Part shown: positions 1-64,000 of the stretch, one piece after another
Numbering within the stretch: position 1 is the stretch's first letter
How the letters are laid out: each line of letters starts with the position of its first letter
Source: an uncultured bacterium
GTDB taxonomy: Bacteria; Patescibacteriota; JAHJAL01
Direction of reading: 5' to 3'
Length of the DNA: 64,000 nucleotides
Assembly (NCBI GenBank): GCA_938004065.1
Contig: CALKWM010000013.1
Coordinates: 2,457 to 66,456 of the forward strand
Made by a program: the position numbers and the translations under genes
The notes under the pieces: model-generated
Seen by the model: only the letters and a program-made list of their open reading frames with translations
Database searches by the model: none
What the model was told of the DNA's origin: nothing

Positions 1-269
1 ATTTTCTGTCCTTGTTTGATTTCCATCCCGCCGACCGGGAAATTTCCCAGTCGGATTTTTGGTCCACAAAGATCTTGGAGTATAGCGACCGGTTTGTTTA
101 GTTTTTTGGCTTCTTGGCGTATGATATGAATGGTTTTGGCAAACCAGGAGTGGGTACCGTGAGAGAAATTTAATCTGGCAACATCCATCCCGTTTTTGAT
201 CATGAGATTGATTTTGGTTTTGGTTTCGGTGGCCGGACCGATAGTGCAGACAGTTTTAGTTCGACGCAT
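1..269 (-). CDS. pyk: Pyruvate kinase, N-terminal part; the gene continues beyond the window start.
   Basis: Reverse-complement translation from the ATG at 269 gives MRRTKTVCTIGPATETKTKINLMIKNGMDVARLNFSHGTHSWFAKTIHIIRQEAKKLNKPVAILQDLCGPKIRLGNF. This matches the canonical pyruvate kinase N-terminus (the K-IVCTIGP and NFSHG motifs). Confidence 0.8.
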   Translation of the reverse strand, partial: MRRTKTVCTIGPATETKTKINLMIKNGMDVARLNFSHGTHSWFAKTIHIIRQEAKKLNKPVAILQDLCGPKIRLGNFPVGGMEIKQGQK

Positions 270-271
270 GG

Positions 272-558
272 TGAGTAAGAAATAAGAAGTAAGAAGTAAG
301 AAGTAAGAAATAAGAAACAAGAAACAAGAAACAAGAAAGTATCAAGGATCAATATCCAATATCCAATATTCAATATTCAATATGCAATAAGCAAGAAAGT
401 ATCAATATTCAATATTCAATATGCAATAAGCAAGAAGCAAGAAACTAGAAGCAAGAAACAAGAAGCAAGAAACAAGAAAGTATCAATATTCAATATTCAA
501 TATGCAATAAGCAAGAAGCAAGAAGCAAGACACAAGACACAAGACACAAGACACAAGA
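272..558. repeat. Heptamer-periodic simple-sequence repeat array, ~290 bp, immediately 5' of pyk.
   Basis: Tandem 7-mers AAGTAAG/AAATAAG x5, CAAGAAA x3 and CAAGACA x4. There is a ~40-bp higher-order unit AGTATCAATATTCAATATTCAATATGCAATAAGCAAGAA x3, also made of 7-mers. Confidence 0.9.
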
Positions 559-731
559 GAAAGTAACATGGATTAATAGGTGGTAAGGGGTCAGTGATGA
601 GGGGAAATGATTTAAGAATTTGTATTAAATATTATATACGCATATTTATAATATCCTAAAAATTGAAGATAAAAAAATCACTCCGTGAAAACGTTTTTCA
701 GGAGTGATTTTAAGCAAAATCGATGAAAAAA

Positions 732-1127
732 CTAGATGTTGATTTTATCAGCGTATTGACCGATCATTGGTAGTTGATTCATTTTGCCGGATAGGGCATT
801 GATGATACCCATGATGACAAAAATAAATAGGGCAATACCGGCAACAAAAATGGCTAAGCCAACCAATAGGCCAACTATCCATCCAATGATAGGAATAAGG
901 GCAACAAAGCCGGTGATGGTGCTGACGACACCTAAAATTACACCACTAATCAATAGCACCAATCCTTGTTTTGCATGAAATTGAGCATAAGGACTGTCTT
1001 TTTTGGCTAGTAATGGTATGAGTACCAGTACTCCAATGTAGCTTAGTACGGCCATCAGTTTGTTTTCGTCAATGTCTTTCTGAGTGGCAGTGGTGGCTTG
1101 TACTTTGGTTTCACTTTTTTCAGCCAT
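732..1127 (-). CDS. DUF4870-family small membrane protein.
   Basis: 131 aa with a hydrophilic N-terminus, then the SYIGVLVLIPLL...FHAKQGLVLL motif typical of DUF4870/Tic20-like proteins, followed by hydrophobic segments. Confidence 0.55.
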   Translation of the reverse strand: MAEKSETKVQATTATQKDIDENKLMAVLSYIGVLVLIPLLAKKDSPYAQFHAKQGLVLLISGVILGVVSTITGFVALIPIIGWIVGLLVGLAIFVAGIALFIFVIMGIINALSGKMNQLPMIGQYADKINI

Positions 1128-1230
1128 TTAAATCTCCTATAAAAATAAATAACAATTATTTTCTACTGTTTTATCGTAGAATAGCACTAGGCAGAGTGTC
1201 AAGCATAAGTATTTTTAGATTGAAAAATGC

Positions 1231-2253
1231 CTATTTTTTTTCCGGCTCTTTGGGGGCAAAATAGTGGTCTTTGACTTTCTTTTCAATTTCTTTGGCAAAT
1301 TTGGGATTGTCTTTTAGATATTGCTTGGCGTTTTCGCGTCCTTGGCCGATTTTGTCTTTGCCATAATTGTACCAGGCACCACTTTTTTCGATGATGTTCA
1401 AATTAACCGCGTTGTCCAATAGATCACCTTCATAGGAAATACCTTTGCCGTGAATCATGTCAAAATGTATGACTTTGAAAGGGGGGGCAACTTTGTTTTT
1501 GACAACTTTGACTTGGGTTTGGTTGCCGATGATTTCTTCGCCTTCTTTGATATTGGTTTGACGACGAACGTCAAGTCGGATAGATGAGTAAAATTTGAGG
1601 GCGTTACCACCGGTGGTTGTTTCGGGATTGCCGAACATAACACCGATTTTCATACGTATTTGGTTAATGAAAATTAGAATGGTGTTTGATCGGCTGATAG
1701 CACCGGTAAGTTTACGCAGAGCTTGAGACATAAGCCGGGCTTGCAGTCCCATGTGACTGTCGCCCATATCGCCTTCGATTTCGGCTTTGGGAACGAGGGC
1801 GGCAACGGAATCAACTACAATGACATCAACAGCGTTGGATCTGACCAAGGTTTCGGCAATTTCCAGAGCTTGTTCGCCGGTATCAGGTTGGGAAATGAGT
1901 AAATCATCGAGTTTGACGCCGATAGCTTTGGCGTAAACCGGATCCATGGCATGTTCAGCGTCAATAAATGCCACTAAGCCACCTTTTTTCTGGGCTTCGC
2001 TGGCGATATGGAGGGCTAGAGTGGTTTTACCGCTTGATTCCGGGCCAAATATTTCGATGATACGTCCACGAGGGATGCCGCCTACACCAAGAGCAATGTC
2101 CAGGGAAATTGATCCGGTGGGTATAACATCGACATTGACTAGTTTTTTTTGTCCCAGAGCCATGATCGATCCTTTGCCGAATTGTTTTTCAATTTGAGCA
2201 ACAGCTAAGTCCAGGGCTTGTTTTTTTTGTTTTTGTTCCTCGGTTTTTTGCAT
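1231..2253 (-). CDS. recA: Recombinase RecA.
   Basis: 340 aa containing [19 protein letters not shown], the Walker [13 protein letters not shown], and the L2 loop region. Full-length RecA. Confidence 0.95.
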
Positions 2254-2615
2254 AGCACTTTTGTTAATTTTTAAAACAAATTTATTATAGCATATCGGGA
2301 ATTAATAAATAATTAAGTGTAAAAAAATAATGCTTATATATCACATGGAGATTTCTTTAAACTTTTTTTGGCAGCAAAAAAAGTAACAAAAAAACTGCCG
2401 AGGGTAATAATTGCGGGTATCAGATATTAAATGTAGTTTAGCGCTGAAGGGCCGCAAGTATTACCCCCGGACCCTCTTGTTGCAACGAGATGCGTAGAAA
2501 GAAAAAATTACAAAAAAATATTATATTTATTGATAAAATTATAAGTTAATTTTGATTATGAAAAAAGCGAAATATGGATATTGCGCTTTTTTAAAAATGA
2601 TTATTTTCATAATAA

Positions 2616-3575
2616 TTATATATTTTTGGTGGTGGGTTGGTTGGAGATTTGCAGATCTTCAATAATTTGGTCGTCTTCTCCAAGTGTTCCCAAATCTTGA
2701 TCGTTGATTTCAATAATAGTGGCGCCGGCATCAGATGTGCTAATGAAAATATTGCCGGATTCGGTAAAAGAGTGATTGGTACCGGCGGTAATGGTTCCAT
2801 CGAAGATACTTTCCGAAGAGGAATTTTTGATTCTGACCCAGATGTCTTTTTTGGATGCTTGGATGGTTAGATTCAATTGGCTATTGTCGGAATATGATTC
2901 GTCGATATTGGCCACAACTACTTTGGTGGAGGTGGTAGTTTTTCCGATTTTATTTTTGGCGGTAACTTTGATGATGTTGTAACCGTTTTTAAGCTGAATC
3001 GGAGTTTGAAAGTTGCCATTTTTGTCGGTTGTAAGTGGTTGATTGTTTACGTAGAGGACGTTATCAGGATTGGTTTGGCCGACGATATTGACTTTGTTGA
3101 CAGCAACTACCGTATAGTCGGCCGGTTCGGAGATATTTAGTTGGGGGGTTTGGATGAAATAGTTGATTTGAAAATAGGCGTATAGCCCAATGATGGCAAA
3201 TATTGTTAGCGAGGTAAAAATAGTTACAGTGCGGGGAGTAATAATAAGTTGTTGCCAAAACGATCTCTCGTTTTGGAGTTTGATATGGGAATTGTTTTGG
3301 AGAGTCTTGGTTTCGATTTCAAAACGATTTTTGATTTTTGCCAGATCAAGTTCGAGAAATTTGGCATAGTTTAGAACAAAATTCTTGGCATAATTTAAAC
3401 TGGGTAATTTCTCCCACTCATTGTTTTCAATAGCCACAATATATGACTTGCGAATGTTGGTGTATTGTTCGATATGATGAAGTTTAAGCTTGTGTTTAAG
3501 CCGTGTATTTTTGAGTATGCTACCGAGGGAGTTTTTGCCTCCGGTGAGTTTTTTGGTAGAAAAGATTATTGGCAA
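2616..3575 (-). CDS. RodZ-like cytoskeleton-associated membrane protein.
   Basis: N-terminal HTH-XRE (LGSILKNTRL...YAKNFVLNYAKFLELD), one TM segment, then an extracellular Ig-like/DUF4115-like C-terminus. Confidence 0.5.
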   Translation of the reverse strand: MPIIFSTKKLTGGKNSLGSILKNTRLKHKLKLHHIEQYTNIRKSYIVAIENNEWEKLPSLNYAKNFVLNYAKFLELDLAKIKNRFEIETKTLQNNSHIKLQNERSFWQQLIITPRTVTIFTSLTIFAIIGLYAYFQINYFIQTPQLNISEPADYTVVAVNKVNIVGQTNPDNVLYVNNQPLTTDKNGNFQTPIQLKNGYNIIKVTAKNKIGKTTTSTKVVVANIDESYSDNSQLNLTIQASKKDIWVRIKNSSSESIFDGTITAGTNHSFTESGNIFISTSDAGATIIEINDQDLGTLGEDDQIIEDLQISNQPTTKNI

Positions 3576-3643
3576 AGGGTAGAAATTAAGAGATTGATAT
3601 TTATAATTTTGTAACTTATGAAATTGGAATTTGAAACTTGAAT

Positions 3644-5827
3644 TTATAATTCCTCAAGGGATTTGATGAGGACGGTGCGGGGTTTGTTGCCTTCTTGGGG
3701 GCTGATTACGTTTTTTTGTTCGAGAATATCAATCAATCTGGCGGCGCGAGCATAGCCGATTTTGAGTTTGCGTTGCAGAAATGAAGCCGATGCTTGTTGA
3801 GAAGAAATGACAAGTTCCAGTACGTCTCCGATCAAGTTATCGTCAACATCGGCAAAAATTTCTTTGGCATTTTTGTTTTCGATGTTGGTGGCTTGGGAGG
3901 TGATGTCAGAAAAGTATTCAGGTTCGGGTCCTTCGTTTTTCCAGAATTGAGTGATAGCTTCGATTTCCGGATCGGATACAAATACACCTTGAATACGTCG
4001 GGGTTTGCCGGTTTCGCGGGAGATATAGAGCATATCACCTTTGCCAAGTAATTTTTCGGCGCCGGCCATGTCCAAAATAGTGCGAGAGTCTATCTGGGAG
4101 GCGACGGCAAAGGCAATGCGGGTTGCGATATTGGCTTTGATTAGACCGGTGATGACATCGACAGATGGTCTTTGAGTGGCAACTACGAGATGAATGCCGG
4201 TTGCACGAGCCATTTGGGCTAGACGACAGATGGCGGTTTCAATATCGTTGCCGGCAGTCATCATTAGATCGGCCAATTCGTCGATTACGACGATAATATA
4301 TGGTAATTTTTTGGTGGGATTTTTAGAATTGTAACCGGTGATATTGCGAGCTTTGGCCTCGGATAAGATTTGGTAGCGATCATTCATCTCGGTTAGAGCC
4401 CATTTGAGTGCGTTGAGAGCTTTTTGCGGTTCGGTTACGACGGGTGTTAGAAGATGCGGTAGTTTATTGTATGACGAAAGTTCAACTTTTTTGGGATCGA
4501 TAAGGATGAATTTGATTTGTTCAGGTTTGAAATTGGTAAGTAGGGTGGTTAAGAAAGTATTAATGAAGACACTTTTTCCGGAACCGGTTGAACCGGCAAT
4601 CAGTAGATGAGGCATTTTGGTTAGATCATCGATGGTGGGAGTGCCGGAAATGTCTCGGCCCAGTGGGACGGGGATAAAAAACTTTTGTTCGGTAAAAATG
4701 GGTGATTCCAGAATTGGTTTAAGTCGTACCGGGGCGGCTTTTTTGTTGGGGATTTCAATTCCGACCAGAGATTTTCCGGGAATCGGTGCTTCAACTCTGA
4801 TGGGATGAGCGGCCAATCTTAGGGCCAGATCATTTTGCAAACTGGTGATTTTGGAAAGTTTGACGCCGGTGGCCGGTTTGAAAGTGTATTGAGTAACGGT
4901 GGGACCGATATTGACGTCTTTCATTTCGACATCGATACCAAATTCGGAAAGAGTATTTTCGATAGTTTTGACGTTGAGATCGATGTTCCCGCTTTGAATT
5001 TTCATGGTTGATTCTTCCAGAAGAGAAAGTGGGGGTAGTTGCCAGTCGATATTGATTTCTTCCGTTGTATTATCGATGGTTGGTTTTTCTTCTTCGGTTT
5101 GGATTTTGGTGGTAGTGATATTTTTGAGTTTAGATAATTTGTGAATTATATTGTCTGTTTTAACATCAGTTTCAGATTGATTGCTGTCTTGGGTTTGATC
5201 CAAATTGTCCAGTTCGTTTTTATAACTGTTGATGTTAACATCTTTGGGATAGTTTTTGATGGCAACGTATTTTTTGGTTAACAATCGATTACGAATAGTG
5301 GCAATGAAGTTGATGATGGAGGTATTGAAAAAAAGGAGAAAAGATATAATCAAGAGAGTGATTAGGAACAGAAAGGTACCTTGAAAGCCGATGACTTTTT
5401 GACAGACGATAACCAGTCCGTGTCCGATATAACCACCGGCAGAGATATTGTTTGAGTTGGGATTGAAAAATAAATCCGAAACTCCCGGAAGAGTTATTAG
5501 CAGTAGAACAATGCTGAATGACTGTCTGGTTTGTATATTGATTTTTTCAGGAATAATGGCGTTAAGGGCGTAGTAGATGAGAATAAAAGGAATAATAAAT
5601 GCGGAGAAACCAAAGGAGATAGTCAGAAGAGTTTTAATGATAGTACCGGCCGGTCCCAACCAACCAACCATGGCCAATAGCAAAAAAAGAGCAATCAGAC
5701 CGATGATAAAGGCGGCAATTTCTCGACTGGTATCGGGATTTAGATCTAGTTCAACTTTGAAATTATCAAATTTGATAGAACGTTTCTTTTTGCTTTTGGA
5801 TTTTTTATTTGTTCTCCTTTTGGGCAT
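3644..5827 (-). CDS. ftsK: DNA translocase FtsK/SpoIIIE.
   Basis: N-terminal polytopic membrane region and a linker. The motor has Walker A AGSTGSGKS and Walker B VVIDELADLMM. The C-terminal gamma winged-helix is SFLQRKLKIGYARAARLIDILE. Confidence 0.9.
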   Translation of the reverse strand: MPKRRTNKKSKSKKKRSIKFDNFKVELDLNPDTSREIAAFIIGLIALFLLLAMVGWLGPAGTIIKTLLTISFGFSAFIIPFILIYYALNAIIPEKINIQTRQSFSIVLLLITLPGVSDLFFNPNSNNISAGGYIGHGLVIVCQKVIGFQGTFLFLITLLIISFLLFFNTSIINFIATIRNRLLTKKYVAIKNYPKDVNINSYKNELDNLDQTQDSNQSETDVKTDNIIHKLSKLKNITTTKIQTEEEKPTIDNTTEEINIDWQLPPLSLLEESTMKIQSGNIDLNVKTIENTLSEFGIDVEMKDVNIGPTVTQYTFKPATGVKLSKITSLQNDLALRLAAHPIRVEAPIPGKSLVGIEIPNKKAAPVRLKPILESPIFTEQKFFIPVPLGRDISGTPTIDDLTKMPHLLIAGSTGSGKSVFINTFLTTLLTNFKPEQIKFILIDPKKVELSSYNKLPHLLTPVVTEPQKALNALKWALTEMNDRYQILSEAKARNITGYNSKNPTKKLPYIIVVIDELADLMMTAGNDIETAICRLAQMARATGIHLVVATQRPSVDVITGLIKANIATRIAFAVASQIDSRTILDMAGAEKLLGKGDMLYISRETGKPRRIQGVFVSDPEIEAITQFWKNEGPEPEYFSDITSQATNIENKNAKEIFADVDDNLIGDVLELVISSQQASASFLQRKLKIGYARAARLIDILEQKNVISPQEGNKPRTVLIKSLEEL

Positions 5828-5940
5828 ATATTGTGTTAAAAAGGGTTATTTTATACCATTATTTATTATAGCAATAAACAATGATTAAAGACTAAATTTT
5901 TTTAGATAATTTATTTTAAGGAGGTTTTATCGGTTTATTT

Positions 5941-7848
5941 TTATACTTCGATAATGGCGGGCATGATCATCGGGCGACGCTGGGTTTCATTGAAAATAAA
6001 CTCACCGATTTCGTCTCGTATGCGGTTTTTGATTGTGGAAAGATCTATTTGGGTTTTTTCGTGGCGATGATTGATAATGTCGAGGATTTTGATTTTGATT
6101 TTTTTCATCAGTGGATCGGCTTCTTTCATATATACAAAACCGCGGGAAATGATGTACAGATCATCGTCATTGGTTTTGATGTTATCTTTTTTTACAATGG
6201 CGATAATTGTCATCATACCATCGACAGATAGCTGTTGACGATCGCGAATGACAACATTGCCGACGTCGCCGACGCCCAATCCATCGACAAAAACCAAACC
6301 GGAGGTTACTTTTTTGTTGGCATTTATTAATTGATAGTTGCCAAATTCAGCGATTTGACCGTTGTCCAACAAGATATTATTATCTTCCGGAATACCCAAG
6401 TCGATTCCGATTTGCATCAAATTGTGGCGCATACTGAGTGATCCATGGATGGGTAAGAGATATTTGGGACGAATGAGGGCGATCATGGTTTTTAAATCTT
6501 CGGCTGAGCCATGGCCGGAGGCGTGTATGTCCATTGATTTGTCGTCAATAACTTTGGCGCCTTGGCGGATGATGTTGTCGATCATATTGGTAATCGGATT
6601 TTCGTTGCCGGGAATGGGAGAGGAAGAAAGAATAACTGTATCGGTTTTTTTGAGTTTAACACGATTGTGATCGCCGGTGGCCATACGACCAACGGCGGAA
6701 TTTTCTTGTCCTTGACTGCCGGTGGCGATAATGACCAGATTTTTATCAGGAGTTTTATTGATATCTCGGGGGTCAATAAGTACATTTGGTGGTAGTTTAA
6801 AATATTTTAGTTGAGTGGCTATTTCGACATTTTGGAGCATTGAGCGTCCCAAAAAAGTAACTTTGCGATGGTGTTTATAGGCGGCGTTGATGATTTGTTG
6901 GATACGACTAAGGAGGGTGGAAAATGTGGCAATAATTATACGGCCATCACATTTGGTAAATGCGATATCGAGGTTTTCGCCGATTTCTTTTTCAGATATG
7001 GTGTGACCTTTTTGGCCGGCGTTGGTGCTTTCAGAAAGCAATACGGTTACTTTGTTGCTACCGATGGCGGCGATACGTTGCAGATTTGCCGGCTTGTCAG
7101 TAGCGGGAGTAAAATCAAATTTGTAATCTCCTGTATGAACGATTGTTCCTTGGGGAGAGTGGATAACGATGCCGATGGCATCGGGGATGTTGTGATTGAC
7201 GCGGAAAAATTCGATATTGAAGCTTCCGAGTTTGATTTTGTCTATTTCAGGATTGATAGTTTTGAGGGTAGCGGTGATATCAGGAAATTCGGTTAGTCGT
7301 TGTTTGATGAGATTGATAGTTAGTTGTGAACCGAAAATTGGTGGATAACCAATTTGATTGATTAGATATGGGATACCACCGGTGTGATCCAGATGTCCGT
7401 GGGTGATAAAAAGTCCCCGCAATTTGGAACGATTTTTTTTGATGTAATCCAAATCCGGTAAAACAAAATCAACTCCAAGCATATCTTTATCAGGAAATTG
7501 GAATCCAAGATCAATTAAGATTATGTCATTGTCGTATTCAATAGCGGTGCAATTTTTTCCAACTTCTTCAAAACCGCCGAGGGCAATTATTTTTAAAGTT
7601 TTGCCTTTGTAGTTTGTCTTGGGAGTGGTTGGTTTTTTTGAGTAGGTTTGCTTGATAGGTGATTTTCGGGTAGAGAATGGCTTTTTTTGATTGGTTGAGT
7701 GGTGGTGTTGTTTGTGTTTTTTCAGTTTTTCGATGAGTTTTTTTTCTGTTTCCATTTGTTTTTTGGATTTTTCATCGTGGGTTTTTTTGATTTTATTGAT
7801 AGTGCTTACGATTTTTTTGCGTGTAAATTGTGATTTGATGTTGTCCAT
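5941..7848 (-). CDS. rnj: Ribonuclease J (metallo-beta-lactamase / beta-CASP) with an ~80-aa lysine-rich N-terminal extension.
   Basis: HGHLDHTGGIPYL motif, beta-CASP and C-terminal domains. The N-terminus is a K/H-rich low-complexity stretch. Confidence 0.9.
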   Translation of the reverse strand: MDNIKSQFTRKKIVSTINKIKKTHDEKSKKQMETEKKLIEKLKKHKQHHHSTNQKKPFSTRKSPIKQTYSKKPTTPKTNYKGKTLKIIALGGFEEVGKNCTAIEYDNDIILIDLGFQFPDKDMLGVDFVLPDLDYIKKNRSKLRGLFITHGHLDHTGGIPYLINQIGYPPIFGSQLTINLIKQRLTEFPDITATLKTINPEIDKIKLGSFNIEFFRVNHNIPDAIGIVIHSPQGTIVHTGDYKFDFTPATDKPANLQRIAAIGSNKVTVLLSESTNAGQKGHTISEKEIGENLDIAFTKCDGRIIIATFSTLLSRIQQIINAAYKHHRKVTFLGRSMLQNVEIATQLKYFKLPPNVLIDPRDINKTPDKNLVIIATGSQGQENSAVGRMATGDHNRVKLKKTDTVILSSSPIPGNENPITNMIDNIIRQGAKVIDDKSMDIHASGHGSAEDLKTMIALIRPKYLLPIHGSLSMRHNLMQIGIDLGIPEDNNILLDNGQIAEFGNYQLINANKKVTSGLVFVDGLGVGDVGNVVIRDRQQLSVDGMMTIIAIVKKDNIKTNDDDLYIISRGFVYMKEADPLMKKIKIKILDIINHRHEKTQIDLSTIKNRIRDEIGEFIFNETQRRPMIMPAIIEV

Positions 7849-7871
7849 GAGATTGGATTAATAAGTAATAA

Positions 7872-7909
7872 GTATGCGCCCAAGGCGCACCAGATGACTG
7901 GAAAAGTAA
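7872..7909 (+). promoter_or_regulatory. Conserved 38-bp double-dyad element, copy 1 (GTATGCGCCCAAGGCGCACCAGATGACTGGAAAAGTAA); on the coding (minus) strand it ends 23 nt upstream of the rnj ATG.
   Basis: Exact 38-mer shared with copies at 37494 and 53515/53556. It contains the dyads TGCGCC-CAA-GGCGCA and CCAG-ATGA-CTGG. Confidence 0.6.
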
Positions 7910-7985
7910 TAAGTAAGAATTGTTAAATGGTCGGATAAAAAATTGTCATATTGCAATATCAAAATATTGTGAAGTCGAATATGAT

Positions 7986-8555
7986 TTATGGTTTTTGTTC
8001 TTGTTTGATTTTTTCTATTATTAATGGAATTTTTTTGAAGTCTGATTCGATAGCGTTACGATTGGCGGGATTGTAGAGTCCGGCCGCCGGGTGATAGAGC
8101 GGTAGGAAAACCTGTCCCTGAAATCTTTTAGGTTGGCCATGGTCGCGGGAAATTTTGAGGTCGGGGAGAAAAAAGTTCATGGCGTGTCGCCCCAAAGTAC
8201 AAATGATGATAGGTTTGATAATATCGATTTGAGCTTTAAGATAGGGAGAACAAGTGTTTATCTCGATTGGAAATGGATCACGGTTTCCGGGTGGTCGGCA
8301 TTTAACGATGTTGGTTATGAAGATATCTTCGCGGTTTAAGTTGATTGAAGACAAAAGTTGATCGAGGTATTTACCGGCGGCGCCGACAAATGGTTTGCCT
8401 TGCAGATCCTCATTTTTTCCCGGTCCTTCACCGATAAACATTATTTCCGCCCGGGGGTTGCCGGCGCCGGGAACGGTAAAGGTGCGGGTTTTAAATAAGT
8501 TGCAATTTTGACAGTTAGAAACGGCTTGGGTAATTTTGGTTAACTTAGTATTCAT
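7986..8555 (-). CDS. Uracil-DNA glycosylase, family 4.
   Basis: [23 protein letters not shown] and [15 protein letters not shown] motifs, plus an N-terminal Cys cluster (CQNCNL). Confidence 0.8.
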
Positions 8556-9720
8556 TGTGGAAATTTACATAACCGGATATTTGGTCACCAACAATCTGAT
8601 ATTGAATGGTCTGATAGGATTGAAAAAGATTTTTGGTGGAGGGAAACAGCTCGATTAACGATGAGATGGGGATGATGTTGATGGGCTCATTGGCGGAATC
8701 TTTCTCATTGGAAAATAAAATATCTTGATTTTCGAGCCAAATGGTAATAGTTTCTGATTGTTGATTGGAATAGGAAATACCGTTTTCAAATGTAGTAACT
8801 TCCAATTTGGAAGCAGGGTCGGGTAAAAATAATTTGCTTGTGGTGTCGTCCGGTAAAGTAACTGTTTGAAGCGAATATGGAGACTCAATTTTAAGGGAAG
8901 AAGTTATTTCGGAAAATACTTGATTGGCTGTATTTGGATCATAATAGTTGAAACGTAGATTTTCCAAGTAATCGATAGTGATAAAATTGATTATTTCAGG
9001 TGAAAAGTTTTCCAAAGAGAGATAGGAAATGTTTAATTTTTGGTCAATGATTTTAGAAATGGCATTTTTGTCGATAGGGTTTTGTTTCGAATATTGAAAA
9101 ACAAAATTGGTATTTTCAGAGTCTGATGATTTGAAAAGGGTTTTAGAGTTTATGTATATATTGTTGTCTTGCCAAATCAGATGAATGGGGAGGTGGTGAA
9201 GAAGTTGAGAGATGTTTAAACCGGTGATTGTGGTTGGTTGGAATTCGGGTAAATTCAGGTTGTAGATATTGAGGAATGAGTCAGTTGGAGGAGTAATCGG
9301 TTCGGGGAGATCATAAGTAGTGGAAAAGGAAAGATAGTTGCCAATAGTTTGCACGTGATAATTTCCCAAATTTTCCGATATTGACTTATCAAATTTTTTG
9401 ATAGTTGGGATAAAAATACTGTAATCTGATTTTTGATTTGGTTTTTGACGAATAAAGAAATGATATTCACAACCCAGATGGAGAGAATTGGTTTTGATAT
9501 AGTCCGCAACGAGAGAAGATTCGGGAAAAAAGTAAAGAATTTTTTCGTTGATTTGGTTGGCGTCGATGTATGAGGGATTGTAGTTGCAATTGGTAGAAAT
9601 GTAGGTTTCCAGTGGATTTGTAGCAATTGATTGATTTTTTGGGTAGTATTCAGATGCCGGTTTGGTACAACCGGAAAAAAAGATGGAGAGGAGAAGGATG
9701 CTAATTGTTTTGAATCGCAT
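8545..9720 (-). CDS. Hypothetical lipoprotein.
   Basis: Signal peptide with a lipobox (LLSIFFSGC). No recognisable domain. Overlaps the UDG start by 11 nt and begins 3 nt after the pnp stop. Confidence 0.5.
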   Translation of the reverse strand: MRFKTISILLLSIFFSGCTKPASEYYPKNQSIATNPLETYISTNCNYNPSYIDANQINEKILYFFPESSLVADYIKTNSLHLGCEYHFFIRQKPNQKSDYSIFIPTIKKFDKSISENLGNYHVQTIGNYLSFSTTYDLPEPITPPTDSFLNIYNLNLPEFQPTTITGLNISQLLHHLPIHLIWQDNNIYINSKTLFKSSDSENTNFVFQYSKQNPIDKNAISKIIDQKLNISYLSLENFSPEIINFITIDYLENLRFNYYDPNTANQVFSEITSSLKIESPYSLQTVTLPDDTTSKLFLPDPASKLEVTTFENGISYSNQQSETITIWLENQDILFSNEKDSANEPINIIPISSLIELFPSTKNLFQSYQTIQYQIVGDQISGYVNFHNEY

Positions 9721-9723
9721 ACT

Positions 9724-11880
9724 TTATTTATTTCTTTCTTTGTATGGTGGTTTTTGATGGTGGGATTTACTGGAAGAATTTTGTTCTGAATTTAAATTGG
9801 TGGTCAAGTTAATACGGCCTTGAGAATCTATTTCGGATACTTTAACTTGGACTTGGTCGCCAACATTGACGACGTCAGTTACTTTATTGACGCGATGAGG
9901 AGCTAGTTTGGAGATATGAATCAGACCTTCTTGTTTTGGCAGTATTTCTACAAAGGCACCAAAATCCATAATTCTGGTAACAGTACCGGTAAAAATTTCG
10001 CCGGCTTTGATTTCGCGAGTGAGATTTTTGATGAAGTCGGCGGCTTCTTGAGTTTTGACGGCGTCGGTGCCAAAGATAAAGACATTACCATCATCTTCGA
10101 TGTCGATAGTGGTGCCGGTTTTGTCGATAATTTCATTGATCATTTTGCCTCCCGGTCCGATGACTGTACCGATTTGTTCCGGTTTGATTTTGAGGATCAT
10201 GACGCGTGGAGCATATGGAGACAATTCGGATTTTGGTTGGCTGATGGTGGCCAGCATTTTTTGTAATATGTGGAGACGTCCTTTTTGAGCGGAATTGATG
10301 GCGTCTTTGATGATATCGTGGTTAATGCCTTGAACTTTGATATCCATTTGCAGAGCGGTAATACCTTCATCGGCACCGGTTACTTTGAAATCCATGTCAC
10401 CAAAGTGATCTTCATGACCGGCAATATCGGATAAAATTTTGTATTGACCTTGTTCGTTGATTAAAAGTCCCATAGCAACTCCGGAAATTGGTTTTTTGAT
10501 CGGGACGCCGGCTGCCATCAGTGAAAGAGTGCTACCGCAGGTTGAGCCCATGGAAGTGGAGCCGTCAGAAGACAGTGCTTCCGAGACAACGCGAATAGTG
10601 TAAGGAAAGTCTTCTTTGGCGGGGATGACTGGCAATAGAGCTTTTTCGGCTAAGGCGCCATGTCCGATTTCTCTTCTGCCGGGACCACGAAGTGGCCGTA
10701 CTTCGGTTACGGAATACGGAGGAAAATTATAATGATGCATGTATCTTTTGGTTGTTTCAGACGCCATTCCTTCGATGATTTGTTCATCGCTGGTGGAACC
10801 GAGAGTGGTGGAGGTGAGAATCTGAGTGTATCCACGGGTAAAGAGACCGGAGCCATGAACTCGGGGTGAAATGTCAATTTCACATTCGATTGGTCGGATT
10901 TCGTCTAGTTTGCGACCATCGATACGGGTTTCAGTGTTGAAAATCTGATCGCGAACGAATTTTGTCAGAGTTTTTTCCCATGCTGAAGATAGTTGTTTTT
11001 TGGTATATTTGCCGATAGTTTCTTCCAGAGAACCATGTTCGGAAAATAATTTGTCAAATAATGGTTTGATGTTTTGGTCGCGTTCTTTTTTGTCAGAGGA
11101 GCAGATAGTTTCAAAGACTTTATTTTGGACAAAGAAATCATTTACCAATTTATCCAAATTTTCATCAACAGGTTCCGGCTCAATAATTTGAGGTTTTTTC
11201 CCCAATTTGGCCGCCAACTCGTTTTGGATGGGGATACATTTTTTCAATTCATCATGGCCCAGTTTGATGGCTTCGATTATTTTGTCTTCCGGCAATAAAT
11301 TGGCGCCGGCTTCAATCATCATAACCGAATCAGCGGTACCGGAGACGATAAGATCAAGATCGGAAATTTCCAGTTGGGCTTTGGTGGGGTGGGCAATTAA
11401 TTCATTGTTGATACAGGCAACTCGACAAGCGGCGATCGGTCCGGCAAATGGTGCTTCGGCCAGCAATAATGAAGCGGAGGCAGCGATAGTGGCGGCGGTA
11501 GAGGGGTCGTGGTCGGCATCAAGCGAGAGGACACTGACAATGATTTGGATGTCATGGCGAAAATGTTGGGGAAATAGGGGGCGTAGCGGGCGATCAATCA
11601 AACGAGAAGTCAAGACTGCCAGTTCTGATGGACGACCTTCGCGTTTGATAAATCTGGAGCCGACGATTTTGCCGGCGGCGTAGTATTTTTCTTCATAGTC
11701 AACCATGAGAGGGAAATAGTCGATTCCTTCACGAACGTCGGTAGAAATGTTGGTAGTGGCTAAAACCAATGTATCGCCCCAACGGACGGTAACCGCTCCT
11801 TTGGATAGTCTGGCAAATTTGCCGGTTTCAATGGTTAGTTCGTTTTGTCCGTATAAAATTGAAGTTTTGGTTGTTTGCAT
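9724..11880 (-). CDS. pnp: Polynucleotide phosphorylase (PNPase).
   Basis: Two RNase PH domains followed by KH and S1 (GEIFTGTVTRIMDFGAFVEI) domains; 718 aa. Confidence 0.95.
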   Translation of the reverse strand: MQTTKTSILYGQNELTIETGKFARLSKGAVTVRWGDTLVLATTNISTDVREGIDYFPLMVDYEEKYYAAGKIVGSRFIKREGRPSELAVLTSRLIDRPLRPLFPQHFRHDIQIIVSVLSLDADHDPSTAATIAASASLLLAEAPFAGPIAACRVACINNELIAHPTKAQLEISDLDLIVSGTADSVMMIEAGANLLPEDKIIEAIKLGHDELKKCIPIQNELAAKLGKKPQIIEPEPVDENLDKLVNDFFVQNKVFETICSSDKKERDQNIKPLFDKLFSEHGSLEETIGKYTKKQLSSAWEKTLTKFVRDQIFNTETRIDGRKLDEIRPIECEIDISPRVHGSGLFTRGYTQILTSTTLGSTSDEQIIEGMASETTKRYMHHYNFPPYSVTEVRPLRGPGRREIGHGALAEKALLPVIPAKEDFPYTIRVVSEALSSDGSTSMGSTCGSTLSLMAAGVPIKKPISGVAMGLLINEQGQYKILSDIAGHEDHFGDMDFKVTGADEGITALQMDIKVQGINHDIIKDAINSAQKGRLHILQKMLATISQPKSELSPYAPRVMILKIKPEQIGTVIGPGGKMINEIIDKTGTTIDIEDDGNVFIFGTDAVKTQEAADFIKNLTREIKAGEIFTGTVTRIMDFGAFVEILPKQEGLIHISKLAPHRVNKVTDVVNVGDQVQVKVSEIDSQGRINLTTNLNSEQNSSSKSHHQKPPYKERNK

Positions 11881-12074
11881 GTTTAAAATAAGTAAATAAA
11901 GAGATAAAATAGATAGTTGTTTTTATCTATTTTCCATACCGATAAATTTTCTTAATGCAATTTCCAAAATGTAGATTTAAAAAAAATAAATGGATTGGAA
12001 ACTGTGTTTAAAAAAATATGGATATTTAAAAAATAGAAAAAACGGATGTTGATATGTTAATTATACTTGATAAT

Positions 12075-12133
12075 GTAAAAAAATATAAAAAAAAGTAGCT
12101 AAAAAATGTGATGAAGAAAAGTGGTATAGCTAC
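12075..12133 (-). terminator. Rho-independent terminator downstream of rpsO in the rpsO-pnp intergenic region.
   Basis: Stem GTAGCTA/TAGCTAC (12095-12101 / 12127-12133). On the minus strand it is followed by a T8 run (plus-strand A-run 12087-12094). Confidence 0.55.
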
Positions 12134-12171
12134 TCTTTGATAAACAACTTGTTGATGTAGGTATAAAAGAA

Positions 12172-12441
12172 TTATTTTCTGATACCGAGTTTCTTGATAA
12201 TTTTGTTGTATCTGGTTTCGTCATTTTTTTTCAGGTAGTCGAGTAGTCTTCTTCTTTTGCCAACGAGTTTCAATAATCCCAAACGTGAATGATTGTCTTT
12301 TTTATGTTTTTTTAAGTGTTTGGTTAGATAGTTGATGCGTTCGGTGATGATTGCAATTTGTACCTCGGGAGAGCCGGTATCATCATTGTGAGTTTGGTAT
12401 TTCTTGATAGTCTTTTGTTTGGAACCTTTTGTAAGAACCAT
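12172..12441 (-). CDS. rpsO: 30S ribosomal protein S15.
   Basis: 89 aa with an S15 signature ([47 protein letters not shown]). Confidence 0.9.
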
Positions 12442-12552
12442 AGTTGGGGTATAAATTTTTAGATAAGTATTTTAATTTTAACAAATGGAGACCCAAATGT
12501 CAAAGCTCTGTATAAATTAATACTTACCAAAATTTTAAATTAATAGAAAATA

Positions 12553-12580
12553 TTTCTTACTTATTAATTTGGGTAAGAAA
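12553..12580 (-). terminator. Hairpin with a T-rich tail downstream of the DHH phosphoesterase gene.
   Basis: TTTCTTAC-N12-GTAAGAAA perfect 8-bp stem. On the minus strand it is followed by TATTTTCTATT. Confidence 0.35.
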
Positions 12581-12629
12581 AATCAGAATAAAGATAGTGA
12601 ATTTGGATAATAATTGAATGAAAAGATAT

Positions 12630-14042
12630 TTAGTAATTGTATTCCTCGTCCTCTTTTTCTTCCGGTGGCAGGGTTGGATCAAAAGGTTCGGCGTTGGGAT
12701 CGAAATCCAGGTCTTCAGGGTCAATTTCCGGTTCGTTTGACGTGGATTTTTGGGATTTGATCTGGTTGTTGATTGAATAAGGTGATGACGATGTTTCCGG
12801 ATTTGGTTGGGCGGGGGATTGTGATTTGGTAGAGTCAATATCGTTAGTAGTTTCGTTAGCGATACTGTGTGTTGGAGACGACTGGTTTTGATTGGTGGAG
12901 AGGTGTTTTTCGATGATTTGTAGTACATAATTTTCGGTATCAGCAAGGGTCATGTCGTAAATTTTGAAGCCGCTGGCCTGGTTGTGGCCACCACCTCCCA
13001 ATTCAACCGCAATCGGATTGATGTTGACTGATGGCAATGAACGTAAACTGCCTTTGATGTGTTCAGCGGTTTGGGTGAGCAACATGAAAACATTGATGTC
13101 CGGTAGGTTTTTTATGAGAGCGTCAATGACTCCATGAGTTTGTTCCGGTTTGGCATTGATCTCTTGCAGGTCAGCCAGAGAAATTTTAGACCAAGCAAGT
13201 TTCAGACTGGGTTTGATTTGCAAATTGGTTAGAATTTTACCCCAGCATTTTAGTTCGGATATACTTTGGGTTTTGAATAGGTTTTTGATAATCAGTTGAT
13301 GATTGGCGCCGGCGGCGATCATCTGGGCGGCTACGGTGAGGGCTTTGGATGTGGTGTTATTGTTTTGAAAACTGCCGGTGTCGGACAAAATACCGGTTAA
13401 GATACAGGTGGAAATATCTTTGTCGATTAGGTTTTGGTTTGGTGAAAGAGTTTCGATAATAGAGCTCATTATTTCAGCGACGGAGGAACTTTCGGAATTT
13501 ACAAAATTGAGTTCCCCGTAATTTTCATTGTCCCCGTGGTGATCAATGTTGACGATTGGTATTTCATGAAATAACTCTTGGTTGTCGTGGTAAATATCAC
13601 CGAGATATTCGAGATTGGGAGTGTCTAATGAAATGATTAGATCATAATTGGGGCCGGCATTGGTGAAGCTGATATCGGAGTCGGAGAATTGACCGGTTTC
13701 CGGGGTGATAATGAGATGAATCTTGCTGTCTTCAGTTTTGTATTTTACTTTGTGTGGGGCGGAAGTGTTGCTGGTATCAAGTGTAATGACAAATTCTTTG
13801 GTCGAGTTGATTTTGTTTTGCAATTCGTTAAATCCCGGCAGAAAAGAGGTGTTTTGATCGGATTTTCCGGAAGCGGCAATGGTAACTTTTTTGCCTATTT
13901 TTCCCAATGAATGTTTAAGCGCCAGCGAACTGCCTAAAGCATCTCCGTCGGGATTGTTGTGGCAAACAATCAGGATATTGTTGGCGGATTGAATTTTTTC
14001 AACTATTTGTTGTTTAACGGATAGCTTTGGTTGATTTTCCAT
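12630..14042 (-). CDS. DHH/DHHA1 phosphoesterase (NrnA-like) with an acidic low-complexity C-terminal tail.
   Basis: DHH motif region ILIVCHNNPDGDALGS, DHHA1 GGGHNQASGF, and a C-terminal D/E/P-rich tail. Confidence 0.65.
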   Translation of the reverse strand: MENQPKLSVKQQIVEKIQSANNILIVCHNNPDGDALGSSLALKHSLGKIGKKVTIAASGKSDQNTSFLPGFNELQNKINSTKEFVITLDTSNTSAPHKVKYKTEDSKIHLIITPETGQFSDSDISFTNAGPNYDLIISLDTPNLEYLGDIYHDNQELFHEIPIVNIDHHGDNENYGELNFVNSESSSVAEIMSSIIETLSPNQNLIDKDISTCILTGILSDTGSFQNNNTTSKALTVAAQMIAAGANHQLIIKNLFKTQSISELKCWGKILTNLQIKPSLKLAWSKISLADLQEINAKPEQTHGVIDALIKNLPDINVFMLLTQTAEHIKGSLRSLPSVNINPIAVELGGGGHNQASGFKIYDMTLADTENYVLQIIEKHLSTNQNQSSPTHSIANETTNDIDSTKSQSPAQPNPETSSSPYSINNQIKSQKSTSNEPEIDPEDLDFDPNAEPFDPTLPPEEKEDEEYNY

Positions 14043-14280
14043 AAGTGTATGAAGTAAATAATTGGTAGGGATATTAAAATTATTATTCTTTATTGTAACA
14101 TAATATTTCCTGTTACGTCAATACTATTTGTCTTTGATATATTAATGATAATCCTTTGTATATTTTTATTTTAGCTCTTTTTTATGTTTTTGAAAATATT
14201 AATAATGTGTGATAGTATTTATTTGTTTGAAGAGATATAATGGATATAAGGATTACTATTATAAAATTAATGTAAAAATC

Positions 14281-14562
14281 ATGGCCAATATCAAAAGTGC
14301 AAAAAAGAGAATTATTACTGCCAATAAAGCCCGAGTGAGAAATGACCGGAAGCGCAATGTTGCCAAAGGATCGATAAAAGATGTGATAAAACAGGCGGTT
14401 ACGGAAAAGAAATCGGTTGCGGAAATCAAGGATTTGATCAATCGCGCCAATATGAATGTGGATAAAGCGGCGAAAGTTGGGGCCATTCATCCAAATAAAG
14501 CATCTCGTATGAAATCGAGAATGATGAACAGATTGAATAAAGCGGGCGGTAGAGGAAAATAG
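14281..14562 (+). CDS. rpsT: 30S ribosomal protein S20.
   Basis: MANIKSAKKRIITANKARVRNDRKRN matches the S20 N-terminus. The ORF-track start at 14209 is an upstream extension. Confidence 0.85.
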   Translation: MANIKSAKKRIITANKARVRNDRKRNVAKGSIKDVIKQAVTEKKSVAEIKDLINRANMNVDKAAKVGAIHPNKASRMKSRMMNRLNKAGGRGK

Positions 14563-14588
14563 GAGAAATCTTAAATCTCAAATTTCAA

Positions 14589-14622
14589 ATCCCAAACTTT
14601 TTGGATGTTTGGGATTTGTTTT
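14589..14622 (+). terminator. Rho-independent terminator of rpsT.
   Basis: ATCCCAAAC-tttttggat-GTTTGGGAT stem-loop followed by TTTGTTTT. Confidence 0.6.
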
Positions 14623-14665
14623 ATAATATAGGAAGAAATAGAAAAAATAATTTAATTTAAATAAT

Positions 14666-14800
14666 ATGAAATTGCTTAGGCAAGCTTTTATGATGGTAGT
14701 GGCGATAGTTGTGGTGTTGGTTTTGATCTGGATTGCTAGAGGTTTTTTAAACAATGTGGTGCCCGGTTGGTGGGCTTGGCTTTTGAGTAAATTGCCATAA
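14666..14800 (+). CDS. Possible small membrane protein of 44 aa, not in the ORF track.
   Basis: ATG..TAA ORF encoding MKLLRQAFMMVVAIVVVLVLIWIARGFLNNVVPGWWAWLLSKLP, a single TM helix. It lies between the rpsT terminator and holA. Confidence 0.25.
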   Translation: MKLLRQAFMMVVAIVVVLVLIWIARGFLNNVVPGWWAWLLSKLP

Positions 14801-14804
14801 AGGA

Positions 14805-15722
14805 CTATCTAAAGATTAATTGGAAAATTATATTGGAAAAATTGTTTTTTCCGGTTTTTAGTTCGATATCGGCTTGAGTTAAGCGGTGGTGGATTTTGAT
14901 TATTTCCGACAAAGAAAAGTTGTTTGCTTGCTTGATTATTTTGGGAATAACGTATGGATGAATTTTCGATTGTTCTTTGATCTGGTTGAGAGTGAAGCCG
15001 AGAGCAGTCAGATCTTTGATAATCAGAATATTTTGAAAATGAGTAGTTAAAGTGGCGAGGATTTTTAATTGATCTTCGCCTTTTTTGATTAGATTGAGGG
15101 CGGTGTTATAAGCTGACAATTTTTTTCTGTTGCCGATTTGATCGGTTAGATCAAAGATTATTTCTTGATGATTCGGGGGAGTTAGGATATCGATTGCGGT
15201 TGTAGTAATGTTGTTGTTGGTGAAGTTTTTAAGTTTTTTGATCTCGTTTGTTAGCTGATAACTATCCGGTGTTTTGTCGATAAGTAGCAATAAGGCCTGA
15301 TGGTCGATTTGGATATTGTTTTGCCGACAATAATTTTGGACCCAGGAAATAAGTTGAGGTTTTTTTAATGGCTGAAATTCAAAAATATTTTTTTTGTTTT
15401 TGGTGAAAAATTTATACAAGTAAGATCTTTTGTCGAGAGTGTTTTTTTCCCAAAAAATAATGTCGATATCGGAGTCGGGGTTTTTAAAAGCATTTTTGAC
15501 AATTTCATGAACTTTATTTTGTTTATTGGCCAGTAGATTTTTGATAATCAATAGTTTTTTTTCGGCAAACAATTGCAGTGGTTTCAGAGTGTTAGAAAGA
15601 GTTTCGGGGTTGATGATTGTGCCATCGATTTGGTCGATTTTGTGGGTTGTTTGTTGTTTGATGGTGGCGTTGATTTGTTGTTGAGCTCGGAAAGTGTCCG
15701 GACCAAAATACAGAGATAGCAT
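14805..15722 (-). CDS. holA: DNA polymerase III delta subunit-like.
   Basis: 305 aa with a delta-subunit-like layout: an N-terminal clamp-loader fold and a C-terminal helical domain. Similarity is weak. Confidence 0.45.
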   Translation of the reverse strand: MLSLYFGPDTFRAQQQINATIKQQTTHKIDQIDGTIINPETLSNTLKPLQLFAEKKLLIIKNLLANKQNKVHEIVKNAFKNPDSDIDIIFWEKNTLDKRSYLYKFFTKNKKNIFEFQPLKKPQLISWVQNYCRQNNIQIDHQALLLLIDKTPDSYQLTNEIKKLKNFTNNNITTTAIDILTPPNHQEIIFDLTDQIGNRKKLSAYNTALNLIKKGEDQLKILATLTTHFQNILIIKDLTALGFTLNQIKEQSKIHPYVIPKIIKQANNFSLSEIIKIHHRLTQADIELKTGKNNFSNIIFQLIFR

Positions 15723-15747
15723 ATGAAAAATTTAGTAAGTTTAAAAA

Positions 15748-15821
15748 AGCCGTCCATCGGAATTGAACCGATAACCTATGGTTTACGATACCATTGCTCT
15801 ACCAAATTGAGCTAGGACGGC
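15748..15821 (-). tRNA. tRNA-Thr (anticodon CGT).
   Basis: The minus-strand sequence is GCCGTCC-TA-GCTC-AATTTGGTA-GAGC-A-ATGGT-ATCGTAA-ACCAT-AGGTT-ATCGG-TTCAATT-CCGAT-GGACGGC-T. It has a 7-bp acceptor stem, a GG D-loop and a TTCAATT T-loop. The anticodon loop is ATCGTAA, giving anticodon CGT (Thr). CCA is not encoded. Confidence 0.8.
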
Positions 15822-15831
15822 GTGGTAAGAA

Positions 15832-15869
15832 GTATGCGCCCTAGGCGCACCAGATGACTGGAAAAGTAA
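15832..15869 (+). promoter_or_regulatory. 38-bp double-dyad element, copy 2 (CCTAGG variant), ending 10 nt upstream of the mature tRNA-Thr 5' end.
   Basis: GTATGCGCCCTAGGCGCACCAGATGACTGGAAAAGTAA. A degenerate partial copy (GTATGCCCCTAGGGTGGAAAGTA) lies at about 15925. Confidence 0.55.
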
Positions 15870-15969
15870 AAAGTAATAAATAAGAAGGGGAGAGTAAAAA
15901 GTAATAAATAAGAAGCAAGAAGTATGCCCCTAGGGTGGAAAGTACCAATGTCCAATATCCAACGATTAA

Positions 15970-18789
15970 TTACAATAATTTTCTGTTTGTCTGATTTTTA
16001 ATTTTTACCATTTCGCCCCAATTGGGGCCGATTTCGAGATCGACTTTGAGTGGAACGGATAATTTGGCAATTGACTCCATGGAATTTTTAAACATATGGG
16101 TGGCTTGTTTGACTTCCTCGTCAGGTACTTCAAAAATCAATTCATCATGAACTTGAGAGATGATTTTGGTTTGTAAATTGTGTTTTCTGATGTCGAAGAA
16201 GGTTTTGACCATGGCCAGTTTCATGATATCGGCGGCGGTACCTTGGATGGGGGTGTTGATAGCGATACGCTCTGCTTGGGATTTGATTTGTTGGGTGCGG
16301 GAGTTGATTTCAGGAACCGGTCGGATGCGGTCGTATAGGGTTTTAGTGTAGCCATGTTCACGAGTGTAGGTAATAGCTTTTTCCATGTAGGATTTGATTT
16401 GTGGGAATTTTTGAAAATATTGATCGATAAATTCTTGCGCTTCGGCAAAGGAGATGTTGAGTTGTCCGGCTATATTGCGTGGTCCGGCGCCGTAGATAAT
16501 GGAAAAATTGATCGTTTTAGCGTTGTTTCGCTCGGTTTCAGTGATTTTCGCCAAAGGTTTGTTGTAGATGATAGAGGCGGTGGAGAGATGAATGTCCTGG
16601 TTTGAATTGAATGCTTTGGTCATGGTTGGTTCTTGGGCGATGTGGGCCATAATTCGTAGTTCTATTTGAGAATAATCGATGGCCAAGATTTGATGTTGTG
16701 GGGGAGCGATGAAGCCCTGGCGAATTTCGCGACCGATTTGCGATTTGACAGGTATGTTTTGAAGATTGGGGTTGGATGAAGAGAGACGACCGGTGGCGGT
16801 AATGGTTTGATTGAAACTGGCATGGATGCGACCATCTGCTTTGACGAGTTTGGGTAGAGTGTCAACATAGGTATTTTTGAGTTTGGTATAGAGACGGTAG
16901 TCTTGAATCAAAGGAATAATCGGATGTTCATTTTTTAATTTGTCGAGTTCGGAAGCGGCGGTTGATAGTCCGGTTTTGGTTTTTTTGATTTTATTGGTGG
17001 AAATATGCAACTTGTGAAATAAAATTTCGGATAGTTGTTGAGTGGAAGAAATATTGAAGTCTGCGCCAGCTATTTTTTGAATTTTTTTGACGATGTTTTG
17101 GATTTTTGCAGTAATAATATGATTGAATTGTGAAAAGTAATTGGTGTCCAGTAGAAATCCGGATTGTTCGATGTGTACCAGGACTTCAATCAATGGCATT
17201 TCAATGTGGGTAAAAATTTTTTCCAGATTTTTGTTTTTTAGTTCCGCAGAAAATTTTTGGTAGAGCTGGTGTGTATAATCGGCGTCTTCGCAGGCGTAAA
17301 TGTTGGCATTTTTTAGATTGACTTTGGCAAAACTTACTTGAGTTGATTTTTTTTCACCGATCAAGAGAGTGATAGGGATCATACGGTGTCCGAGATGATT
17401 GAAAGCCAGATAATCCAGATTGTGAGTATTGGCGGAATTGGGATTAAGCAGATAAGACGCAATCATGGTGTCAAATGCTATGCCTTGAGTGGTGATATTT
17501 TCCAAAAGTAGTGCTTGGATGTCAAATTTGAGATTGTGGCCGAATTTGGGGATTTGAGGATTGGCAAAAATTGGTCCAATGATTGAGAGCGCATCTTTTT
17601 TTGGTAATTGTGTTTCGTCGGTTTCGTGGGCAAGGGGGAGATAATAGGCCTCATCTTTTTTTATCGAAATAGAGATTCCGACCAATTTAGTTTGGTTCAA
17701 TAGATCCAGATCCGATGTTTCGGTGTCGAAAGTAAAGCCGTTTTGCAGTTTGGGGACGAGTTTTTTTAATTTGTCGATGGTGTTGATCAGATGGTATTTT
17801 TTGTTTTTGGGTGTGGTTAGTATTTCAGAGTTGAAAGTTGATGTGGAATTTGGGGAGGTGTTTTGGTTCGGATTGGTAAAAAGTGTGTTTTGGGATGGTT
17901 TGGTGGAGACAGGCAAGCGATCGATCAAAGATTTAAATTCCAGTTTTTGAAATAAATCGATAGCTTTTTGTTGGTTGTATTCTTTGACGATGCAGTTTTG
18001 GATATCAAAGTTGGGAAGTGGTTGATCGGTGATTATGGTGGCCAGTTGTTTGCTTAAAAGAGCCATATCTTTATTTTCCAGGAGATTTTTTTTGACAGCA
18101 GGTTTAAATTCGGTTGTGTCGGGATTATCGCTGAGAAATTGGTAGATATTTTCAATATTTTTGAATTTTTGGATCAAAATGGTGGCAGTTTTTTCGCCAA
18201 TCCCTTTGACGCCGGGAATGTTGTCGGAAGGATCGCCGCGAAGAGCTTTGTAATCGATAATTTGCTTGGGGTTAAAGCCGAATCTTTGTTTGACGGTTTT
18301 GGGGTTATAGAGAACGGTGTCTTTGATGCCACGACGAAGGGTAAAAACTTTGGTGGATTCATCGACCAATTGCAGAGCATCCATATCTCCGGTAACGATA
18401 ATTACCGGAGTGTGATTGGATTTGGTCTGTTTGGCGATGATACCGATGATGTCATCGGCTTCCAGGCCTTCCTGTTCGTAGATCGGGATATTGAGCCCTT
18501 TTAAAATTTCTTTGGTAAGGGGAATTTGCTCGATAAGTTCATCATCGGATTTTTTGCGATGGGCTTTGTATTGTTGATATTGGATGTGTCGAAAAGTGGG
18601 CTTGGGGAGATCGTAGGCGGCTGCGATGTAGGTTGGTTGGAGTTGATTGATGGCGTTTAACAGCATCATGGTAAAACCATAAGCGGCATTGGTGGGAATA
18701 CCGGAGGAAGTAGTGAGGTGGGGGATAGCGTGGTATCCGCGATGGATCAGGGCATTGGCGTCAATTAGTACAAAGATGTTTTTGGACAT
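15970..18789 (-). CDS. polA: DNA polymerase I (5'-3' exonuclease + 3'-5' exonuclease-like + polymerase domains).
   Basis: 939 aa with an N-terminal FEN-like domain (IDANALIHRGYHA). The polymerase motifs are DYSQIELR, RRxAKxxNFGxxYG-like KTINFSIIYG, and QVHDEL. Confidence 0.95.
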   Translation of the reverse strand: MSKNIFVLIDANALIHRGYHAIPHLTTSSGIPTNAAYGFTMMLLNAINQLQPTYIAAAYDLPKPTFRHIQYQQYKAHRKKSDDELIEQIPLTKEILKGLNIPIYEQEGLEADDIIGIIAKQTKSNHTPVIIVTGDMDALQLVDESTKVFTLRRGIKDTVLYNPKTVKQRFGFNPKQIIDYKALRGDPSDNIPGVKGIGEKTATILIQKFKNIENIYQFLSDNPDTTEFKPAVKKNLLENKDMALLSKQLATIITDQPLPNFDIQNCIVKEYNQQKAIDLFQKLEFKSLIDRLPVSTKPSQNTLFTNPNQNTSPNSTSTFNSEILTTPKNKKYHLINTIDKLKKLVPKLQNGFTFDTETSDLDLLNQTKLVGISISIKKDEAYYLPLAHETDETQLPKKDALSIIGPIFANPQIPKFGHNLKFDIQALLLENITTQGIAFDTMIASYLLNPNSANTHNLDYLAFNHLGHRMIPITLLIGEKKSTQVSFAKVNLKNANIYACEDADYTHQLYQKFSAELKNKNLEKIFTHIEMPLIEVLVHIEQSGFLLDTNYFSQFNHIITAKIQNIVKKIQKIAGADFNISSTQQLSEILFHKLHISTNKIKKTKTGLSTAASELDKLKNEHPIIPLIQDYRLYTKLKNTYVDTLPKLVKADGRIHASFNQTITATGRLSSSNPNLQNIPVKSQIGREIRQGFIAPPQHQILAIDYSQIELRIMAHIAQEPTMTKAFNSNQDIHLSTASIIYNKPLAKITETERNNAKTINFSIIYGAGPRNIAGQLNISFAEAQEFIDQYFQKFPQIKSYMEKAITYTREHGYTKTLYDRIRPVPEINSRTQQIKSQAERIAINTPIQGTAADIMKLAMVKTFFDIRKHNLQTKIISQVHDELIFEVPDEEVKQATHMFKNSMESIAKLSVPLKVDLEIGPNWGEMVKIKNQTNRKLL

Positions 18790-18930
18790 GGATAGGTGGT
18801 GAGTAAGAAGTAAGAAGTAAGAAATAAAAAGTAAGATGTTGATATTTGTGGCTGTTTATTTGGGGGAAAATGGGTGTTTGGTAGACTGGTTATTAATTCT
18901 ATTTTAACACGTAATTTTCGGTATATGATA

Positions 18931-18959
18931 TTGACAAATATTTTTATATTTGCTATAAT
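18931..18959 (+). promoter_or_regulatory. Near-consensus sigma70 promoter for the 18999 gene.
   Basis: TTGACA (18931-18936), a 17-nt spacer, then TATAAT (18954-18959) preceded by TGC (extended -10). It lies 40 nt upstream of the ATG. Confidence 0.55.
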
Positions 18960-18998
18960 GCTAGGAAAGAATATATTTATCATTAAGTTGATAAAAAA

Positions 18999-19610
18999 AT
19001 GAGTAATATTGATATTAAAAACTCAGTTGGTGCGCCACCTTCTTTGCAGAGACAAGTGATGGGTATTTTGTCCGGTCCTCAAGCCGAAAAATATGAATTG
19101 GGTCAGGATATAAAAATCGCATATGAATCGACTTTAGAATCTATGAATTATGATGGTAAAGAATTGGGTTTGGGCCTGAGTAAAAATATTCCGGAAAATG
19201 ACAAATTGAAAGTTTTTTTGGTTGAATTGTCAAATAGAGGTTTTGGCGGTATGAAGATTTTTGGCAGAGAAGTAATGACTTCCCCTTTAAAAAGTTTGTA
19301 TAATTATGCAGAAATGAAAACCAAGGAGAAGCGAGATGATAATCAAAGAAGAAATATTGCCAAACCAATCAAGATGGAGACTGATTCAAATCAAATCATT
19401 GCCAATGAAGCAATGAGATTTATGATTGAACGCGCTGGGGAGATAAAGGAAATTGCGAGATTAGATAAGATAACTAGATTGGTTTCAGGTAAGGAAGTTA
19501 AATTAGAAAATAAATCTGCCAATGATAAGGTGAAAAATTTTAGGGAGCTGGTTCTAATTGCTCAAAGAGATTTGGTGAAAAAAGAGTTTAAAAAAGTTGT
19601 AAGAAATTAG
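18999..19610 (+). CDS. Hypothetical protein.
   Basis: 203-aa ORF downstream of a consensus promoter. No recognisable domain. Confidence 0.45.
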   Translation: MSNIDIKNSVGAPPSLQRQVMGILSGPQAEKYELGQDIKIAYESTLESMNYDGKELGLGLSKNIPENDKLKVFLVELSNRGFGGMKIFGREVMTSPLKSLYNYAEMKTKEKRDDNQRRNIAKPIKMETDSNQIIANEAMRFMIERAGEIKEIARLDKITRLVSGKEVKLENKSANDKVKNFRELVLIAQRDLVKKEFKKVVRN

Positions 19611-19665
19611 CTTTTTGTACATTTATTGTATAAAAGAGCAGCTTTGTTAAAAGAGCTGCTCTTTA

Positions 19666-20313
19666 TTAATAATAAAAGATAGGAATACCTAACTTGTTTA
19701 AAATCTTATAAGATTTTTTATGAATGTTTTTCTTATCATTTTTGTCATAAAAAACTGTTACGTCTTTTGGCTTGATATCTAAGGTGGAGATAGTGTTTGC
19801 GCATGTATTAATTGGTCTGAATACGGAAGCAACAAGGAAGTTGTTATTTTGTGGAGGAAACAAATTGGCCAATGAATAACTAACTTGAAAATCGAGGTTA
19901 TTCATCAGTTCAAAATCAATGTAGATCAATCGTCTGGTGGCGGTTTTTTTTTCAATATTTGTTGTGTAAGGAGGTAGATTTTCAAAATTATTTCTATAAA
20001 ATGGACCACCCAATTCTTTGTGGAATTTTAGGTTATCAATTGCATTGGAGACAATCTCGGTAGAGATTGTATTTGGAAAGGATAGATATATTAATCGTGG
20101 GCTGTATTCTATTATACTTATAAACAAATCCGTAGCTAATAAATCTTGGATTTGTTTATGGTATAGTAGATCGAAAAAAAGTGGCATGCTCCAGATCAAG
20201 ATATTGTGATCGGGGTGTTTGTCTTTGACCTGAAGATATGTTTTTCTAATAATATCAGACGAATTAGTTGCCAGGTCAAAGTGGAATATTATTAAAATAT
20301 TTCTCCATGTCAT
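19666..20313 (-). CDS. Hypothetical protein.
   Basis: 215-aa ORF. No recognisable motif. Confidence 0.4.
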   Translation of the reverse strand: MTWRNILIIFHFDLATNSSDIIRKTYLQVKDKHPDHNILIWSMPLFFDLLYHKQIQDLLATDLFISIIEYSPRLIYLSFPNTISTEIVSNAIDNLKFHKELGGPFYRNNFENLPPYTTNIEKKTATRRLIYIDFELMNNLDFQVSYSLANLFPPQNNNFLVASVFRPINTCANTISTLDIKPKDVTVFYDKNDKKNIHKKSYKILNKLGIPIFYY

Positions 20314-20465
20314 TTATATTCTTCCTTTCTTTTTAAAATACTATCAGGATTGTATGCTATTTTTGGGGTTTTTGGCAAGAGTTTTTTTAAGAAATTAACA
20401 CTTTTTTAAAGTTTTTTAAATAATGATAAGATATAGGTGTAGATAAAGAATTCAAGGAGGAAAAA

Positions 20466-21971
20466 ATGAAATTGTCAATTTTTTGTGAGGAATTTTCAGA
20501 TTTGAAGGCGGATGCGGTGGTGATTTTCAATGAAAAGGGACGGGTAGCTTTACGGGGAATGGATAATGAGGTAAATAAAAGTTTGGATGGTTTTTTGAGC
20601 GAAATTCTCGAATCCGGAGAGTTTTCCAGTTGCCAAGATCAATTTCATTATTTTTATAGTTTTGATAAGATTAAAAAAATTCCCCGAGTGGCAATGGCGG
20701 GATATAGTCTGGATGGAGAAAAAACATTGAATCCTTTGCGGTCGGCGGCGGCAGTGGCGGTCAAGAAATTACGCGAGGTGGGTTTGAAAAAAATTGCTTT
20801 GATTATGCCCAATGTCAGAAGTTGGGAAATGGCGGAAAGTACTCGAGCGATTGTGGAGGGGGTATTGTTGGGATTGTATCGTTTTGATAAATATTTGGAG
20901 AATAGAAAGAAAAACGAAATTTCCGAAATACTTTTGGTGGGAGAAACCAAAGATAAAAGGACGTTTGAAAAAGCGATATTGTTGGGAGAGATGGAGTCCA
21001 GTGGGGTGATGTTGTCGCGAGATGTGGGAAATGAACCGAGCAATGTTTTAACTCCTCGCGGATTTGCGGTGGTGGCGGAAAGAGTGATGAAAAATTTGAA
21101 AGTCGGTTGTCGGGTTTTGGATGAAGGGGAAATCAAGAAGCAAGGATTGGGATTGCTTTATGGCGTTGGCAAAGGTAGTGATGAACCGCCAAGGTTGGTG
21201 GTGGTAAACTATCATGCTGGGAAAAAATATCCGACAGTGGCGTTGGTGGGGAAAGGAATAACTTTTGATAGTGGCGGGACCAGTTTAAAAGTGGGTGATG
21301 CGGCCGGGCCGATGTTGTTTGATATGAAGAGAGATATGGCGGGTGCCGGTGCGGTTTTGGGAACTATGAGTGTGATTGCCAAGCTAAAACCAAAGTTAAA
21401 TGTGGTTGGTGTTTTGCCACTTGCGGAAAATATGCTGAGTGGCCGGGCGTATAAACCGGGTGATATATTGGTGAGTTATAGCGGTAAAACGGTGGAGGTT
21501 TTCAATACCGATGCGGAAGGAAGATTGGTGATGGCGGATGCGATGAGTTATGCTCAGGAAAACTATAAACCGGATTTTTTGATAGATATTGCAACTTTGA
21601 CGGGGGCGGTGTTGCGGGCGGCCGGACCAAGTTTGATCGGTTTGTTTGGTAATGATAATCGGTTTTTGGAGAGGGCTAGAAAGGCGGCGCTGATATCAGG
21701 AGAAGAGACAATGGATTTTCCTTTGTACGAAGGTTATCGTAGTCGAGTCAAGTCGCATTTTGCCGATGTAAAAAATCTAAGTTACAAAGGTTCGGGGGCG
21801 ATCAATAGTGCCTTGTTTTTGAATGAATTTGTTGAAGAGGGAGTGAAATGGGTGCATTTTGATATGGCAGCGGTGGGTACACAGGTTGGTGATGGAACTT
21901 ATCTAACCAGGGGTGCGACCGGTGCGGGAGTGAGATTGTTGACGCATTTACTGTTAGGGATGGCGAAATAA
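20466..21971 (+). CDS. pepA: Leucyl aminopeptidase (M17 family).
   Basis: NTDAEGRLVMADAMSYA signature and M17 C-terminal catalytic domain. A strong SD (AAGGAGG) precedes the ATG. Confidence 0.9.
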   Translation: MKLSIFCEEFSDLKADAVVIFNEKGRVALRGMDNEVNKSLDGFLSEILESGEFSSCQDQFHYFYSFDKIKKIPRVAMAGYSLDGEKTLNPLRSAAAVAVKKLREVGLKKIALIMPNVRSWEMAESTRAIVEGVLLGLYRFDKYLENRKKNEISEILLVGETKDKRTFEKAILLGEMESSGVMLSRDVGNEPSNVLTPRGFAVVAERVMKNLKVGCRVLDEGEIKKQGLGLLYGVGKGSDEPPRLVVVNYHAGKKYPTVALVGKGITFDSGGTSLKVGDAAGPMLFDMKRDMAGAGAVLGTMSVIAKLKPKLNVVGVLPLAENMLSGRAYKPGDILVSYSGKTVEVFNTDAEGRLVMADAMSYAQENYKPDFLIDIATLTGAVLRAAGPSLIGLFGNDNRFLERARKAALISGEETMDFPLYEGYRSRVKSHFADVKNLSYKGSGAINSALFLNEFVEEGVKWVHFDMAAVGTQVGDGTYLTRGATGAGVRLLTHLLLGMAK

Positions 21972-22074
21972 GAAGTAAGAAGTAAGAAGTAAGAGATGAA
22001 GGCCGGTTCTTATAGAGGGTCTGTGTGGAGAAAGTATTGTATAATGGAGTTATAATTATTAATAAAATTAAATA

Positions 22075-23121
22075 ATGAGTGAAAAAATTGTGTCGGAGCG
22101 GGTAGTAAGCTCCAAGAAAGTTACCAAACAGGGTTATGTGCAGGAAAAGTGGGGGAATTTGATGGATTCCTTGAGTGCGTTTTGTATGGCGCCGGTATTG
22201 ATTGTGGTGGCAATCGGTTTGTTGTTTTATAGTGAAGGTTTTTACAAAAGTTCGGAGGTGTTGAAGAGTTTGTCTCTGGAACAGGCCAGTGATGTTGCGG
22301 GAGAGTCGGGTTTAAAGATGATAACCGGAGAGGTGTCGGTGGAGCAGAAATTGGAAGCACCGGAATTGGGTGAGGTGTTGTATTATGATTTGGTAAAAGA
22401 AGAATTCAAAGAAGTTGAAGAAACGGATTATGAGACTCGAACCAGAATAGAAAATGGTGAAGAAATTGAAGAAAAGGTGGAGACAACCAAATTGGTTGAT
22501 AAATGGGTGGCACAGGAAGAGCAAAAAGGAAAGTGGGCGGATTTTAGTTTAGGTCAGATCGATATTGACCCAAAGAATGCCGAGCTTAGAATTGATTTTA
22601 AAAAGAAAACATATTTGGAAAATATCTTTGGCGAATTGGAGGAAAGTTCCATCTCTGACCCCGAGCTGGGTGATATTCGAGTGGTGATAAATTATTTGCC
22701 CGTGGATAATGATTTGATTGTGGTGGGTGAGTTGAAAAACGACAAGATTGAGGGAGGAGTTGAATTTATCGTAACCAATAAAACAGCAGAAGGGTTGCTC
22801 GGAGATGTCCAAAATGAAGAAAATTTCTGGTATTGGTTTTTGAAATTTTTGATATGGTTGTTGTTTACGATAGGTATGACTTCGATTGTGGGGCCGATTT
22901 TGGCGCTACTTGATTTCATTCCACTGGTGGGGTCGGCGGCCAAGACGGTGGCTGGTATCATATCGGCAGTTATTGCTTTGGTGATTGTGTTGATAGCTAC
23001 TATACTTATTAAATTTTGGTGGTTATTTTTGATTGTAGTTTTATTGGCGGTAGTGGGAATGATATTATTACTCTTGTATTTATGGAAAAAGTTGGCATCA
23101 AAAAAAGAAATTAAGAATTAA
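22075..23121 (+). CDS. Hypothetical membrane protein.
   Basis: N-terminal TM, an acidic central domain, and 3-4 C-terminal TM helices. Confidence 0.45.
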   Translation: MSEKIVSERVVSSKKVTKQGYVQEKWGNLMDSLSAFCMAPVLIVVAIGLLFYSEGFYKSSEVLKSLSLEQASDVAGESGLKMITGEVSVEQKLEAPELGEVLYYDLVKEEFKEVEETDYETRTRIENGEEIEEKVETTKLVDKWVAQEEQKGKWADFSLGQIDIDPKNAELRIDFKKKTYLENIFGELEESSISDPELGDIRVVINYLPVDNDLIVVGELKNDKIEGGVEFIVTNKTAEGLLGDVQNEENFWYWFLKFLIWLLFTIGMTSIVGPILALLDFIPLVGSAAKTVAGIISAVIALVIVLIATILIKFWWLFLIVVLLAVVGMILLLLYLWKKLASKKEIKN

Positions 23122-23139
23122 TAGATAAGGTTATAATAA

Positions 23140-23174
23140 ACAAAGAGGAGACATGTAAATTGTCGCCTCTTTGT
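23140..23174. terminator. Bidirectional hairpin between convergent genes (22075 plus-strand gene and the uridine kinase/CYTH gene).
   Basis: ACAAAGAGG-N17-CCTCTTTGT, a perfect 9-bp stem, with T-rich flanks on both strands. Confidence 0.45.
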
Positions 23175-23198
23175 TGTGTGTCGTAAATTTTTTGGTGG

Positions 23199-24713
23199 TT
23201 ATGCTTGGTTTTGAACCATTTGGTCGATGTAGGGACCAACCGAGATGTGGTGTTCCAACTCCAATTCTTTTTTGAGCTTGTTGATTTCAGGGATGTTTTT
23301 TTCATCGTCGGTAATGAATTCGATGTAGTATCCCAGTTTGTCAACATAGTCGATGATCAGGATAACACCGTTTTTTTGAAAAGTAACTCTTTTCTTTTTG
23401 ATAGTGGCCAGGGTTTTAAATCCGGAAAGTTCGAAGTCCTGTAATAATTCTTTGGCATTGTGGTAATGTGTGCCAAATTCTTCTTTTTTGACCAGTGTTT
23501 CAGCCGGTCGGATAATCTTGTTTTTGGTGTTTAAAAAGCGAGGTCCTTTGTAAACCAGGTCGATTTGGCCTTTTTCTTCTCTGATTCGCAGAATGTATTT
23601 TTGATAGTCTTCACTATCGGGAGAAGCTAGCGTGTCGTCTGCCATATAGTAGTCTGTCTGGTTAGTTTTGTCGATCATTTGATAACCTTTCTGATCGATT
23701 ATTTTTCGCCAGACGTTCGGTAGTTCATTTTTGCTGATTTTGATTTTATCTTGGACTTCGCAGTAGCTGGTGTTGACCGCTTCGGGCAGGGTGTGGGGAT
23801 TTTCGCAGATGGAGCCGGCATTTTTTCTGGTGGGCAAGATGTGTTTTTGGGCGGCAGGCATAACTATTCTCAAGTTTATCATCAGGGCTGTTTCAGGTGT
23901 AAAGCTGGAACGGGCATTTGGTCCAACCACATCTCTAAATAATCTTCGAAGCAGGAGATGGGCTTTGTTGGGAACTTCGATGAAGGATTTGATGTCAGCG
24001 TGATTGGCTATTTTTTCGTTGAGGGCGTAGATTCCTTCCATGATGATGATATCGTAATCAGTGGGGTCGATTTCCTGATCTTCGGTAGGTTCGGAGAATT
24101 TCATGTTGTAGTTGGGTAGGTTGGTTTTTTGGCCGGATTTGATGTCGGTCAGGATGCTATCAATTTGATCCAGATTTATCGCATCAGGTGTGTCAAAATC
24201 TATTCGGGAGAATTCTCTATGGATGTTTTGGTTGAGATCGGACATGGAATCGATGGGGAAGTTGTGTTTTGTAATTAAAAATTGACCGATTGCGGATATG
24301 TTTTCCTCGGAAAATTTTTGATCGAAAGGATGGTTTTTTATGATTTCTCTAACTTGCTGATTTATGATCGGATAATCTGCTGGTGGGATAAATGGGTAGT
24401 TGGGCAGTACTTTTTCCATGATCATTTGTGATATACCTTTGTAAAACAAGTCGGTGGAAAAATTCAGTACTTTTTTGTTTTTTGTCGATAAGCTTTTGGT
24501 TAGGCGTTGGGTAGCTTCTCCTTTGCCTCCGCAAGAAGGTCCGGCCAGAGCGATAATTACCGGTTTTTTGTTTTCTGATAAATGCAAAACTTCTGTGGTG
24601 GTGTGATCGGTCCAGTGGTCGATATTGCCTACAAAGGAAAATTTTTCGAGTGGTTTTTCCGGTATTTCGTCAGTTAGAAAATGCAGATCATGATCGATAT
24701 TGTTGCTAAGCAT
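23199..24713 (-). CDS. Uridine kinase/PRK-like P-loop kinase fused to a C-terminal CYTH (CyaB/thiamine triphosphatase-like) domain.
   Basis: P-loop IIALAGPSCGGKGEATQRL with a uridine-kinase-like fold. The C-terminus (YILRIREEKGQIDLVYKGPRF...VILIIDYVDKLGYYIEFI) is CYTH-like. Confidence 0.5.
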   Translation of the reverse strand: MLSNNIDHDLHFLTDEIPEKPLEKFSFVGNIDHWTDHTTTEVLHLSENKKPVIIALAGPSCGGKGEATQRLTKSLSTKNKKVLNFSTDLFYKGISQMIMEKVLPNYPFIPPADYPIINQQVREIIKNHPFDQKFSEENISAIGQFLITKHNFPIDSMSDLNQNIHREFSRIDFDTPDAINLDQIDSILTDIKSGQKTNLPNYNMKFSEPTEDQEIDPTDYDIIIMEGIYALNEKIANHADIKSFIEVPNKAHLLLRRLFRDVVGPNARSSFTPETALMINLRIVMPAAQKHILPTRKNAGSICENPHTLPEAVNTSYCEVQDKIKISKNELPNVWRKIIDQKGYQMIDKTNQTDYYMADDTLASPDSEDYQKYILRIREEKGQIDLVYKGPRFLNTKNKIIRPAETLVKKEEFGTHYHNAKELLQDFELSGFKTLATIKKKRVTFQKNGVILIIDYVDKLGYYIEFITDDEKNIPEINKLKKELELEHHISVGPYIDQMVQNQA

Positions 24714-24958
24714 AATGTCCTTTTGTAAAAATAAATAAATTTTTTACATAGAAATATATAAAAAAACTGGAGATCATTGCGATCTCCAGTTTGGATTGCT
24801 TGGAAAAATTTTCTAAAATTGTGGGAAAATTTTTGGGGCATGGTTATGGCTGTGATTTTTCTGCTATGTGTATATTATCAAATGTTGTATGAAATGTCAA
24901 TATTTATTTTACAATCACCTTTTTATGGGGAAAAAATATGTGGATGTTGTTTTAAAAA

Positions 24959-26785
24959 TTATTCAACGGTAACGCTTTTGGCGAGGTTGCGGGGTTTGTC
25001 GACATCGAGATTTTTCATCACTCCCAGATAGTAGGCAAGAAATTGAAAGGGAATAACTGATAGGATAGGTGTAAGCATTTCCAGTGTTTTGGGTATGAAG
25101 ATGATATCGTCGGCGATTTGGGAAAGATTTTTATTGCCTTGAGTAGTAATGGCAATTATTTCGCCACCGCGGGCTTTGATTTCTTCCATTCCGGAGATAT
25201 TTTTTTCATAGACACTGTCTTTGGGGGCAATAAAAATAGCCGGGAAATTTTTATCGATAAGGGCGATTGGACCGTGTTTCATTTCGCCGGAAGGGTATCC
25301 TTCGGCGTGGATATAGGAAATTTCTTTGATTTTGAGGGCGCCTTCAAGAGCAATAGGAAAGTTGTATTTGCGACCCATACAGAGAAAATTGTGGCATGAG
25401 AAGTATTTCTTGGCAATTTTTTTGATATTGTCTTTTTGGGTCAAGGTTTTTTGTACTAAGTTTGGGATATGTGACAATTCAGTAATAATTCTTTTACCCA
25501 TGGTTAAAGACATGTCTCTTTGTCGTCCCAATATAACAGTTAGTAGTGCGAGTACGGTCAGTTGCGAAGTAAATGCTTTGGTTGAGGCAACACCGATTTC
25601 CGGTCCGGAGTGATTGTAAACCCCGGCGTCTGTTTCGCGAGCGATAGTGGCCCCGACAACGTTGACAATTCCGAGAGTTAGAGCATTTTTAAGCTTGGCT
25701 TCCTTGATGGCGGCGAGAGTGTCGGCAGTTTCTCCGGATTGGGAGATAGCCAGGACGGCTACAGTGTGGTCGAGGTGAGTTTTTCGGTATCGAAATTCAG
25801 AAGCGTATTCGACAGCAGTGTCGATACCGGCGTATTCTTCGAACATGTATTTGCCAACCAAACCGGCATAATATGATGTACCGCAAGAAATAATAATTAT
25901 TTTTTTGATATTTTTTAAGTTGGGCAAAATGTCATTTATTCCTCCCAATTTAGCCAATCCTTCTTTGATGTCGAGACGGCCACGCATGGTGTCGAGAAGT
26001 GAATGCGGTTGTTCCATAATTTCTTTGAGCATAAAGTGTTTGTATCCCTGTTTTTCAGCAGTATCCAGATCCCAATCCACCTGACTGATATTTTTGTCGA
26101 TGAGTTGATTGTTGATGTTGATAATTTCATATCCGTTTTTATTGAGGATAAGAATTTCTCCATCATCGAGGTAAATGATATTTTTGGTGTATTTAATGAT
26201 GGCTGAAATGTCGGATGCGATAAAATACTCATTGTTGCCGATGCCCAGGATAAGTGGACTGCCTTGTTTGGCAGCGATGAGTTGATCTTGTTCGTCTTGA
26301 TTTAGTATGACCAATCCGTATGTTCCTTTGAGTTGTTTGATGGTTTTGAGGACGGAGTTTTTGAAATTATTTTTTTTGAGGTTTTCTTCAATCAAATGGG
26401 CGATTACTTCGCTATCCGTTTGCGATACAAATTGATGATTTTTTTGAAGTTTGGTGGAAAGTTTTTGATAGTTTTCGATGATGCCGTTGTGGACGATATG
26501 AATTTTACCGGTGCAATCATAATGAGGGTGTGAATTGATTGTCGATGGTTTGCCGTGAGTGGCCCATCTGGTATGAGCAAGGCCGATATTGGTTTTGATG
26601 TGATGTTTTTTTAGTTTTGATTCGAGTGCGGAAATTTTGCCAACCGCTTTGTGACAAACTGCTTTTTTGTTTTCAATTACGGTCAGTCCACAGCTGTCGT
26701 ATCCCCGGTATTCCAGATGGTGTAGTCCGGTTAAAAGGATAGGTATTGCGTTTTTTTGGCCAAGGTAGGCAATGATACCGCACAT
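24959..26785 (-). CDS. glmS: Glutamine--fructose-6-phosphate aminotransferase.
   Basis: Starts MCGIIAYLG (N-terminal nucleophile Cys) and has two SIS domains. The ORF-track start at 26851 runs through the upstream AAGTAAG repeats and is rejected. Confidence 0.9.
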   Translation of the reverse strand: MCGIIAYLGQKNAIPILLTGLHHLEYRGYDSCGLTVIENKKAVCHKAVGKISALESKLKKHHIKTNIGLAHTRWATHGKPSTINSHPHYDCTGKIHIVHNGIIENYQKLSTKLQKNHQFVSQTDSEVIAHLIEENLKKNNFKNSVLKTIKQLKGTYGLVILNQDEQDQLIAAKQGSPLILGIGNNEYFIASDISAIIKYTKNIIYLDDGEILILNKNGYEIININNQLIDKNISQVDWDLDTAEKQGYKHFMLKEIMEQPHSLLDTMRGRLDIKEGLAKLGGINDILPNLKNIKKIIIISCGTSYYAGLVGKYMFEEYAGIDTAVEYASEFRYRKTHLDHTVAVLAISQSGETADTLAAIKEAKLKNALTLGIVNVVGATIARETDAGVYNHSGPEIGVASTKAFTSQLTVLALLTVILGRQRDMSLTMGKRIITELSHIPNLVQKTLTQKDNIKKIAKKYFSCHNFLCMGRKYNFPIALEGALKIKEISYIHAEGYPSGEMKHGPIALIDKNFPAIFIAPKDSVYEKNISGMEEIKARGGEIIAITTQGNKNLSQIADDIIFIPKTLEMLTPILSVIPFQFLAYYLGVMKNLDVDKPRNLAKSVTVE

Positions 26786-26789
26786 TTGA

Positions 26790-26838
26790 TAAGAAGTAAG
26801 AAATAAGAAGTAAGAAGTAAGAAATAAGAAGTAAAAAG
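26790..26838. repeat. AAGTAAG/AAATAAG heptamer array immediately 5' of glmS.
   Basis: AAGAAGTAAGAAATAAGAAGTAAGAAGTAAGAAATAAGAAGTAAAAAG. Confidence 0.85.
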
Positions 26839-26857
26839 AAACAATATGCAAATAATC

Positions 26858-28195
26858 TCAGTGTTTGATAAGTATTTCTTTTAATAATTCCTCTATAATT
26901 TCTTTTTCGTTCCAAGGGATTTTTTTGTCCGGATACATCATAATGGTTTCGGCTCCTTTGCCGGTGATGACGACGATATCACCTTTTTTAGCCAGTTTCA
27001 GAGCTTTCGAAATTGCTTCCTTGCGATCTTTGATGATATATAAATCTTTATTCATGGTTTTGCCGGCTTTAATTAATCCAGGTTTGATCATATTGATGAT
27101 GTCGATAGGTTTTTCGGTCCAAGAGTCTTCGTGGGTCAAGATGGCGATATCGGCATATGTGCCGACGATTTCTCCCATGATTGGTCTTTTGCCTTGATCA
27201 CGATCGCCGCATGAGCCAAAAACGGCAATAATTTTTTGTTTGGCGATGGGTTTGATAGTGTCTTTGTATAGTTTTTCAAGAGAATCGGGAGTAAGGGCGT
27301 AATCGATATAAACGGTAAAATTTTGGCCGGCGTCGATTTTTTCCAATCTGCCCGGAATATTTTGAATTTTTTCGAGTGCGGTTTTAATCGTTGCGAGTTT
27401 GATTTTTTGAGAACGAGCTATACATGTTGCTAGTAGGGCATTTTGGATATTGAATCGGCCGGGGATTTGCAAACTGAATTTTTTAGAATAGTTGGGTGTA
27501 TTGATGGTAAATTTTGAACCATTGGTTTCAAGCTCAATATCTGAGGTATAAATAAAGATTGTTTGCGGGTGTTTTTTCAATTTTATGGCTGATTGTTTGG
27601 TTAAAGAATAACCATAGCTTTTGTGGCGGGTATATGTGATTAGTTTCCGCCAGGATGTGTCTTGGAGATTGAAGACGGATATTTTTTTAATGCCTTTTTT
27701 CTTTTTTGATTTTTTGAATGTTTGAAATAGTTTTAGTTTGGTGGCGGTGTATTCTTCCATAGTGTGGTGATAGTCCAGGTGTTCACGGGTAATATTGGTG
27801 ATGCCGACGATATCGTAATTGATTCCCCAGATGCGTTGTTGGCTGATAGCGTGTGAGGATGTTTCGATAATGGCATATTTGCATTTGGCCAAAACCATCC
27901 GGCGAAGTAGTGATTGTAATTGCCAGGCGGAGAGAGTGGTCATTTTTGTTTCATTGACCCATTCTTTTTTACCAATTTTAAAATTGATGGTAGTGGCTAG
28001 CCCGACTCGGTAGCCATCTTCTTGGAGTATTTTTGCAATCATATTGCAACTGGTTGTTTTACCGTTGGTGCCGGTGATGCCGATGACGGTTATTTTTTCC
28101 GATGGAAATCCGAAATAGTAAGCGGCGAAAATGGCTTTTAACTTGTGGTAGAACAGGATTAATGATTGGGGAATAAGTTTTTTTATGGTTGACAT
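26858..28195 (-). CDS. Mur ligase family protein, MurE-like, with a short N-terminal domain.
   Basis: P-loop VIGITGTNGKTTS, a central HTTMEEY region, and a C-terminal domain with GDRDQGKRP...ITGKGAE motifs. The start was set at MSTIKK (28195) rather than the track start 28249; this is uncertain. Confidence 0.7.
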   Translation of the reverse strand: MSTIKKLIPQSLILFYHKLKAIFAAYYFGFPSEKITVIGITGTNGKTTSCNMIAKILQEDGYRVGLATTINFKIGKKEWVNETKMTTLSAWQLQSLLRRMVLAKCKYAIIETSSHAISQQRIWGINYDIVGITNITREHLDYHHTMEEYTATKLKLFQTFKKSKKKKGIKKISVFNLQDTSWRKLITYTRHKSYGYSLTKQSAIKLKKHPQTIFIYTSDIELETNGSKFTINTPNYSKKFSLQIPGRFNIQNALLATCIARSQKIKLATIKTALEKIQNIPGRLEKIDAGQNFTVYIDYALTPDSLEKLYKDTIKPIAKQKIIAVFGSCGDRDQGKRPIMGEIVGTYADIAILTHEDSWTEKPIDIINMIKPGLIKAGKTMNKDLYIIKDRKEAISKALKLAKKGDIVVITGKGAETIMMYPDKKIPWNEKEIIEELLKEILIKH

Positions 28196-28662
28196 CGAAA
28201 AATAAATAAAAAAATTTGATTTATGCTTTTTGACAACAAAAAGTAACAAAAAATATTGAGAGAAAGTGTCGGATTATTTACGAAAAATTTAAAAAATTGG
28301 TTAAATATAAAGATAACAATTTATGAGTAGTGCTAATTAATTTTCTTATCTGTCATCCTCGAATCGAAAGTCCGCCGACTCGGCGGGCACTTCGATATCG
28401 GGGATCCATACCATTTTATAAATTTTTATTTCTCCAGGGTGATCTATCCGTGTAATTTGAAATGTTTAGGTTACTGTGTTTATTAATTCAAAATATTTTT
28501 CTGATTTAAAATTTTTAAATTGATCAAATCCTTTCGAAATTAAAAATTTAAAAAATTGGGTTATAAAAAATGTAGTAGGTATAAGTAAGGAAAAATATGG
28601 TATAAAAATAAACCCACCTCATTATAGAGGTTTGGATCGGAAAGTGTAAAGAATAAAAAAAG

Positions 28663-29679
28663 TCAGCTCTGTTGGAGGAATTTGGCGGTTTTATAAACTG
28701 TGTGCCAAAAAGGGGAAATGGTTTTTTCCATATGGCCGGCGGTCGAGACTTCGATACCGCCAAAACCATTTTTGAAACGGGTGATACCGGCCCAGGGGTG
28801 ATTGGGTTTGGAACCGGGAGGAGCGATGCCACCAAAATCATAGAATCGGCATTTGTAATCGATAGCGTCTTGGATAGCTTGCCATTGCAGGGCGTAGGTT
28901 GGCATCAGATTGCGGTAGGTGTTGGATGAAGCCCCGTGTAAATAGGTAGCGATATGGCCAAAGTATGAGACCATAATGCTGGCAATTATTTTGTCTTTAT
29001 ACTGAGCGTGATAGAGAAATACTATGTTTTTCGGACCGAGGGTTTTGAGGATGTTTTGGTAGTGTCGTTTGTTATGAGGGCGGAAAGTATTGCGATCACA
29101 AGTTTTTAGTAGTAGTTCGAAAAAATAATCGACATCTTTGACATCAGATGTTTTGATGATTTTGATATGTTTTTTGTGGGCCAGACGAATATTGTATCTG
29201 GTTTTTTGTTTAAAATTTTTGAAAATTTCGTCTTTGGATTGCAAAAGATTTAATATTAGAGTGTCTTTTGGTTGAGTATAACGATTAGTGGCTACAAAAC
29301 CGTTTTCAGCCAAGCTATGATAGAGAGTGTGGCAGGTTTGATAAAATGGTTCGAAACGAATGAAAATAGTATTGGTTAGATCAATGAATTTTTTTATCTC
29401 ATGTAGTAATTTTTGTGTTGTGGCTTGGATTTCGGGAGGAGTGAGTTCTTTGCTAATCACCGGACCATAGGGGGCGTAGAAATAATTTTTGTTCATAGTT
29501 AAATCGTGTTTGATCAGGAGAACGGAAGATGTTATTTTGCCTTTTTCGGAAGTATATACAATATAGGTTTTTTGTTCTCCCAATTTTTCGATATTAAGCC
29601 AATATCCCGTTTGAGTAAGTGCCCGGGGGTTATTGTGAGCGATAAAATCATTAATTGTTTCCTTGGTGATGTGAGTCAT
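28663..29679 (-). CDS. FemAB-family aminoacyltransferase (FemX-like peptidoglycan interpeptide bridge formation).
   Basis: 338 aa. The C-terminal YLHGASSNTYRNLMPTYALQWQAIQDAIDYKCRFYDFGGI segment matches the FemAB family. Confidence 0.65.
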   Translation of the reverse strand: MTHITKETINDFIAHNNPRALTQTGYWLNIEKLGEQKTYIVYTSEKGKITSSVLLIKHDLTMNKNYFYAPYGPVISKELTPPEIQATTQKLLHEIKKFIDLTNTIFIRFEPFYQTCHTLYHSLAENGFVATNRYTQPKDTLILNLLQSKDEIFKNFKQKTRYNIRLAHKKHIKIIKTSDVKDVDYFFELLLKTCDRNTFRPHNKRHYQNILKTLGPKNIVFLYHAQYKDKIIASIMVSYFGHIATYLHGASSNTYRNLMPTYALQWQAIQDAIDYKCRFYDFGGIAPPGSKPNHPWAGITRFKNGFGGIEVSTAGHMEKTISPFWHTVYKTAKFLQQS

Positions 29680-29897
29680 TTTTTTTGGATGGTCCTTAAT
29701 TTTTGCTTTCTAATGATATTATATAAGTATTGTGGGCCAATATCCAATATGTAAATTGGGAGCGGTATAATGGATAATGAGTAATTAATAATTTACAATT
29801 AGTAATTGGTAGAGAAAAAATTGTTTGCACCCTAGGCGATCTTGCATACGCGGGACGAGACATGCTTATAATGTATAAATTGTATTAAGTTATTGTT

Positions 29898-30989
29898 ATG
29901 GTGTTGATATTGGGAATTGAAACTAGTTGCGATGAGACGGGAATTGCCATCGTGGAAGATGGGAGTAGGATTGTGTCCGAAAAATTAAAAAGCTCGGTTG
30001 ATTTGCAGGCGGAATACGGGGGGGTGGTACCGGAATTGGCTAGTCGGGTACATGTGGAGTATGTAAATATTTTGATAAAAGAGGCATTGGATGAGGCCGG
30101 TTTAACCATGACGGAAATTGATGCGGTGGCGGTGGCCAATGGTCCGGGATTGGTGGGAGCTTTGTTAGTGGGAACAATGGTGGCCAAGACGATCGGATTG
30201 GTGGAGAAAAAAAAGTTGATAGCGGTAAATCATCTGGAAGGACATATTTTCTCATCTTTTTTATCATTAGAAAAAAAAGATGAAAAGTTACAAGTATCAA
30301 GAATCAAGGATCAAGTTCTAAGTGAAGAAAAAAACAAGAAAATGATTTTTCCGATGGTGGTTTTGATAGTTAGTGGAGGACATACGGAATTGGTGTTGAT
30401 GGAAGATTATGGAGTGTATAAAATCTTGGGTAGTACGATTGATGATGCGGCCGGCGAAGCGTTTGACAAAGCGGCGAAAATTTTGGGATTGCCATATCCG
30501 GGAGGGCCGAGCATTGCACAGAGTGCTGTGCAAGTATCAAGTATCAAGGATCAAGGATCAAGTAATGAGGAGATAAATTTACCGAGGCCGATGTTGAATT
30601 CGAAAGATTATAATTTTTCTTTTTCGGGGTTGAAAACGGCGCTGTTATACAAAATTACTAATGATAAATTACAAATTACTAATGAAAAGATAAGAAATAT
30701 GTTGGCGTGGGAATTTCAGGAGGCGGTGTGCGATGTATTGGCCAAAAAAACCAAGCGGGCGATGGAAGATTTGGGAGTGAAAAGATTGGCGGTGGTGGGC
30801 GGGGTGGCGGCCAATCAAAGATTGCGGGAGAAATTGCATGAGACAATTGATGATGAGATTGCGATTCCGGAGTTTAAATATTGTACTGACAATGGGGTAA
30901 AAATTGCCACAGCAGGGTATTATAAGTATAGAGTTGGTAATTTTATCGATTGGCAGGATTTGGAGGTAAAGAGTAATTGGAGTTTGTAA
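29898..30989 (+). CDS. tsaD: tRNA N6-adenosine threonylcarbamoyltransferase TsaD (Kae1/YgjD), carrying two in-frame heptamer-repeat insertions.
   Basis: MVLILGIETSCDETGIAIV, HLEGHIFS, SGGHTEL and GVAANQRLRE motifs. The inserted segments encode EKLQVSRIKDQVLSEE and VQVSSIKDQGSS and are written in CAAGTAT/CAAGGAT heptamers. Confidence 0.9.
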   Translation: MVLILGIETSCDETGIAIVEDGSRIVSEKLKSSVDLQAEYGGVVPELASRVHVEYVNILIKEALDEAGLTMTEIDAVAVANGPGLVGALLVGTMVAKTIGLVEKKKLIAVNHLEGHIFSSFLSLEKKDEKLQVSRIKDQVLSEEKNKKMIFPMVVLIVSGGHTELVLMEDYGVYKILGSTIDDAAGEAFDKAAKILGLPYPGGPSIAQSAVQVSSIKDQGSSNEEINLPRPMLNSKDYNFSFSGLKTALLYKITNDKLQITNEKIRNMLAWEFQEAVCDVLAKKTKRAMEDLGVKRLAVVGGVAANQRLREKLHETIDDEIAIPEFKYCTDNGVKIATAGYYKYRVGNFIDWQDLEVKSNWSL

Positions 30990-31209
30990 AAATTACTAAT
31001 TGCGAATTACTAATGACAAATTTTAAATGGATAAATGGCCCAATAGTTAAATAGTTGGATAGTGCTAGAGTACTTTTTATAACTTATTAATTGTCAAATA
31101 TTAGATAGATCGAAAAGAAATTGATTAGAAATTTGAAATTAAAAATTATGACTTGGAGCTTTTTTTGAGAGTATAAATATTTTTAGCTAAATGTAAAAAA
31201 GGTTGAAAA

Positions 31210-33924
31210 ATGGACGATGATAAAAACATATCAATGGACAAGGCGTATGAGTCAAAAAAATTTGAAAAAGATATTTATCAAATGTGGGAAGAGGGCGGAT
31301 TTTTTGAAGCCAAGGTAGATAAAAATAGAAAACCTTATGTGATATCAATGCCACCGCCAAATGCTACCGGAGTGTTGCATCTGGGACATGTGGTATTTAT
31401 CTCAGTATCTGATTCGATAGTTCGGTATCAGCGGATGAAAGGAAAAAATGTTTTATGGTTGCCGGGAACTGATCATGCGGCGATTGCGACGCAAACAAAA
31501 GTTGAAAAGATAGTAGCCAAGCAAGAAGGAAAAACGAGACATGATTATGGTAGAGAAAAATTTGTGGAAAAAGTGAAAGATTTTGTCGAGAATTCCAGGA
31601 GCACTATTCGTGAACAACTGAGGAGAACCGGTGCCAGTTGCGACTGGAAGCATGAGGCCTATACTTTCTCGGAAGAATTGTCGACTGCGGTAAATACGGC
31701 ATTTGAAAAGATGTATCATGATGGTTTGATTTATCGAGGAAATCGAATTGTAAATTGGTGTCCGAGATGTCATTCCACATTGGCTGATGATGAGATAGAA
31801 TACAAAGAACAAAAAGCGGTGTTGTACACATTTAGATATGCATCGGATTTTCCCTTTGAGATAGCAACTACCCGTCCGGAAACGAAACTCGGGGATACGG
31901 CGGTGGCGGTTAATCCTGATGATGTTCGTTATCAAAAATATATCGGTCAAGAATTTGAAGTTGATTTTTGTGGACAAAAATTAAGACTAAAAGTGATTGC
32001 CGATCTGGAAGTTGATATGGATTTTGGAACTGGTGCTTTGGGTGTTACTCCGGCGCATAGTTATGTCGATTTTGATATGGCGCAAAAAAACAATTTGCCG
32101 GTGATCAAGGTGATTGATGAAGATGGCAAAATGAATGAAAATGCGGGTGAATTTGCCGGTATGACTGTTTTGGAAGCGAGAGACAAGGTGGTGGAATGTT
32201 TGAAAGAAAGTGGTTTAATGATAAGTCAAGTGGAAATTGATAATAATTTGTCTGTTTGTTACCGGTGCGAAACGTCGATTGAACCGCTGACGAGCGAGCA
32301 GTGGTTTGTCGATGTTAACAAAAAAATTACCGGATGGAAAACAGACCGGATCAAAGGGTTGGTGGAGGGAGAGAAGTATTCTTTGAAAGATGTCTCGAGG
32401 ATGGTGGTAAAATCAAAACAAATCAGATTGTTGCCGGATAGATTTGAAAAAGTGTATTTCGGTTGGATGGACAATTTGCGGGACTGGTGTGTTTCCAGAC
32501 AGATTTGGTGGGGACACCGTATTCCTGTTTTTTATCGAAAACTTAAATCAACTAGCGAGTATCAACTAGAGAGCATCAAGGAAAATGATATTTATGTCGG
32601 GACAAATCCTTCCGGGGAGGGGTGGGTGCAAGATGAGGATACATTGGATACCTGGTTTTCTTCCGGTCTATGGACTTTTTCTTCACTGGGCTGGCCAAAA
32701 CAAACACCGGATTTGAAGTATTTTCATCCGACGGATTTGATGGTAACCGGTCGGGAAATTATCTTTCAATGGGTGGCCAGGATGATTTTGATGTCAACTT
32801 ATTTGGTGGGTGAAATTCCGTTTCGAGATGTTTATCTGACTGGTATTTTGTATGACAAAGATGGGAACAAGATGAGTAAATCGCTGGGAAATGCAATTGA
32901 TCCTTTGGAGATGATTGATCAGTATGGCACTGATGCTTTGAGGTTGTCGGTGATCGGAGGCATTGCTCCCGGGGTTGATTTCAGATTTCACCATGAGAAA
33001 ATTGTCGGGCAGAGAAATTTTGTCAATAAATTGTGGAATGTAAGTCGGTTTATTATCGCCAATTTGGACGCAAGTGTTGGCAGAGAAAAAATTGTTAGGA
33101 AAAATATCGAAGAAATCGATTTGCGAGATGAAGACAAATGGATTTTGTCGAGACTCAGTAAAGTTGCAAAAAGTGTATCCAAATATTTGGATGAATACAA
33201 ATTGAGTTTGGCGATAGAGAGTCTGCATGAATTTATCTGGAGTGATCTGGCTGATTGGTATGTGGAGATGGTAAAAGGTGATTTAAATAGTGAAAATAAA
33301 CAGCGGAAAATTGATGTGCAAAAAATTTTGAGTTTTGTTTTGACTAACACTTTAAAATTGATGCATCCGTTTGCACCGTTTGTGACGGAAGTTATCTGGA
33401 ATAATTTATCAAAAGATGGCTGGGGTAAGTTGATTGTGGCAACTTGGCCGGATGATTTGGATTTTGTCGATGACGTGGCGGAAGAGAAAATAAAGAATAT
33501 TCAAGAAATGGTGGTGGGGGTGAGAAACTTAATTGCGGATTTTGGGATGGCAAATGAAAAAAATATGAAAGTATTTTTGAAATTCGGTACCAATGTTGAT
33601 GCCGAGATAGTCGGTAACCAGATTGTTAAATTGGTTAAAAATATTTCAGAATATGAGGTTGTTGACGAGATAGGTGATGAATTGGTAAGTGGAATATATA
33701 AAATCGGGTCGGCAGGGTTGGAAATAAGTCAGGAGGTAAAAGAAGCACAGAGAAAGAGGGTTCTGGAAGAGGTGGAAAAATTAACCAATTATGCACAGAT
33801 GTTGGGGAAAAAATTGGCCAATGAAAATTATGTCAAAAACGCTCCTGGCGAAGTGGTGGAGAAAGATCGGAAAACCTTGGCGGAAATTGAGGAGAAGCTG
33901 GGGGAATTAATAAGTAATAAGTAA
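31210..33924 (+). CDS. valS: Valine--tRNA ligase.
   Basis: MPPPNATGVLHLGH (HIGH) and KMSKS motifs, an editing domain, and a C-terminal coiled coil; 904 aa. Confidence 0.9.
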   Translation: MDDDKNISMDKAYESKKFEKDIYQMWEEGGFFEAKVDKNRKPYVISMPPPNATGVLHLGHVVFISVSDSIVRYQRMKGKNVLWLPGTDHAAIATQTKVEKIVAKQEGKTRHDYGREKFVEKVKDFVENSRSTIREQLRRTGASCDWKHEAYTFSEELSTAVNTAFEKMYHDGLIYRGNRIVNWCPRCHSTLADDEIEYKEQKAVLYTFRYASDFPFEIATTRPETKLGDTAVAVNPDDVRYQKYIGQEFEVDFCGQKLRLKVIADLEVDMDFGTGALGVTPAHSYVDFDMAQKNNLPVIKVIDEDGKMNENAGEFAGMTVLEARDKVVECLKESGLMISQVEIDNNLSVCYRCETSIEPLTSEQWFVDVNKKITGWKTDRIKGLVEGEKYSLKDVSRMVVKSKQIRLLPDRFEKVYFGWMDNLRDWCVSRQIWWGHRIPVFYRKLKSTSEYQLESIKENDIYVGTNPSGEGWVQDEDTLDTWFSSGLWTFSSLGWPKQTPDLKYFHPTDLMVTGREIIFQWVARMILMSTYLVGEIPFRDVYLTGILYDKDGNKMSKSLGNAIDPLEMIDQYGTDALRLSVIGGIAPGVDFRFHHEKIVGQRNFVNKLWNVSRFIIANLDASVGREKIVRKNIEEIDLRDEDKWILSRLSKVAKSVSKYLDEYKLSLAIESLHEFIWSDLADWYVEMVKGDLNSENKQRKIDVQKILSFVLTNTLKLMHPFAPFVTEVIWNNLSKDGWGKLIVATWPDDLDFVDDVAEEKIKNIQEMVVGVRNLIADFGMANEKNMKVFLKFGTNVDAEIVGNQIVKLVKNISEYEVVDEIGDELVSGIYKIGSAGLEISQEVKEAQRKRVLEEVEKLTNYAQMLGKKLANENYVKNAPGEVVEKDRKTLAEIEEKLGELISNK

Positions 33925-33958
33925 CAGGTTAAATGGTGTTGTAATATGGATATGATTT

Positions 33959-33996
33959 GGAGCAGACTGATTTTGGTCTGCTCCTAACTTTTTTAT
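33959..33996 (+). terminator. Rho-independent terminator of valS.
   Basis: GGAGCAGAC-tgattttg-GTCTGCTCC followed by TAACTTTTTTATTTT. Confidence 0.6.
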
Positions 33997-34475
33997 TTTA
34001 TAAATTCTATTTCCATTTCCATGACCCCGAGTTGTGTGCAGAGGTCATGGTTTTCCGGGCCTCCCATAAATATATCCACTCGATCACCCGAGATATAATC
34101 CGGATTTCCCGTGTCTTCAAATGTGAAGACTTTTTGGGATCCGTCGGTGTGATATTGCAGATATTCCATACCGGATGGAACGGAAACAAATATGGCTTTT
34201 TTACCGAGCCATTTTTTGTCTCCGGCCAAAGTCTGGCCGGCCACCGGTACGGTTTGAGAGGCGGTTAACCCGATTTCGGACCAACTACCGCAACAAATCG
34301 GACAGGAACAATAAAAAGTAACCGTTACTTTTTTGGTTGTTGCTTCCGATTGGCAGTTGGTGGTAGTCGGGATGGTTTTGCTGGCAAGAGAATGTTTGGT
34401 AACATTTTCATGCGGCAAATCCATACCGGAAAAAAGAAATAGAATTATTAATACAATTTGTGGCATATTTGCCAC
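33993..34475 (-). CDS. 3D-domain protein (MltA/YuiC/YocH-like cell-wall hydrolase fold) with a signal peptide.
   Basis: TVTFYCSCPICCG...VPVAGQTLAGDKK...FEDTGNPDYISGDRVDIFMG matches the 3D domain with its conserved Asp residues. Confidence 0.5.
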   Translation of the reverse strand: MANMPQIVLIILFLFSGMDLPHENVTKHSLASKTIPTTTNCQSEATTKKVTVTFYCSCPICCGSWSEIGLTASQTVPVAGQTLAGDKKWLGKKAIFVSVPSGMEYLQYHTDGSQKVFTFEDTGNPDYISGDRVDIFMGGPENHDLCTQLGVMEMEIEFIK

Positions 34476-34612
34476 CTCCTAAAAAATTTTGCCCCGATTA
34501 AATATAAAAGTATAATAAAGATATAAATATCGAGGCATTTTTTTTAAGAGCATCTTCACATGAAATTGTAGGTTTATATTATCATAATAATTAATAATAG
34601 TCAAGGAAAATT

Positions 34613-35533
34613 TTGAATAAAATTGTCAAAAATTTGTTAATGGGGTTGTTGATATTCGTACTGGTTGTGGCAGGCGGTTTGCTGGGGTGGTATTATTCCA
34701 AATCATGGCGGGGGCAAAAATCAGCTCTATATCTCGAGAAATCGGAGCAATATATCGAACAAAAAAGTAGTAATGCTTTGTGGGAATTGGAGAAGGCGTA
34801 TTTGATGGGGATGAATTATGGTGATTATCAAATAAAAAAGGCCTTGGCTCTACTAAAGTTAAATGATGAACGAGCAATCGCACAAGCCAAATTGACGATC
34901 GACAGAGGGTGGGTTAGTGATGATTTGTATTTTTGGTATGGCAAAAGGTTATTTGAAATTGGAGATTATGTAAATGCGGAAAAGCAGTTTTTGAAGATTT
35001 CGGATGATTTGGACGAAAGTAATATCGATGAGTATTATGAGTATATGGCATTTTTGGCCGGTAGCCATGGGAATTTTTCTCAAGCGGTGGAGTTTTTGGA
35101 TAAGTCGTTGGTAAGTGAAAATGAGTTGGCAAATAATATGAAGATATTTTTGGATGCGGTAAATGATAATTGGACAGAGATTGATAAGCTGGAGCTTGCG
35201 GATGAGATGAAGAAAAATTTGGATGAACTGGAAAAAATGAATGGGGATTTGTATGTTTTAAAGTTGGCGGACGTGGCTAATGATATGGGTTTGTCGAGCT
35301 GGTGCCGGGCTTTGATCGATGGTCAACAGTGGAAGGGGGTAAACAATAAATATATCTATCTGGTTTATGCTCGATCGTATTTGGTAGAAAATGATTGTGG
35401 AAATGCATGGGAATATCTAAAAAACGTGGAGGAAGACGATAGTATCGATGAAGATTTGCATATCTTGTTGGCGCAAACGTATAAATGTTTGGGAAATGTG
35501 GAGTGGATGGAATGGGAAGAGGGTAAGCAATAA
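34613..35533 (+). CDS. Hypothetical N-terminally membrane-anchored protein (helical/TPR-like); the gene ends inside a CAATAAG array.
   Basis: N-terminal TM LLMGLLIFVLVVAGGLLGWYY. The stop codon lies inside the heptamer array (..EGKQ*). Confidence 0.45.
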   Translation: MNKIVKNLLMGLLIFVLVVAGGLLGWYYSKSWRGQKSALYLEKSEQYIEQKSSNALWELEKAYLMGMNYGDYQIKKALALLKLNDERAIAQAKLTIDRGWVSDDLYFWYGKRLFEIGDYVNAEKQFLKISDDLDESNIDEYYEYMAFLAGSHGNFSQAVEFLDKSLVSENELANNMKIFLDAVNDNWTEIDKLELADEMKKNLDELEKMNGDLYVLKLADVANDMGLSSWCRALIDGQQWKGVNNKYIYLVYARSYLVENDCGNAWEYLKNVEEDDSIDEDLHILLAQTYKCLGNVEWMEWEEGKQ

Positions 35534-35583
35534 GCAATAAGCAATAAGCAATAAGCAATAAGCAATAAGCAATAAGCAATAAG
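35523..35583. repeat. (CAATAAG)n heptamer array, ~8.5 units.
   Basis: Perfect tandem CAATAAG units in the convergent intergenic space between the 34613 gene and the PilB-like gene. Confidence 0.95.
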
Positions 35584-35687
35584 GGTTATGGAGGTGAGGG
35601 GAGAAATGGATAATAAATATATGTAAGTAAATCAAGAAAAAACGCCATAGGTGGCGTTTTGGTTTGAAAATTATTTGATATATCCTC

Positions 35688-37457
35688 TTACTCTTTGGTG
35701 GCGGACCAAACTTCGGGCATGGTGGTGTGTCCTTGGATAACTTTCATCAGGCCATCTTGTTCCATGGTAGTCATACCATCTTCGAGAGCGGCTTTTTGTA
35801 GCGAGGAAAGGGAGAGTGATCTTAAAACCACTTCTTCAATGCGAGGAGTAACGACAAATGTTTCGATGATAGCGATTCGGCCGGAAAATCCGGTATTGTT
35901 GCATTTGATGCATCCTTTGCCTCTTTTTAATATTTTTGGGACTTCATTTATACCTCGACGTTTGGTGTCGGGGATTTTTTGAAAAATATTGACCATTTCC
36001 TGGTGTATGAGCGAGTCTATCTCGTATTCTTCCTGGCAGTTTTGACATATTCTACGAACAAGTCTTTGAGCGATGATCAGATTGATTGAGCTTATGATGA
36101 GGTATGGTTTGACACCCATTTCAATCAAACGGGGAATGGCACCGGCGGCGTTGTTGGTGTGGATAGTGGATAGTACCAAATGACCGGTCAGTGATGCTTG
36201 AGTGGCGATTTCGGCGGTTTCCGGATCACGGATTTCACCGACTAGAACGATATCCGGATCTTGACGAAGGATAGAGCGTAAGCCGGAGGCGAATCCATAG
36301 TTTTTTTCGTGATGAACTTGGCTTTGGGAGATGCCACTAATTCGATACTCGACCGGATCTTCGAGGGTGATGATTTTATCTTCGGGATTGTTTAATTCTT
36401 GTAAAATTGCGTAGAGAGTGGTGGTTTTACCGGAACCGGTAGGACCGGTGTTTAGTATCAGACCATTGGGTTTGTGGATAGCGTTGTTGATAACCAGATC
36501 GATATCTTCGGGAAAACCAAGTTCTTTTAGACTGACGAATTTTTCTTTTTGTTCCAACATACGCATTACGGTGGATTCACCGTAGATGGTGGGCAGGATA
36601 GAAACACGAATGTCAAATTTGGAGTTGGCGGCGGTAATTGAGAAACGTCCGTCTTGCGGGATATCAGTTATATCCAGTTTTAATTTGGATAGATATTTCA
36701 AGCGAGACATCAGAGGTTTGAAGGCCACTTTGTCCAGATAGGCAATATCTTGCAGTACACCATCCATACGATAGCGCAAACGAATTTGGGTTTCGGTGGG
36801 TTCGATATGGATGTCCGATGCGCCGATTTTGACCGCACCGGTCATAACAACATCAACCAGTTCGGTGGTTGAGACGGTTTTGATTCGTTCTTTGAGTTCA
36901 GATAAACTTGATATTTGTTCTTCAAATTTGGATTCATCTTCCTCGGTAACCATGATTTTTTCGGTTTCTCGTTTATCGGGGGAAACCAATTCATAGAGCT
37001 TGAGGGCAAAATCAATACTCGATTCGGAAGTGATACTGACCAAAAACTCAAATCCGGAGGCGTCTTGAAGTTTTTTTAGAACCTCCATGGTGGCTTGGTT
37101 GTATTCGGTGCTGGCAATACGAATTTTTTTTCCGGCTTTGAGATAGGGAACAACACGGTATTTTTGAGCGATGTCTTTGGGAATTATTTCCATCACTTCC
37201 GGACTGATGGGGTAGTTGAGTAGATTGACATACGGCAAATTGGCTTGTTTGGCTTTTTGCTGGACAAATTTTTCCTCTTCTTCTTGTTGGAAAGATTTGA
37301 TGACACTCGATACTTTGGTGGCTTTACCTCTGCCCAAGTCTTTGGCTTTTTGCTGAGTGGACATGACTTGTTTTGATGCTTCGATTTCTTCGCGCATTTT
37401 TTGCTGAAGCCGTTGAGGAGTATCACCTTGGGTTATTTGTTGTTTGTCGTCAGGCAT
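35688..37457 (-). CDS. Type IV pilus assembly / type II secretion ATPase (PilB/GspE family).
   Basis: N-terminal GspE_N-like domain. Walker A LNTGPTGSGKTTTL, Asp and His boxes, and a tetracysteine motif CQNCQ...CIKC. The start was set at MPDDKQQ (37457) because the track start 37505 runs into the repeat array. Confidence 0.85.
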   Translation of the reverse strand: MPDDKQQITQGDTPQRLQQKMREEIEASKQVMSTQQKAKDLGRGKATKVSSVIKSFQQEEEEKFVQQKAKQANLPYVNLLNYPISPEVMEIIPKDIAQKYRVVPYLKAGKKIRIASTEYNQATMEVLKKLQDASGFEFLVSITSESSIDFALKLYELVSPDKRETEKIMVTEEDESKFEEQISSLSELKERIKTVSTTELVDVVMTGAVKIGASDIHIEPTETQIRLRYRMDGVLQDIAYLDKVAFKPLMSRLKYLSKLKLDITDIPQDGRFSITAANSKFDIRVSILPTIYGESTVMRMLEQKEKFVSLKELGFPEDIDLVINNAIHKPNGLILNTGPTGSGKTTTLYAILQELNNPEDKIITLEDPVEYRISGISQSQVHHEKNYGFASGLRSILRQDPDIVLVGEIRDPETAEIATQASLTGHLVLSTIHTNNAAGAIPRLIEMGVKPYLIISSINLIIAQRLVRRICQNCQEEYEIDSLIHQEMVNIFQKIPDTKRRGINEVPKILKRGKGCIKCNNTGFSGRIAIIETFVVTPRIEEVVLRSLSLSSLQKAALEDGMTTMEQDGLMKVIQGHTTMPEVWSATKE

Positions 37458-37493
37458 GGTGAGAAGTAAGAAATAAGAAGTAAGAAGTAAGAA

Positions 37494-37531
37494 GTATGCG
37501 CCCAAGGCGCACCAGATGACTGGAAAAGTAA
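37494..37531 (+). promoter_or_regulatory. 38-bp double-dyad element, copy 3, flanked on both sides by AAGTAAG repeats, 36 nt upstream of the PilB-like ATG.
   Basis: Exact 38-mer GTATGCGCCCAAGGCGCACCAGATGACTGGAAAAGTAA. Confidence 0.6.
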
Positions 37532-37716
37532 AAAGTAAAAAGTAAGAAATGAAATCTATTATTAGAAAATTGTTGGGTTGTTATTTATTTTTTTTAAAAT
37601 CGTATTATTGTATCACATATGGTAAAAATATGCAAGGTTTTTATGATTGGGAAAATCTGTACTCGAAGAGTATTTATGAGAGTGTGTTTTGGTTATTTTG
37701 TAACTAAAAATACTTA

Positions 37717-38322
37717 TCAAACCATGATTTGTATGGAAGCGGCTAAGGGTGTGTTGTTTTCTAAATCGTTGTCTGAGTAATCCGAGTAAATAAAGACCAT
37801 GTTTCCCACCAGGAGAGTTTCATATGTAATTTGTTGATTGGTGGGGTTTAGGTAAACGGTTTTTTTGTCGATTAAAAAATCAAATGAATTGTCTTGGGAA
37901 AGAATAGTTATTTTTTCCGGTGAAAGATGACTAATAATACCATTTATTGAATTTGGGGGCATAAGGACGACGTGGTAATTTTGATTTTCTGTTAACAAGA
38001 CTATGTGATCGGAGGTTTTTAAATCAGAAATAGTGATTGCTGTGTTGTCGTGAGTGTATGGATCGAATTTATCAATGTTGGTTATGCGATTGGTGTCGAT
38101 AGAGATGGATTCAAATTGGTTGGTGTAGAGCGATATTTGTTCGGGTTCAAGGGAAAAAATTTTGGCAAATGCTTTGTAGTCATTGGGGAGGGTATTGTTG
38201 GCTATTAATTTGGGATAGAAATAGATATTATGATAACTAACGATGAGGATGATAGTGGCAATGATGCAGGAAATAAAACAAAGGATTGTAAGACGTATTA
38301 TTTGTGATTCTTTTGAAAGCAT
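37717..38322 (-). CDS. Hypothetical membrane-anchored protein.
   Basis: The start MLSKESQ (38322) is followed by a TM segment LTILCFISCIIATIILIV. It lies 11 nt downstream of the giant gene's stop. Confidence 0.4.
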   Translation of the reverse strand: MLSKESQIIRLTILCFISCIIATIILIVSYHNIYFYPKLIANNTLPNDYKAFAKIFSLEPEQISLYTNQFESISIDTNRITNIDKFDPYTHDNTAITISDLKTSDHIVLLTENQNYHVVLMPPNSINGIISHLSPEKITILSQDNSFDFLIDKKTVYLNPTNQQITYETLLVGNMVFIYSDYSDNDLENNTPLAASIQIMV

Positions 38323-38333
38323 GGAAAAAATTT

Positions 38334-41300
38334 TTAGAAGCCAATATGGACAGCATCTTCGCAGTTTGTTAGAAAAGGGTTTTGTCGGTCTTCGCATTTT
38401 TTGACAAAGATATTCAATACATCAAATCGATCTTCATACCAAACAAAATCGAATTTTTCTTTGGATTTGGGGGCGATTTTATCTTGGATAGTGGAGGCGA
38501 AATCGGAAAATATCTGTAGTGGGTAGTAATTTTTGATATATTCCCTAGGATTGTTCGTCATTTCCGGGTTGTTGATCGGGAATCCGTTTTCGTCAGCTGC
38601 TTCAACAATTTCTCCATTTTCGTTTTCCATGATGATATTGTATTTTAGGTGAGCTGTTTTATTGCGATCAAATGTTAAAACCATGTCCAGGAAGTGGATG
38701 ATGTTGTCTTGGGCGATTTTTTTCTTGCATTTGGTAAACACAAAGCCGGCAACGGGGTTATTGACCCAACTGCCAACGAAGCCAATGCCGATATTGGCTA
38801 CATTGAATCCGAGACCCATGTCAAAACTGGCCCCCAGATTTGTTAGTATTGATACATCTGCCTTCAGGAATTCTTTGATTAGATATTGGCTAGCAAACTG
38901 CATGATGGCTTCAGTTGGAAATTCACCATTTAGAATGCTCATGATAGAATTACTCATCAAACCACCCAGGGGACCATCAAGTTTGGAAAGCAGGTGTTTA
39001 TCTAAAAATTTCATCGACGTTTGTTTGATAAATCCGTCAATGTCGCCGTTCATCAGATTTTGGATACCGCCAATATCGAAATAATCGCCAAGTTCGCTTG
39101 ATTCAAGCCATTCGGTTATTTTGTCAGCGACTTTGGGTGAGGATAGGATGGAGTTGGCGATAGCTTGGGGATCGCCGCTAAGGGCGGCGTTGACGATACC
39201 GCCATAATCGCTCATGAAGCTTTGGAATTCTTCTTTGCCGATAGCATCTTGGAAAAAGTTGGCGGTCATGATGGTGCTAACCGCTTTTTGGGGGGTGATA
39301 TCGCCACTGGCGACGAGCCCATAGATACTGGAAATATCACCGAGTGTGCCGGGATCGATGTCTTGCAGTACGTTTTTTTGAATAAAATCCGATTGCAATA
39401 ATTTGGGAATATTTTTTGGGTCAGGTGGTACTCCGAGGGTGTTGGTAAGCTCCTGAACTACGGCTAGTTTTTCCAAGCCCGATTCGGATGTTATCTTGTT
39501 GGCCATGATTTCCATAACTGTGTCGGATGCTTTTTGAGGTGAAAAGTTTTGAACCAAATCTAGTAGTTGCTCCGGTCCGGTACCGATGGCGTCTCTGATT
39601 TCGTTGTTGATGTTAAATTTATCTTGAATGAGAGGAATATCTTCCAGGAGAGCAAAATAGTTGCCACTTTCGATGTCGGAATAGATTTTTAATGGATCAA
39701 CCCCATTGATAGCGATATTGCCATCCGGTCCGATGTTCCAGGTGGAATTATTTGAAAGATTATCAAAAACTCCGTTGTCTTTCAAAAAGCCGGTCATGGA
39801 TTTGATGCCAGTTTCGATGTCGCCGGTTTGCCATGATTTGACGATACCCATGGCGTTAGTCAGTTGAGTTAATTTGTTTTCCAATATTGCCTGGTCGCTA
39901 ACATCGGTAAACATACTGGCGATGTCAATGCCGGTCATACTGGCGGCGATAACTGTAACACCGAGGTTGGATAGATTTTCTTTGGCTTGATTGTCGCTTT
40001 TGCCGATACTATTTAAAGTGTTATAGATTGTTCCACTGCCTCCTAAAAAGGCGTTGTTGTCAAAGGTGGCATAAGTTGAGTCAGGAAGTTGGTAGCTGAA
40101 TTGATGTTTTTCGAGGAATGCGGTTTTTAGCGGGTCTTGGGAGAGAATGTTTTGAATTTGAGAGAAGCCGGAAGTGGTATTGGGTAGAGTCGGAGTGATG
40201 CGATTGTAAATATTTGATGGAAGATTTTGATTTATACCCGGAATTTGTTGGTTGTTGGAAGTAATCGGAGTGATAACAATTGGTTTTTCTTGGGCGTATT
40301 TGATGATATTGGTGGTGGTGCTAAGTAATTTGAAATTACCAGTTTGACTATGATAGTTGTTGTTGCCGCGGATTCCCGGGAGGGCGATTTCGGCGAGATC
40401 TACTTTGGGATAAGCGTAGTAAATCTCTCCGGGTTCAAAGTATTCGGAGTAAGTAGCGTTGATGGGGGATGGAAATGAAGTGCCACCGTAAGAGCTAAAA
40501 TAATCAGGATTTGTAGTGTTTTGGTCAGGAGAAAGTAGAGCGTTGTTTTTTTGTTCAAAGGTGGTAGAGTGGACAATTTCCAGTGAGTTTAAATCAACGT
40601 TCAAGGAACGTAGTACTCCTTGAAATTGAGTATCTGATGCGCCATTTTGGCCGGGTTTGGTGGTGGTATCAATGTAATCAATTTGTGATAACTCATCTTT
40701 TTTTACTCTTTCGGAAAAGGAAATTTTGATTGGCGCTACCAGATAACTGATTTCATTTTTGGCTTTGGCCGAGTCGCTGTTGGGATCGGAGATGGATTGG
40801 TCAATGGTGGATACTATGCGGTCATGAAACTGAGTGATGGGTTCGGAATTACCAAATTTTGTGGAATAATCTTGAGAAAGTTTTTGTAGTTCGGGGGAAT
40901 ATGCGTATGGATTGTAACCATAGCCATATGGTGAATAGTTGTTGAATGCGGGATTGGTGGATTCCGGTAAGTTATTGACAATTTGAATGTAGTCTTGCAG
41001 GTAGGCCAGTTTTTCAATGTCGGTTTTATTTAAATCGATGCCAAATTTATCCAGTTTGATGGAATTGGAAATGGCGGCCATCATGAGTTGCCCAGCTTGA
41101 GCGTTGTCGCCCGAGTAGGCCGGATTGAGACCGTAGTCAACCAGTAATTCCAGAGACTCGGGGGTGAAGTTGATGTTTTTTAAAGCGGCTTGCTCAAAAT
41201 CGATTTTGTTAAGCAGAGTGTTTTTGAAAGTAACAAATGGCATTGAGGTGGGGTTGTCAACGAAGTCTTTGATGAATTGCGCGTCTTCAGTATTGATAGC

Positions 41301-44012
41301 GAATATTTTTGACAAATCCTCGGTTTCCATGAGTTGCATGGCGGAGTTTAGCGAGAAGTCTTGGCCTTGTGAAATTGCGGTGGTTAACGCTTGATTGATG
41401 CGTTGATTGTCAGTTACGTCAGACAATAGACTGCTGGTTAAAGACATGGCGGTGTTTTTGGGGTTTTTGATATCAAAGATGAAATTTGTCGGCAGGCCTT
41501 CAATTTTGGCCAAGCCATGTTGTCCCAATTTATTGGCGATGCCGATAAACCCTTCACCGGAAAAACTATCCAAATCAAGGATCCCGTCCGGCCATCCCAA
41601 TACATTTGAATTCAGTTCTTTTAGGCCCAAATTGGCGAAAGCCAGCCCCATGGCTTCGGGGTTGTCGCCATTTTGGATAGCGATGTTCATGGCTTCCTGC
41701 AGTTTGGGAGGTAGGTTGAGATTGGGGGTAAAATTTAAAGCTGATAGGGCGGCGTCTTTGAAATCACCGGACATCATAGCGGAGATGATGGGTGTGAAAG
41801 AGCCAAATTCCAGTCCAAGTTGCTCGTCGAGGTAGTTGCCGGTAATGGATGTGATTAGTGCTTCGGGGTTGGGATTTAACCAATTGACGCTAGAAGAAAA
41901 ACCATCGGGTAGTCCCAGTTTGCCAAATACTTTTTCATCAAGCCACTGGTTGCCCATTTCGCTCATGAAGTTTTCAAATCCACCTTGGGCCAGTTTGGCG
42001 ACATCGAAATTTTTAAAACCGGAATTAAATAACTGTTCGATGGCTCCTTGGGCAAGACCTTTGAGCATATTGGTAATACTGAAACCATTTTCCGGATCAA
42101 ATGGTAGCGCTTGGTCGAGAGCGGCACCGGCCAGATCGGAGGCGATTGAACCGTAGTCTTCGTTTTGCCATTTGACTTTCACTCCCATGGTATTGGGATT
42201 GGCGGAGTCGAGTATGGGAGGACAACATGGTTGGCAAAGAGTTCCCCAGAAGATAGGTGCGGTGCAAAGGAGCATGCATATCGCTGAATTGCGATAGATA
42301 TTCCAAAAAGGAACATTGTTTTCGGTAGCGGCACCGAGACTGTATTGAGATGCGGCCATGGGACCGGCAACTGTCATCAGGTAGGCGCTAATTAATGAAT
42401 CTACAACAGCGGTGATGGATTTGCAAGAGACTATATCGCCACAGGCGGAACAGTCAGTGGATTCGTTGTATAATCCGATTTCGGAGATATCAACCGCTTT
42501 GAGGTCATAGTGAGGATTGACAACTTCCAATTCGTCTTCACCTATTTCATCGGAAGCGTATGGTGCGTTTAAACCCAGCCAGATTTTGAGGTGGGCTCGG
42601 TCTTTGTAGGGAACACCGAGATTGTCAATGTTGCCGGTCATGACATCAAAAACAAAATAAGTGGCACTGACTATTCCGCAGAGGTTGGCGGGGTTATCAC
42701 ATTTTTCCGGACTGTTTTCGATGTTTTTGCCACAGGCGGTTTTGATGGCCCCCGGGGTAGTGGCGTCTTGGATGACTTTGTCAGCTAGGTACCTTTCGTA
42801 AGTTTCGCCGTTCATTTCCATAGTTTGGAAGACGTGGTAAAGCAGGTAGTAGATTCTTTCGTCAACCTGAATGCCTTGTTTGTAGTAGCTGTTGAATTCG
42901 GCGATGGTTTGGGGCAACAATACTTTTACTTCCGCCGGGTTTTCAAATTCAAGTGGGGGTGGAAAAAATTCTTGGGTAGGCGGGTTGCCACTTTTTGGTT
43001 CAGGAATGTTATTGATTTCATTTTGAAGTTGTTGAAATTCCGGGCTGTTGGTATCCGGATTTTCAAAATATGGAGCTATTGAATCGTTGTTGATCGTTTG
43101 AGGATTGTTTTCGGGAGGATTTAGTTCGGGCGCGGGTGGAGTGCTGAGAGAGGCATAGGTTTTGGTTATGCCCAGATATTGGGCGAGTTTATTGTTGCCA
43201 TTGGTCGAAGTGGTAGATGGTTCGGTAGTAAAATTGTTTTGCAAAATTTGTCGTGAAGTATCGGTATTGAAAGCGATATTTATGTCGGGGTTATCAACTC
43301 GAGCGTCGTTGTTTTGCTGGGGATCTGAACCTTTGAGAGCGTTGGGGCCGGGAGGGCAGGCGATTAGTCCTTCGCCGATAGCTTTGGAAATAAATTCTTT
43401 GTGGGAAAGCATATCACCATTTATTTCGGCGCCAATTTCGGCTTTGATCATTAGGCATTCGAATACTTGGTTGAAATTGAAAAGCTCGGCCAGATTTTGT
43501 GATTGCTCCAAATAGTGGTCGTAGATATGTTGAGCCCAGGCGTCTTCATTGCTATTGTAATCATTTTTACTGAGATTTTTGATCTCATCAACTTTGGCTT
43601 TGGCTTTGGTAAAAATTTCGTTATTTAAATCGATAACTCTTTGAGTTTCGATCAAGGTATCAACTTTTTCGATTTCATCGTAAACGACAGTATTTAAGTT
43701 TTCTTCCAAAGTTTGGATTTCTTTGGCCCAGTCGCGGAATTTGTCGGTAATGTTGGGAGTTTCGATTTCGTCTTGGATGATATCCAGACTGTTGATGATG
43801 GTGTCGTTGGCAGAGAATTGATCGATAGTAGTGTTCTGATTGATTTCTTCCAAAAAAGGGTTAAGGTTAGGATCAATGTCATGGGAATTTGGTACCGGCG
43901 GGGTTGCGTGAACCGGTGTAAATTTCAGTTGGGGATTGGCATATGGCGAAATGGCGGCGATGAAGCAGACGAGAATCAGTTTGATGATGATTTTTTTGTT
44001 GATTGGATTCAT
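38334..44012 (-). CDS. Giant secreted/surface protein of 1892 aa with a signal peptide, Pro/Asn-rich low-complexity stretches and Cys-rich regions; function unknown.
   Basis: Uninterrupted 5.7-kb ORF. The N-terminus MNPINKKIIIKLILVCFIAAISPYA is signal-like. No catalytic motif was recognised. Confidence 0.6.
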   Translation of the reverse strand: MNPINKKIIIKLILVCFIAAISPYANPQLKFTPVHATPPVPNSHDIDPNLNPFLEEINQNTTIDQFSANDTIINSLDIIQDEIETPNITDKFRDWAKEIQTLEENLNTVVYDEIEKVDTLIETQRVIDLNNEIFTKAKAKVDEIKNLSKNDYNSNEDAWAQHIYDHYLEQSQNLAELFNFNQVFECLMIKAEIGAEINGDMLSHKEFISKAIGEGLIACPPGPNALKGSDPQQNNDARVDNPDINIAFNTDTSRQILQNNFTTEPSTTSTNGNNKLAQYLGITKTYASLSTPPAPELNPPENNPQTINNDSIAPYFENPDTNSPEFQQLQNEINNIPEPKSGNPPTQEFFPPPLEFENPAEVKVLLPQTIAEFNSYYKQGIQVDERIYYLLYHVFQTMEMNGETYERYLADKVIQDATTPGAIKTACGKNIENSPEKCDNPANLCGIVSATYFVFDVMTGNIDNLGVPYKDRAHLKIWLGLNAPYASDEIGEDELEVVNPHYDLKAVDISEIGLYNESTDCSACGDIVSCKSITAVVDSLISAYLMTVAGPMAASQYSLGAATENNVPFWNIYRNSAICMLLCTAPIFWGTLCQPCCPPILDSANPNTMGVKVKWQNEDYGSIASDLAGAALDQALPFDPENGFSITNMLKGLAQGAIEQLFNSGFKNFDVAKLAQGGFENFMSEMGNQWLDEKVFGKLGLPDGFSSSVNWLNPNPEALITSITGNYLDEQLGLEFGSFTPIISAMMSGDFKDAALSALNFTPNLNLPPKLQEAMNIAIQNGDNPEAMGLAFANLGLKELNSNVLGWPDGILDLDSFSGEGFIGIANKLGQHGLAKIEGLPTNFIFDIKNPKNTAMSLTSSLLSDVTDNQRINQALTTAISQGQDFSLNSAMQLMETEDLSKIFAINTEDAQFIKDFVDNPTSMPFVTFKNTLLNKIDFEQAALKNINFTPESLELLVDYGLNPAYSGDNAQAGQLMMAAISNSIKLDKFGIDLNKTDIEKLAYLQDYIQIVNNLPESTNPAFNNYSPYGYGYNPYAYSPELQKLSQDYSTKFGNSEPITQFHDRIVSTIDQSISDPNSDSAKAKNEISYLVAPIKISFSERVKKDELSQIDYIDTTTKPGQNGASDTQFQGVLRSLNVDLNSLEIVHSTTFEQKNNALLSPDQNTTNPDYFSSYGGTSFPSPINATYSEYFEPGEIYYAYPKVDLAEIALPGIRGNNNYHSQTGNFKLLSTTTNIIKYAQEKPIVITPITSNNQQIPGINQNLPSNIYNRITPTLPNTTSGFSQIQNILSQDPLKTAFLEKHQFSYQLPDSTYATFDNNAFLGGSGTIYNTLNSIGKSDNQAKENLSNLGVTVIAASMTGIDIASMFTDVSDQAILENKLTQLTNAMGIVKSWQTGDIETGIKSMTGFLKDNGVFDNLSNNSTWNIGPDGNIAINGVDPLKIYSDIESGNYFALLEDIPLIQDKFNINNEIRDAIGTGPEQLLDLVQNFSPQKASDTVMEIMANKITSESGLEKLAVVQELTNTLGVPPDPKNIPKLLQSDFIQKNVLQDIDPGTLGDISSIYGLVASGDITPQKAVSTIMTANFFQDAIGKEEFQSFMSDYGGIVNAALSGDPQAIANSILSSPKVADKITEWLESSELGDYFDIGGIQNLMNGDIDGFIKQTSMKFLDKHLLSKLDGPLGGLMSNSIMSILNGEFPTEAIMQFASQYLIKEFLKADVSILTNLGASFDMGLGFNVANIGIGFVGSWVNNPVAGFVFTKCKKKIAQDNIIHFLDMVLTFDRNKTAHLKYNIIMENENGEIVEAADENGFPINNPEMTNNPREYIKNYYPLQIFSDFASTIQDKIAPKSKEKFDFVWYEDRFDVLNIFVKKCEDRQNPFLTNCEDAVHIGF

Positions 44013-44015
44013 ATA

Positions 44016-44471
44016 TCAAGCATTGGTTTGTTCGATTAATGTTTTTTGATTGGTTTCGGGCAAGGAAGCGTACCAGTCAATTTGAATGTCGGAGATGAGA
44101 GTGCCTTTGGTTACAATCCAATTTAAGATTTCGTTTTTGGTTTCGGCGTATTGAGTATCGAGGTTTAAGTCGGTGGGGTTTTTGGCAGTCAGATAGATGT
44201 CGATTTTGGAGATGGACTGGCCACTAGGAAAAATAGAGTATTCGAAGTATTCATTGTCGGCAAAATACGGCAGGTCTTTTTGGATTGAGTATTGGGGGTA
44301 CTCGGTGTCGATAATTTGGTTGAATGTGATTTGACTGTTGGCAAAATAATTGTCCGGCAAGATATATAGTTGCTCGACTTTTGTTTGTTGTCGATAGATA
44401 AAAACGATGATAATTGCGATAGGGATGGCAATGGCTAAATATTTAATGATTTTTTGTTTTAATATTGGCAT
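44016..44471 (-). CDS. Small N-terminally membrane-anchored protein.
   Basis: 151 aa with a TM segment YLAIAIPIAIIIVFIY followed by a soluble domain. The gene is tightly packed between its neighbours. Confidence 0.4.
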   Translation of the reverse strand: MPILKQKIIKYLAIAIPIAIIIVFIYRQQTKVEQLYILPDNYFANSQITFNQIIDTEYPQYSIQKDLPYFADNEYFEYSIFPSGQSISKIDIYLTAKNPTDLNLDTQYAETKNEILNWIVTKGTLISDIQIDWYASLPETNQKTLIEQTNA

Positions 44472-44476
44472 AAGGA

Positions 44477-45877
44477 TTATTTTTTATTGGCGTAATATAA
44501 TATTGTGTTGGAATAACCTCTATTAGCGTCACCAAACTCGGCTAGTTCCAAATCGGACCAGGAGATTTTGGTACGATTGCGATTGCCCGGATCGTTGAGG
44601 ATTACTCCTTCTTGATCATACCCGACGGCAACGACAAAATGGCTGGGACCACCGGATGACAAATTGGGACCGCCACCAAGGACTACCGGTATTCCTTTGT
44701 CCAAATAAGTGGTAATGGTCTTTTGTTGTTGACTGAAATCAAAAACGAATTGATTTTCTTCAACGATAATATCCGGGTATTCGCTGTGGATGTTTTGGGC
44801 AGTAACTGTGATACCGGTTAAACTGCATACAGATGTTGGGTCAACGTCTTTGCCCATAAATTTTAGTACCATAGCAAGAGAGGTGCAGTAACAGCCGGCT
44901 TTTTGGATATCGGCACTGTAATCACCTTGATTAAAATACCACTCACGCGGTTTGTCCAGTGATTTGGCACCGGAGGGTGTGTCGTATGTTGGTGTTACTG
45001 CTTCGGCTTGGGTGGAAATATCGGTTGGGTAGTGTTTGTTGCCACTGCCCATGCCACCCATAGCTAGAAAAAGGACAACAATTAGAAAAATTATGATGAC
45101 GATAATGATGATGATCAAAATAACTACTACTACCGGCCAACCAACCGCGGCAGCGCCTCCGGCGGCAGCGGCAGTTCCACCAGCGGCAGCGGCAGCTCCG
45201 CCCGCTGCAGCGGCACCTCCACCAGCGGCGGCCACGGTTCCACCGGCAGCAGCTGTACCGGCACCGGCTGCTCCCGCTCCCGCGGCTCCGGCACCGGCTC
45301 CGGTTGCACCAGCAGTGCCAGCACCAGTTGCTCCCGTGCCTGCTCCGGCACCGGCTGACGGACCACCCGGTGGCATTTTGCCGGTAGGTGTTTTTGGGGA
45401 TTGCGTGCCCGGCTGACCGGGTTTTTGACCGGAACCGGGTTTGTCCGGTTGCTTGTTTTTGTCGGCATCTTCGCGATTAATCTTGCGGTTTTTGTCCGGT
45501 TGGGATTTGTCCTGGTCGGTGTCTTGTTTGTCTTTATCTTTGTCCTGTTTTTTGTCTTTATCCTTGTCTTGATCTTTTTCTTTGTCCTTGTCTTTATCCT
45601 GATCCTGATCTTTATCTTTATCTTTATCCTTTTCTTTTTCTTTGTCTTGATCCTGATCTTTTTCTTTGTCAGGTTCCTGGTCGGGTTTTTTTTCCGGAGA
45701 TGGTTGTTCCGGACTACTGGTACTTTGTGGTGAAGTGTCGGGTTGGCGGTCAAGATTGATTGATTGCGGTTCTGATCCACCGGCTGATGACGATTGTCCG
45801 CCACCTGGTGTGGAGGTACCGGATATATTTATCTCAATGTCTTTTTTTTCGATATCTTCGCGTTTGAATTTGGCCAT
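44477..45877 (-). CDS. Membrane-anchored papain-like cysteine peptidase (Peptidase_C39-like domain) with a disordered KD-repeat and Gly/Ala/Thr-rich N-terminal region.
   Basis: The N-terminus contains (KDKD/QDKD) repeats, then a GAGAGTGATGAG stretch, then a single TM VVVILIIIIIVIIIFLIVVLFLA. The C-terminal domain carries a catalytic-Cys motif AGCYCTSLAMVL and a His motif PSHFVVAVGYD. Confidence 0.6.
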   Translation of the reverse strand: MAKFKREDIEKKDIEINISGTSTPGGGQSSSAGGSEPQSINLDRQPDTSPQSTSSPEQPSPEKKPDQEPDKEKDQDQDKEKEKDKDKDKDQDQDKDKDKEKDQDKDKDKKQDKDKDKQDTDQDKSQPDKNRKINREDADKNKQPDKPGSGQKPGQPGTQSPKTPTGKMPPGGPSAGAGAGTGATGAGTAGATGAGAGAAGAGAAGAGTAAAGGTVAAAGGGAAAAGGAAAAAGGTAAAAGGAAAVGWPVVVVILIIIIIVIIIFLIVVLFLAMGGMGSGNKHYPTDISTQAEAVTPTYDTPSGAKSLDKPREWYFNQGDYSADIQKAGCYCTSLAMVLKFMGKDVDPTSVCSLTGITVTAQNIHSEYPDIIVEENQFVFDFSQQQKTITTYLDKGIPVVLGGGPNLSSGGPSHFVVAVGYDQEGVILNDPGNRNRTKISWSDLELAEFGDANRGYSNTILYYANKK

Positions 45878-45953
45878 AAAAAATATTGCAATAAGATTTA
45901 ATTATAGCAATATTTTTTAGAGAAAATACAGTGGGAAAATGGTTAATATTTTG

Positions 45954-46055
45954 ATAATTTCTAGTTAATATTTTTTTAATATAAATTTGGATATGGTGAG
46001 AGAGTGAATGTAATTGTGATAAGGGGGTGAAATTTAAAAAAAATGTTAAGAAAAT
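45954..46055 (+). promoter_or_regulatory. Conserved ~100-nt leader, copy A, upstream of the 46077 gene.
   Basis: About 92% identical to 47034-47135. It contains the G-rich boxes GGTGAGAGAGTGAATG and GATAAGGGGGTGAAAT. Confidence 0.5.
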
Positions 46056-46076
46056 TTACGAAAGGTGTGATAAATA

Positions 46077-46961
46077 ATGAACAGATTGGTTTGGATAATG
46101 ATGATAATGTGGTTATTGTGTAGTATAGCGAATGCCGAGATGATTACAAATCTGGTAGGAATTGTGGACAAAGATTTGTATTTTCTGAAGCTTGATTACA
46201 AAAATTTCGTGATTGATTTTAATCATAAAATTTTAATGCAAGAGCCAATGCTGAAGGTGGAATTTTCTACTAAAAGGAATGGAGAGGTGCTGGTATTTTT
46301 TGGTTCTGATGGTAAGTGCAATAAAGTATGTTTATATAGTAATAGTGGTGAAGAATTGAAGGAGGTGAGTAATGATTGTGATACTTTGTTTGTGAGAGAC
46401 ATGATTTCGGATGGGAATTATGTTATTGGTAGTAATGCCAATATGGGGCAAGTGATTAAAAACAATAAAATAATTTGTGAGCTTGGCAGAGCAAATTATT
46501 TCGGAATAAATGGTGATTGGGTATATTATGCCAGAAGTACTGATAGAGGAACTGCTTTTCCCATGTATAAATTGAATTTGATTTCCCGAGAAAAAATAAA
46601 ATTAGCTGATAAACTTTATGTGTTCGGTGGGTTGGAAATATTTAACCCATTCGAAATATATTATGAAAATTGTTATGGCGAGGGTGGAAATGTGGTAAAC
46701 CGGATGTGGGCTGAAAATGGTGTATATAGAGAAGAGCGTTTGATTGATGGGTATTTGATAAGACATATCGAAGGATTTAACAAGGAATATGTTTTTACTT
46801 TCGGAAATATAGTGCACAAAGATGATTGGAAGGACGATTGGATATGCGGAGGGGTGCCAAAATTATTTAGATTGAGTGATAATAAAATAATTGAATGTGA
46901 GAGTAATGTGGATGAAATAGAAAATATGGGTGATAAAATTTTCAATTTTGATTTGTTATAA
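46077..46961 (+). CDS. Secreted hypothetical protein (signal peptide; DUF5050/propeller-like repeats).
   Basis: Signal peptide MNRLVWIMMIMWLLCSIANA and a GDWVYYARSTDRG...YKLNL motif. Paralogous in style to the next gene and shares its leader. Confidence 0.5.
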   Translation: MNRLVWIMMIMWLLCSIANAEMITNLVGIVDKDLYFLKLDYKNFVIDFNHKILMQEPMLKVEFSTKRNGEVLVFFGSDGKCNKVCLYSNSGEELKEVSNDCDTLFVRDMISDGNYVIGSNANMGQVIKNNKIICELGRANYFGINGDWVYYARSTDRGTAFPMYKLNLISREKIKLADKLYVFGGLEIFNPFEIYYENCYGEGGNVVNRMWAENGVYREERLIDGYLIRHIEGFNKEYVFTFGNIVHKDDWKDDWICGGVPKLFRLSDNKIIECESNVDEIENMGDKIFNFDLL

Positions 46962-46977
46962 AATAAAAATTGATGGA

Positions 46978-47011
46978 AGATCACTAAATACGAATTTAGG
47001 ATCTTTTTTTT
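46978..47011 (+). terminator. Rho-independent terminator of the 46077 gene.
   Basis: AGATCACTAAAT-acga-ATTTAGGATCT imperfect hairpin followed by a T8 run. Confidence 0.55.
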
Positions 47012-47033
47012 CGTCAAAAAGATAGTTTAGGTT

Positions 47034-47135
47034 TAATGTCTAGATAATTTCTGGTTAATATTTTATTAATAATAATTTGGATATGGTGAGAGGGTGAATG
47101 AAAATGTGATGAGGGGGTGAAATTTAAAAAAAATG
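47034..47135 (+). promoter_or_regulatory. Conserved ~100-nt leader, copy B, upstream of the 47170 gene.
   Basis: ATAATTTCTGGTTAATATTTTATTAATAATAATTTGGATATGGTGAGAGGGTGAATG...GGGGGTGAAATTTAAAAAAAATGTTAAGAAAAT, nearly identical to copy A. Confidence 0.5.
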
Positions 47136-47169
47136 TTAAGAAAATACTTGTGAAAGGAAGTGGAGCGAA

Positions 47170-48237
47170 TTGAAAAAATTAGTTTTTTTGTTGCTAATGG
47201 TAGTTTTTTGCAGTCAAATGGTGTTAGCCGGGGACAAGGTGATTTTTATTAGATCTTCGTCAATGTTGGAAAGTCAGATAATAATTGTTGATCTGTCAGA
47301 ACAAAGTTCTCAGATATATGCAGATGGTTTTAGCAAATTTAGTTATGGTATTTCTTATGATGGTGATTGTTATGTATTGAGCCGGGATGGTAAATTGTTC
47401 TGGTATGGATTTGATGGGATGGAAAAGCAATTAACCTTTAATGCCGTGCCTTGCGAAAGCACCGGTTCGGATGCAGGTCTGTCATTAACCAGTGAGGCCA
47501 ATATAATGCCGGTTTTGAATGCCGGAGGAAAAAAGCTTGTTTTTTTGAAGACCAAATTGATTTCAAGGCCGTTAATTTATGGTGCTGTGTGTTACATGTC
47601 CGACATAAATTCGTCCTCAGTTAGTTTGCGTACCGGGGGATATACTACGCCGGTATGGTTAAATGATGGTTGTATTCTGGCGGCCAAGGTGGAACATTAT
47701 AACAAGGCGGAGTATCATTGTGAGGAGATTTATAGTGTGCCGAGGTTATTGTATTTGGATGGCCGAGATGATGTGAAAATTGCCAATGAAGAAGTGATGG
47801 CCAAGGGGCGAATATTGACAAAATTTTCATCCGAGTCTTCAAATGGAAAACAATTCTTTTTTAAAAAAGAACGATATGTTCGTATAAATGATAATGAATG
47901 GGATGAAAAATATCAGATAGTATTGATGAATGCCGGGGATCTATCTTTTGTAAAAGAATTTACAGGGGCGACTGATGGGGCGTGGTGTGGTGATAAGTTG
48001 ATTCTGGTCAACAAAGACGGGCGCGGAGACAATGTGGGAGTATATAACAGCAAGGGAGAGGTGATTAAAAAACATCGTTTTGGTCATTGCGGGGTACATG
48101 AAGAGATTTATGATATTGTGGGTGTAAATGGGAACAAGATATACATCCATGATGGTGGGGATCATATGTATGTTTTTGATGTGGAAAAAGGGAAAGAAGA
48201 AGTGATTAACCTCTATGGGTATTATATGGGGAGGTAA
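47170..48237 (+). CDS. Secreted hypothetical protein (signal peptide); apparent TTG start.
   Basis: Signal peptide MKKLVFLLLMVVFCSQMVLA. SD-like GGAAGTGGAG upstream. 355 aa. Confidence 0.5.
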   Translation: MKKLVFLLLMVVFCSQMVLAGDKVIFIRSSSMLESQIIIVDLSEQSSQIYADGFSKFSYGISYDGDCYVLSRDGKLFWYGFDGMEKQLTFNAVPCESTGSDAGLSLTSEANIMPVLNAGGKKLVFLKTKLISRPLIYGAVCYMSDINSSSVSLRTGGYTTPVWLNDGCILAAKVEHYNKAEYHCEEIYSVPRLLYLDGRDDVKIANEEVMAKGRILTKFSSESSNGKQFFFKKERYVRINDNEWDEKYQIVLMNAGDLSFVKEFTGATDGAWCGDKLILVNKDGRGDNVGVYNSKGEVIKKHRFGHCGVHEEIYDIVGVNGNKIYIHDGGDHMYVFDVEKGKEEVINLYGYYMGR

Positions 48238-48252
48238 AAAAGGAAAATAAAT

Positions 48253-48280
48253 AATCCGCCGGTTTATCAATCGGCGGATT
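48253..48280. terminator. Bidirectional terminator hairpin between convergent genes.
   Basis: AATCCGCCG-gtttatcaat-CGGCGGATT, a perfect 9-bp GC-rich stem. On the minus strand it is followed by a T-rich run. Confidence 0.5.
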
Positions 48281-48315
48281 TGAATGTGTATTGTTATGTT
48301 TTTGTCGATAGTCAA

Positions 48316-49863
48316 TTAGTGATCTTTTTTTAGTGTATATAAGTAGTTTTCCATATCAGTGAAGTAGAGGGTAAATGATGATGGGTCGAAAGCTAGAGAA
48401 TCAATACTGTTTGCACCTTGTTGCTTTTGATCGAAATTGGTGGAGAATATTGTATCATTTTGAATGCTATCTGATTTGCGTGATGTATCAAAATAATAAA
48501 ATTGGTCGGTACTGTTGGGATAATCGCCTGGTGTAATTGTAGGGAGATATGTTGGGATAGCTAAGATAAATTCTGTATTAGATATCCAAGTTAGTTTTTT
48601 GATAAATGATTTGATCAAAAGTGGTCTGAAATATATATCATTGTTGTCATTTTTTCGAATAAACTCAATTGAAGGCAATCCTTTGTTATCTATTATTTCG
48701 GCGAGTAGTGTTTCATTATCAGGAGACCAGCTAATATCTGTAATGGTTCTGATTGCTGGAATTTCTTCAATCAAGTTGTTTTCAAAATGAAAAATAAATG
48801 CAGTATGATCTTGCGAAATAATCGCAAGTTTGGTGTTGTCGGTTGTAATTTTTATTTCTGGATTAAGAATTTTTGATGGTAGCTTATAAATATTTTGCCA
48901 TTGACTGCCATCGGGATTGGCTATCGTTAAACTATTGTGGTTTTCTCCTTCTGTGTAAACAGGAGCCCATCCTCTGCCACCACTAGGCATATCTGGATCG
49001 GGAATTGATTTTTCATCGATTGTTTGGTTTTGGAATATATAATATATTTTTTCAGAGTCTTTTGACCAGGCAATTTTGTCTGAAGGAATTGTTGAGTTAA
49101 TTATTTTTTGGGTAACTATGTCGAGGTAATATTTTTTTTCTAAAGTTTCATCGTTTTCGGTGCCGTTAAAGATAACTTTATTAAAATTTGGCGACCATAA
49201 AATATCTTTGATATTTTTGAATTCATTTGTTTCAAAAATTATTGTTTCTTGGTTGTTTTCAATTTTTTTGAATTGAAATTTATTTGAAAATGAACTATTT
49301 GCTTCGTCGAAGATGGTAATCTGTTCGATATAATGGGGTGTATTATTTATAGAATTATTTTGTAGCCCAATAACAATATTTTGGGTTTTTTCTTTGATTG
49401 AAGGAATTAGGTTGGCATCTATATTGGTAGTTTGCCAGAAATAAACAATGAAATCCTTTTGAAAATCAAGGTAGTTTTCTTTTTTAATTACTAAACTATA
49501 GTTGCCTGGTGGTAAAGATAAAAAGGTGCTTTGAGTTTGACTATAAAATTCAATTTTTGAATCTAAAAATGGACAATTAGAATAACCTTCTTGGTGAACA
49601 ATATCTGCGGTATTGCATATATAAGCTTTGGTTGATGACTGGTTGGAATGAATTAATAATTTTCCTTTATTTATTAAAGGCCAAGTAATTAATATTCCAA
49701 TAACTAGAATAATAATTCCTGCAGAAATATAAAGATAATTTTTCTTGAAAAATTCGATAATATTGGATTTTTTTTCTTTAGTATTAGAAGAGATATTGTC
49801 TGGTTGTAGGTTTAGTTTTTTCATTATTTTTATAAATGGATTAGCATTTGTAATAGAGGACAA
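48316..49863 (-). CDS. N-terminally membrane-anchored PD40/TolB-like beta-propeller protein.
   Basis: TM segment YISAGIIILVIGILITWPL, then repeated WSP(N/D)..K..F motifs (ILWSPNFNKVIF, ISWSPDNETLLA, KIAWSKDSEKIYY). Confidence 0.5.
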   Translation of the reverse strand: MSSITNANPFIKIMKKLNLQPDNISSNTKEKKSNIIEFFKKNYLYISAGIIILVIGILITWPLINKGKLLIHSNQSSTKAYICNTADIVHQEGYSNCPFLDSKIEFYSQTQSTFLSLPPGNYSLVIKKENYLDFQKDFIVYFWQTTNIDANLIPSIKEKTQNIVIGLQNNSINNTPHYIEQITIFDEANSSFSNKFQFKKIENNQETIIFETNEFKNIKDILWSPNFNKVIFNGTENDETLEKKYYLDIVTQKIINSTIPSDKIAWSKDSEKIYYIFQNQTIDEKSIPDPDMPSGGRGWAPVYTEGENHNSLTIANPDGSQWQNIYKLPSKILNPEIKITTDNTKLAIISQDHTAFIFHFENNLIEEIPAIRTITDISWSPDNETLLAEIIDNKGLPSIEFIRKNDNNDIYFRPLLIKSFIKKLTWISNTEFILAIPTYLPTITPGDYPNSTDQFYYFDTSRKSDSIQNDTIFSTNFDQKQQGANSIDSLAFDPSSFTLYFTDMENYLYTLKKDH

Positions 49864-52800
49864 AATCCGACCATCCTTCTCCTTCCTCCCAGTTTGCTTT
49901 TTTGGTTATGCTATTTATGGTAGGATCAAAAAATTTATCGATGGGTGTAGGTTCATTCGGTCCGTTGTAACCTAGTTGTTGATAACAACCCGAGTTATTA
50001 ATTATTAGATTTTTTACCCCGTCTATTTCTTGGTAACTTTTGATCGTGACATAATGACCGGAAAAACCGCCAATACCAATATTATAATAATAGTATGTAC
50101 CAACTACTACTGGTATGCCTTGTTTGGCAAGGTTAATTATTTCCTGTTTGGTGGCACCTCGATGAATACAGCTTTGTTTGTCTTGTGGGATGTGTTTTTT
50201 CATTTGTTTTTCAAGATAATCCATGTTGGTAGATTGCGATAGTGGTCTGACGCATTTTGATGAATCATTACAAGTGTAGTCATCATAAAATGATCTTTCT
50301 CCGAAACTAGTGGCAAAACCTTGTGATTGCAATAACATAAGCAAGGCAGTAGGTCCGCAACCATCATCAGTGGTTTGACAGTAGTGAGGCATTTCTCCTG
50401 GTGTAACTACAGTAGGTGTAGTGCTGGGTGTGCTACATTGTTCGGAAGTAGTTTGTAAATAGGGGTATGGGTCTTGGAAATCGGGTAAATCTATACTACA
50501 TCCATCTGGATTTGCATTTAAAGGTCGCTCAAAGTGCATCATACAACATGGACCAATATCGTCTACTGTTGCTATTTGTTGTCCGGCTCTTATTTTTGTG
50601 CCTTGAGTGATGAAAGGTTCAGTGTTTACTTCACCATAACCGTTAAATGAACCATCGGCGTCGTTTTTAACCATAATGTAGTCTTTGCCACAATAGAAAT
50701 TTTCTTTTACATATTCTACTGTTCCGGATTCAATAGCTATTACTGGCCAACTAGCACCGGTTTGACCGCAATTGTTAGGTCCAGGACCAGCTTCTCCAAC
50801 AATAAGATCAAAACCTGCGTGTGCTCTAGAGACAGGACAATCGCCTTGAGGCCGAGATGCTTTGAAGTGTCTTGGTCCATTTGGAGCTCCTTTGTTTCCG
50901 TACTCGAGAGTAGCTTCTTTGCCATCGGCGCCAATAATTGGCCAGCATCTGCCACCGGGAGGAACATCGGAAATTGTTTGCGTTTGTTCTTGACATTTTT
51001 TAATACAGTCATCAATTTCTTGTTGGGTGTATCCCGGAAAAGATCCACCATTATTACCAGTTGAGCCGGTTGTGCCACCTTGGCCACCGCAGATTTCGGA
51101 GTCGGAACCAATAATATTGAATTGTTTTTTGGCGGTAATAACTCGATTGTATGATTCTTCAATCCTATTTTTTAGTGCTTCATTTTCTCTGGCTTTGTTA
51201 GCGATGTTAGTTATTACTTCGTTTATAGTTCCGGATGTTGCAGAAACAAGCATAATGATATCATTTCCGGCATTGATAGCTTTTTCGACTCTATCTGTGG
51301 TGGAATCGTTGGTTGATAGTGATGCGCCAACAGCGTTCAAGTCGTCGGTGATTATCAGTCCGTTAAAACCATTTCGGGCTTTGTCAACAATTTCTTTGGT
51401 ATAGGCAGCGTTTTCGGAAGAAATTTTGGTATAGGTAATACTATTCATCATGATAGCTACTTTATTTCCATATTTTTGTTTTAAATCATCGAATGGTTTT
51501 ATATATTGATAAGGATCTTCACTAGATGTGCCTTTTTCATAATCGGTGTGAGCACTTGCCGGATAGCCAGGAAAATGTTTAAGTGTGGGAATAACACTAG
51601 CGAGAATCAAGCCATCAATGTAATTTGATGCTTCAGTAGTAATATCACCATCAAAAGTACGACCGTCAGCACTAATTGGACTGTCGCTTAGGTTTGGGTC
51701 TACTACTGGTGCAAGATTCATATTGATACCGAAAGATTTCATATCCTTACCGCATGATGTCATAGATGTTTTTGGATCAGACATATTGGCGGCTGATGGC
51801 AAGTTGGAGCAATTGTTTGCGGTGCTGGTATATTTAAGTCTGTTGACTACTCCACCTTCGATGTCGCTGGCGATAATTGGTTTTATTTTCAATGTGTTGG
51901 TAATTGTTTTTATTTTAGCAAGACTATTATCTTCACTGCCTCCCATCATTATGATACTACCAATTTTCAGTTTTTCTAATTCATCAGTAGTAAAATTGGC
52001 TTCGTTGACCATAAGTATTTGGCCAATTTTTTCTTCCAAGCTTAGTTCTTTACATTTCTGGCTGGATCCTTCGATGTAAAATAGTTTCCCTGGATCTTGT
52101 GAGTGGACGATATTGGTCATATATTTGGTAAAATCAGTAATTTCATATTTAGCCATTTCACCACTTGAGCCGTTATTTTTTACACCAGTATATACAGTAC
52201 CGTGATCTTCGTAGGGATCGTTGACAATAAAGGAAGTAATTTGACCAGAGGAATCTTTGGTATAACCGATAATTAGAACTATGTGGCCGTAATTGCCATC
52301 GGTATTTGATGTGCGCATGAATCCGGTAAATGCGACCATGGGAGTACCTTGGTCAATCAGGCCGGTTATTTTAGGAATGCTATTGGTGTCATATTTGAAT
52401 TCCGTTACAGTTGATCCTGTTTCGGTTGTAGCAAAACTTTGAATAGTACCTGATCCATTTCTTGTAGCGTCTTTACCGTTTAATGTTTTGTTTTGTTCAA
52501 TAGTACTCCAGACCGGTTCGATGGTGGTGTAGTAGGTGCCGGGGTCAATATCTGTACTATTGGCATAATTGACAGCCATAACTGTTGAAACGAATCCGCA
52601 ACCGGCACTTTCAATGGTGTCGACACTGTCTAGTTTGACATTGGGATATTGTTTTTGATTATAATGTTTGATTCCGGAAATATAAGTTTTGTCGTCATTA
52701 GATGTGGGACCGGAGGAGATGTCTTGGCATTGCATGTTTTCAAAAATTGCTTTTGCATAATTAACTCTTTTGGTAAATGGTGTTAGGTCGTCTGAGCATT

Positions 52801-53485
52801 CAAAAAGATCGTGAAAAGTACCAACCAAATCTTCAATTTTTGTATATTCTGGAAAAAAACTATACAAGCTTTTATATCCTTCTTCATAATATTTTTCCCC
52901 ATAAATGCTTTCTCTTGGGATAAGATAGACATTGCATAAAGCAGGTCCGGTGAATTCTTTCCAAAAAAATTCAAGTTGAGCTTGAAGGCTGTCGATAGGT
53001 TGATTGGTTGATTCGCAATAAGAAGATAAGGCATCGTGTCTGCTTCCATACCATTGGGCCAATCCGTATGCTCCGCTATCTGGGTTGAGAGCTGTAGGAG
53101 AAAATTGGGATTCCTGTTGGAAATTACCTGCTATTGCTGCAGCTTGAGTTTTGTTGAGTCCTTTGGATGTAAGAAAACTTATAACAGTGTTGATGTTTTT
53201 TCTTTGGGATTCGTCAATTGAATTACCTGTATAGGTGCAGGGGCCGGTAGATGAACCTCTAGGTCCGTATGTTTCTAGCAAACAATCCTCAACGCATTTT
53301 CGATCGGTGGGCGAAAGTAAACTATCCGGAGTCAAGCCGGTCATGCCTAACATGGCCATCATGAGAGGTAGTAGAAACATTAATATACCGCAACAGCAAA
53401 GGGTGCAGCAAATATAGAGTATATAGCGCAAGGGGTCGTCCTGGAGATTTGTTTCGTCAGGGATTTGTGGGGTTGGCTCGGACAT
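49841..53485 (-). CDS. Giant membrane-anchored multidomain peptidoglycan hydrolase, in the position of a T4SS VirB1/PrgK/CwlT-type lysin.
   Basis: The start was set at MSEPTPQ (53485) rather than the track start 53533. From N- to C-terminus:
- TM segment RYILYICCTLCCCGILMFLLPLMMAML.
- Phage-tail-lysozyme-like motif AAIAGNFQQESQFSPTA...GAYGLAQW.
- C39-like domain 1 (AGCGFVSTVM...YGHIVLIIGY...NDPYEDH).
- GH3/NagZ-like domain (LEEKIGQILMV...ASDIEGG...KHFPGY...AHTD, GLIITDDLNAVGA).
- M23/LytM-like domain (AHAGFDLIV...QQIATVDDIG...MMHFE).
- C39-like domain 2 (GCGPTALLMLLQSQG...GHYVTIKSY). Confidence 0.7.
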   Translation of the reverse strand: MSEPTPQIPDETNLQDDPLRYILYICCTLCCCGILMFLLPLMMAMLGMTGLTPDSLLSPTDRKCVEDCLLETYGPRGSSTGPCTYTGNSIDESQRKNINTVISFLTSKGLNKTQAAAIAGNFQQESQFSPTALNPDSGAYGLAQWYGSRHDALSSYCESTNQPIDSLQAQLEFFWKEFTGPALCNVYLIPRESIYGEKYYEEGYKSLYSFFPEYTKIEDLVGTFHDLFECSDDLTPFTKRVNYAKAIFENMQCQDISSGPTSNDDKTYISGIKHYNQKQYPNVKLDSVDTIESAGCGFVSTVMAVNYANSTDIDPGTYYTTIEPVWSTIEQNKTLNGKDATRNGSGTIQSFATTETGSTVTEFKYDTNSIPKITGLIDQGTPMVAFTGFMRTSNTDGNYGHIVLIIGYTKDSSGQITSFIVNDPYEDHGTVYTGVKNNGSSGEMAKYEITDFTKYMTNIVHSQDPGKLFYIEGSSQKCKELSLEEKIGQILMVNEANFTTDELEKLKIGSIIMMGGSEDNSLAKIKTITNTLKIKPIIASDIEGGVVNRLKYTSTANNCSNLPSAANMSDPKTSMTSCGKDMKSFGINMNLAPVVDPNLSDSPISADGRTFDGDITTEASNYIDGLILASVIPTLKHFPGYPASAHTDYEKGTSSEDPYQYIKPFDDLKQKYGNKVAIMMNSITYTKISSENAAYTKEIVDKARNGFNGLIITDDLNAVGASLSTNDSTTDRVEKAINAGNDIIMLVSATSGTINEVITNIANKARENEALKNRIEESYNRVITAKKQFNIIGSDSEICGGQGGTTGSTGNNGGSFPGYTQQEIDDCIKKCQEQTQTISDVPPGGRCWPIIGADGKEATLEYGNKGAPNGPRHFKASRPQGDCPVSRAHAGFDLIVGEAGPGPNNCGQTGASWPVIAIESGTVEYVKENFYCGKDYIMVKNDADGSFNGYGEVNTEPFITQGTKIRAGQQIATVDDIGPCCMMHFERPLNANPDGCSIDLPDFQDPYPYLQTTSEQCSTPSTTPTVVTPGEMPHYCQTTDDGCGPTALLMLLQSQGFATSFGERSFYDDYTCNDSSKCVRPLSQSTNMDYLEKQMKKHIPQDKQSCIHRGATKQEIINLAKQGIPVVVGTYYYYNIGIGGFSGHYVTIKSYQEIDGVKNLIINNSGCYQQLGYNGPNEPTPIDKFFDPTINSITKKANWEEGEGWSDFVLYYKC

Positions 53486-53514
53486 GGTAAGAAATAAGAA
53501 GTAAGAAATAAGAA

Positions 53515-53593
53515 GTATGCGCCCAAGGCGCACCAGATGACTGGAAAAGTAATAAGTATGCGCCCAAGGCGCACCAGATGACTGGAAAAGTAA
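53515..53593 (+). promoter_or_regulatory. Two tandem copies of the 38-bp double-dyad element (53515-53552 and 53556-53593), 29 nt upstream of the lysin ATG, preceded by AAATAAG/AAGTAAG repeats.
   Basis: GTATGCGCCCAAGGCGCACCAGATGACTGGAAAAGTAA x2, separated by TAA. Confidence 0.6.
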
Positions 53594-53795
53594 AAGAAAA
53601 AGAAAAATTTAAGGTATATATTAAAAAGAAAAATTAGAACATGAAAAGTTCTAATTTTATTATACGGGGGAGGAGTAAACTTAACAAACTTATCAATTAT
53701 CGAACAAGATAAATAAAGTATCAAGTATAAAGTGAGGTGTTGCTTCGCAACATATTAATTAGATATATAGTTTTTTAAATATTTTTTTCTGGATT

Positions 53796-53810
53796 CCCGC
53801 CCAAGGCGGG
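53796..53810. other. GC-rich hairpin CCCGCC-CAA-GGCGGG downstream of the VirB4-like stop.
   Basis: Perfect 6-bp stem with the same CCCAAGG centre as the 38-bp element core. It is isolated in AT-rich DNA. Confidence 0.4.
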
Positions 53811-53900
53811 CAGGTAAGGCGGATCGAGGATGACATTTTTGTTTTGTTGATTGTTTTAAAAAGTTTGGAATGGTTTGAATGTGTTTGAAAAAAGTTTGAT

Positions 53901-55751
53901 TTACGCGCCCAGGGAGTTTTTGAGGGCCAAAACTTCTTCCGGGTTACTGGTAATGATGCGGTTTTCGGTGTAGGAGGCGACGATTTTGATTAAGACATGG
54001 TTCATACCGGCAAAGAAAATTCCTTCACCAACATTGGCTTCCAGAAGTGCCATTTTTTCACCGTCGGTTAGATGGAAAGTTTTGGCAATTAGGTCGATGG
54101 AGGCGGGGGATTGTTTGAGTAGGATTTGCATTGCTGAGTTGGAGATGATGGCTTTACCGTATTTTGATCCCAAGAAGTCTTCGACATCTTGGGAGATGGT
54201 GGTGATACCCAGGTAGTATTTACGAGATCGTTTGGTCAAGTTATGCAAAAATTTAGCGGAATCTTCGTATTGCATCAAGTTCCAGGCCTCGTCGATGATC
54301 ATGATACGCCTTTTGAGTTTGGTGCGGATTTTGGTCCAGATGAAGTGAGTGATAACAAACATGGCCACCGGACGCAAAGATTCTTCCAAATCACGGACGG
54401 AAAAGACGATCATGTTGGTGGTCAGGTCGATATTGGTGTGGTGGTTTAATAGTCCGGCGTAGGAGCCCTCGGTGTATTTTTGCAGACGACGGGCCATGGA
54501 TTCGGATCCCTGCATATTGGCCAGAACGTTTTGCAGGTCTGAGAGCAAAGGTGGGGGATTTTTATGCGAGACGGGATCTTCGGTAATGTCTTTGAGAGCG
54601 TATGCTTCCTTGATAGCGCGATCCATGATGGCTGATTCTTCGGGTGTTAATTGACCCAACATGATGCTCATCAGAGCTCCCAGTTCAACCACACTGGAAC
54701 GCAGGGCGTTTTCTTCTTCGCCTTCACTGGTTTCCGGTAAGTCGAGAGGATTGATTTTCTTTTCGGAATTGAGATTGATTGGGATGTAAGTGCCACCGAC
54801 GGCTTCACATAGGGTTTGGTATTCGTTTTCCGGATCGATAATAATGATGTCAGTTCCCAACATCAGGTAGCGTAAGCATTCCAGTTTGACGGTGTAACTT
54901 TTACCGGCACCGGAAGTGGCAAAGATGGTACAGTTGGGGTTGGCCAGATCGAAGCGGTCAAAAATTACCAGAGATTGATTGTGGCCGTTAAATCCGTAGA
55001 AAATGCCGTTGTCACTGGTTAGGTCAACGGAGGTGAAAGGAAATGTGGTGGAGATGGCGTCAGTATCCAAGTTGCGGGTGATGTACAATTCGTCATTGGC
55101 TAGAGGTAGGGTGGAATTAAAACCTTGTTCTTGTTGAAGAATGGCATTTTTAGTATAGATCAGGGCGCCACCGAGGGTGGTTTCCAAGTGATCGACATTG
55201 GCTTTGAGTTCTTTTTCACTGTCGGCGTAAACGGTAAAATACATGCCAAATAGAAAAAGTTTTTCGCTGCCTTGTTGGATACGATAGCGTAGTTCTTCCG
55301 CGTCCTGGATAGCGGTTTCCAGTTTGGGGTCGGATACTTCACCTTTTTCGCGATTGATGGCGTATGTGGCTTGCATGCGGCCGACTCGGTTGCGGAGGTC
55401 TTCCAATACGGCTTTACTTTCCTGTGGATAGATATACATACTGATGTCCATGGTGGCGTCGTAGGCGATGATGGGGGAGAGCCAGTTGGTGGTTAAAAAG
55501 CGGGGATAGGTAAAAACAAACAGAGTTTGCACGTAGCTGTTGTTGATGATGATGTAGTTGGGATTGATACGGAAAGCGCTGGGAGCGAGGATATCTTTGA
55601 GAGTGGACATACCTTCTTCGAAGACGGCACGAGCTTCTTGCAGATGTTTTTTTTCCGTTTCCAGACGTTTTTTCTCCTCCAAAGCTTTGAGTTTTTCCGG
55701 ATCTTTGGGTTTACGTTGGAAGAGGTTTTTGATTTTATCGGTTATGGCCAT
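53901..55751 (-). CDS. VirB4/TrbE/TraE-family conjugative (T4SS) ATPase, Gram-positive-like type.
   Basis: 616 aa. N-terminal region with YPRFLTTNWLSPIIAYDATMDISMYIYP. Walker A FATSGAGKSYTVK, Walker B IMIIDEAWNLM, and a C-terminal DUF87/AAA_10-like region. Confidence 0.75.
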   Translation of the reverse strand: MAITDKIKNLFQRKPKDPEKLKALEEKKRLETEKKHLQEARAVFEEGMSTLKDILAPSAFRINPNYIIINNSYVQTLFVFTYPRFLTTNWLSPIIAYDATMDISMYIYPQESKAVLEDLRNRVGRMQATYAINREKGEVSDPKLETAIQDAEELRYRIQQGSEKLFLFGMYFTVYADSEKELKANVDHLETTLGGALIYTKNAILQQEQGFNSTLPLANDELYITRNLDTDAISTTFPFTSVDLTSDNGIFYGFNGHNQSLVIFDRFDLANPNCTIFATSGAGKSYTVKLECLRYLMLGTDIIIIDPENEYQTLCEAVGGTYIPINLNSEKKINPLDLPETSEGEEENALRSSVVELGALMSIMLGQLTPEESAIMDRAIKEAYALKDITEDPVSHKNPPPLLSDLQNVLANMQGSESMARRLQKYTEGSYAGLLNHHTNIDLTTNMIVFSVRDLEESLRPVAMFVITHFIWTKIRTKLKRRIMIIDEAWNLMQYEDSAKFLHNLTKRSRKYYLGITTISQDVEDFLGSKYGKAIISNSAMQILLKQSPASIDLIAKTFHLTDGEKMALLEANVGEGIFFAGMNHVLIKIVASYTENRIITSNPEEVLALKNSLGA

Positions 55752-55800
55752 GGGTGGAAAGAATTAATATCTAATGTGAATAATAATTTGTGAAAATAAA

Positions 55801-55838
55801 CAAAGTATCAAGTAACAAGTATCAAGTAACAAGTATTT
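55801..55838. repeat. (CAAGTAT CAAGTAA)x2-3 heptamer array just 5' of the VirB4-like gene.
   Basis: CAAAGTATCAAGTAACAAGTATCAAGTAACAAGTATTT. Confidence 0.8.
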
Positions 55839-55869
55839 TGAGTCCCTCGACTTACGCTCGGGACGATAT

Positions 55870-56562
55870 TTATTCACTCGTTCCGGAGATGACGTCAGAG
55901 GTTAGGGATTCGATTTTGAAAAGTTTTTGATGGCGGGAGGTGGTGGGATTGAAGTGGTTGTACATCAATTCGGTGATTTCCTGGGTGGATAGGGTAACGG
56001 CACTAAGTCCCATCGATCCCAATCCGTTGGTGATAACGTTGATGCGCTCGGAGATTTTTTCTTTGGCCAGTTGAAAATCTTTTTCTTTGACGATAATTTC
56101 GTTGGATGATGGAAAAAGTTTTTGCCAAAACCCCTTGGTGGGAGCGGATGGGGGATAATAGGAAACTACCAGGAAGAATTTTTTTTCCATGACATTGGTA
56201 ACTTCCAGCAGACGCTGGATAAAGGCGATGTATTCTTGCATTTGAATTTTCAAGAGATCGTTTTGCTGTTTGATTTCCAAATCTTTGAGTTTGGAGATGT
56301 AGTCGGTTAAATCCAGTTTTTTGGATTGGACTATTATCTGAACCGGAAATGCCAGTGAATTTAGAAAGTTTTGGTATTGGTAGATGATGGCGTTTTGTTC
56401 GTCATCGGATTTGAGATCGAAGTTGACACTGGAGGTTAGCAGGATGCTACGCAGACTGCCGTCTTTCATGATGACCAGACCGTCACGGATTTCTTTGAAT
56501 GGGATATAGTTTTGGGTGGAGTTGCGGGGGTTGTGGGATTTTTTTTTGGTTTTTTTCTTCAT
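55870..56562 (-). CDS. Hypothetical T4SS-associated protein of 230 aa, between the VirB3-like and VirB4-like genes.
   Basis: Basic N-terminus with no TM. The IPFKEIRDGLVIMKDGSLRSIL segment loosely resembles VirB4 N-terminal regions. The gene is tightly linked, with 118 nt to the VirB4-like start. Confidence 0.4.
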   Translation of the reverse strand: MKKKTKKKSHNPRNSTQNYIPFKEIRDGLVIMKDGSLRSILLTSSVNFDLKSDDEQNAIIYQYQNFLNSLAFPVQIIVQSKKLDLTDYISKLKDLEIKQQNDLLKIQMQEYIAFIQRLLEVTNVMEKKFFLVVSYYPPSAPTKGFWQKLFPSSNEIIVKEKDFQLAKEKISERINVITNGLGSMGLSAVTLSTQEITELMYNHFNPTTSRHQKLFKIESLTSDVISGTSE

Positions 56563-56700
56563 AAAATCTAAAATGACTAAATGATTATAATTGCAGAATT
56601 GAAATATAGTAATAATTGTCTAAATTTTGATAACCAATATTTCCTTGGAAAAAAAATATGAAATCTTCTCGTTAAATTGGATATTGATATTTGATAATTG

Positions 56701-57375
56701 TTATTTACTACGAGCTATTTCGAGCATTTTTTGTTTTTTGTCTTCTTTCTGTTTGACCGCTTCTTCGTTGACCGAGGGTTGAGCTTTCGGTTTTCTGGTA
56801 AACAGGCCGGTAATGGTTGAGGAAAGTTGTTTGAATCCGGATTGGATATTGTGGGCGATGGATTTGGTGGCTTCGGAAGTGGACGGGATGGGTTTTTTGG
56901 TTGGTGTTGAGTGTTGTTCAACATTTAATTCTTCGGCTTTGGCGCGGATGTCTTGAGGAGTCATCTGGGTGTCGAGGATAAGTGATAGTTGTTGCAGTTG
57001 AGATTTAACTTCTTCCGGATGTTTGATGGCTTCAATTTCACTTTTTTTGTCTTCTTTTTTGGCCTGGGGAGCGGTTTCAAATACGGGAGGTGGTAGTTGT
57101 AGCCACAGTAAAGTTTTAGGTTTAAATAAAAACAGGACAAAATTGGCGACAAATTTGGAAAATGGTTGTTCATTGACGGGTACAAATGCAAATGCCAGAG
57201 CCATCAGTGCCACCGGGATCGAAAGGGCGTAGAAATAGTTGTTGTATCCGACATAAATATACACTACGTATATTATACCTGATGCGAAAAGCAGGTATAA
57301 AAATTGTTCGAGGGTGAGTGGACCGATAATCTGGTCCGGCATTTTGATGTTTTGTGGGACTTTGAATTGGAGCAT
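56701..57375 (-). CDS. VirB3-like small two-TM protein (PrgI/ConD/TcpE-like) with a K/E-rich C-terminal tail.
   Basis: IGPLTLEQFLYLLFASGIIYVVYIYV (TM1) and ALSIPVALMALAFAFV (TM2), followed by a hydrophilic tail. The gene sits between the VirB6-like and VirB4-like genes, as VirB3 does in other T4SS loci. Confidence 0.45.
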   Translation of the reverse strand: MLQFKVPQNIKMPDQIIGPLTLEQFLYLLFASGIIYVVYIYVGYNNYFYALSIPVALMALAFAFVPVNEQPFSKFVANFVLFLFKPKTLLWLQLPPPVFETAPQAKKEDKKSEIEAIKHPEEVKSQLQQLSLILDTQMTPQDIRAKAEELNVEQHSTPTKKPIPSTSEATKSIAHNIQSGFKQLSSTITGLFTRKPKAQPSVNEEAVKQKEDKKQKMLEIARSK

Positions 57376-57382
57376 GGTTTGT

Positions 57383-59821
57383 TTATGTAAATATCACGAG
57401 GTCGCTTAGGTAGTCGTCTTTTTTTGTATTAGCATTGAATTCTTTCATTTTGTCAGTCATCGATTTTTTAGAGTCTTTCATGGTTTCGAGAAGTTTGGAA
57501 TCTTTACCAAAGAATTTTTCTTTGGTTTCGTTAGATGATTTGAGAATAAAATATTCCATTTGAGCATTAAGATCGTCTGCTCTTTTACCTTTAGAAATGG
57601 AGGATTTTAGTGTAGAAAAATCACCTTGAGTTTCAATATCGGCCTTTTTTGTTTTTATGTTTTGATAAACAATATATTCAGGTTCGTCTTTAGGTGTTGA
57701 TGATATTTTGCTATCAACATTTGACATATTAATATTTAACTTGGGATTTGATGCTGAATTATCGATTATTTCTTTGATTACTTTTTGTTTTGCATTATTT
57801 GCTTTTTCAAATGTATTTTGCATTTGAAGCTTGTTTAAACTGGGAAGAAAAGTACCTGATTCATCAGTTTCTAAAGCTTCGACTTTTTTGATATAGCTAT
57901 CATCAAATCCAAGGTTTCTAAGTTTACTAACCATACTGCTTTTGTTGCCGTTTTTGAGGTTTTCGCTCAGATTTTGTAAATCTAAAGATCCAACTTTATT
58001 GTTATGTACACCAATTAGATTGGAGGCATTGTTTTTGGCTTGTTTTGTAAAGTCGTCTTTAAAATGCGTTTTAAGTTCCGTCAAGTTTCTTGGGACGCCG
58101 GTAGCTTCTTTTTTATAATGTAGTTTTAGATCGTTTTGAATGTTTTGTTCAACTTTACTGGAGTCTATACCTGACTTGAGAGTTAAACCTCTTCCGGTAC
58201 CTGTTAATTCATCGTTGATACTTTCGGGAGTATAGTATCTAGACAATATATGAGAGTTAACATCTGGGTCAGAACTATCAAATTCTTTTGGTTTGGGGCC
58301 GGCCAGAAAGTCTTTGTTGTATAATAGCCAGTTATTTTCGAGAAATTTGGTGGCATCAGCATGACCGGGATGAAATTGGTTTTGGGCTCTTTGAGCTAAT
58401 TCTTTGTTCATACCGGCTAGCTCATTGAACGCATCTCCATCTCTCAATGTTTTGTCGCGGTATTTTTCAAAGTCAGGATGCTTTTGTATGTTTTTTATCA
58501 GATCGCTTGATTTTGTACCTTTGAATGGTTCGTCTGAATCTTTTGTCAACGATCTAAGAATTGAGTCTCTCAATTTGATATCTTCTTTGGTGGTTGGGTT
58601 TTGATTGAGAGTAGTTTGTAGTTGTCTGCTTTTTAGTGATGTTTCCGCTCTTTTGGAAGTTAACATTTTGTCATAAGATCTTTGACCGAGGATTTGGCCA
58701 AGTGCATTGAAATCTTTGTTCCAGCCCAATTTTTTGAAAGGTTGTATTGGGGCATGTGCAAGAGAAGATGCTCTCTCTTTCAACTGTAAAGCATTGGGGA
58801 TGTGTTTGGTGAGAGCTCCTTGCCAAAATTTCATGATCTGGCTACCGAGTCCGCCGAGCTGGAAGGGGACGATGAGAGCAGCGAGCATGATAGCGATACC
58901 GGCCAGATAGAACAGCCATTGTCGAGCAAATGTTTCCAGTCCGGAAACTATATCAGGTGCACCGGTGGTTGATTCTTCACTGGTTTGGAAAAAAGTAACC
59001 AAACGTAACAGGAAAAAAATAATGGGGGACATAAAAGCCCATTGGATAAAACCATCCATCCATTTTTGACCATAGGTGCGGGTTGGTGGAAAGAAAAATG
59101 CCAGTACTCCCAAAGGGGCGATGACGACCAGGATGTAGAGGATGATGATACGGGCTAAACTGACGATTGCCAGAGCGAGCATGACAACGGTGGGGACAAA
59201 AAGTATTAATAATGCAACGATTAAGCCCAAAATTGTGCCGGCTCCAATACCACCCATCATACTACCGATAGCCATAGCGCTCAGGAGATTTGTTACTACC
59301 GCTGTTATGGCTTTTGCTTCTGTGGTATCAATATTGGCCAAATCAACTCCGGTAATAAAAGACATCAGTTGCATGCCCAGTCCTTCACCGCTTGCGGTTG
59401 GACCGGATATCAATTCAAAAACGATAATGTCGGTAAAATCAAGAACCGCTTTACAGATGTAGAGACTGAAGTTAGCCAGCAATAATCCGGCTACCAGTGA
59501 AGGAAGGGTTTTTTTGATTTCGTATGTTTCCAGATTGAGCCGCAAGGCATTGGCGAGGGCCAGAGCCAGTAAAAAGAAAACGGCGGCGATATTGACATAG
59601 TAGATGGAACTTTCCCAACCGGAACTGATCATTTCCGAGAGCCGGACTTGGGAAGCTCCTTGCAAAAGGTAAACCGCAAGATTAGTTAAAAAGAGGACTA
59701 CACTAAGTACAACTTTGAGGGTGTCCATGAATGTCTGTGAAAGACTTTCAAGTATCGCAGTTTTAATACCGGCAACGGGCAAGATGAAAGTAATGATGGA
59801 TTGTGAAAAAATGTCTGGCAT
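57383..59821 (-). CDS. VirB6/TrbL/ConG-like polytopic membrane protein with a large hydrophilic C-terminal extension.
   Basis: Six or more TM helices in the first ~330 aa, then a ~480-aa K/D/E-rich soluble region. The gene ends 8 nt before the VirB3-like gene. Confidence 0.55.
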   Translation of the reverse strand: MPDIFSQSIITFILPVAGIKTAILESLSQTFMDTLKVVLSVVLFLTNLAVYLLQGASQVRLSEMISSGWESSIYYVNIAAVFFLLALALANALRLNLETYEIKKTLPSLVAGLLLANFSLYICKAVLDFTDIIVFELISGPTASGEGLGMQLMSFITGVDLANIDTTEAKAITAVVTNLLSAMAIGSMMGGIGAGTILGLIVALLILFVPTVVMLALAIVSLARIIILYILVVIAPLGVLAFFFPPTRTYGQKWMDGFIQWAFMSPIIFFLLRLVTFFQTSEESTTGAPDIVSGLETFARQWLFYLAGIAIMLAALIVPFQLGGLGSQIMKFWQGALTKHIPNALQLKERASSLAHAPIQPFKKLGWNKDFNALGQILGQRSYDKMLTSKRAETSLKSRQLQTTLNQNPTTKEDIKLRDSILRSLTKDSDEPFKGTKSSDLIKNIQKHPDFEKYRDKTLRDGDAFNELAGMNKELAQRAQNQFHPGHADATKFLENNWLLYNKDFLAGPKPKEFDSSDPDVNSHILSRYYTPESINDELTGTGRGLTLKSGIDSSKVEQNIQNDLKLHYKKEATGVPRNLTELKTHFKDDFTKQAKNNASNLIGVHNNKVGSLDLQNLSENLKNGNKSSMVSKLRNLGFDDSYIKKVEALETDESGTFLPSLNKLQMQNTFEKANNAKQKVIKEIIDNSASNPKLNINMSNVDSKISSTPKDEPEYIVYQNIKTKKADIETQGDFSTLKSSISKGKRADDLNAQMEYFILKSSNETKEKFFGKDSKLLETMKDSKKSMTDKMKEFNANTKKDDYLSDLVIFT

Positions 59822-60021
59822 GTTTGTTTATTTTTTTATCGTATTATTGTATCAAATTTGTTCCTGTTTTGTCAAGGTTTTTTCTGAGTAAAATTTGGGG
59901 GGAGGAGTAATGTTACCAAAATTTATCGGTGCTAGTAAATGGTTTTTTTTAGAACGTTTTTATGACATGAAAAAACTACCAGAAATAAGTGGTAGTTTTT
60001 TGTTGAAAGTTGATTATCAGA

Positions 60022-60366
60022 CTATGCTTTGCCCGTTTGCAAGAAAGTGATGGTGAATTCAATGATCATATATGCAAGCATAATTACGATTAATCCAATA
60101 ACAGACCAGGTGATGGTGGAAACCGCTTGTTTGGAATTTTCCGGATTGCCCATGGAAGTGATGTATTGATACCCGCCATAGACGATATAGGCGATGGCGA
60201 TCAGTCCGGCCAGACCGGTCAGGGTAATGGCAAACAGATTGATAATTCCCCAAACATCGGTGATGTTGGCGTGGTTTTTGAAGGGATTGAGGCTGTCAAA
60301 ATAACTTTCCGAAGAGAGTTGGTATTCTGCCATCAGATAGATAAAACGGCCGGTGATTGGATTCAT
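60022..60366 (-). CDS. VirB2/TrbC-like pilin paralog 1.
   Basis: 114 aa with two hydrophobic helices flanking the YGGYQYITSMGNPENSKQAVSTITWSVIGLIVI core shared by all seven paralogs. Confidence 0.6.
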   Translation of the reverse strand: MNPITGRFIYLMAEYQLSSESYFDSLNPFKNHANITDVWGIINLFAITLTGLAGLIAIAYIVYGGYQYITSMGNPENSKQAVSTITWSVIGLIVIMLAYMIIEFTITFLQTGKA

Positions 60367-60390
60367 TTACTTTTTTAGATAAAAAGAAAA

Positions 60391-60756
60391 TTATTTTATG
60401 GTTGGATCAACACCGAGGATGTTTTTCTGGACGGTGTAAACGATAGCGAAGGCGGCAAAGATGATGATCAAACCGATAACAGCGTTTAGCAAAGTGGAAG
60501 TGGCTTTTTTGGTTTGTTCCTCATTGCCTTGGGCGGTGATGTAGCTGAAACCACCGATGATCAAAAATACTACCGCGACTAGTCCGGAGATACCCAAGAC
60601 GTAGTTTAAAATCGTGATTATTAATTGTTCGACTTCTTGTTCCTGAGGAGTGTTGGTTGGTCTTTCTAGGGTTTCGGCAAAAGTGATGCCGTAGAGCATT
60701 ACGGTTGAGCCGAGAGCAGAGACTGCCGTAATCGCCTTTTTTACAGTTTTTTTCAT
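60391..60756 (-). CDS. VirB2/TrbC-like pilin paralog 2, the only paralog in the array with a classical Sec signal peptide and a strong SD.
   Basis: The start MKKTVKKAITAVSALGSTVMLYGITFA-ETL is signal-peptide-like and is preceded by AAGGAGA. Core IGGFSYITAQGNEEQTKKATSTLLNAVIGLIIIFAAFAIV. The ORF-track start at 60909 lies in the repeats and is rejected. Confidence 0.65.
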   Translation of the reverse strand: MKKTVKKAITAVSALGSTVMLYGITFAETLERPTNTPQEQEVEQLIITILNYVLGISGLVAVVFLIIGGFSYITAQGNEEQTKKATSTLLNAVIGLIIIFAAFAIVYTVQKNILGVDPTIK

Positions 60757-60766
60757 TTTTTTCTCC

Positions 60767-61095
60767 TTAAAAATAATATATTTTAATAAATAATAAGTAA
60801 TAAGCAATATGCAATAAGCAATATGCAAGAAGCAAGAAGTAATATGCAATATGCAAGAAACAAGAAGCAAGAAGCAAGAAGCAAGAAGTAAGAAAGTATC
60901 AAGGATCAATATTCAATATCCAATATCCAATAAGCAATATGCAAGAAACAATAAGCAAGAGACAAGAAGCAAGAAGCAAGAAGCAAGAAAGTATCAGGGG
61001 TCAATATCCAATATCCAATATCCAAGAAGCAATATGCAATAAGCAAGAAACAAGAAGTATGCGTCCAAGGTGCACCAGATGACTGGAGAAGCAAG
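60767..61095. repeat. Heptamer-periodic SSR spacer between pilin paralogs 2 and 3, containing a diverged copy of the 38-bp element at 61057-61094.
   Basis: Units AATAAGC, AATATGC, AAGAAGC (x3 runs), ATATCCA and AAGAAAC. The element variant is GTATGCGTCCAAGGTGCACCAGATGACTGGAGAAGCAA. Confidence 0.85.
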
Positions 61096-61120
61096 AAAGT
61101 ATTAATATTATTGCATGTTG

Positions 61121-61429
61121 TTAACTAAACAGTACATTAGTAAATAGAGTGTTTACTATAGCATATGATGCGAAAACAATCAAGAGGCCGATGATGGCAT
61201 AGGTAAGAGTCTGAACGGCTTTTTTGCTAGCTTCGTCATTGCCGGCGGAGGTGATGTATTGGTATCCGCCGTAAATTATGAAAATGATAGCGATAATACC
61301 GGCCAAATCGATAGCATAGGTGGCGATGATGAGGATTAGATCAGAAATTTCACCGCCTCCCAAAGGGTCGAGTGAGTTTTCGGGACTGGCGACAGCGAGG
61401 GAAGAGAAAAATTTGGTAATTAAGTTCAT
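61121..61429 (-). CDS. VirB2/TrbC-like pilin paralog 3.
   Basis: MNLITKFFSSLAVA leader, then ...DPLGGGEISD..., and the YGGYQYITSAGNDEASKKAVQTLTYAIIGLLIVFASYAIV core. Confidence 0.6.
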   Translation of the reverse strand: MNLITKFFSSLAVASPENSLDPLGGGEISDLILIIATYAIDLAGIIAIIFIIYGGYQYITSAGNDEASKKAVQTLTYAIIGLLIVFASYAIVNTLFTNVLFS

Positions 61430-61611
61430 AATAGATGGTAAAAAAAAGTATCAAAGATAAATAAGCAAGAAATAAGAATCAAGAAGAAAGAAGCAAGAAT
61501 CTGGTAAAAACAATAATTTTAAAAAAGAAGAATTTACAAAGAAAAATTAGTTGAATATTGCATATTGCGTATTGATTATTGCATATTGTATATTGCATAT
61601 TGCATATTTTG
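61430..61611. repeat. SSR spacer between pilin paralogs 3 and 4.
   Basis: AAATAAGCAAGAAATAAGAATCAAGAAGAAAGAAGCAAGAA, then TATTGCATATTGCGTATTGATTATTGCATATTGTATATTGCATATTGCATATT, which is the inverse orientation of the AATATGCAATA units. Confidence 0.8.
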
Positions 61612-61920
61612 TTACAGTCCGATGGCGGATTTGATGCTACGGACGATGATGATGGCGGCAAAGGCGACGATGATGCCGATGATGGCGTAGGTGAGGGTGG
61701 AAGTGGCTTGTTTGGCTTTGGTTTCGTCACCGGCGGAAGTGATATAGAGGAAACCACCATATATAACCATGATAACAGCGATAATCCCAACCAGGTCAAA
61801 AGCGTATTCAACGATACTGGTAATCAGGCCGGTAAGGTCTTTATTGCCCAAAGGGTCGGTAACTTTGTCTTCGAGTTTATCGATAGCGAGGGAAGAGAAT
61901 AGAGGTTGTAGTATATTCAT
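61612..61920 (-). CDS. VirB2/TrbC-like pilin paralog 4.
   Basis: The start MNILQPLFSSLAIDKLEDKVTDPLGNKD (ATG at 61920; the track uses an upstream TTG). Core YGGFLYITSAGDETKAKQATSTLTYAIIGIIVAFAAIIIV. Confidence 0.6.
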   Translation of the reverse strand: MNILQPLFSSLAIDKLEDKVTDPLGNKDLTGLITSIVEYAFDLVGIIAVIMVIYGGFLYITSAGDETKAKQATSTLTYAIIGIIVAFAAIIIVRSIKSAIGL

Positions 61921-62111
61921 GTTCTTATTTTGAAGATAATATTTAATAAGCAATAAGCAATATGCAAGAAAGTATCAAGGACCAATATCCAATATCCAAG
62001 AAGCAAGAAACAAGAAGCAAAAAACAAGAAAGTATCAAGGATCAATATCCAATATCAAAGAAGCAATATGCAATATGCAATATTCAATTTCTAGGTGTTT
62101 TTAATATTGTT
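61921..62111. repeat. SSR spacer between pilin paralogs 4 and 5.
   Basis: AATAAGCAATAAGCAATATGCAAGAAAGTATCAAGGACCAATATCCAATATCCAAGAAGCAAGAAACAAGAAGCAAAAAACAAGAAAGTATCAAGGATCAATATCCAATATCAAAGAAGCAATATGCAATATGCAATATTCAA. Confidence 0.85.
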
Positions 62112-62492
62112 TTATCCGCCGATGGCGGAGCGGACAGTGCGGACGATTACCAATGCACCGAGGGTGATGATGATACCAATCACAGCGTAGGTGATGATGG
62201 ATTGGCCTTGTTTGGCTTTTTGTTCATCACCAGCGGAAGTTATGTAGATAAAACCGCCATAAACGAGCATAGCGACCGCGATAATGCCGACCAGATCGAA
62301 AGCGTATTCGATAACGTTGGTGATGAGATCGGTGATGTTTTGGCCGGGGATGATGCCTTCGAGAAAATTGATACGGTTGGAAAGTTGTGATTTAACAGCT
62401 TCCGGTTCGCCACCGCCGGCAGGTGTTGATCCGGTAACCGGAGCGATGGCTTCATCGGCTAAAAATGTAAAGAATGTATAGAGGGTGTTCAT
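62112..62492 (-). CDS. VirB2/TrbC-like pilin paralog 5.
   Basis: MNTLYTFFTFLADEAIAPVTGSTPAGGGEPEAV leader region. Core YGGFIYITSAGDEQKAKQGQSIITYAVIGIIITLGALVIV. The track start at 62609 lies in the repeats and is rejected. Confidence 0.6.
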   Translation of the reverse strand: MNTLYTFFTFLADEAIAPVTGSTPAGGGEPEAVKSQLSNRINFLEGIIPGQNITDLITNVIEYAFDLVGIIAVAMLVYGGFIYITSAGDEQKAKQGQSIITYAVIGIIITLGALVIVRTVRSAIGG

Positions 62493-62771
62493 CGAAGTAA
62501 TAAGTGAAAAGTAAGAAGTAATAAGTAATATGCAATATCCAATAAGCAATATGCAAGAAGCAATAAGCAATAAGCAATAAGCAAGAAGCAAGAAAGTATC
62601 AATAACCAATATTCAATATCCAATAAGCAAGAAGCAAGAAGCAAGAAAGTATCAAGGATCAATATCCAATATCCAATAAGCAATATGCAAGAAAGTATCA
62701 AGGACCAATGTCCAGTATCCGATAAGCAATATGCAATAAAGTATCAAGGATCAACATCCAATTTTTTAAGA
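62493..62771. repeat. SSR spacer between pilin paralogs 5 and 6.
   Basis: AAGTAAT, AATATGC, AATAAGC x3, AAGAAGC, the AGTATCAAGGATCAATATCCAATATCCAATAAGCAATATGC unit, and diverged copies toward 62760. Confidence 0.85.
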
Positions 62772-63200
62772 TTATGGTCCGGTGTTGGGGTTGAGCTGGT
62801 TGAAATTTTTGGGGTCGGTGGGGATTTCGGTAAATGAAACACCGGAAAATTGGTCGAGGAAAGTGCTGACGATCAGGTATGCGCTCATGGCTACCAGAAA
62901 TCCGATGATAGCATAGGTCAAAGTGTTTTTGCCTTTTTGGACCTGGTCTTGGTTTCCGGAAGACATAACGATAGTAAATCCGCCGATCATCATATATATT
63001 ATAGCAACAAAACCGGCGATGCCGATAAGATTTTTACCCAGGTATAGCAAAAAGCCGATGGCATCGATGAAAGTAAGTTTGGAAGGTGTTTTTCCAAATT
63101 CGTAACCTAGAAATGTGAGATTCTCCGCTTCGGCGGCGTAGGCGGTAGTCAGGAGATTGAGGTGGATTGTGGATAAAAATTGATAGATTTTGGTAAACAT
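62772..63200 (-). CDS. VirB2/TrbC-like pilin paralog 6 (more diverged).
   Basis: 142 aa. Core IGGFTIVMSSGNQDQVQKGKNTLTYAIIGFLVAMSAYLIV, with an extra ~35-aa C-terminal tail. Confidence 0.55.
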   Translation of the reverse strand: MFTKIYQFLSTIHLNLLTTAYAAEAENLTFLGYEFGKTPSKLTFIDAIGFLLYLGKNLIGIAGFVAIIYMMIGGFTIVMSSGNQDQVQKGKNTLTYAIIGFLVAMSAYLIVSTFLDQFSGVSFTEIPTDPKNFNQLNPNTGP

Positions 63201-63222
63201 AAAAATTTGATTATGAAAAAAA

Positions 63223-64000
63223 TCATGTTGCCAGTCCCAGGATGCTTTGGATGGAGGCCAGGATCAGAGAGGAGAGTAGAACGAGTGCCAAACCGATGAT
63301 GGCGTAGGTAAGTCCGGTTTGGGCTTTTTTGATAGTTTCCTGGTTACCGCCGGCGGTAACCATACCGTAACCATTGATGATGATAAATATGGTGGCGATG
63401 ATACCGGCTAATCCGAGCAAGATGTTGATAATTCGATTGAAAATAGGGGCTAACATATGTAGCAGATCGGCGTTTTCGGTGGGGATGTTGAGATTGGAAA
63501 CGACAAAGTTGGGGATGTTGTAGGTGATCGGTACAGTTTCTATGTTTTCACCGGGAGGAGTTTCGCCGTTGCTACATTGTTCCTCGGTGGCGAGGGTTGT
63601 TCCGGCCGGGCAGGTCTCACCTTGGATGGATTGGCAAAATCCGGAATCCGGATCCAGACAGAGGATGGTGCCGGCAGGAGGGGTGGGATTGGCAGGGTCG
63701 GTAGGATCGGAATTGATCTTCATGGCATTGACTATTTTGATCCTGGCGGCGGAGTCGGAACCGCAAACGATGGTGTCCAAATCGGTGGGGTGATCAACGA
63801 CGGTAACCGGTAGTGTACTGCAAATATCACGCAAAGCGGGAGGGAGAAAATCAACCGCGGTTTTGAATTGGCCGTATTGGGTACCTGGATACAATTTGGT
63901 ACCATTAGCGCCGAATCCTTGATCTTTGAGCCAGGTCAGTAATTCTTGACTGGCGGTAGTGTAGGGAGGACAATCATCGGGGTTTTCCGAAGGACATTCC
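63223..64000 (-). CDS. Larger protein with a C-terminal VirB2/TrbC-like pilin domain (paralog 7); the ORF stays open to the window end, so it is 5'-partial.
   Basis: C-terminal NGYGMVTAGGNQETIKKAQTGLTYAIIGLALVLLSSLIL core. The N-terminal part is Cys/Pro/Thr-rich. The reading frame continues past 63894 (the track's TTG start) up to position 64000. Confidence 0.55.
   Translation of the reverse strand, partial: ECPSENPDDCPPYTTASQELLTWLKDQGFGANGTKLYPGTQYGQFKTAVDFLPPALRDICSTLPVTVVDHPTDLDTIVCGSDSAARIKIVNAMKINSDPTDPANPTPPAGTILCLDPDSGFCQSIQGETCPAGTTLATEEQCSNGETPPGENIETVPITYNIPNFVVSNLNIPTENADLLHMLAPIFNRIINILLGLAGIIATIFIIINGYGMVTAGGNQETIKKAQTGLTYAIIGLALVLLSSLILASIQSILGLAT

Follow-up and report, generated by a model that had tools for sequence, protein, structure and literature searches.

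The locus described here is a chromosomal type IV secretion system (T4SS) of the Patescibacteria type, with VirB2-like pilin genes arrayed in tandem and without a relaxase. Sequence comparison makes its identity as a non-conjugative chromosomal T4SS of this type close to certain. The locus is a well-preserved new example of a kind of machine already published (2023-2025), and the novelty implied by the original prediction was wrong because the T4SS and its pilin arrays had been described. The function of the T4SS is most likely that of a wall-spanning pilus or conduit used in contact or exchange with a host. The best explanation as a whole, a non-conjugative Patescibacteria T4SS that has the MPF-FATA conjugation machinery of monoderms as its proposed ancestor and that builds a pilus or conduit for host contact and exchange, we regard as probable.

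The window, that is the whole 64-kb stretch of DNA analysed, contains on its minus strand the order pilins, VirB6, PrgI, TrsD, VirB4, hydrolase and a weakly PEGA-like protein of 515 aa. Every ORF listed in the original prediction is present on that strand at the coordinates given below, each with profile support (Pfam/NCBIfam profile searches), and all ORFs of the T4SS locus are intact. The core genes are as follows.

53901-55751, minus strand: VirB4 ATPase (NF045971 385 bits, cut-off 325)
55870-56562, minus strand: TrsD-like protein, 230 aa, a free-standing VirB4 N-terminal domain
56701-57375, minus strand: PrgI/VirB3-like protein (PF12666 34.5 bits, gathering score 27)
57383-59821, minus strand: extended VirB6/TrbL-like protein (PF04610 TrbL 21.2 bits, gathering score 25.9)
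59846-59875, minus strand: sigma-70-like promoter 5' of the VirB6 gene, by consensus match alone

The ATPase, predicted to be VirB4-like, is confirmed as such by its NF045971 score. It covers profile positions 158-732 of 752, corresponding to the rest of the N-terminal region and the P-loop domain, with intact Walker A (SGAGKS) and Walker B (MIIDEAW) motifs. PF19044, AAA_10 and DUF87 are also matched, and the best match in the PDB is 4AG5 (1.8e-45). The 230-aa protein had been left as an unknown but can be identified, as it matches TrsD (NF041427, 9e-10), positions 90-284 of the NF045975 VirB4 profile (6e-11), positions 1-119 of NF045971 (8.5e-8) and, in precomputed annotation, the TraC-like PF26593. 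Since 20 further related loci, as well as Southlakia epibionticum, also have TrsD as a separate ORF, the TrsD/VirB4 split is ancestral. The expected two-TM VirB3-like protein was also recovered, with predicted TM helices at 20-44 and 46-69 followed by a charged C-terminal tail. The VirB6-like protein has a polytopic region (roughly aa 1-330) and a hydrophilic tail of ~480 aa. Its own TrbL score lies below gathering; the assignment is supported by its orthologues, of which 8/11 match TrbL (1e-9 at best). When the orthologue profile is run against the PDB, TrwI (7O3V_F, VirB6 of plasmid R388) is the sole match, with a marginal E=0.011. The candidate promoter of the VirB6 gene (TTGACA, 18 nt, TG-TACAAT) agrees with the consensus at 11/12 positions. 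No VirB8-like protein was identified at the locus.

VirB4 is 85-90% identical to its nearest relatives. Of the 80 best, 79 lie on contigs labelled Patescibacteria or simply 'bacterium'; the exception, L064, is labelled Gammaproteobacteria. Synteny in relatives, proposed as a check on the locus, was found: the order pilins, VirB6, PrgI, TrsD, VirB4 recurs in eight related loci (L002, L004-L006, L026, L031, L050, L053).

Upstream of VirB6 lie the pilin genes.

60022-60366, minus strand: pilin 1, 114 aa (PF18895 48.6 bits; NF045849 40.8 bits)
60391-60756, minus strand: pilin 2, 121 aa (PF18895 52.6 bits; NF045849 48.4 bits)
61121-61429, minus strand: pilin 3, 102 aa (PF18895 38.6 bits)
61612-61920, minus strand: pilin 4, 102 aa (PF18895 49.4 bits)
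62112-62492, minus strand: pilin 5, 126 aa (PF18895 45.3 bits)
62772-63200, minus strand: pilin 6, 142 aa, a two-TM hairpin (PF18895 39.1 bits)
63223-64000, minus strand: pilin 7, running off the window (PF18895 36.2 bits)

All seven, at 36-53 bits, pass the gathering score of PF18895 T4SS_pilin (26.6 bits), which confirms the seven predicted pilin genes. The array is nevertheless incomplete in the window: gene 7 crosses the edge, and an eighth pilin-domain gene, encoding 664 aa, lies just beyond it. The number of pilins is indeed high, as had been remarked, but falls within the published range for Patescibacteria, in which 441 arrays of 2-11 genes each are known (Quinonero-Coronel 2025, PMC12102498). 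Pilin 2 additionally exceeds the gathering score of PF04956 TrbC (32.3 against 27.9 bits) and carries a classical signal peptide and a Shine-Dalgarno sequence; its AF2 model is a helical hairpin (helices 37-74 and 79-112). Spacing is tight in places, pilin 1 starting 24 nt past the end of pilin 2 and pilin 6 starting 22 nt past the end of pilin 7. In the matching public contig (L001 9088-9978), pilin 7 is a full-length protein of 296 aa with a signal peptide, a Cys-rich ectodomain of ~200 aa and a C-terminal VirB2-like pilin domain. Pilin 5 was missed by public gene calls, which annotate an opposite-strand ORF in its place.

A single two-TM core containing the GG(Y/F)xYITSxGNxE motif can be aligned across the eight pilin-domain proteins. 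They are 21-57% identical in pairwise comparison, with pilins 4 and 5 at 57% in the identity matrix. The pilins of L004 have different window pilins as their best matches, with order kept and no separate match to pilin 4. These ordered matches indicate that most paralogues are old and individually kept. To judge from such sequence relationships, the pattern fits paralogues with distinct structural roles better than it fits rapid antigenic turnover.

Downstream of VirB4 are three genes for large or exported proteins.

49841-53485, minus strand: membrane-anchored peptidoglycan hydrolase, 1214 aa, five modules by profile
48316-49863, minus strand: exported protein with a single TM helix, 515 aa, weak PEGA match (PF08308 19.9 bits, gathering score 20.8)
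38334-44012, minus strand: giant secreted protein, 1892 aa

The giant multidomain lysin that had been predicted is by profiles a five-module cell-wall hydrolase, comprising a PF18013 lysozyme, C39_2, a GH3 NagZ-like glucosaminidase, a weak M23 endopeptidase match (26.9 bits against a gathering score of 28.7) and a further C39_2. In L002, L004 and L005 a peptidoglycan hydrolase also directly follows VirB4, with different (shuffled) modules, and homologues of the 515-aa protein lie downstream of it. The 1892-aa protein has no Pfam match. Its homologues in L004 and L005 are encoded 3-4 kb downstream of VirB4, right after the 515-aa-like gene, which associates it with the T4SS in relatives and makes it a possible accessory surface protein.

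The locus is embedded among housekeeping genes, as first described: pyk, recA, ftsK (with gamma domain), rnj, pnp, polA, valS, glmS and a mur ligase. A profile scan of the 64-kb window and the next 10 kb found no relaxase, coupling protein (T4CP) or integrase, extending the absence noted earlier, and no att-like repeats occur across these 74 kb. There is no compositional break at the locus.

These features agree with what has been published on Patescibacteria. VirB4 is encoded in 2,417/3,035 genomes (~80%), as part of a system derived from MPF-FATA, and T4CP genes are seldom near virB4 (PMC12102498); the T4SS is also covered by a FEMS review (PMC12857230). S. epibionticum ML1 cannot grow as an epibiont without the cluster SEML1_0005-0019 (Wang et al. 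2023, PMC10633639). That cluster has the gene set and order seen here: PEGA protein, PF18013 lysozyme-type hydrolase, VirB4 with a small TrsD-like protein upstream, PrgI, extended VirB6 and a run of PF18895 pilins adjoined by Hsp20. It too is chromosomal and without relaxase or T4CP, and its essential PEGA protein SEML1_0005 occupies the same position as the 515-aa protein. There are differences. The pilins here are co-directional with and upstream of VirB6 but divergent in S. epibionticum; there are eight pilin-domain genes (two with large ectodomains) against six, and one VirB6 gene against two. Also unlike in S. epibionticum, one five-module protein combines the hydrolase functions, the first gene of the pilin operon encodes a sugar-type binding protein, the pilin genes are interspersed with 7-nt repeat arrays and dnaA is not adjacent to the locus within the window.

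Similarity extends to monoderm MPF-FATA systems, such as pCF10 (PrgH-PrgI-PrgJ-PrgK), ICEBs1 (ConG-ConD-ConE-CwlT), the CD1110 family of C. difficile CTn2 and pGO1 (TrsD). VirB4 scores above the NCBIfam cut-off of the CD1110 family and PrgI above its Pfam threshold, and profiles support the Gram-positive-style core order of VirB6, VirB3, VirB4 and a membrane-anchored multi-domain muramidase/peptidase; the TrsD-like protein recalls the pGO1 subclass. In contrast to those systems, the locus is chromosomal rather than mobile, and relaxase, T4CP, a VirB8-like protein and a PrgB-type adhesin were not found in it. It also carries VirB2-like pilins, which are generally missing from Gram-positive conjugation systems (PMC12102498, PMC10633639, PMC12857230). 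Pilins 1 and 2 reach the cut-off (40) of NF045849, the Mbov_0395 pilin-like family of Mycoplasma ICEs, and NF045975 (Mbov_0397) is the second-best VirB4 family; a small pilin-like protein beside VirB4 therefore exists in one MPF-FATA lineage as well. Mycoplasma ICEs encode a DDE transposase, and have one or two small pilin-like proteins as against the array here. They are mobile, with VirD4 (CDS5), and lack a hydrolase since Mycoplasma has no cell wall (PMC12857230). Tandem divergent VirB2 copies are also known from Bartonella and Anaplasma, where, according to work cited by PMC12102498, they may serve to diversify the surface that meets the host. The T4SSs concerned belong to the diderm MPF-T effector type and include VirD4, unlike the present locus, in which most paralogues are old and in conserved order between species.

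We propose that a VirB4 hexamer docks onto VirB3 and VirB6 and, by analogy with Gram-negative T4SSs, would pull two-helix pilins out of the membrane and polymerise them to build a filament or conduit. An opening in the cell wall, the cell's own or the host's, would be made by the hydrolase, letting the structure through. The small pilins (102-142 aa) could form the shaft, and the 296- and 664-aa proteins, with their large fast-evolving ectodomains, may be minor or tip subunits contacting the host. Such an apparatus would serve host contact and the exchange of material with the host bacterium, and would not transfer its own DNA. The pilus or conduit mechanism is, on balance, slightly favoured; a pilus has not yet been seen for any Patescibacteria T4SS. 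The original reading as a surface apparatus (attachment, uptake or host interaction) matches the literature (PMC10633639, PMC12102498, PMC12857230).

The main alternative, possible but rather unlikely, is a Ced-like machine working inward, which would import DNA or other macromolecules from the host to feed a cell unable to make nucleotides. It differs from the proposed pilus or conduit solely in cargo and direction, and sequence cannot reveal the direction of transport. Ced is reportedly a chromosomal VirB4, VirB6 and VirB2-like pilin machine without relaxase or T4CP, whose parts we take to be CedB (VirB4-like), CedA (VirB6-like) and CedA1 (VirB2-like pilin). The locus holds this minimal part list, likewise chromosomal with no relaxase or T4CP nearby, and its VirB4 weakly matches CedB (1e-9) and CedD (2e-8). 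Those scores are far below the family cut-offs, however, bacterial conjugative VirB4 families match best, and there is no DNA-binding or DNA-processing protein in the locus. Ced is also not known to include a pilin array, PrgI, TrsD or a hydrolase, all four of which are present here. Beltran et al. 2023 (PMC9905601) present Ced as an archaeal DNA-import system, import from the host is the favoured hypothesis of PMC12102498, and uptake is likewise raised in PMC12857230. The sugar-type solute-binding protein co-operonic with the pilins, which adjoins pilin arrays in L026 and L031 too, would also suit import.

True conjugation, relying on a coupling protein, relaxase and oriT located at other sites in the genome, is improbable. 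The top VirB4 families are conjugative (CD1110, Mycoplasma ICE), and most Patescibacteria genomes have VirD4-like genes, usually far from virB4; but only 109 relaxases occur in the 3,035 genomes, and in S. epibionticum the t4cp homologue is non-essential while the T4SS genes are essential (PMC12102498). The 74 kb free of mobility genes and the core-chromosome location without compositional break also speak against it. The lack of a nearby relaxase or T4CP, and a VirB4 in two ORFs, might suggest a decayed, now functionless integrated element; intact ORFs and Walker motifs, the close VirB4 relatives, conserved synteny and the ancestral TrsD/VirB4 split make this very improbable. Membership of a type IV pilus or type II secretion-like system can be given hardly any weight. 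A T2SSE/PilB ATPase (35688-37457) lies 16 kb off on the same strand, but unrelated genes, some on the opposite strand, intervene, the adjacent ATPase is VirB4, and the pilins match T4SS_pilin and TrbC rather than type IV prepilins. No locus pilin has a G/FxxxE prepilin leader, and the profile results on the pilins contradict this identity.

Arrays of a 7-nt repeat, which vary between strains, occur 5' of four pilin genes, and hairpin elements accompany pilin 2 and the hydrolase.

53510-53585, minus strand: 35-nt hairpin element, two copies, between promoter-like sites and the hydrolase start codon
60771-61064, minus strand: 7-nt repeat array upstream of pilin 2, after a 35-nt hairpin element
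61052-61086, minus strand: 35-nt hairpin element preceding the pilin 2 repeat array
61442-61616, minus strand: short 7-nt repeat array upstream of pilin 3
61546-61616, within the pilin 3 upstream region: 7-nt repeat array in inverted orientation
61967-62091, minus strand: 7-nt repeat array upstream of pilin 4
62492-62770, minus strand: 7-nt repeat array upstream of pilin 5

An Hsp20 gene is a recurrent neighbour of pilin arrays.

The minus-strand row of ORFs running from base 64000 down to 48316 was scanned against Pfam and NCBIfam. The profile matches bear out the T4SS core gene set that the original prediction had read on this strand, and all seven pilin ORFs score above the gathering threshold of PF18895 (T4SS_pilin). 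From the window edge downwards the row comprises:

63223-63894+, minus, pilin 7, overrunning the window edge
62772-63200, minus, pilin 6
62112-62492, minus, pilin 5
61612-61920, minus, pilin 4
61121-61429, minus, pilin 3
60391-60756, minus, pilin 2
60022-60366, minus, pilin 1
57383-59821, minus, VirB6-like protein
56701-57375, minus, PrgI/VirB3-like protein
55870-56562, minus, TrsD-like protein
53901-55751, minus, VirB4
49841-53485, minus, cell-wall hydrolase
48316-49863, minus, 515-aa protein

VirB4 scores 385 bits against NF045971 ("VirB4-like conjugal transfer ATPase, CD1110 family"; curated cut-off 325), aligns to profile positions 158-732 of 752, and shows Walker A (SGAGKS) and Walker B (MIIDEAW) motifs. 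Its second-best NCBIfam family is the Mycoplasma ICE VirB4 Mbov_0397, and the closest solved structure in a PDB search is the C-terminal domain of the Gram-positive Thermoanaerobacter VirB4 (4AG5, 1.8e-45). These matches would place it in the MPF-FATA/Patescibacteria lineage. The adjacent gene, previously a 230-aa unknown, proves instead to be TrsD-like and equivalent to the VirB4 N-terminus. Its matches, all below curated cut-offs, are to TrsD (9e-10) and to the N-terminal regions of two VirB4 profiles (positions 90-284 of 894 at 6e-11; positions 1-119 of 752 at 8.5e-8); precomputed annotation gives it PF26593. Since this ORF matches the N-terminal part of the profile and the VirB4 ORF begins at position 158, VirB4 is encoded as two proteins. 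A separate TrsD ORF lies ahead of VirB4 in 20 other related loci, and a small protein holds the equivalent position in Southlakia epibionticum. A frameshifted VirB4 pseudogene was considered and rejected, because the split is common to many relatives.

The PrgI/VirB3-like protein matches PF12666 at 34.5 bits (gathering score 27). The VirB6-like protein has a polytopic N-terminal region of ~330 residues and ~480 hydrophilic C-terminal residues; the window protein itself reaches 21.2 bits against TrbL, below the gathering score of 25.9, and found no match in a single-sequence PDB search. The VirB6-like call is strengthened by its orthologues from related loci, of which 8/11 match TrbL (best 1e-9), and a profile built from them retrieved a single PDB chain, TrwI, which is the VirB6 of R388, with a borderline E=0.011. 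VirB6 homology is thus indicated by sequence at the level of the family. The giant multidomain lysin of the original prediction is indeed a five-module hydrolase of 1214 aa, anchored in the membrane at its N-terminus, with a phage-tail-type lysozyme, a C39-like peptidase, a GH3 domain nearest NagZ-type beta-N-acetylglucosaminidases, a weak M23 module (26.9 bits; gathering score 28.7) and a second C39-like domain. The 515-aa protein has a weak PEGA match (19.9 bits against a gathering score of 20.8). No profile match to a VirB8-like protein (PrgL/TcpC/TraM) was obtained; small bitopic proteins are present at 44016-44471 and 37717-38397.

The pilin array is larger than the seven tandem genes first described. 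Those seven stand, the seventh overrunning the window, and an eighth lies beyond it. A public contig (GCA_036848155.1, here L001) shares 11,229 identical bases with the window and reveals the sequence past base 64000. In that contig pilin 7 has a full length of 296 aa, and 10 bases upstream of it lies a 664-aa gene (L001 7083-9077, window-equivalent 64124-66118, just outside the window), residues 531-588 of which form a T4SS_pilin domain (25.8 bits). The array therefore totals eight pilin-domain genes, the longest two (664 and 296 aa) followed by six small ones of 102-142 aa. All eight proteins share a common two-helix core with the loop motif GG(Y/F)xYITSxGNxE, and their pairwise identity is 21-57%. 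Several pilin ORFs also match TrbC/VirB2, pilin 2 above the gathering score of TrbC (PF04956). Hydropathy gives a signal or leader followed by two hydrophobic helices with a short loop, and AF2 models the hairpin at pLDDT 72-92, a predicted architecture that agrees with the two-helix VirB2/TrbC pilins. Foldseek comparison of the pilin model with the PDB returned nothing at E<=0.001, which is uninformative because helical hairpins do not discriminate. A metagenome scan with pilin 3 found distant relatives alone (32-50% identity). A type IV pilus was considered and rejected: the pilin N-termini are MN(L/I)xxxF or Sec-type signal peptides, the G/FxxxE prepilin leader and N_methyl motif are missing, and PilB, 16 kb away, is not adjacent. 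Public gene calls omit pilin 5 (62112-62492, minus) and annotate a 142-aa opposite-strand ORF (61962-62390, plus), which traverses a repeat array.

Two of the pilins score high enough to pass the cut-off of a Mycoplasma ICE family in NCBIfam, the "Mbov_0395 family pilin-like conjugal transfer protein". Together with the VirB4 match to Mbov_0397, this indicates that small pilin-like proteins beside VirB4 occur in one MPF-FATA lineage too, and such pilins bear on the question of whether those of Patescibacteria were co-opted from elsewhere (raised in PMC12102498).

The 664-aa protein begins with a signal peptide and ends in an acidic tail; between them lie an ectodomain of ~480 aa and a VirB2-like hairpin at 525-596. 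Single-sequence AF2 modelled the hairpin at pLDDT 84-92 and the ectodomain below 50, leaving the fold of the latter uninformative. A word-indexed homologue search retrieved the protein itself alone; exhaustive HMMER gave 3,177 matches, so the self-only result is a filter effect. Nearly all of these matches run through the pilin domain. Five similar-sized proteins share the proximal part of the ectodomain, and the distal 255 residues have no match among 1.84 billion representative proteins. Many of the HMMER matches are large proteins with one pilin domain and some contain 3-8 matched stretches per chain; one 820-aa protein (P0036) has 8 in a single chain.

Synteny across CPR/Patescibacteria genomes, which the original prediction had proposed as a check, is found: the order pilins-VirB6-PrgI-TrsD-VirB4 is repeated in eight related loci (L002, L004-L006, L026, L031, L050, L053) as well as in S. 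epibionticum. In some of the eight, pilins and VirB6 are transcribed divergently. Scanning one genome per species gave 121 VirB4 relatives, and the best 80 of these 121 lie on contigs labelled Patescibacteria or "bacterium", except for one labelled Gammaproteobacteria (L064). Four relatives are 84-90% identical and labelled just "Patescibacteria group"; the next, at ~56%, are labelled Saccharibacteria, Berkelbacteria, Peregrinibacteria and Gracilibacteria. Peribacteria loci have a longer VirB4 ORF and pilin genes 6-8 kb distant. Pilin-domain genes occur in 54/81 loci, and 52/144 such genes are at least 250 aa by ORF length.

The pilins of one close relative, L004, each find their best match in a different window pilin, and the gene order is shared; pilin 4 has no match of its own. 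This suggests that most paralogues are older than the species split and have been individually kept. Identity to L004 is 85% for VirB4, 73% for TrsD, 69% for PrgI, 40% for VirB6, 37-67% for the pilins and 29% for the 515-aa protein; conservation declines towards the cell surface, being highest for the cytoplasmic parts. In the window, L002, L004 and L005 alike, VirB4 is immediately followed by a cell-wall hydrolase gene, whose modules differ: M23 in L004, M23 twice plus sub-threshold NlpC/P60 in L005, and C39-like domains plus M23 in L002. A homologue of the 515-aa protein follows, and in L004 and L005 then a homologue of the 1892-aa giant protein (38334-44012, minus).

The cluster is chromosomal and has neither a relaxase nor a T4CP. 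Its placement among housekeeping genes holds: the window encodes pyruvate kinase, RecA, RodZ, FtsK, RNase J, PNPase, DHH phosphoesterase, pol III delta, PolA, leucyl aminopeptidase, uridine kinase, GlmS, Mur ligase, FemAB, TsaD, ValRS and a PilB-type ATPase, and the 10 kb past it a binding protein, nucleotidyl transferase, Hsp20 and amidase. The window is ~39% G+C, and both GC content and a positive GC skew continue unbroken through the locus. A conjugative MPF-FATA T4SS, carried on an ICE or plasmid, would share the machine's ancestry. Pfam and NCBIfam profiles were run on nearly all ORFs of at least 100 aa in the 64 kb and the 10-kb extension; for a handful of overlapping ORFs, and for three genes called in the extension, the result is that of precomputed Pfam annotation alone. 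These 74 kb contain no relaxase, an oriT being recognisable only through a relaxase family, no VirD4/TcpA-type coupling protein, no att-like repeat and no Pfam match to an integrase/excisionase or plasmid replication gene, in agreement with what had been noted from the sequence and now extended to the flank. The sole FtsK-like ATPase (3644-5827) has FtsK alpha, gamma and 4TM domains, and the gamma domain marks it as a chromosomal translocase, not a coupling protein. Conjugation is therefore not supported, and a prophage or ICE origin is rejected over the 74 kb from the absence of phage, integrase and relaxase genes and the unbroken composition. The sole RNA gene of the window is tRNA-Thr, Rfam found nothing within the locus, and a generic promoter/terminator scan gave no enrichment over shuffles.

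The reading as a cell-surface apparatus, not plasmid transfer, is supported and is already in the literature (PMC10633639, PMC12102498). Wang et al. 2023 described an "apparent T4SS", SEML1_0006-0019, in S. epibionticum that is most like Gram-positive conjugative systems, includes a series of essential pilin genes, has no coupling protein or relaxase that could be recognised, and is indispensable when the cells grow on the host, a requirement known for strain ML1 alone (PMC10633639). The supplementary tables of that paper score nearly all of SEML1_0005-0020 as essential and list:

SEML1_0005, PEGA protein
SEML1_0006, PF18013 lysozyme
SEML1_0007, between the lysozyme and VirB4
SEML1_0008, VirB4
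SEML1_0009, small protein upstream of VirB4
SEML1_0010, PrgI
SEML1_0011 and 0013, two VirB6-like proteins
SEML1_0014-0019, six PF18895 pilins
SEML1_0020, Hsp20

This set and its order are the same in the window, the likeness including a PF18013 domain, the weak PEGA match of the 515-aa protein and an Hsp20 near the array. Quinonero-Coronel et al. 2025 found VirB4 in 2,417/3,035 Patescibacteria genomes as a clade nested in MPF-FATA, with TrsD, PrgI, VirB6 and VirB2-like proteins widespread, 441 pilin arrays of 2-11 genes (mean identity 25%, maximum 54%), only 109 relaxases, and T4CP genes mostly distant from virB4 (PMC12102498). The system has thus been described and the locus leaves the current picture unchanged; beyond the published descriptions compared here, it adds only the repeats linked to the array, the giant proteins with pilin domains, and the genes for a binding protein and Hsp20 that recur as neighbours. 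It is a complete, compact example outside Saccharibacteria, whose parts all follow one another on a single strand. A large part of the diversity of uncultured bacteria belongs to the Patescibacteria, and few machines besides this T4SS have been shown to be indispensable to their life on a host. The conservation gradient, the shuffled hydrolase modules and the recurrent binding protein and Hsp20 help to choose structural and genetic targets.

In Gram-negative T4SSs VirB4 pulls VirB2 out of the membrane and drives pilus growth, whilst in Gram-positive systems the channel's way through the wall is cleared by a muramidase/peptidase anchored in the membrane (PrgK, CwlT, TraG). By analogy, we propose that VirB4 hexamers would dock on VirB3 and VirB6, that the small pilins would polymerise into a filament or tube crossing the cell wall, and that the membrane-anchored hydrolase would open the wall for it. 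The two pilin-domain proteins with large N-terminal ectodomains (296 and 664 aa) may be minor or tip subunits, since both pilin termini point outward in solved conjugative pili. The unmatched distal 255 residues and the five partial ectodomain relatives fit a host-contact surface that changes fast.

Published proposals for the cargo are protein export, or a conduit taking up DNA or other molecules from the host (PMC10633639, PMC12102498, PMC12857230). Import is the main rival reading. It is helped slightly by a sugar-binding protein encoded in the same operon and also beside the pilin arrays of L026 and L031, and by weak CedB and CedD matches of VirB4. The sugar-type SBP_bac_1 gene (L001 5739-7076) lies 6 bases upstream of the 664-aa gene, heads the pilin operon and has no adjacent permease. 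Hsp20 (L001 3397-3819) flanks the pilin array in L001, L026, L031 and L053, and likewise in S. epibionticum, where it is SEML1_0020 and essential.

Pilins 2, 3, 4 and 5 are each preceded by an imperfect 7-nt repeat array of ~60-300 nt, with coding-strand units CTTGCTT, ATTGCTT, ATTGCAT, ATTGGAT and similar. The window carries 10 copies of a 22-nt module, TTGATCCTTGATACTTTCTTGC, every one of them on the minus strand; chance predicts 0. The intergenic arrays of the window, whose coding-strand units include CTTACTT as well, are:

261-577, 7-nt array
26779-26856, 7-nt array
35505-35606, 7-nt array
60771-61064, 7-nt array
61442-61616, 7-nt array
61967-62091, 7-nt array
62492-62770, 7-nt array

Similar arrays also occur immediately before pyk, close to glmS and between a pair of convergent genes, so the repeats are genome-wide and not T4SS-specific. 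They often abut start codons that have no Shine-Dalgarno sequence, and comparable heptamer repeats are found upstream of start codons in Beggiatoaceae, Cyanobacteria and Bacteroidetes (PMC4679880). The pyk-upstream array is 291 nt in the window versus 452 nt in two independent samples, a difference of exactly 23 units (161 nt) between strains whose flanks are 99.4% identical over 1,690 bases. In relatives whose VirB4 is 85% identical, short spacers separate the genes of the pilin array, and other CPR loci have heptamer arrays of their own. The arrays before pilins 2-5 are candidate contingency elements: gain or loss of units might shift the expression of single pilins, so that a population showed varied filaments tipped by fast-evolving giant pilin-domain proteins. 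We regard this as improbable; if true, an epibiont population could sample different host surfaces.

A second repeated element of 35 nt, CCAGTCATCTGGTGCGCCTTGGGCGCATACTTCTT, holds a 7-bp G+C-rich hairpin and has six copies against 0 expected:

7867-7901, minus, 35-nt element
15827-15861, minus, 35-nt element
37489-37523, minus, 35-nt element
53510-53544, minus, 35-nt element
53551-53585, minus, 35-nt element
61052-61086, minus, 35-nt element

Every copy precedes a gene: one each lies shortly before rnj, tRNA-Thr, pilB and the pilin-2 repeat array, and two lie before the hydrolase gene; the element has no Rfam match. The array at 35505-35606 is a perfect (TAAGCAA)x10 between two convergent genes. 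Position 1 of the public contig DAIUKQ010000005.1 (GCA_036848155.1) maps by coordinate offset to window 35530, inside this array, and the assembly thus appears to break at the repeat.

The protein at 44477-45877 (466 aa) combines a long N-terminal region rich in Lys/Asp and in Gly/Ala with a single TM helix and a C39-like peptidase domain on the outside, and is predicted to act on the wall, the second such enzyme near the system. The 515-aa protein and this C39-like peptidase are separated by two plus-strand genes (46077-46961 and 47170-48237), both for secreted proteins that match no Pfam family, which lie in DNA of low G+C (0.32-0.34) and have similar ~40-nt upstream sequences (…GGGGGTGAAATTTAAAAAAAATGTTAAGAAAAT…). 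The 515-aa and C39-like peptidase genes are adjacent in L004 and L005, so the pair looks like an insertion. GC skew is +0.1 to +0.48 on the plus strand throughout, though most genes lie on the minus strand; the coding strand is thus richer in C than in G.

Follow-up and report, generated by a model that had tools for sequence, protein, structure and literature searches.

Seven tandem genes for VirB2/TrbC-like pilins, with arrays of 7-nt repeats between them, raise the question of whether the locus is a phase- or antigenic-variation cassette, as an earlier note on this DNA proposed. The genes lie on the minus strand of a 64,000-nt stretch (the window) of a Patescibacteria MAG, upstream of virB6, prgI, traC-like and virB4 genes. 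All seven ORFs exceeded the Pfam gathering cut-off of 26.6 bits for PF18895 (T4SS_pilin), with scores of 36–53 bits, and all had the layout helix, YGG(F/Y)xYITSxGNxExxKKA, TLTYAIIG, helix. Both the family assignment and the shared layout described in the note therefore held.

Read along the minus strand, the first gene in the window, g7 (63223–64000, continuing past the window end; 36.2 and 35.5 bits), has a long N-terminal extension and a C-terminal pilin domain; in full it reaches window-equivalent position 64113 and encodes 296 aa (from L001 5709–6599). It is followed by g6 (62772–63200, 142 aa, 39.1 bits), g5 (62112–62492, 126 aa, 46.9 bits), g4 (61612–61920, 102 aa, 49.7 bits), g3 (61121–61429, 102 aa, 38.6 bits), g2 (60391–60756, 121 aa, 53 bits) and the last gene of the array, g1 (60022–60366, 114 aa, 48.6 bits). 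Just outside the window, beside the pilin array, are an SBP_bac_1 gene and an eighth pilin-domain gene, g8 (664 aa), with a borderline score of 25.8 bits. The g4 gene is a duplicate of g5 (65% identity), and L003, L133 and L134 each have a single gene of this type. The public annotation lacks g5 and calls an opposite-strand ORF (61962–62390) instead. Among the paralogs, g2 alone passed PF04956 (TrbC; 31.7 bits, cut-off 27.9) and was the best conserved (79% to L003 c); judged by these sequence features, it is probably the major VirB2/TrbC-type pilin.

The T4SS core genes downstream of the pilins (53901–59821, minus strand) were identified by Pfam matches as TrbL/VirB6-like (57383–59821), PrgI/VirB3 (56701–57375), TraC-like (55870–56562) and VirB4 (53901–55751), with a lysozyme/peptidase gene downstream of virB4. 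VirB2-like arrays of 2–11 genes have already been published for Patescibacteria T4SS, and that survey cites an essential VirB2-like array in Ca. Southlakia epibionticum ML1 (PMC12102498, 2025). Our locus resembles the arrays described there in its tandem PF18895/PF04956 pilins (7–8 genes here) beside virB6, prgI and virB4, its low pairwise identity and the lysozyme/peptidase gene downstream of virB4. However, the 65% identity of g4 and g5 exceeds the maximum of 54% reported there, and heptamer arrays take up four of our spacers, a feature of which the consulted part of the survey makes no mention that we found (PMC12102498).

Paralog order and positional orthology were conserved in L003, L004 and L006. 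The g1 gene corresponds to L003 d, L006 6 and L004 8, g3 to L003 b (75% identity), and g6 to L004 3 (58%) and L006 1. This conserved order contradicts the suggestion that recombination shuffles the paralogs, and from it we infer that they are distinct subunits rather than alternative antigenic copies, with g2 as the likely major pilin and g7 and g8 as putative minor or adhesin-like ones. Bartonella and Anaplasma also carry multiple divergent tandem VirB2 paralogs at a host-interaction T4SS, cited as antigenic-variation families in the survey (PMC12102498). Unlike antigenic-variation pilin/VirB2 families, our locus has no silent-cassette or expression-site architecture, its gene order is conserved among relatives, and its genes appear to be co-transcribed. 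The locus is thus a T4SS pilin operon conserved in Patescibacteria, in which eight VirB2-like genes, all different and g8 borderline, stand in a fixed order.

According to the note, every intergenic spacer consists almost entirely of tandem 7-mers. Arrays were present in four of the six (182–364 bp), while the g7>g6 (22 bp) and g2>g1 (24 bp) spacers contained no heptamer arrays. The g6>g5 spacer (62493–62771, 279 bp) holds about 3–4 heptamer modules by unit parse and TRF periods (46, 53), and its array stops 5 nt before the g5 ATG. By unit parse, the g5>g4 spacer (61921–62111, 191 bp) holds two modules. The g4>g3 spacer (61430–61611, 182 bp) contains an inverted array of about eight units, AATATGC-type in mRNA sense (61551–61610), the only one of its kind, together with a few forward units (61459–61499). 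The g3>g2 spacer (60757–61120, 364 bp) has 2–3 modules at 60784–61056, a single copy of a 26-nt hairpin element (61061–61086) and, on its g2 side, a conserved AT-rich segment with the Shine-Dalgarno motif AAGGAG, found only at g2 among the pilin genes. The spacers had also been called near-identical, which was overstated, as they share 79–88% identity over 130–230 bp with exact runs of 12–36 bp. The longest perfect unit run in any pilin spacer was 3–4 copies.

The heptamer periodicity itself was far above chance. We found 16 stringent lag-7 arrays totalling 1196 bp in the window, none at lags 5 and 8–11, and one short array each at lags 6 and 12; the same scan of shuffled sequence gave no arrays. 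All units named in the note (AATAAGC, AATATGC, AAGAAGC, ATATCCA, AAGTATC) were present. In mRNA sense each unit combines one G with six bases that are mostly pyrimidines (TTGCTTC, TTGCTTA, TTGCATA, TTGGATA and others), and they are ordered in modules of the form (TTGCTTC)n (TTGCTTA/TTGCATA)n (TTGGATA/TTGAATA)n TTGATCC TTGATAC TTTC. The higher-order TRF periods (46, 53, 60, 74, 81 and 95) are all 4 mod 7, and a core, TTGGATATTGATCCTTGATAC, is conserved in nearly every module. Fifteen of the 16 arrays point the same way and 15 of 16 are intergenic.

The heptamer arrays are not specific to the pilins, since units of this family, ordered by the same module grammar, recur throughout the window. The largest array in the window is the leader of pyk (pyruvate kinase; 273–563, minus strand, 291 bp), which ends 6 nt before the pyk ATG, follows the grammar of the pilin spacers and, 60 kb away, has a 37-bp exact run in common with the g6>g5 spacer. 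Arrays also lie directly before polA, glmS, a pilB-like ATPase gene and a lysozyme-like gene, and one is in frame within tsaD. We therefore rejected the idea of a pilin-specific device.

The orthologous pilin spacers of relatives lack the heptamer repeat, being 0–82 bp in L004 and about 100 bp in L003, while the genes abut or overlap in L133 and L134. As the pilin set of relatives has the same order but is tightly arranged and free of arrays, the arrays must have been added to a compact operon in this lineage. L133, L134 and L147 keep the 40 nt next to g2, with the array absent (L133, L134) or rearranged (L147). Lineage-specific pilin duplications were found also where spacers are free of arrays (L004) or nearly so (L006). 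Members of the clade defined by VirB4 identity of 85% or more had heptamer arrays elsewhere in their genomes (18 bp/kb in L004), and the three more distant relatives sampled had none or almost none. The heptamer repeat is thus genome-wide, dispersed and specific to the lineage, and it has expanded into four gaps of an ancestrally compact operon.

The comparison of related strains that the note had proposed confirmed that the arrays are unstable. A variant strain, recovered from two other samples, has pilin genes with 93–98% coding identity, but its g6>g5 spacer is 214 bp (279 bp here), its g5>g4 spacer is 328 bp with about six modules, identical in the two samples (191 bp here), and its g4>g3 spacer has 2–3 inverted units followed by forward modules (eight inverted units here). 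Non-repeat spacers, spacer ends and about 35–45 nt before each start codon were conserved. Array interiors are rebuilt while flanks are kept, which makes the arrays mutational hot spots that, between strains, gain and lose units and modules much faster than their flanks, probably by slippage or unequal exchange.

The note suggested that unit number acts in a promoter or 5' leader. A consensus scan found no near-consensus promoters in the pilin spacers; the only ones flank the whole cluster, before the SBP gene and before virB6 (TTGACA-18-TGnTACAAT, 59846–59875, minus strand, 11/12 matches; the motif is visible also 5' of virB6 in L003, L004 and L006). Unit number would therefore act on the intercistronic leader. 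After g1 there is a terminator-like hairpin with a 12-bp stem and a T-run (59970–60001, minus strand); the g1>virB6 spacer folds with z = −3.9, and the hairpin, kept in L147, probably terminates pilin transcription. The scan is consistent with one pilin operon that would run from a single strong promoter, located 5' of the SBP gene, to this hairpin.

With a probability of roughly 55%, we favour the reading that fast-evolving dispersed repeats are transcribed as intercistronic leaders in a conserved pilin operon, where they may tune individual cistrons, and that there is no dedicated switch. On this reading, transcripts would carry the arrays as pyrimidine-rich, unstructured leaders that lack Shine-Dalgarno motifs, which few genes of this organism have (9 of 45); folding of the arrays showed no excess over shuffles (z −0.6 to +0.9), and Rfam gave no matches in them. 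An array between cistrons would uncouple translation of the neighbours, each downstream pilin would need fresh initiation at its conserved 35–45-nt start-proximal segment, and array length could shift pilin stoichiometry quantitatively between strains. The conserved core TTGGATATTGATCCTTGATAC hints at a constraint beyond what dispersed repeats explain.

The variation cassette itself is not borne out, as arrays also precede housekeeping genes, are absent from orthologous clusters and gave no sign of a dedicated on/off switch. A softer form, in which slippage in each array would, at high frequency, reset the length of the leader of the next pilin cistron, is possible but improbable. It would give subpopulations with different pilin mixes, helping an epibiont to cope with different hosts, and the survey authors speculate that arrays of pilin genes help cells adapt to different host strains (PMC12102498). 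The rebuilding of arrays between strains agrees with it, and arrays occupy 51% of intergenic bases in the pilin cluster versus 9.4% in the rest of the window, a five-fold density, perhaps because variability is favoured by selection at a host-interaction locus. There is also a direct precedent in the Haemophilus influenzae hmw1A heptamer (ATCTTTC)n, a pyrimidine-rich SSR in the 5' UTR that sets the level of an adhesin in the manner of a rheostat (PMC12721329). As at hmw1A/hmw2A, a pyrimidine-rich heptamer repeat, here predicted to be transcribed, lies upstream of a surface-structure gene and varies in length, there between isolates and here between strains. However, hmw tracts are homogeneous with at least 11 perfect units and pair with a G-rich arm to form an RNase III hairpin (PMC12721329), whereas the pilin spacers have mixed units with at most 3–4 perfect copies and no stable predicted fold. 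Our arrays are also intercistronic, lack promoters and share their repeat with housekeeping genes. Within a strain, comparable array portions were identical across independent assemblies or samples. This does not resemble frequent switching, with the caveat that minority variants are invisible in consensus assemblies.

Dispersed intergenic heptamers are known elsewhere, the cyanobacterial STRR heptamers among them. TAACTGA repeats of Beggiatoaceae, Cyanobacteria and Bacteroidetes, which have no known function, likewise recur at numerous intergenic positions within a single genome, most of them facing the same way, immediately before start codons without Shine-Dalgarno motifs and sometimes inside ORFs (PMC4679880). 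They differ in unit sequence, whereas our arrays order several unit types in a module with a 4-nt linker, belong to a Patescibacteria host and extend to 290–360 bp versus 2–6 copies in BOGUAY (PMC4679880). Less probable still than slippage-driven resetting is that G(Y)6 heptamers form register-specific sites for a putative single-strand RNA-binding protein, perhaps of cold-shock-domain or S1-type OB fold, which would recruit ribosomes to, or protect, messages without Shine-Dalgarno motifs; pilins would then belong to a genome-wide post-transcriptional regulon. Arrays abut the start codons of seven genes without a Shine-Dalgarno motif, a special start-proximal unit (TTACTTC/TTATTTC) is kept between strains, and relatives put other T-rich 7-mers before start codons. 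The shared orientation of arrays points the same way, as do the same candidate binders proposed for TAACTGA heptamers at this position in Beggiatoaceae (PMC4679880) and the preference of Bacillus subtilis CspB for the pyrimidine heptamer GTCTTTG/T (PMC1904285). However, arrays are not kept at orthologous sites, close relatives have different unit sequences, the interiors of arrays are free to change from strain to strain, and arrays beside the few plus-strand genes follow chromosomal rather than transcriptional orientation.

It is quite unlikely that the module core, read by eye as TTGGAT-17-GATACT, is a weak sigma-70-type promoter, so that arrays would work as stacked internal promoters and each pilin gene would have its own transcript. 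One module matches at 9 of 12 positions (TTGATA-16-GATACT) and no other part of the modules is as well conserved as the core, but sigma-70-like sites in the pilin region were not in excess of shuffles (10 vs 11.4; 16 vs 20.5), the conserved T at the start of the −10 is missing, and the real promoters of the clade are near-consensus TTGACA/TGnTACAAT. Least plausible of all is that the arrays arose by mis-assembly of repeats from short reads: the sequence comes from a MAG, and several contigs of relatives and of the same strain break off inside arrays (L002, L003, L145), but an independent Logan assembly matched 169 bp of array exactly, an array-encoded ORF was identical in four long contigs, two different samples gave the same 328-bp variant spacer, and JGI and NCBI relatives have arrays too.

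All seven predicted pilin genes lie on the minus strand, g7 being transcribed first within the window and g1 last: g1 (60022-60366), g2 (60391-60756), g3 (61121-61429), g4 (61612-61920), g5 (62112-62492; 7330-7710 on L001, the contig of the same genome that runs past the window end), g6 (62772-63200), and g7 (63223 to beyond the window end, 296 aa at full length). Every one matched PF18895 (T4SS_pilin) in Pfam HMM searches, with scores of 36.2-53.0 bits against a gathering cut-off of 26.6 bits. Only g2 also exceeded the cut-off of PF04956 (TrbC/VirB2; 31.7 bits, cut-off 27.9), while g3, g4, and g7 scored 16-26 bits and the remaining paralogs had no match. A borderline eighth gene outside the window, g8 (664 aa), directly precedes g7 and scored 25.8 bits with PF18895, slightly under the cut-off. 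The paralog alignment showed two hydrophobic helices on either side of a short polar loop, IYGGFxYITSxGNxExxKKA, then TLTYAIIG, confirming the seven VirB2/TrbC-like pilins of this layout that the earlier note had described. The public annotation lacks g5 and instead calls an opposite-strand ORF (61962-62390) whose start lies within a repeat array; another array-derived ORF, of 50 aa, spans 62685-62837.

The T4SS core genes (TrbL/VirB6-like, prgI (virB3), traC-like, and virB4) follow directly downstream on the same strand, and a gene for a large lysozyme/GH3/C39/M23 protein is found after virB4. Contig DAIUKQ010000005.1 (MAG GCA_036848155.1) agreed with the window over all 16.6 kb compared. VirB4 similarity pointed to a Patescibacteria bacterium, with Berkelbacteria and Kazan as the nearest named matches, and a search of species-representative genomes with the VirB6-like protein gave no match. 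PMC12102498 reports 441 VirB2-like pilin arrays in Patescibacteria, with 2-11 genes each and a mean identity of 25%. With seven tandem genes near virB4 (eight including g8) and a mutual identity of 27-65%, the cluster is therefore one of these already described arrays. In that source, host adaptation is offered as speculation for pilin arrays, and the T4SS cluster including the pilin array is stated to be essential for epibiotic growth in one genetically tested Patescibacteria epibiont, Ca. S. epibionticum.

Upstream, g8 adjoins a gene for an SBP_bac_1 solute-binding protein (L001 2360-3697, outside the window). The gap between this gene and the first pilin-domain gene is 2-6 nt both in L001 and in L004, a locus of a relative (SBP_bac_1 at L004 32-1342). 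Only two near-consensus promoters (TTGACA-17/18-TGnTACAAT, 11/12) were detected in the stretch, upstream of the SBP_bac_1 gene and of virB6, the former being the only strong one ahead of the pilin cluster. A strong hairpin with a T-run is located 3' of g1 (59970-60001, fold z = -3.9); it was the sole convincing hairpin, and no intrinsic terminators were found inside the arrays. SBP-g8...g1 thus appears to form a single operon in which the arrays would be transcribed as intercistronic RNA, a model built from consensus scans only.

A stringent lag-7 criterion identified 16 arrays (1196 bp in total) within the 64-kb window, compared with none at lags 5 and 8-11, one short array each at lags 6 and 12, and none in shuffled sequence, so the heptamer periodicity proposed from the sequence was borne out. 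The arrays were spread over at least 12 separate intergenic regions; 15 of the 16 were intergenic, and 15 had the same orientation. The claim that every pilin spacer is filled with heptamers held for four of the six, namely g6>g5 (279 bp), g5>g4 (191 bp), g4>g3 (182 bp), and g3>g2 (364 bp), whereas g7>g6 (22 bp) and g2>g1 (24 bp) were repeat-free. In mRNA sense, the units (TTGCTTC, TTGCTTA, TTGCATA, TTGGATA, TTGAATA, TTGTTTC, TTACTTC) consist of G plus six mostly pyrimidine bases. They are ordered into modules following the grammar (TTGCTTC)n (TTGCTTA/TTGCATA)n (TTGGATA/TTGAATA)n TTGATCC TTGATAC TTTC, with the core TTGGATATTGATCCTTGATAC, and each array-bearing pilin spacer contains two to four modules. 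The higher-order periods reported by TRF (46, 53, 60, 74, 81, 95) all equal 4 mod 7, consistent with k heptamers and a TTTC linker of 4 nt. Units are mixed in the pilin spacers, where perfect runs reach 3-4 copies at most; identity between these spacers is 79-88% across 130-230 bp, with exact common runs of 12-36 bp. The array spacers folded no more stably than their shuffles (z -0.57 to +0.94), and no Rfam match was found in them, the window's sole match being a tRNA; together these results ruled out a structured RNA or riboswitch. We also observed a 26-nt element, GCGCCCAAGGCGCACCAGATGACTGG, comprising two adjacent small hairpins. It occurs six times, on the plus strand in every case (7876-7901, 15836-15861, 37498-37523, 53519-53544, 53560-53585, 61061-61086; zero expected by chance), and the copies invariably sit among heptamer units upstream of genes on the minus strand.

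The same units and module grammar were found throughout the window, and the arrays are not pilin-specific. The longest array (273-563, 291 bp, three modules) ends 6 nt before the start codon of the pyruvate kinase gene (pyk) and has a 37-bp exact run in common with the g6>g5 spacer. A plausible promoter was read by eye at ~640-668, upstream of this array, which would give pyk a leader of ~360 nt consisting mostly of repeats. Shorter arrays come within ~2-14 nt of the start codon in polA, glmS, a pilB-like T2SSE ATPase gene, and a lysozyme-like gene; gene 5941-7848 has a short stretch of array units ~10 nt ahead of its start. For seven genes, the array ends ~2-14 nt before the ATG with no Shine-Dalgarno motif. 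Such a motif precedes 9 of 45 genes, among the pilin genes only g2 (AAGGAG). In tsaD, a 22-aa in-frame insertion relative to a Kazan-group TsaD bears heptamer units, the ORF carrying CAAGTAT/CAAGGAT in frame at 30291-30316 (within the insertion) and 30529-30565. Stringent arrays accounted for 51% of intergenic bases in the pilin cluster versus 9.4% elsewhere in the window, a five-fold enrichment.

A tandem pilin array occupies the equivalent place in all relatives examined. In L003 (VirB4 95% identical) the pilin spacers are ~100 bp with 9-10-mer repeats, in L004 (86%) they are 0-82 bp without arrays, and in L006 (85%) they are 18-167 bp with a single short (42-bp) heptamer array. In L133 (g2 76% identical) and L134 (70%), the pilin genes overlap or abut with no arrays, and the g3>g2 spacers of ~55 bp and ~85 bp, respectively, keep the AT-rich/AAGGAG segment adjoining g2. 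These compact, array-free relatives and the retained g2-proximal segment show that the ancestral operon was compact and that the arrays here are later additions, the repeat having recently expanded into four gaps between cistrons.

By position, each paralog has its counterpart in L003, L004, or L006, in a one-to-one correspondence: g1 to L003 d, L006 6, and L004 8; g2 to L003 c, L004 7, and L006 5; g3 to L003 b; g4 and g5 to L003 a and L004 4; g6 to L004 3 and L006 1; g7 to L004 2; and g8 to L004 1. The order is conserved in L003, L004, and L006, which rules out the shuffling of paralogs by recombination between spacers that had been suggested. Every lineage has pilin duplications of its own, with or without arrays of this type in the pilin spacers. 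Heptamer unit sequences differ among these genomes, and in three more distant relatives that were sampled (VirB4 identity 57-60%), heptamer arrays were absent or almost so. L004 has a 333-bp heptamer array adjoining a C39 peptidase gene and 18 bp/kb of arrays overall. The arrays of L006 are inverted, forming pairs (AATTTCC)n ... (GGAAATT)n at 2579-3056, 8928-9116, and 9807-10003, which would fold into long hairpins after T4SS genes, another use of the same 7-nt periodicity. In L132, from a more distant relative, three 23S_rRNA_IVP (PF05635) genes are interleaved with prgI, traC-like, and virB4 at 3032-5633.

Contig look-ups with g3 and g4 brought back the source contig alone. Cluster look-ups with g4 and g2 (≥90% identity) retrieved a variant strain from two samples (ERZ28615714 and ERZ15185739; contigs L145, L146, and L147) other than the source samples (GCA_036848155.1, SRR6007447), and the pilin-cluster arrays were compared between strains. 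Coding DNA was 93-98% identical, and the g2>g1 spacer (23/24), the g1>virB6 spacer, ~25 nt past each stop, and 35-45 nt before each start were conserved. The array interiors had been rebuilt: the g6>g5 spacer is 214 bp in the variant versus 279 bp in the window, the g5>g4 spacer is 328 bp (~six modules) versus 191 bp (two modules), the inverted array that follows g4 has 2-3 units versus 8, and the unit order of the g2-proximal array differs. Rebuilt interiors between conserved flanks mark the arrays as mutational hot spots relative to their flanks, with modules gained and lost rapidly between strains. In this one lineage, the pilin intergenic gaps are now the main home of a fast-changing repeat, while coding and translation-start segments stay fixed. 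In the comparison of related strains that the earlier note had proposed, spacer lengths differed between strains; within a strain, the array portions compared were identical across assemblies or samples, the 328-bp spacers of L145 and L146 (different samples) being the same. High-frequency switching was not seen in the consensus assemblies compared, and within-strain arrays look stable.

We consider it somewhat probable (roughly 55%) that the arrays are passengers or slow rheostats. If transcribed, they would disrupt the translational coupling of abutting genes found in relatives, and each downstream cistron would have to rely on fresh initiation; the amounts of the pilins relative to one another may then vary from strain to strain with array size. 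An effect of leader length on expression is possible and, if real, would provide a simple, testable source of strain differences in host interaction.

We regard a true contingency locus, the refined form of the phase- or antigenic-variation cassette proposed earlier, as unlikely. The five-fold enrichment in the pilin cluster and the precedent of hmw1A (PMC12721329) favor it, and SSR contingency repeats are preferentially tied to surface or host-interaction genes; yet here the longest array forms the pyk leader and others precede housekeeping genes such as polA and glmS. SSR contingency loci have long homogeneous tracts of identical units, whereas the present arrays have mixed units. Such tracts sit in an ORF or between or beside promoter elements, where unit number gates expression; the present arrays lie between cistrons, with neither a near-consensus promoter nor an excess of promoter-like sites in the spacers, and may act through leader length. 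Contingency tracts vary in length within populations or between close isolates; here lengths differ between strains, and the within-strain identity of the array portions compared weighs against this reading. In the hmw-type 5'-UTR heptamer rheostat, the repeat is one arm of a long RNase III-cut hairpin; the spacers here have no such fold stability.

It is somewhat less likely still that the arrays serve as a register-specific platform for an RNA-binding protein, for which TAACTGA repeats (PMC4679880) and the preference of CspB for GTCTTTG/T (PMC1904285) offer precedents.

The arrays resemble TAACTGA/STRR-type dispersed repeats: a single genome carries tandem 7-mers at numerous intergenic positions, mostly in one orientation and directly ahead of start codons without a Shine-Dalgarno motif. 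The units themselves (TTGCTTC, TTGCTTA, TTGCATA, TTGGATA, TTACTTC, and similar) differ from TAACTGA and STRR1-3, and the multi-unit grammar, length, and host lineage also set them apart from the dispersed repeats of Beggiatoaceae, Cyanobacteria, and Bacteroidetes. A bolder proposal is a strain-variable translational rheostat read by a single-stranded-RNA-binding protein in 7-nt register, in which modular arrays resize leaders to set the stoichiometry of T4SS pilin paralogs and other array-preceded genes. We hold this doubtful; if true, it would offer an ultra-small epibiont a cheap way of retuning host interaction with no dedicated regulators.

Tandem weak promoters in the arrays are very improbable: a consensus scan of the pilin spacers found no near-consensus sites and no excess of promoter-like sites over shuffles, which speaks against promoters created by the repeats. 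An assembly artefact is the least credible explanation; the window is MAG sequence whose absolute copy numbers could be mis-assembled, but an independent assembly exactly matched 169 bp of its array, the four long contigs that carry g4 also carry an ORF encoded in part by the g5>g4 array, and the 328-bp variant spacer is the same in two different samples.

With these arrays, the unexplained heptamer repeats already known in Cyanobacteria, Beggiatoaceae, and Bacteroidetes extend to a new lineage. For Patescibacteria, the searchable literature yielded nothing on such repeats or on SSR-based variation, and no account of a heptamer repeat that is clade-restricted, oriented, and grammar-bearing and lies directly before start codons. 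AAGAAGC in tandem is widespread: at least 120 species-representative genomes, spread over many phyla, contain the exact 21-mer (AAGAAGC)3 (~0.3 matches expected by chance in 596 Gb), notably those of Flavobacterium and of the cyanobacteria Microcoleus, Okeania, and Oscillatoria; some of these matches may be coding.

Long coding repeats with periods of 6, 21, and 42 at 45147-45670 fall within the N-terminal half of a 466-aa C39-peptidase-like protein (44477-45877, minus strand) and are separate from the heptamer family. GC skew is strongly positive all along the window (+0.06 to +0.48, mostly 0.2-0.4) irrespective of gene strand, and with ~37 of 46 genes on the minus strand, coding strands are mostly C-rich. 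Should G>C mark the leading strand, polA and the majority of the window's genes would lie on the lagging strand.
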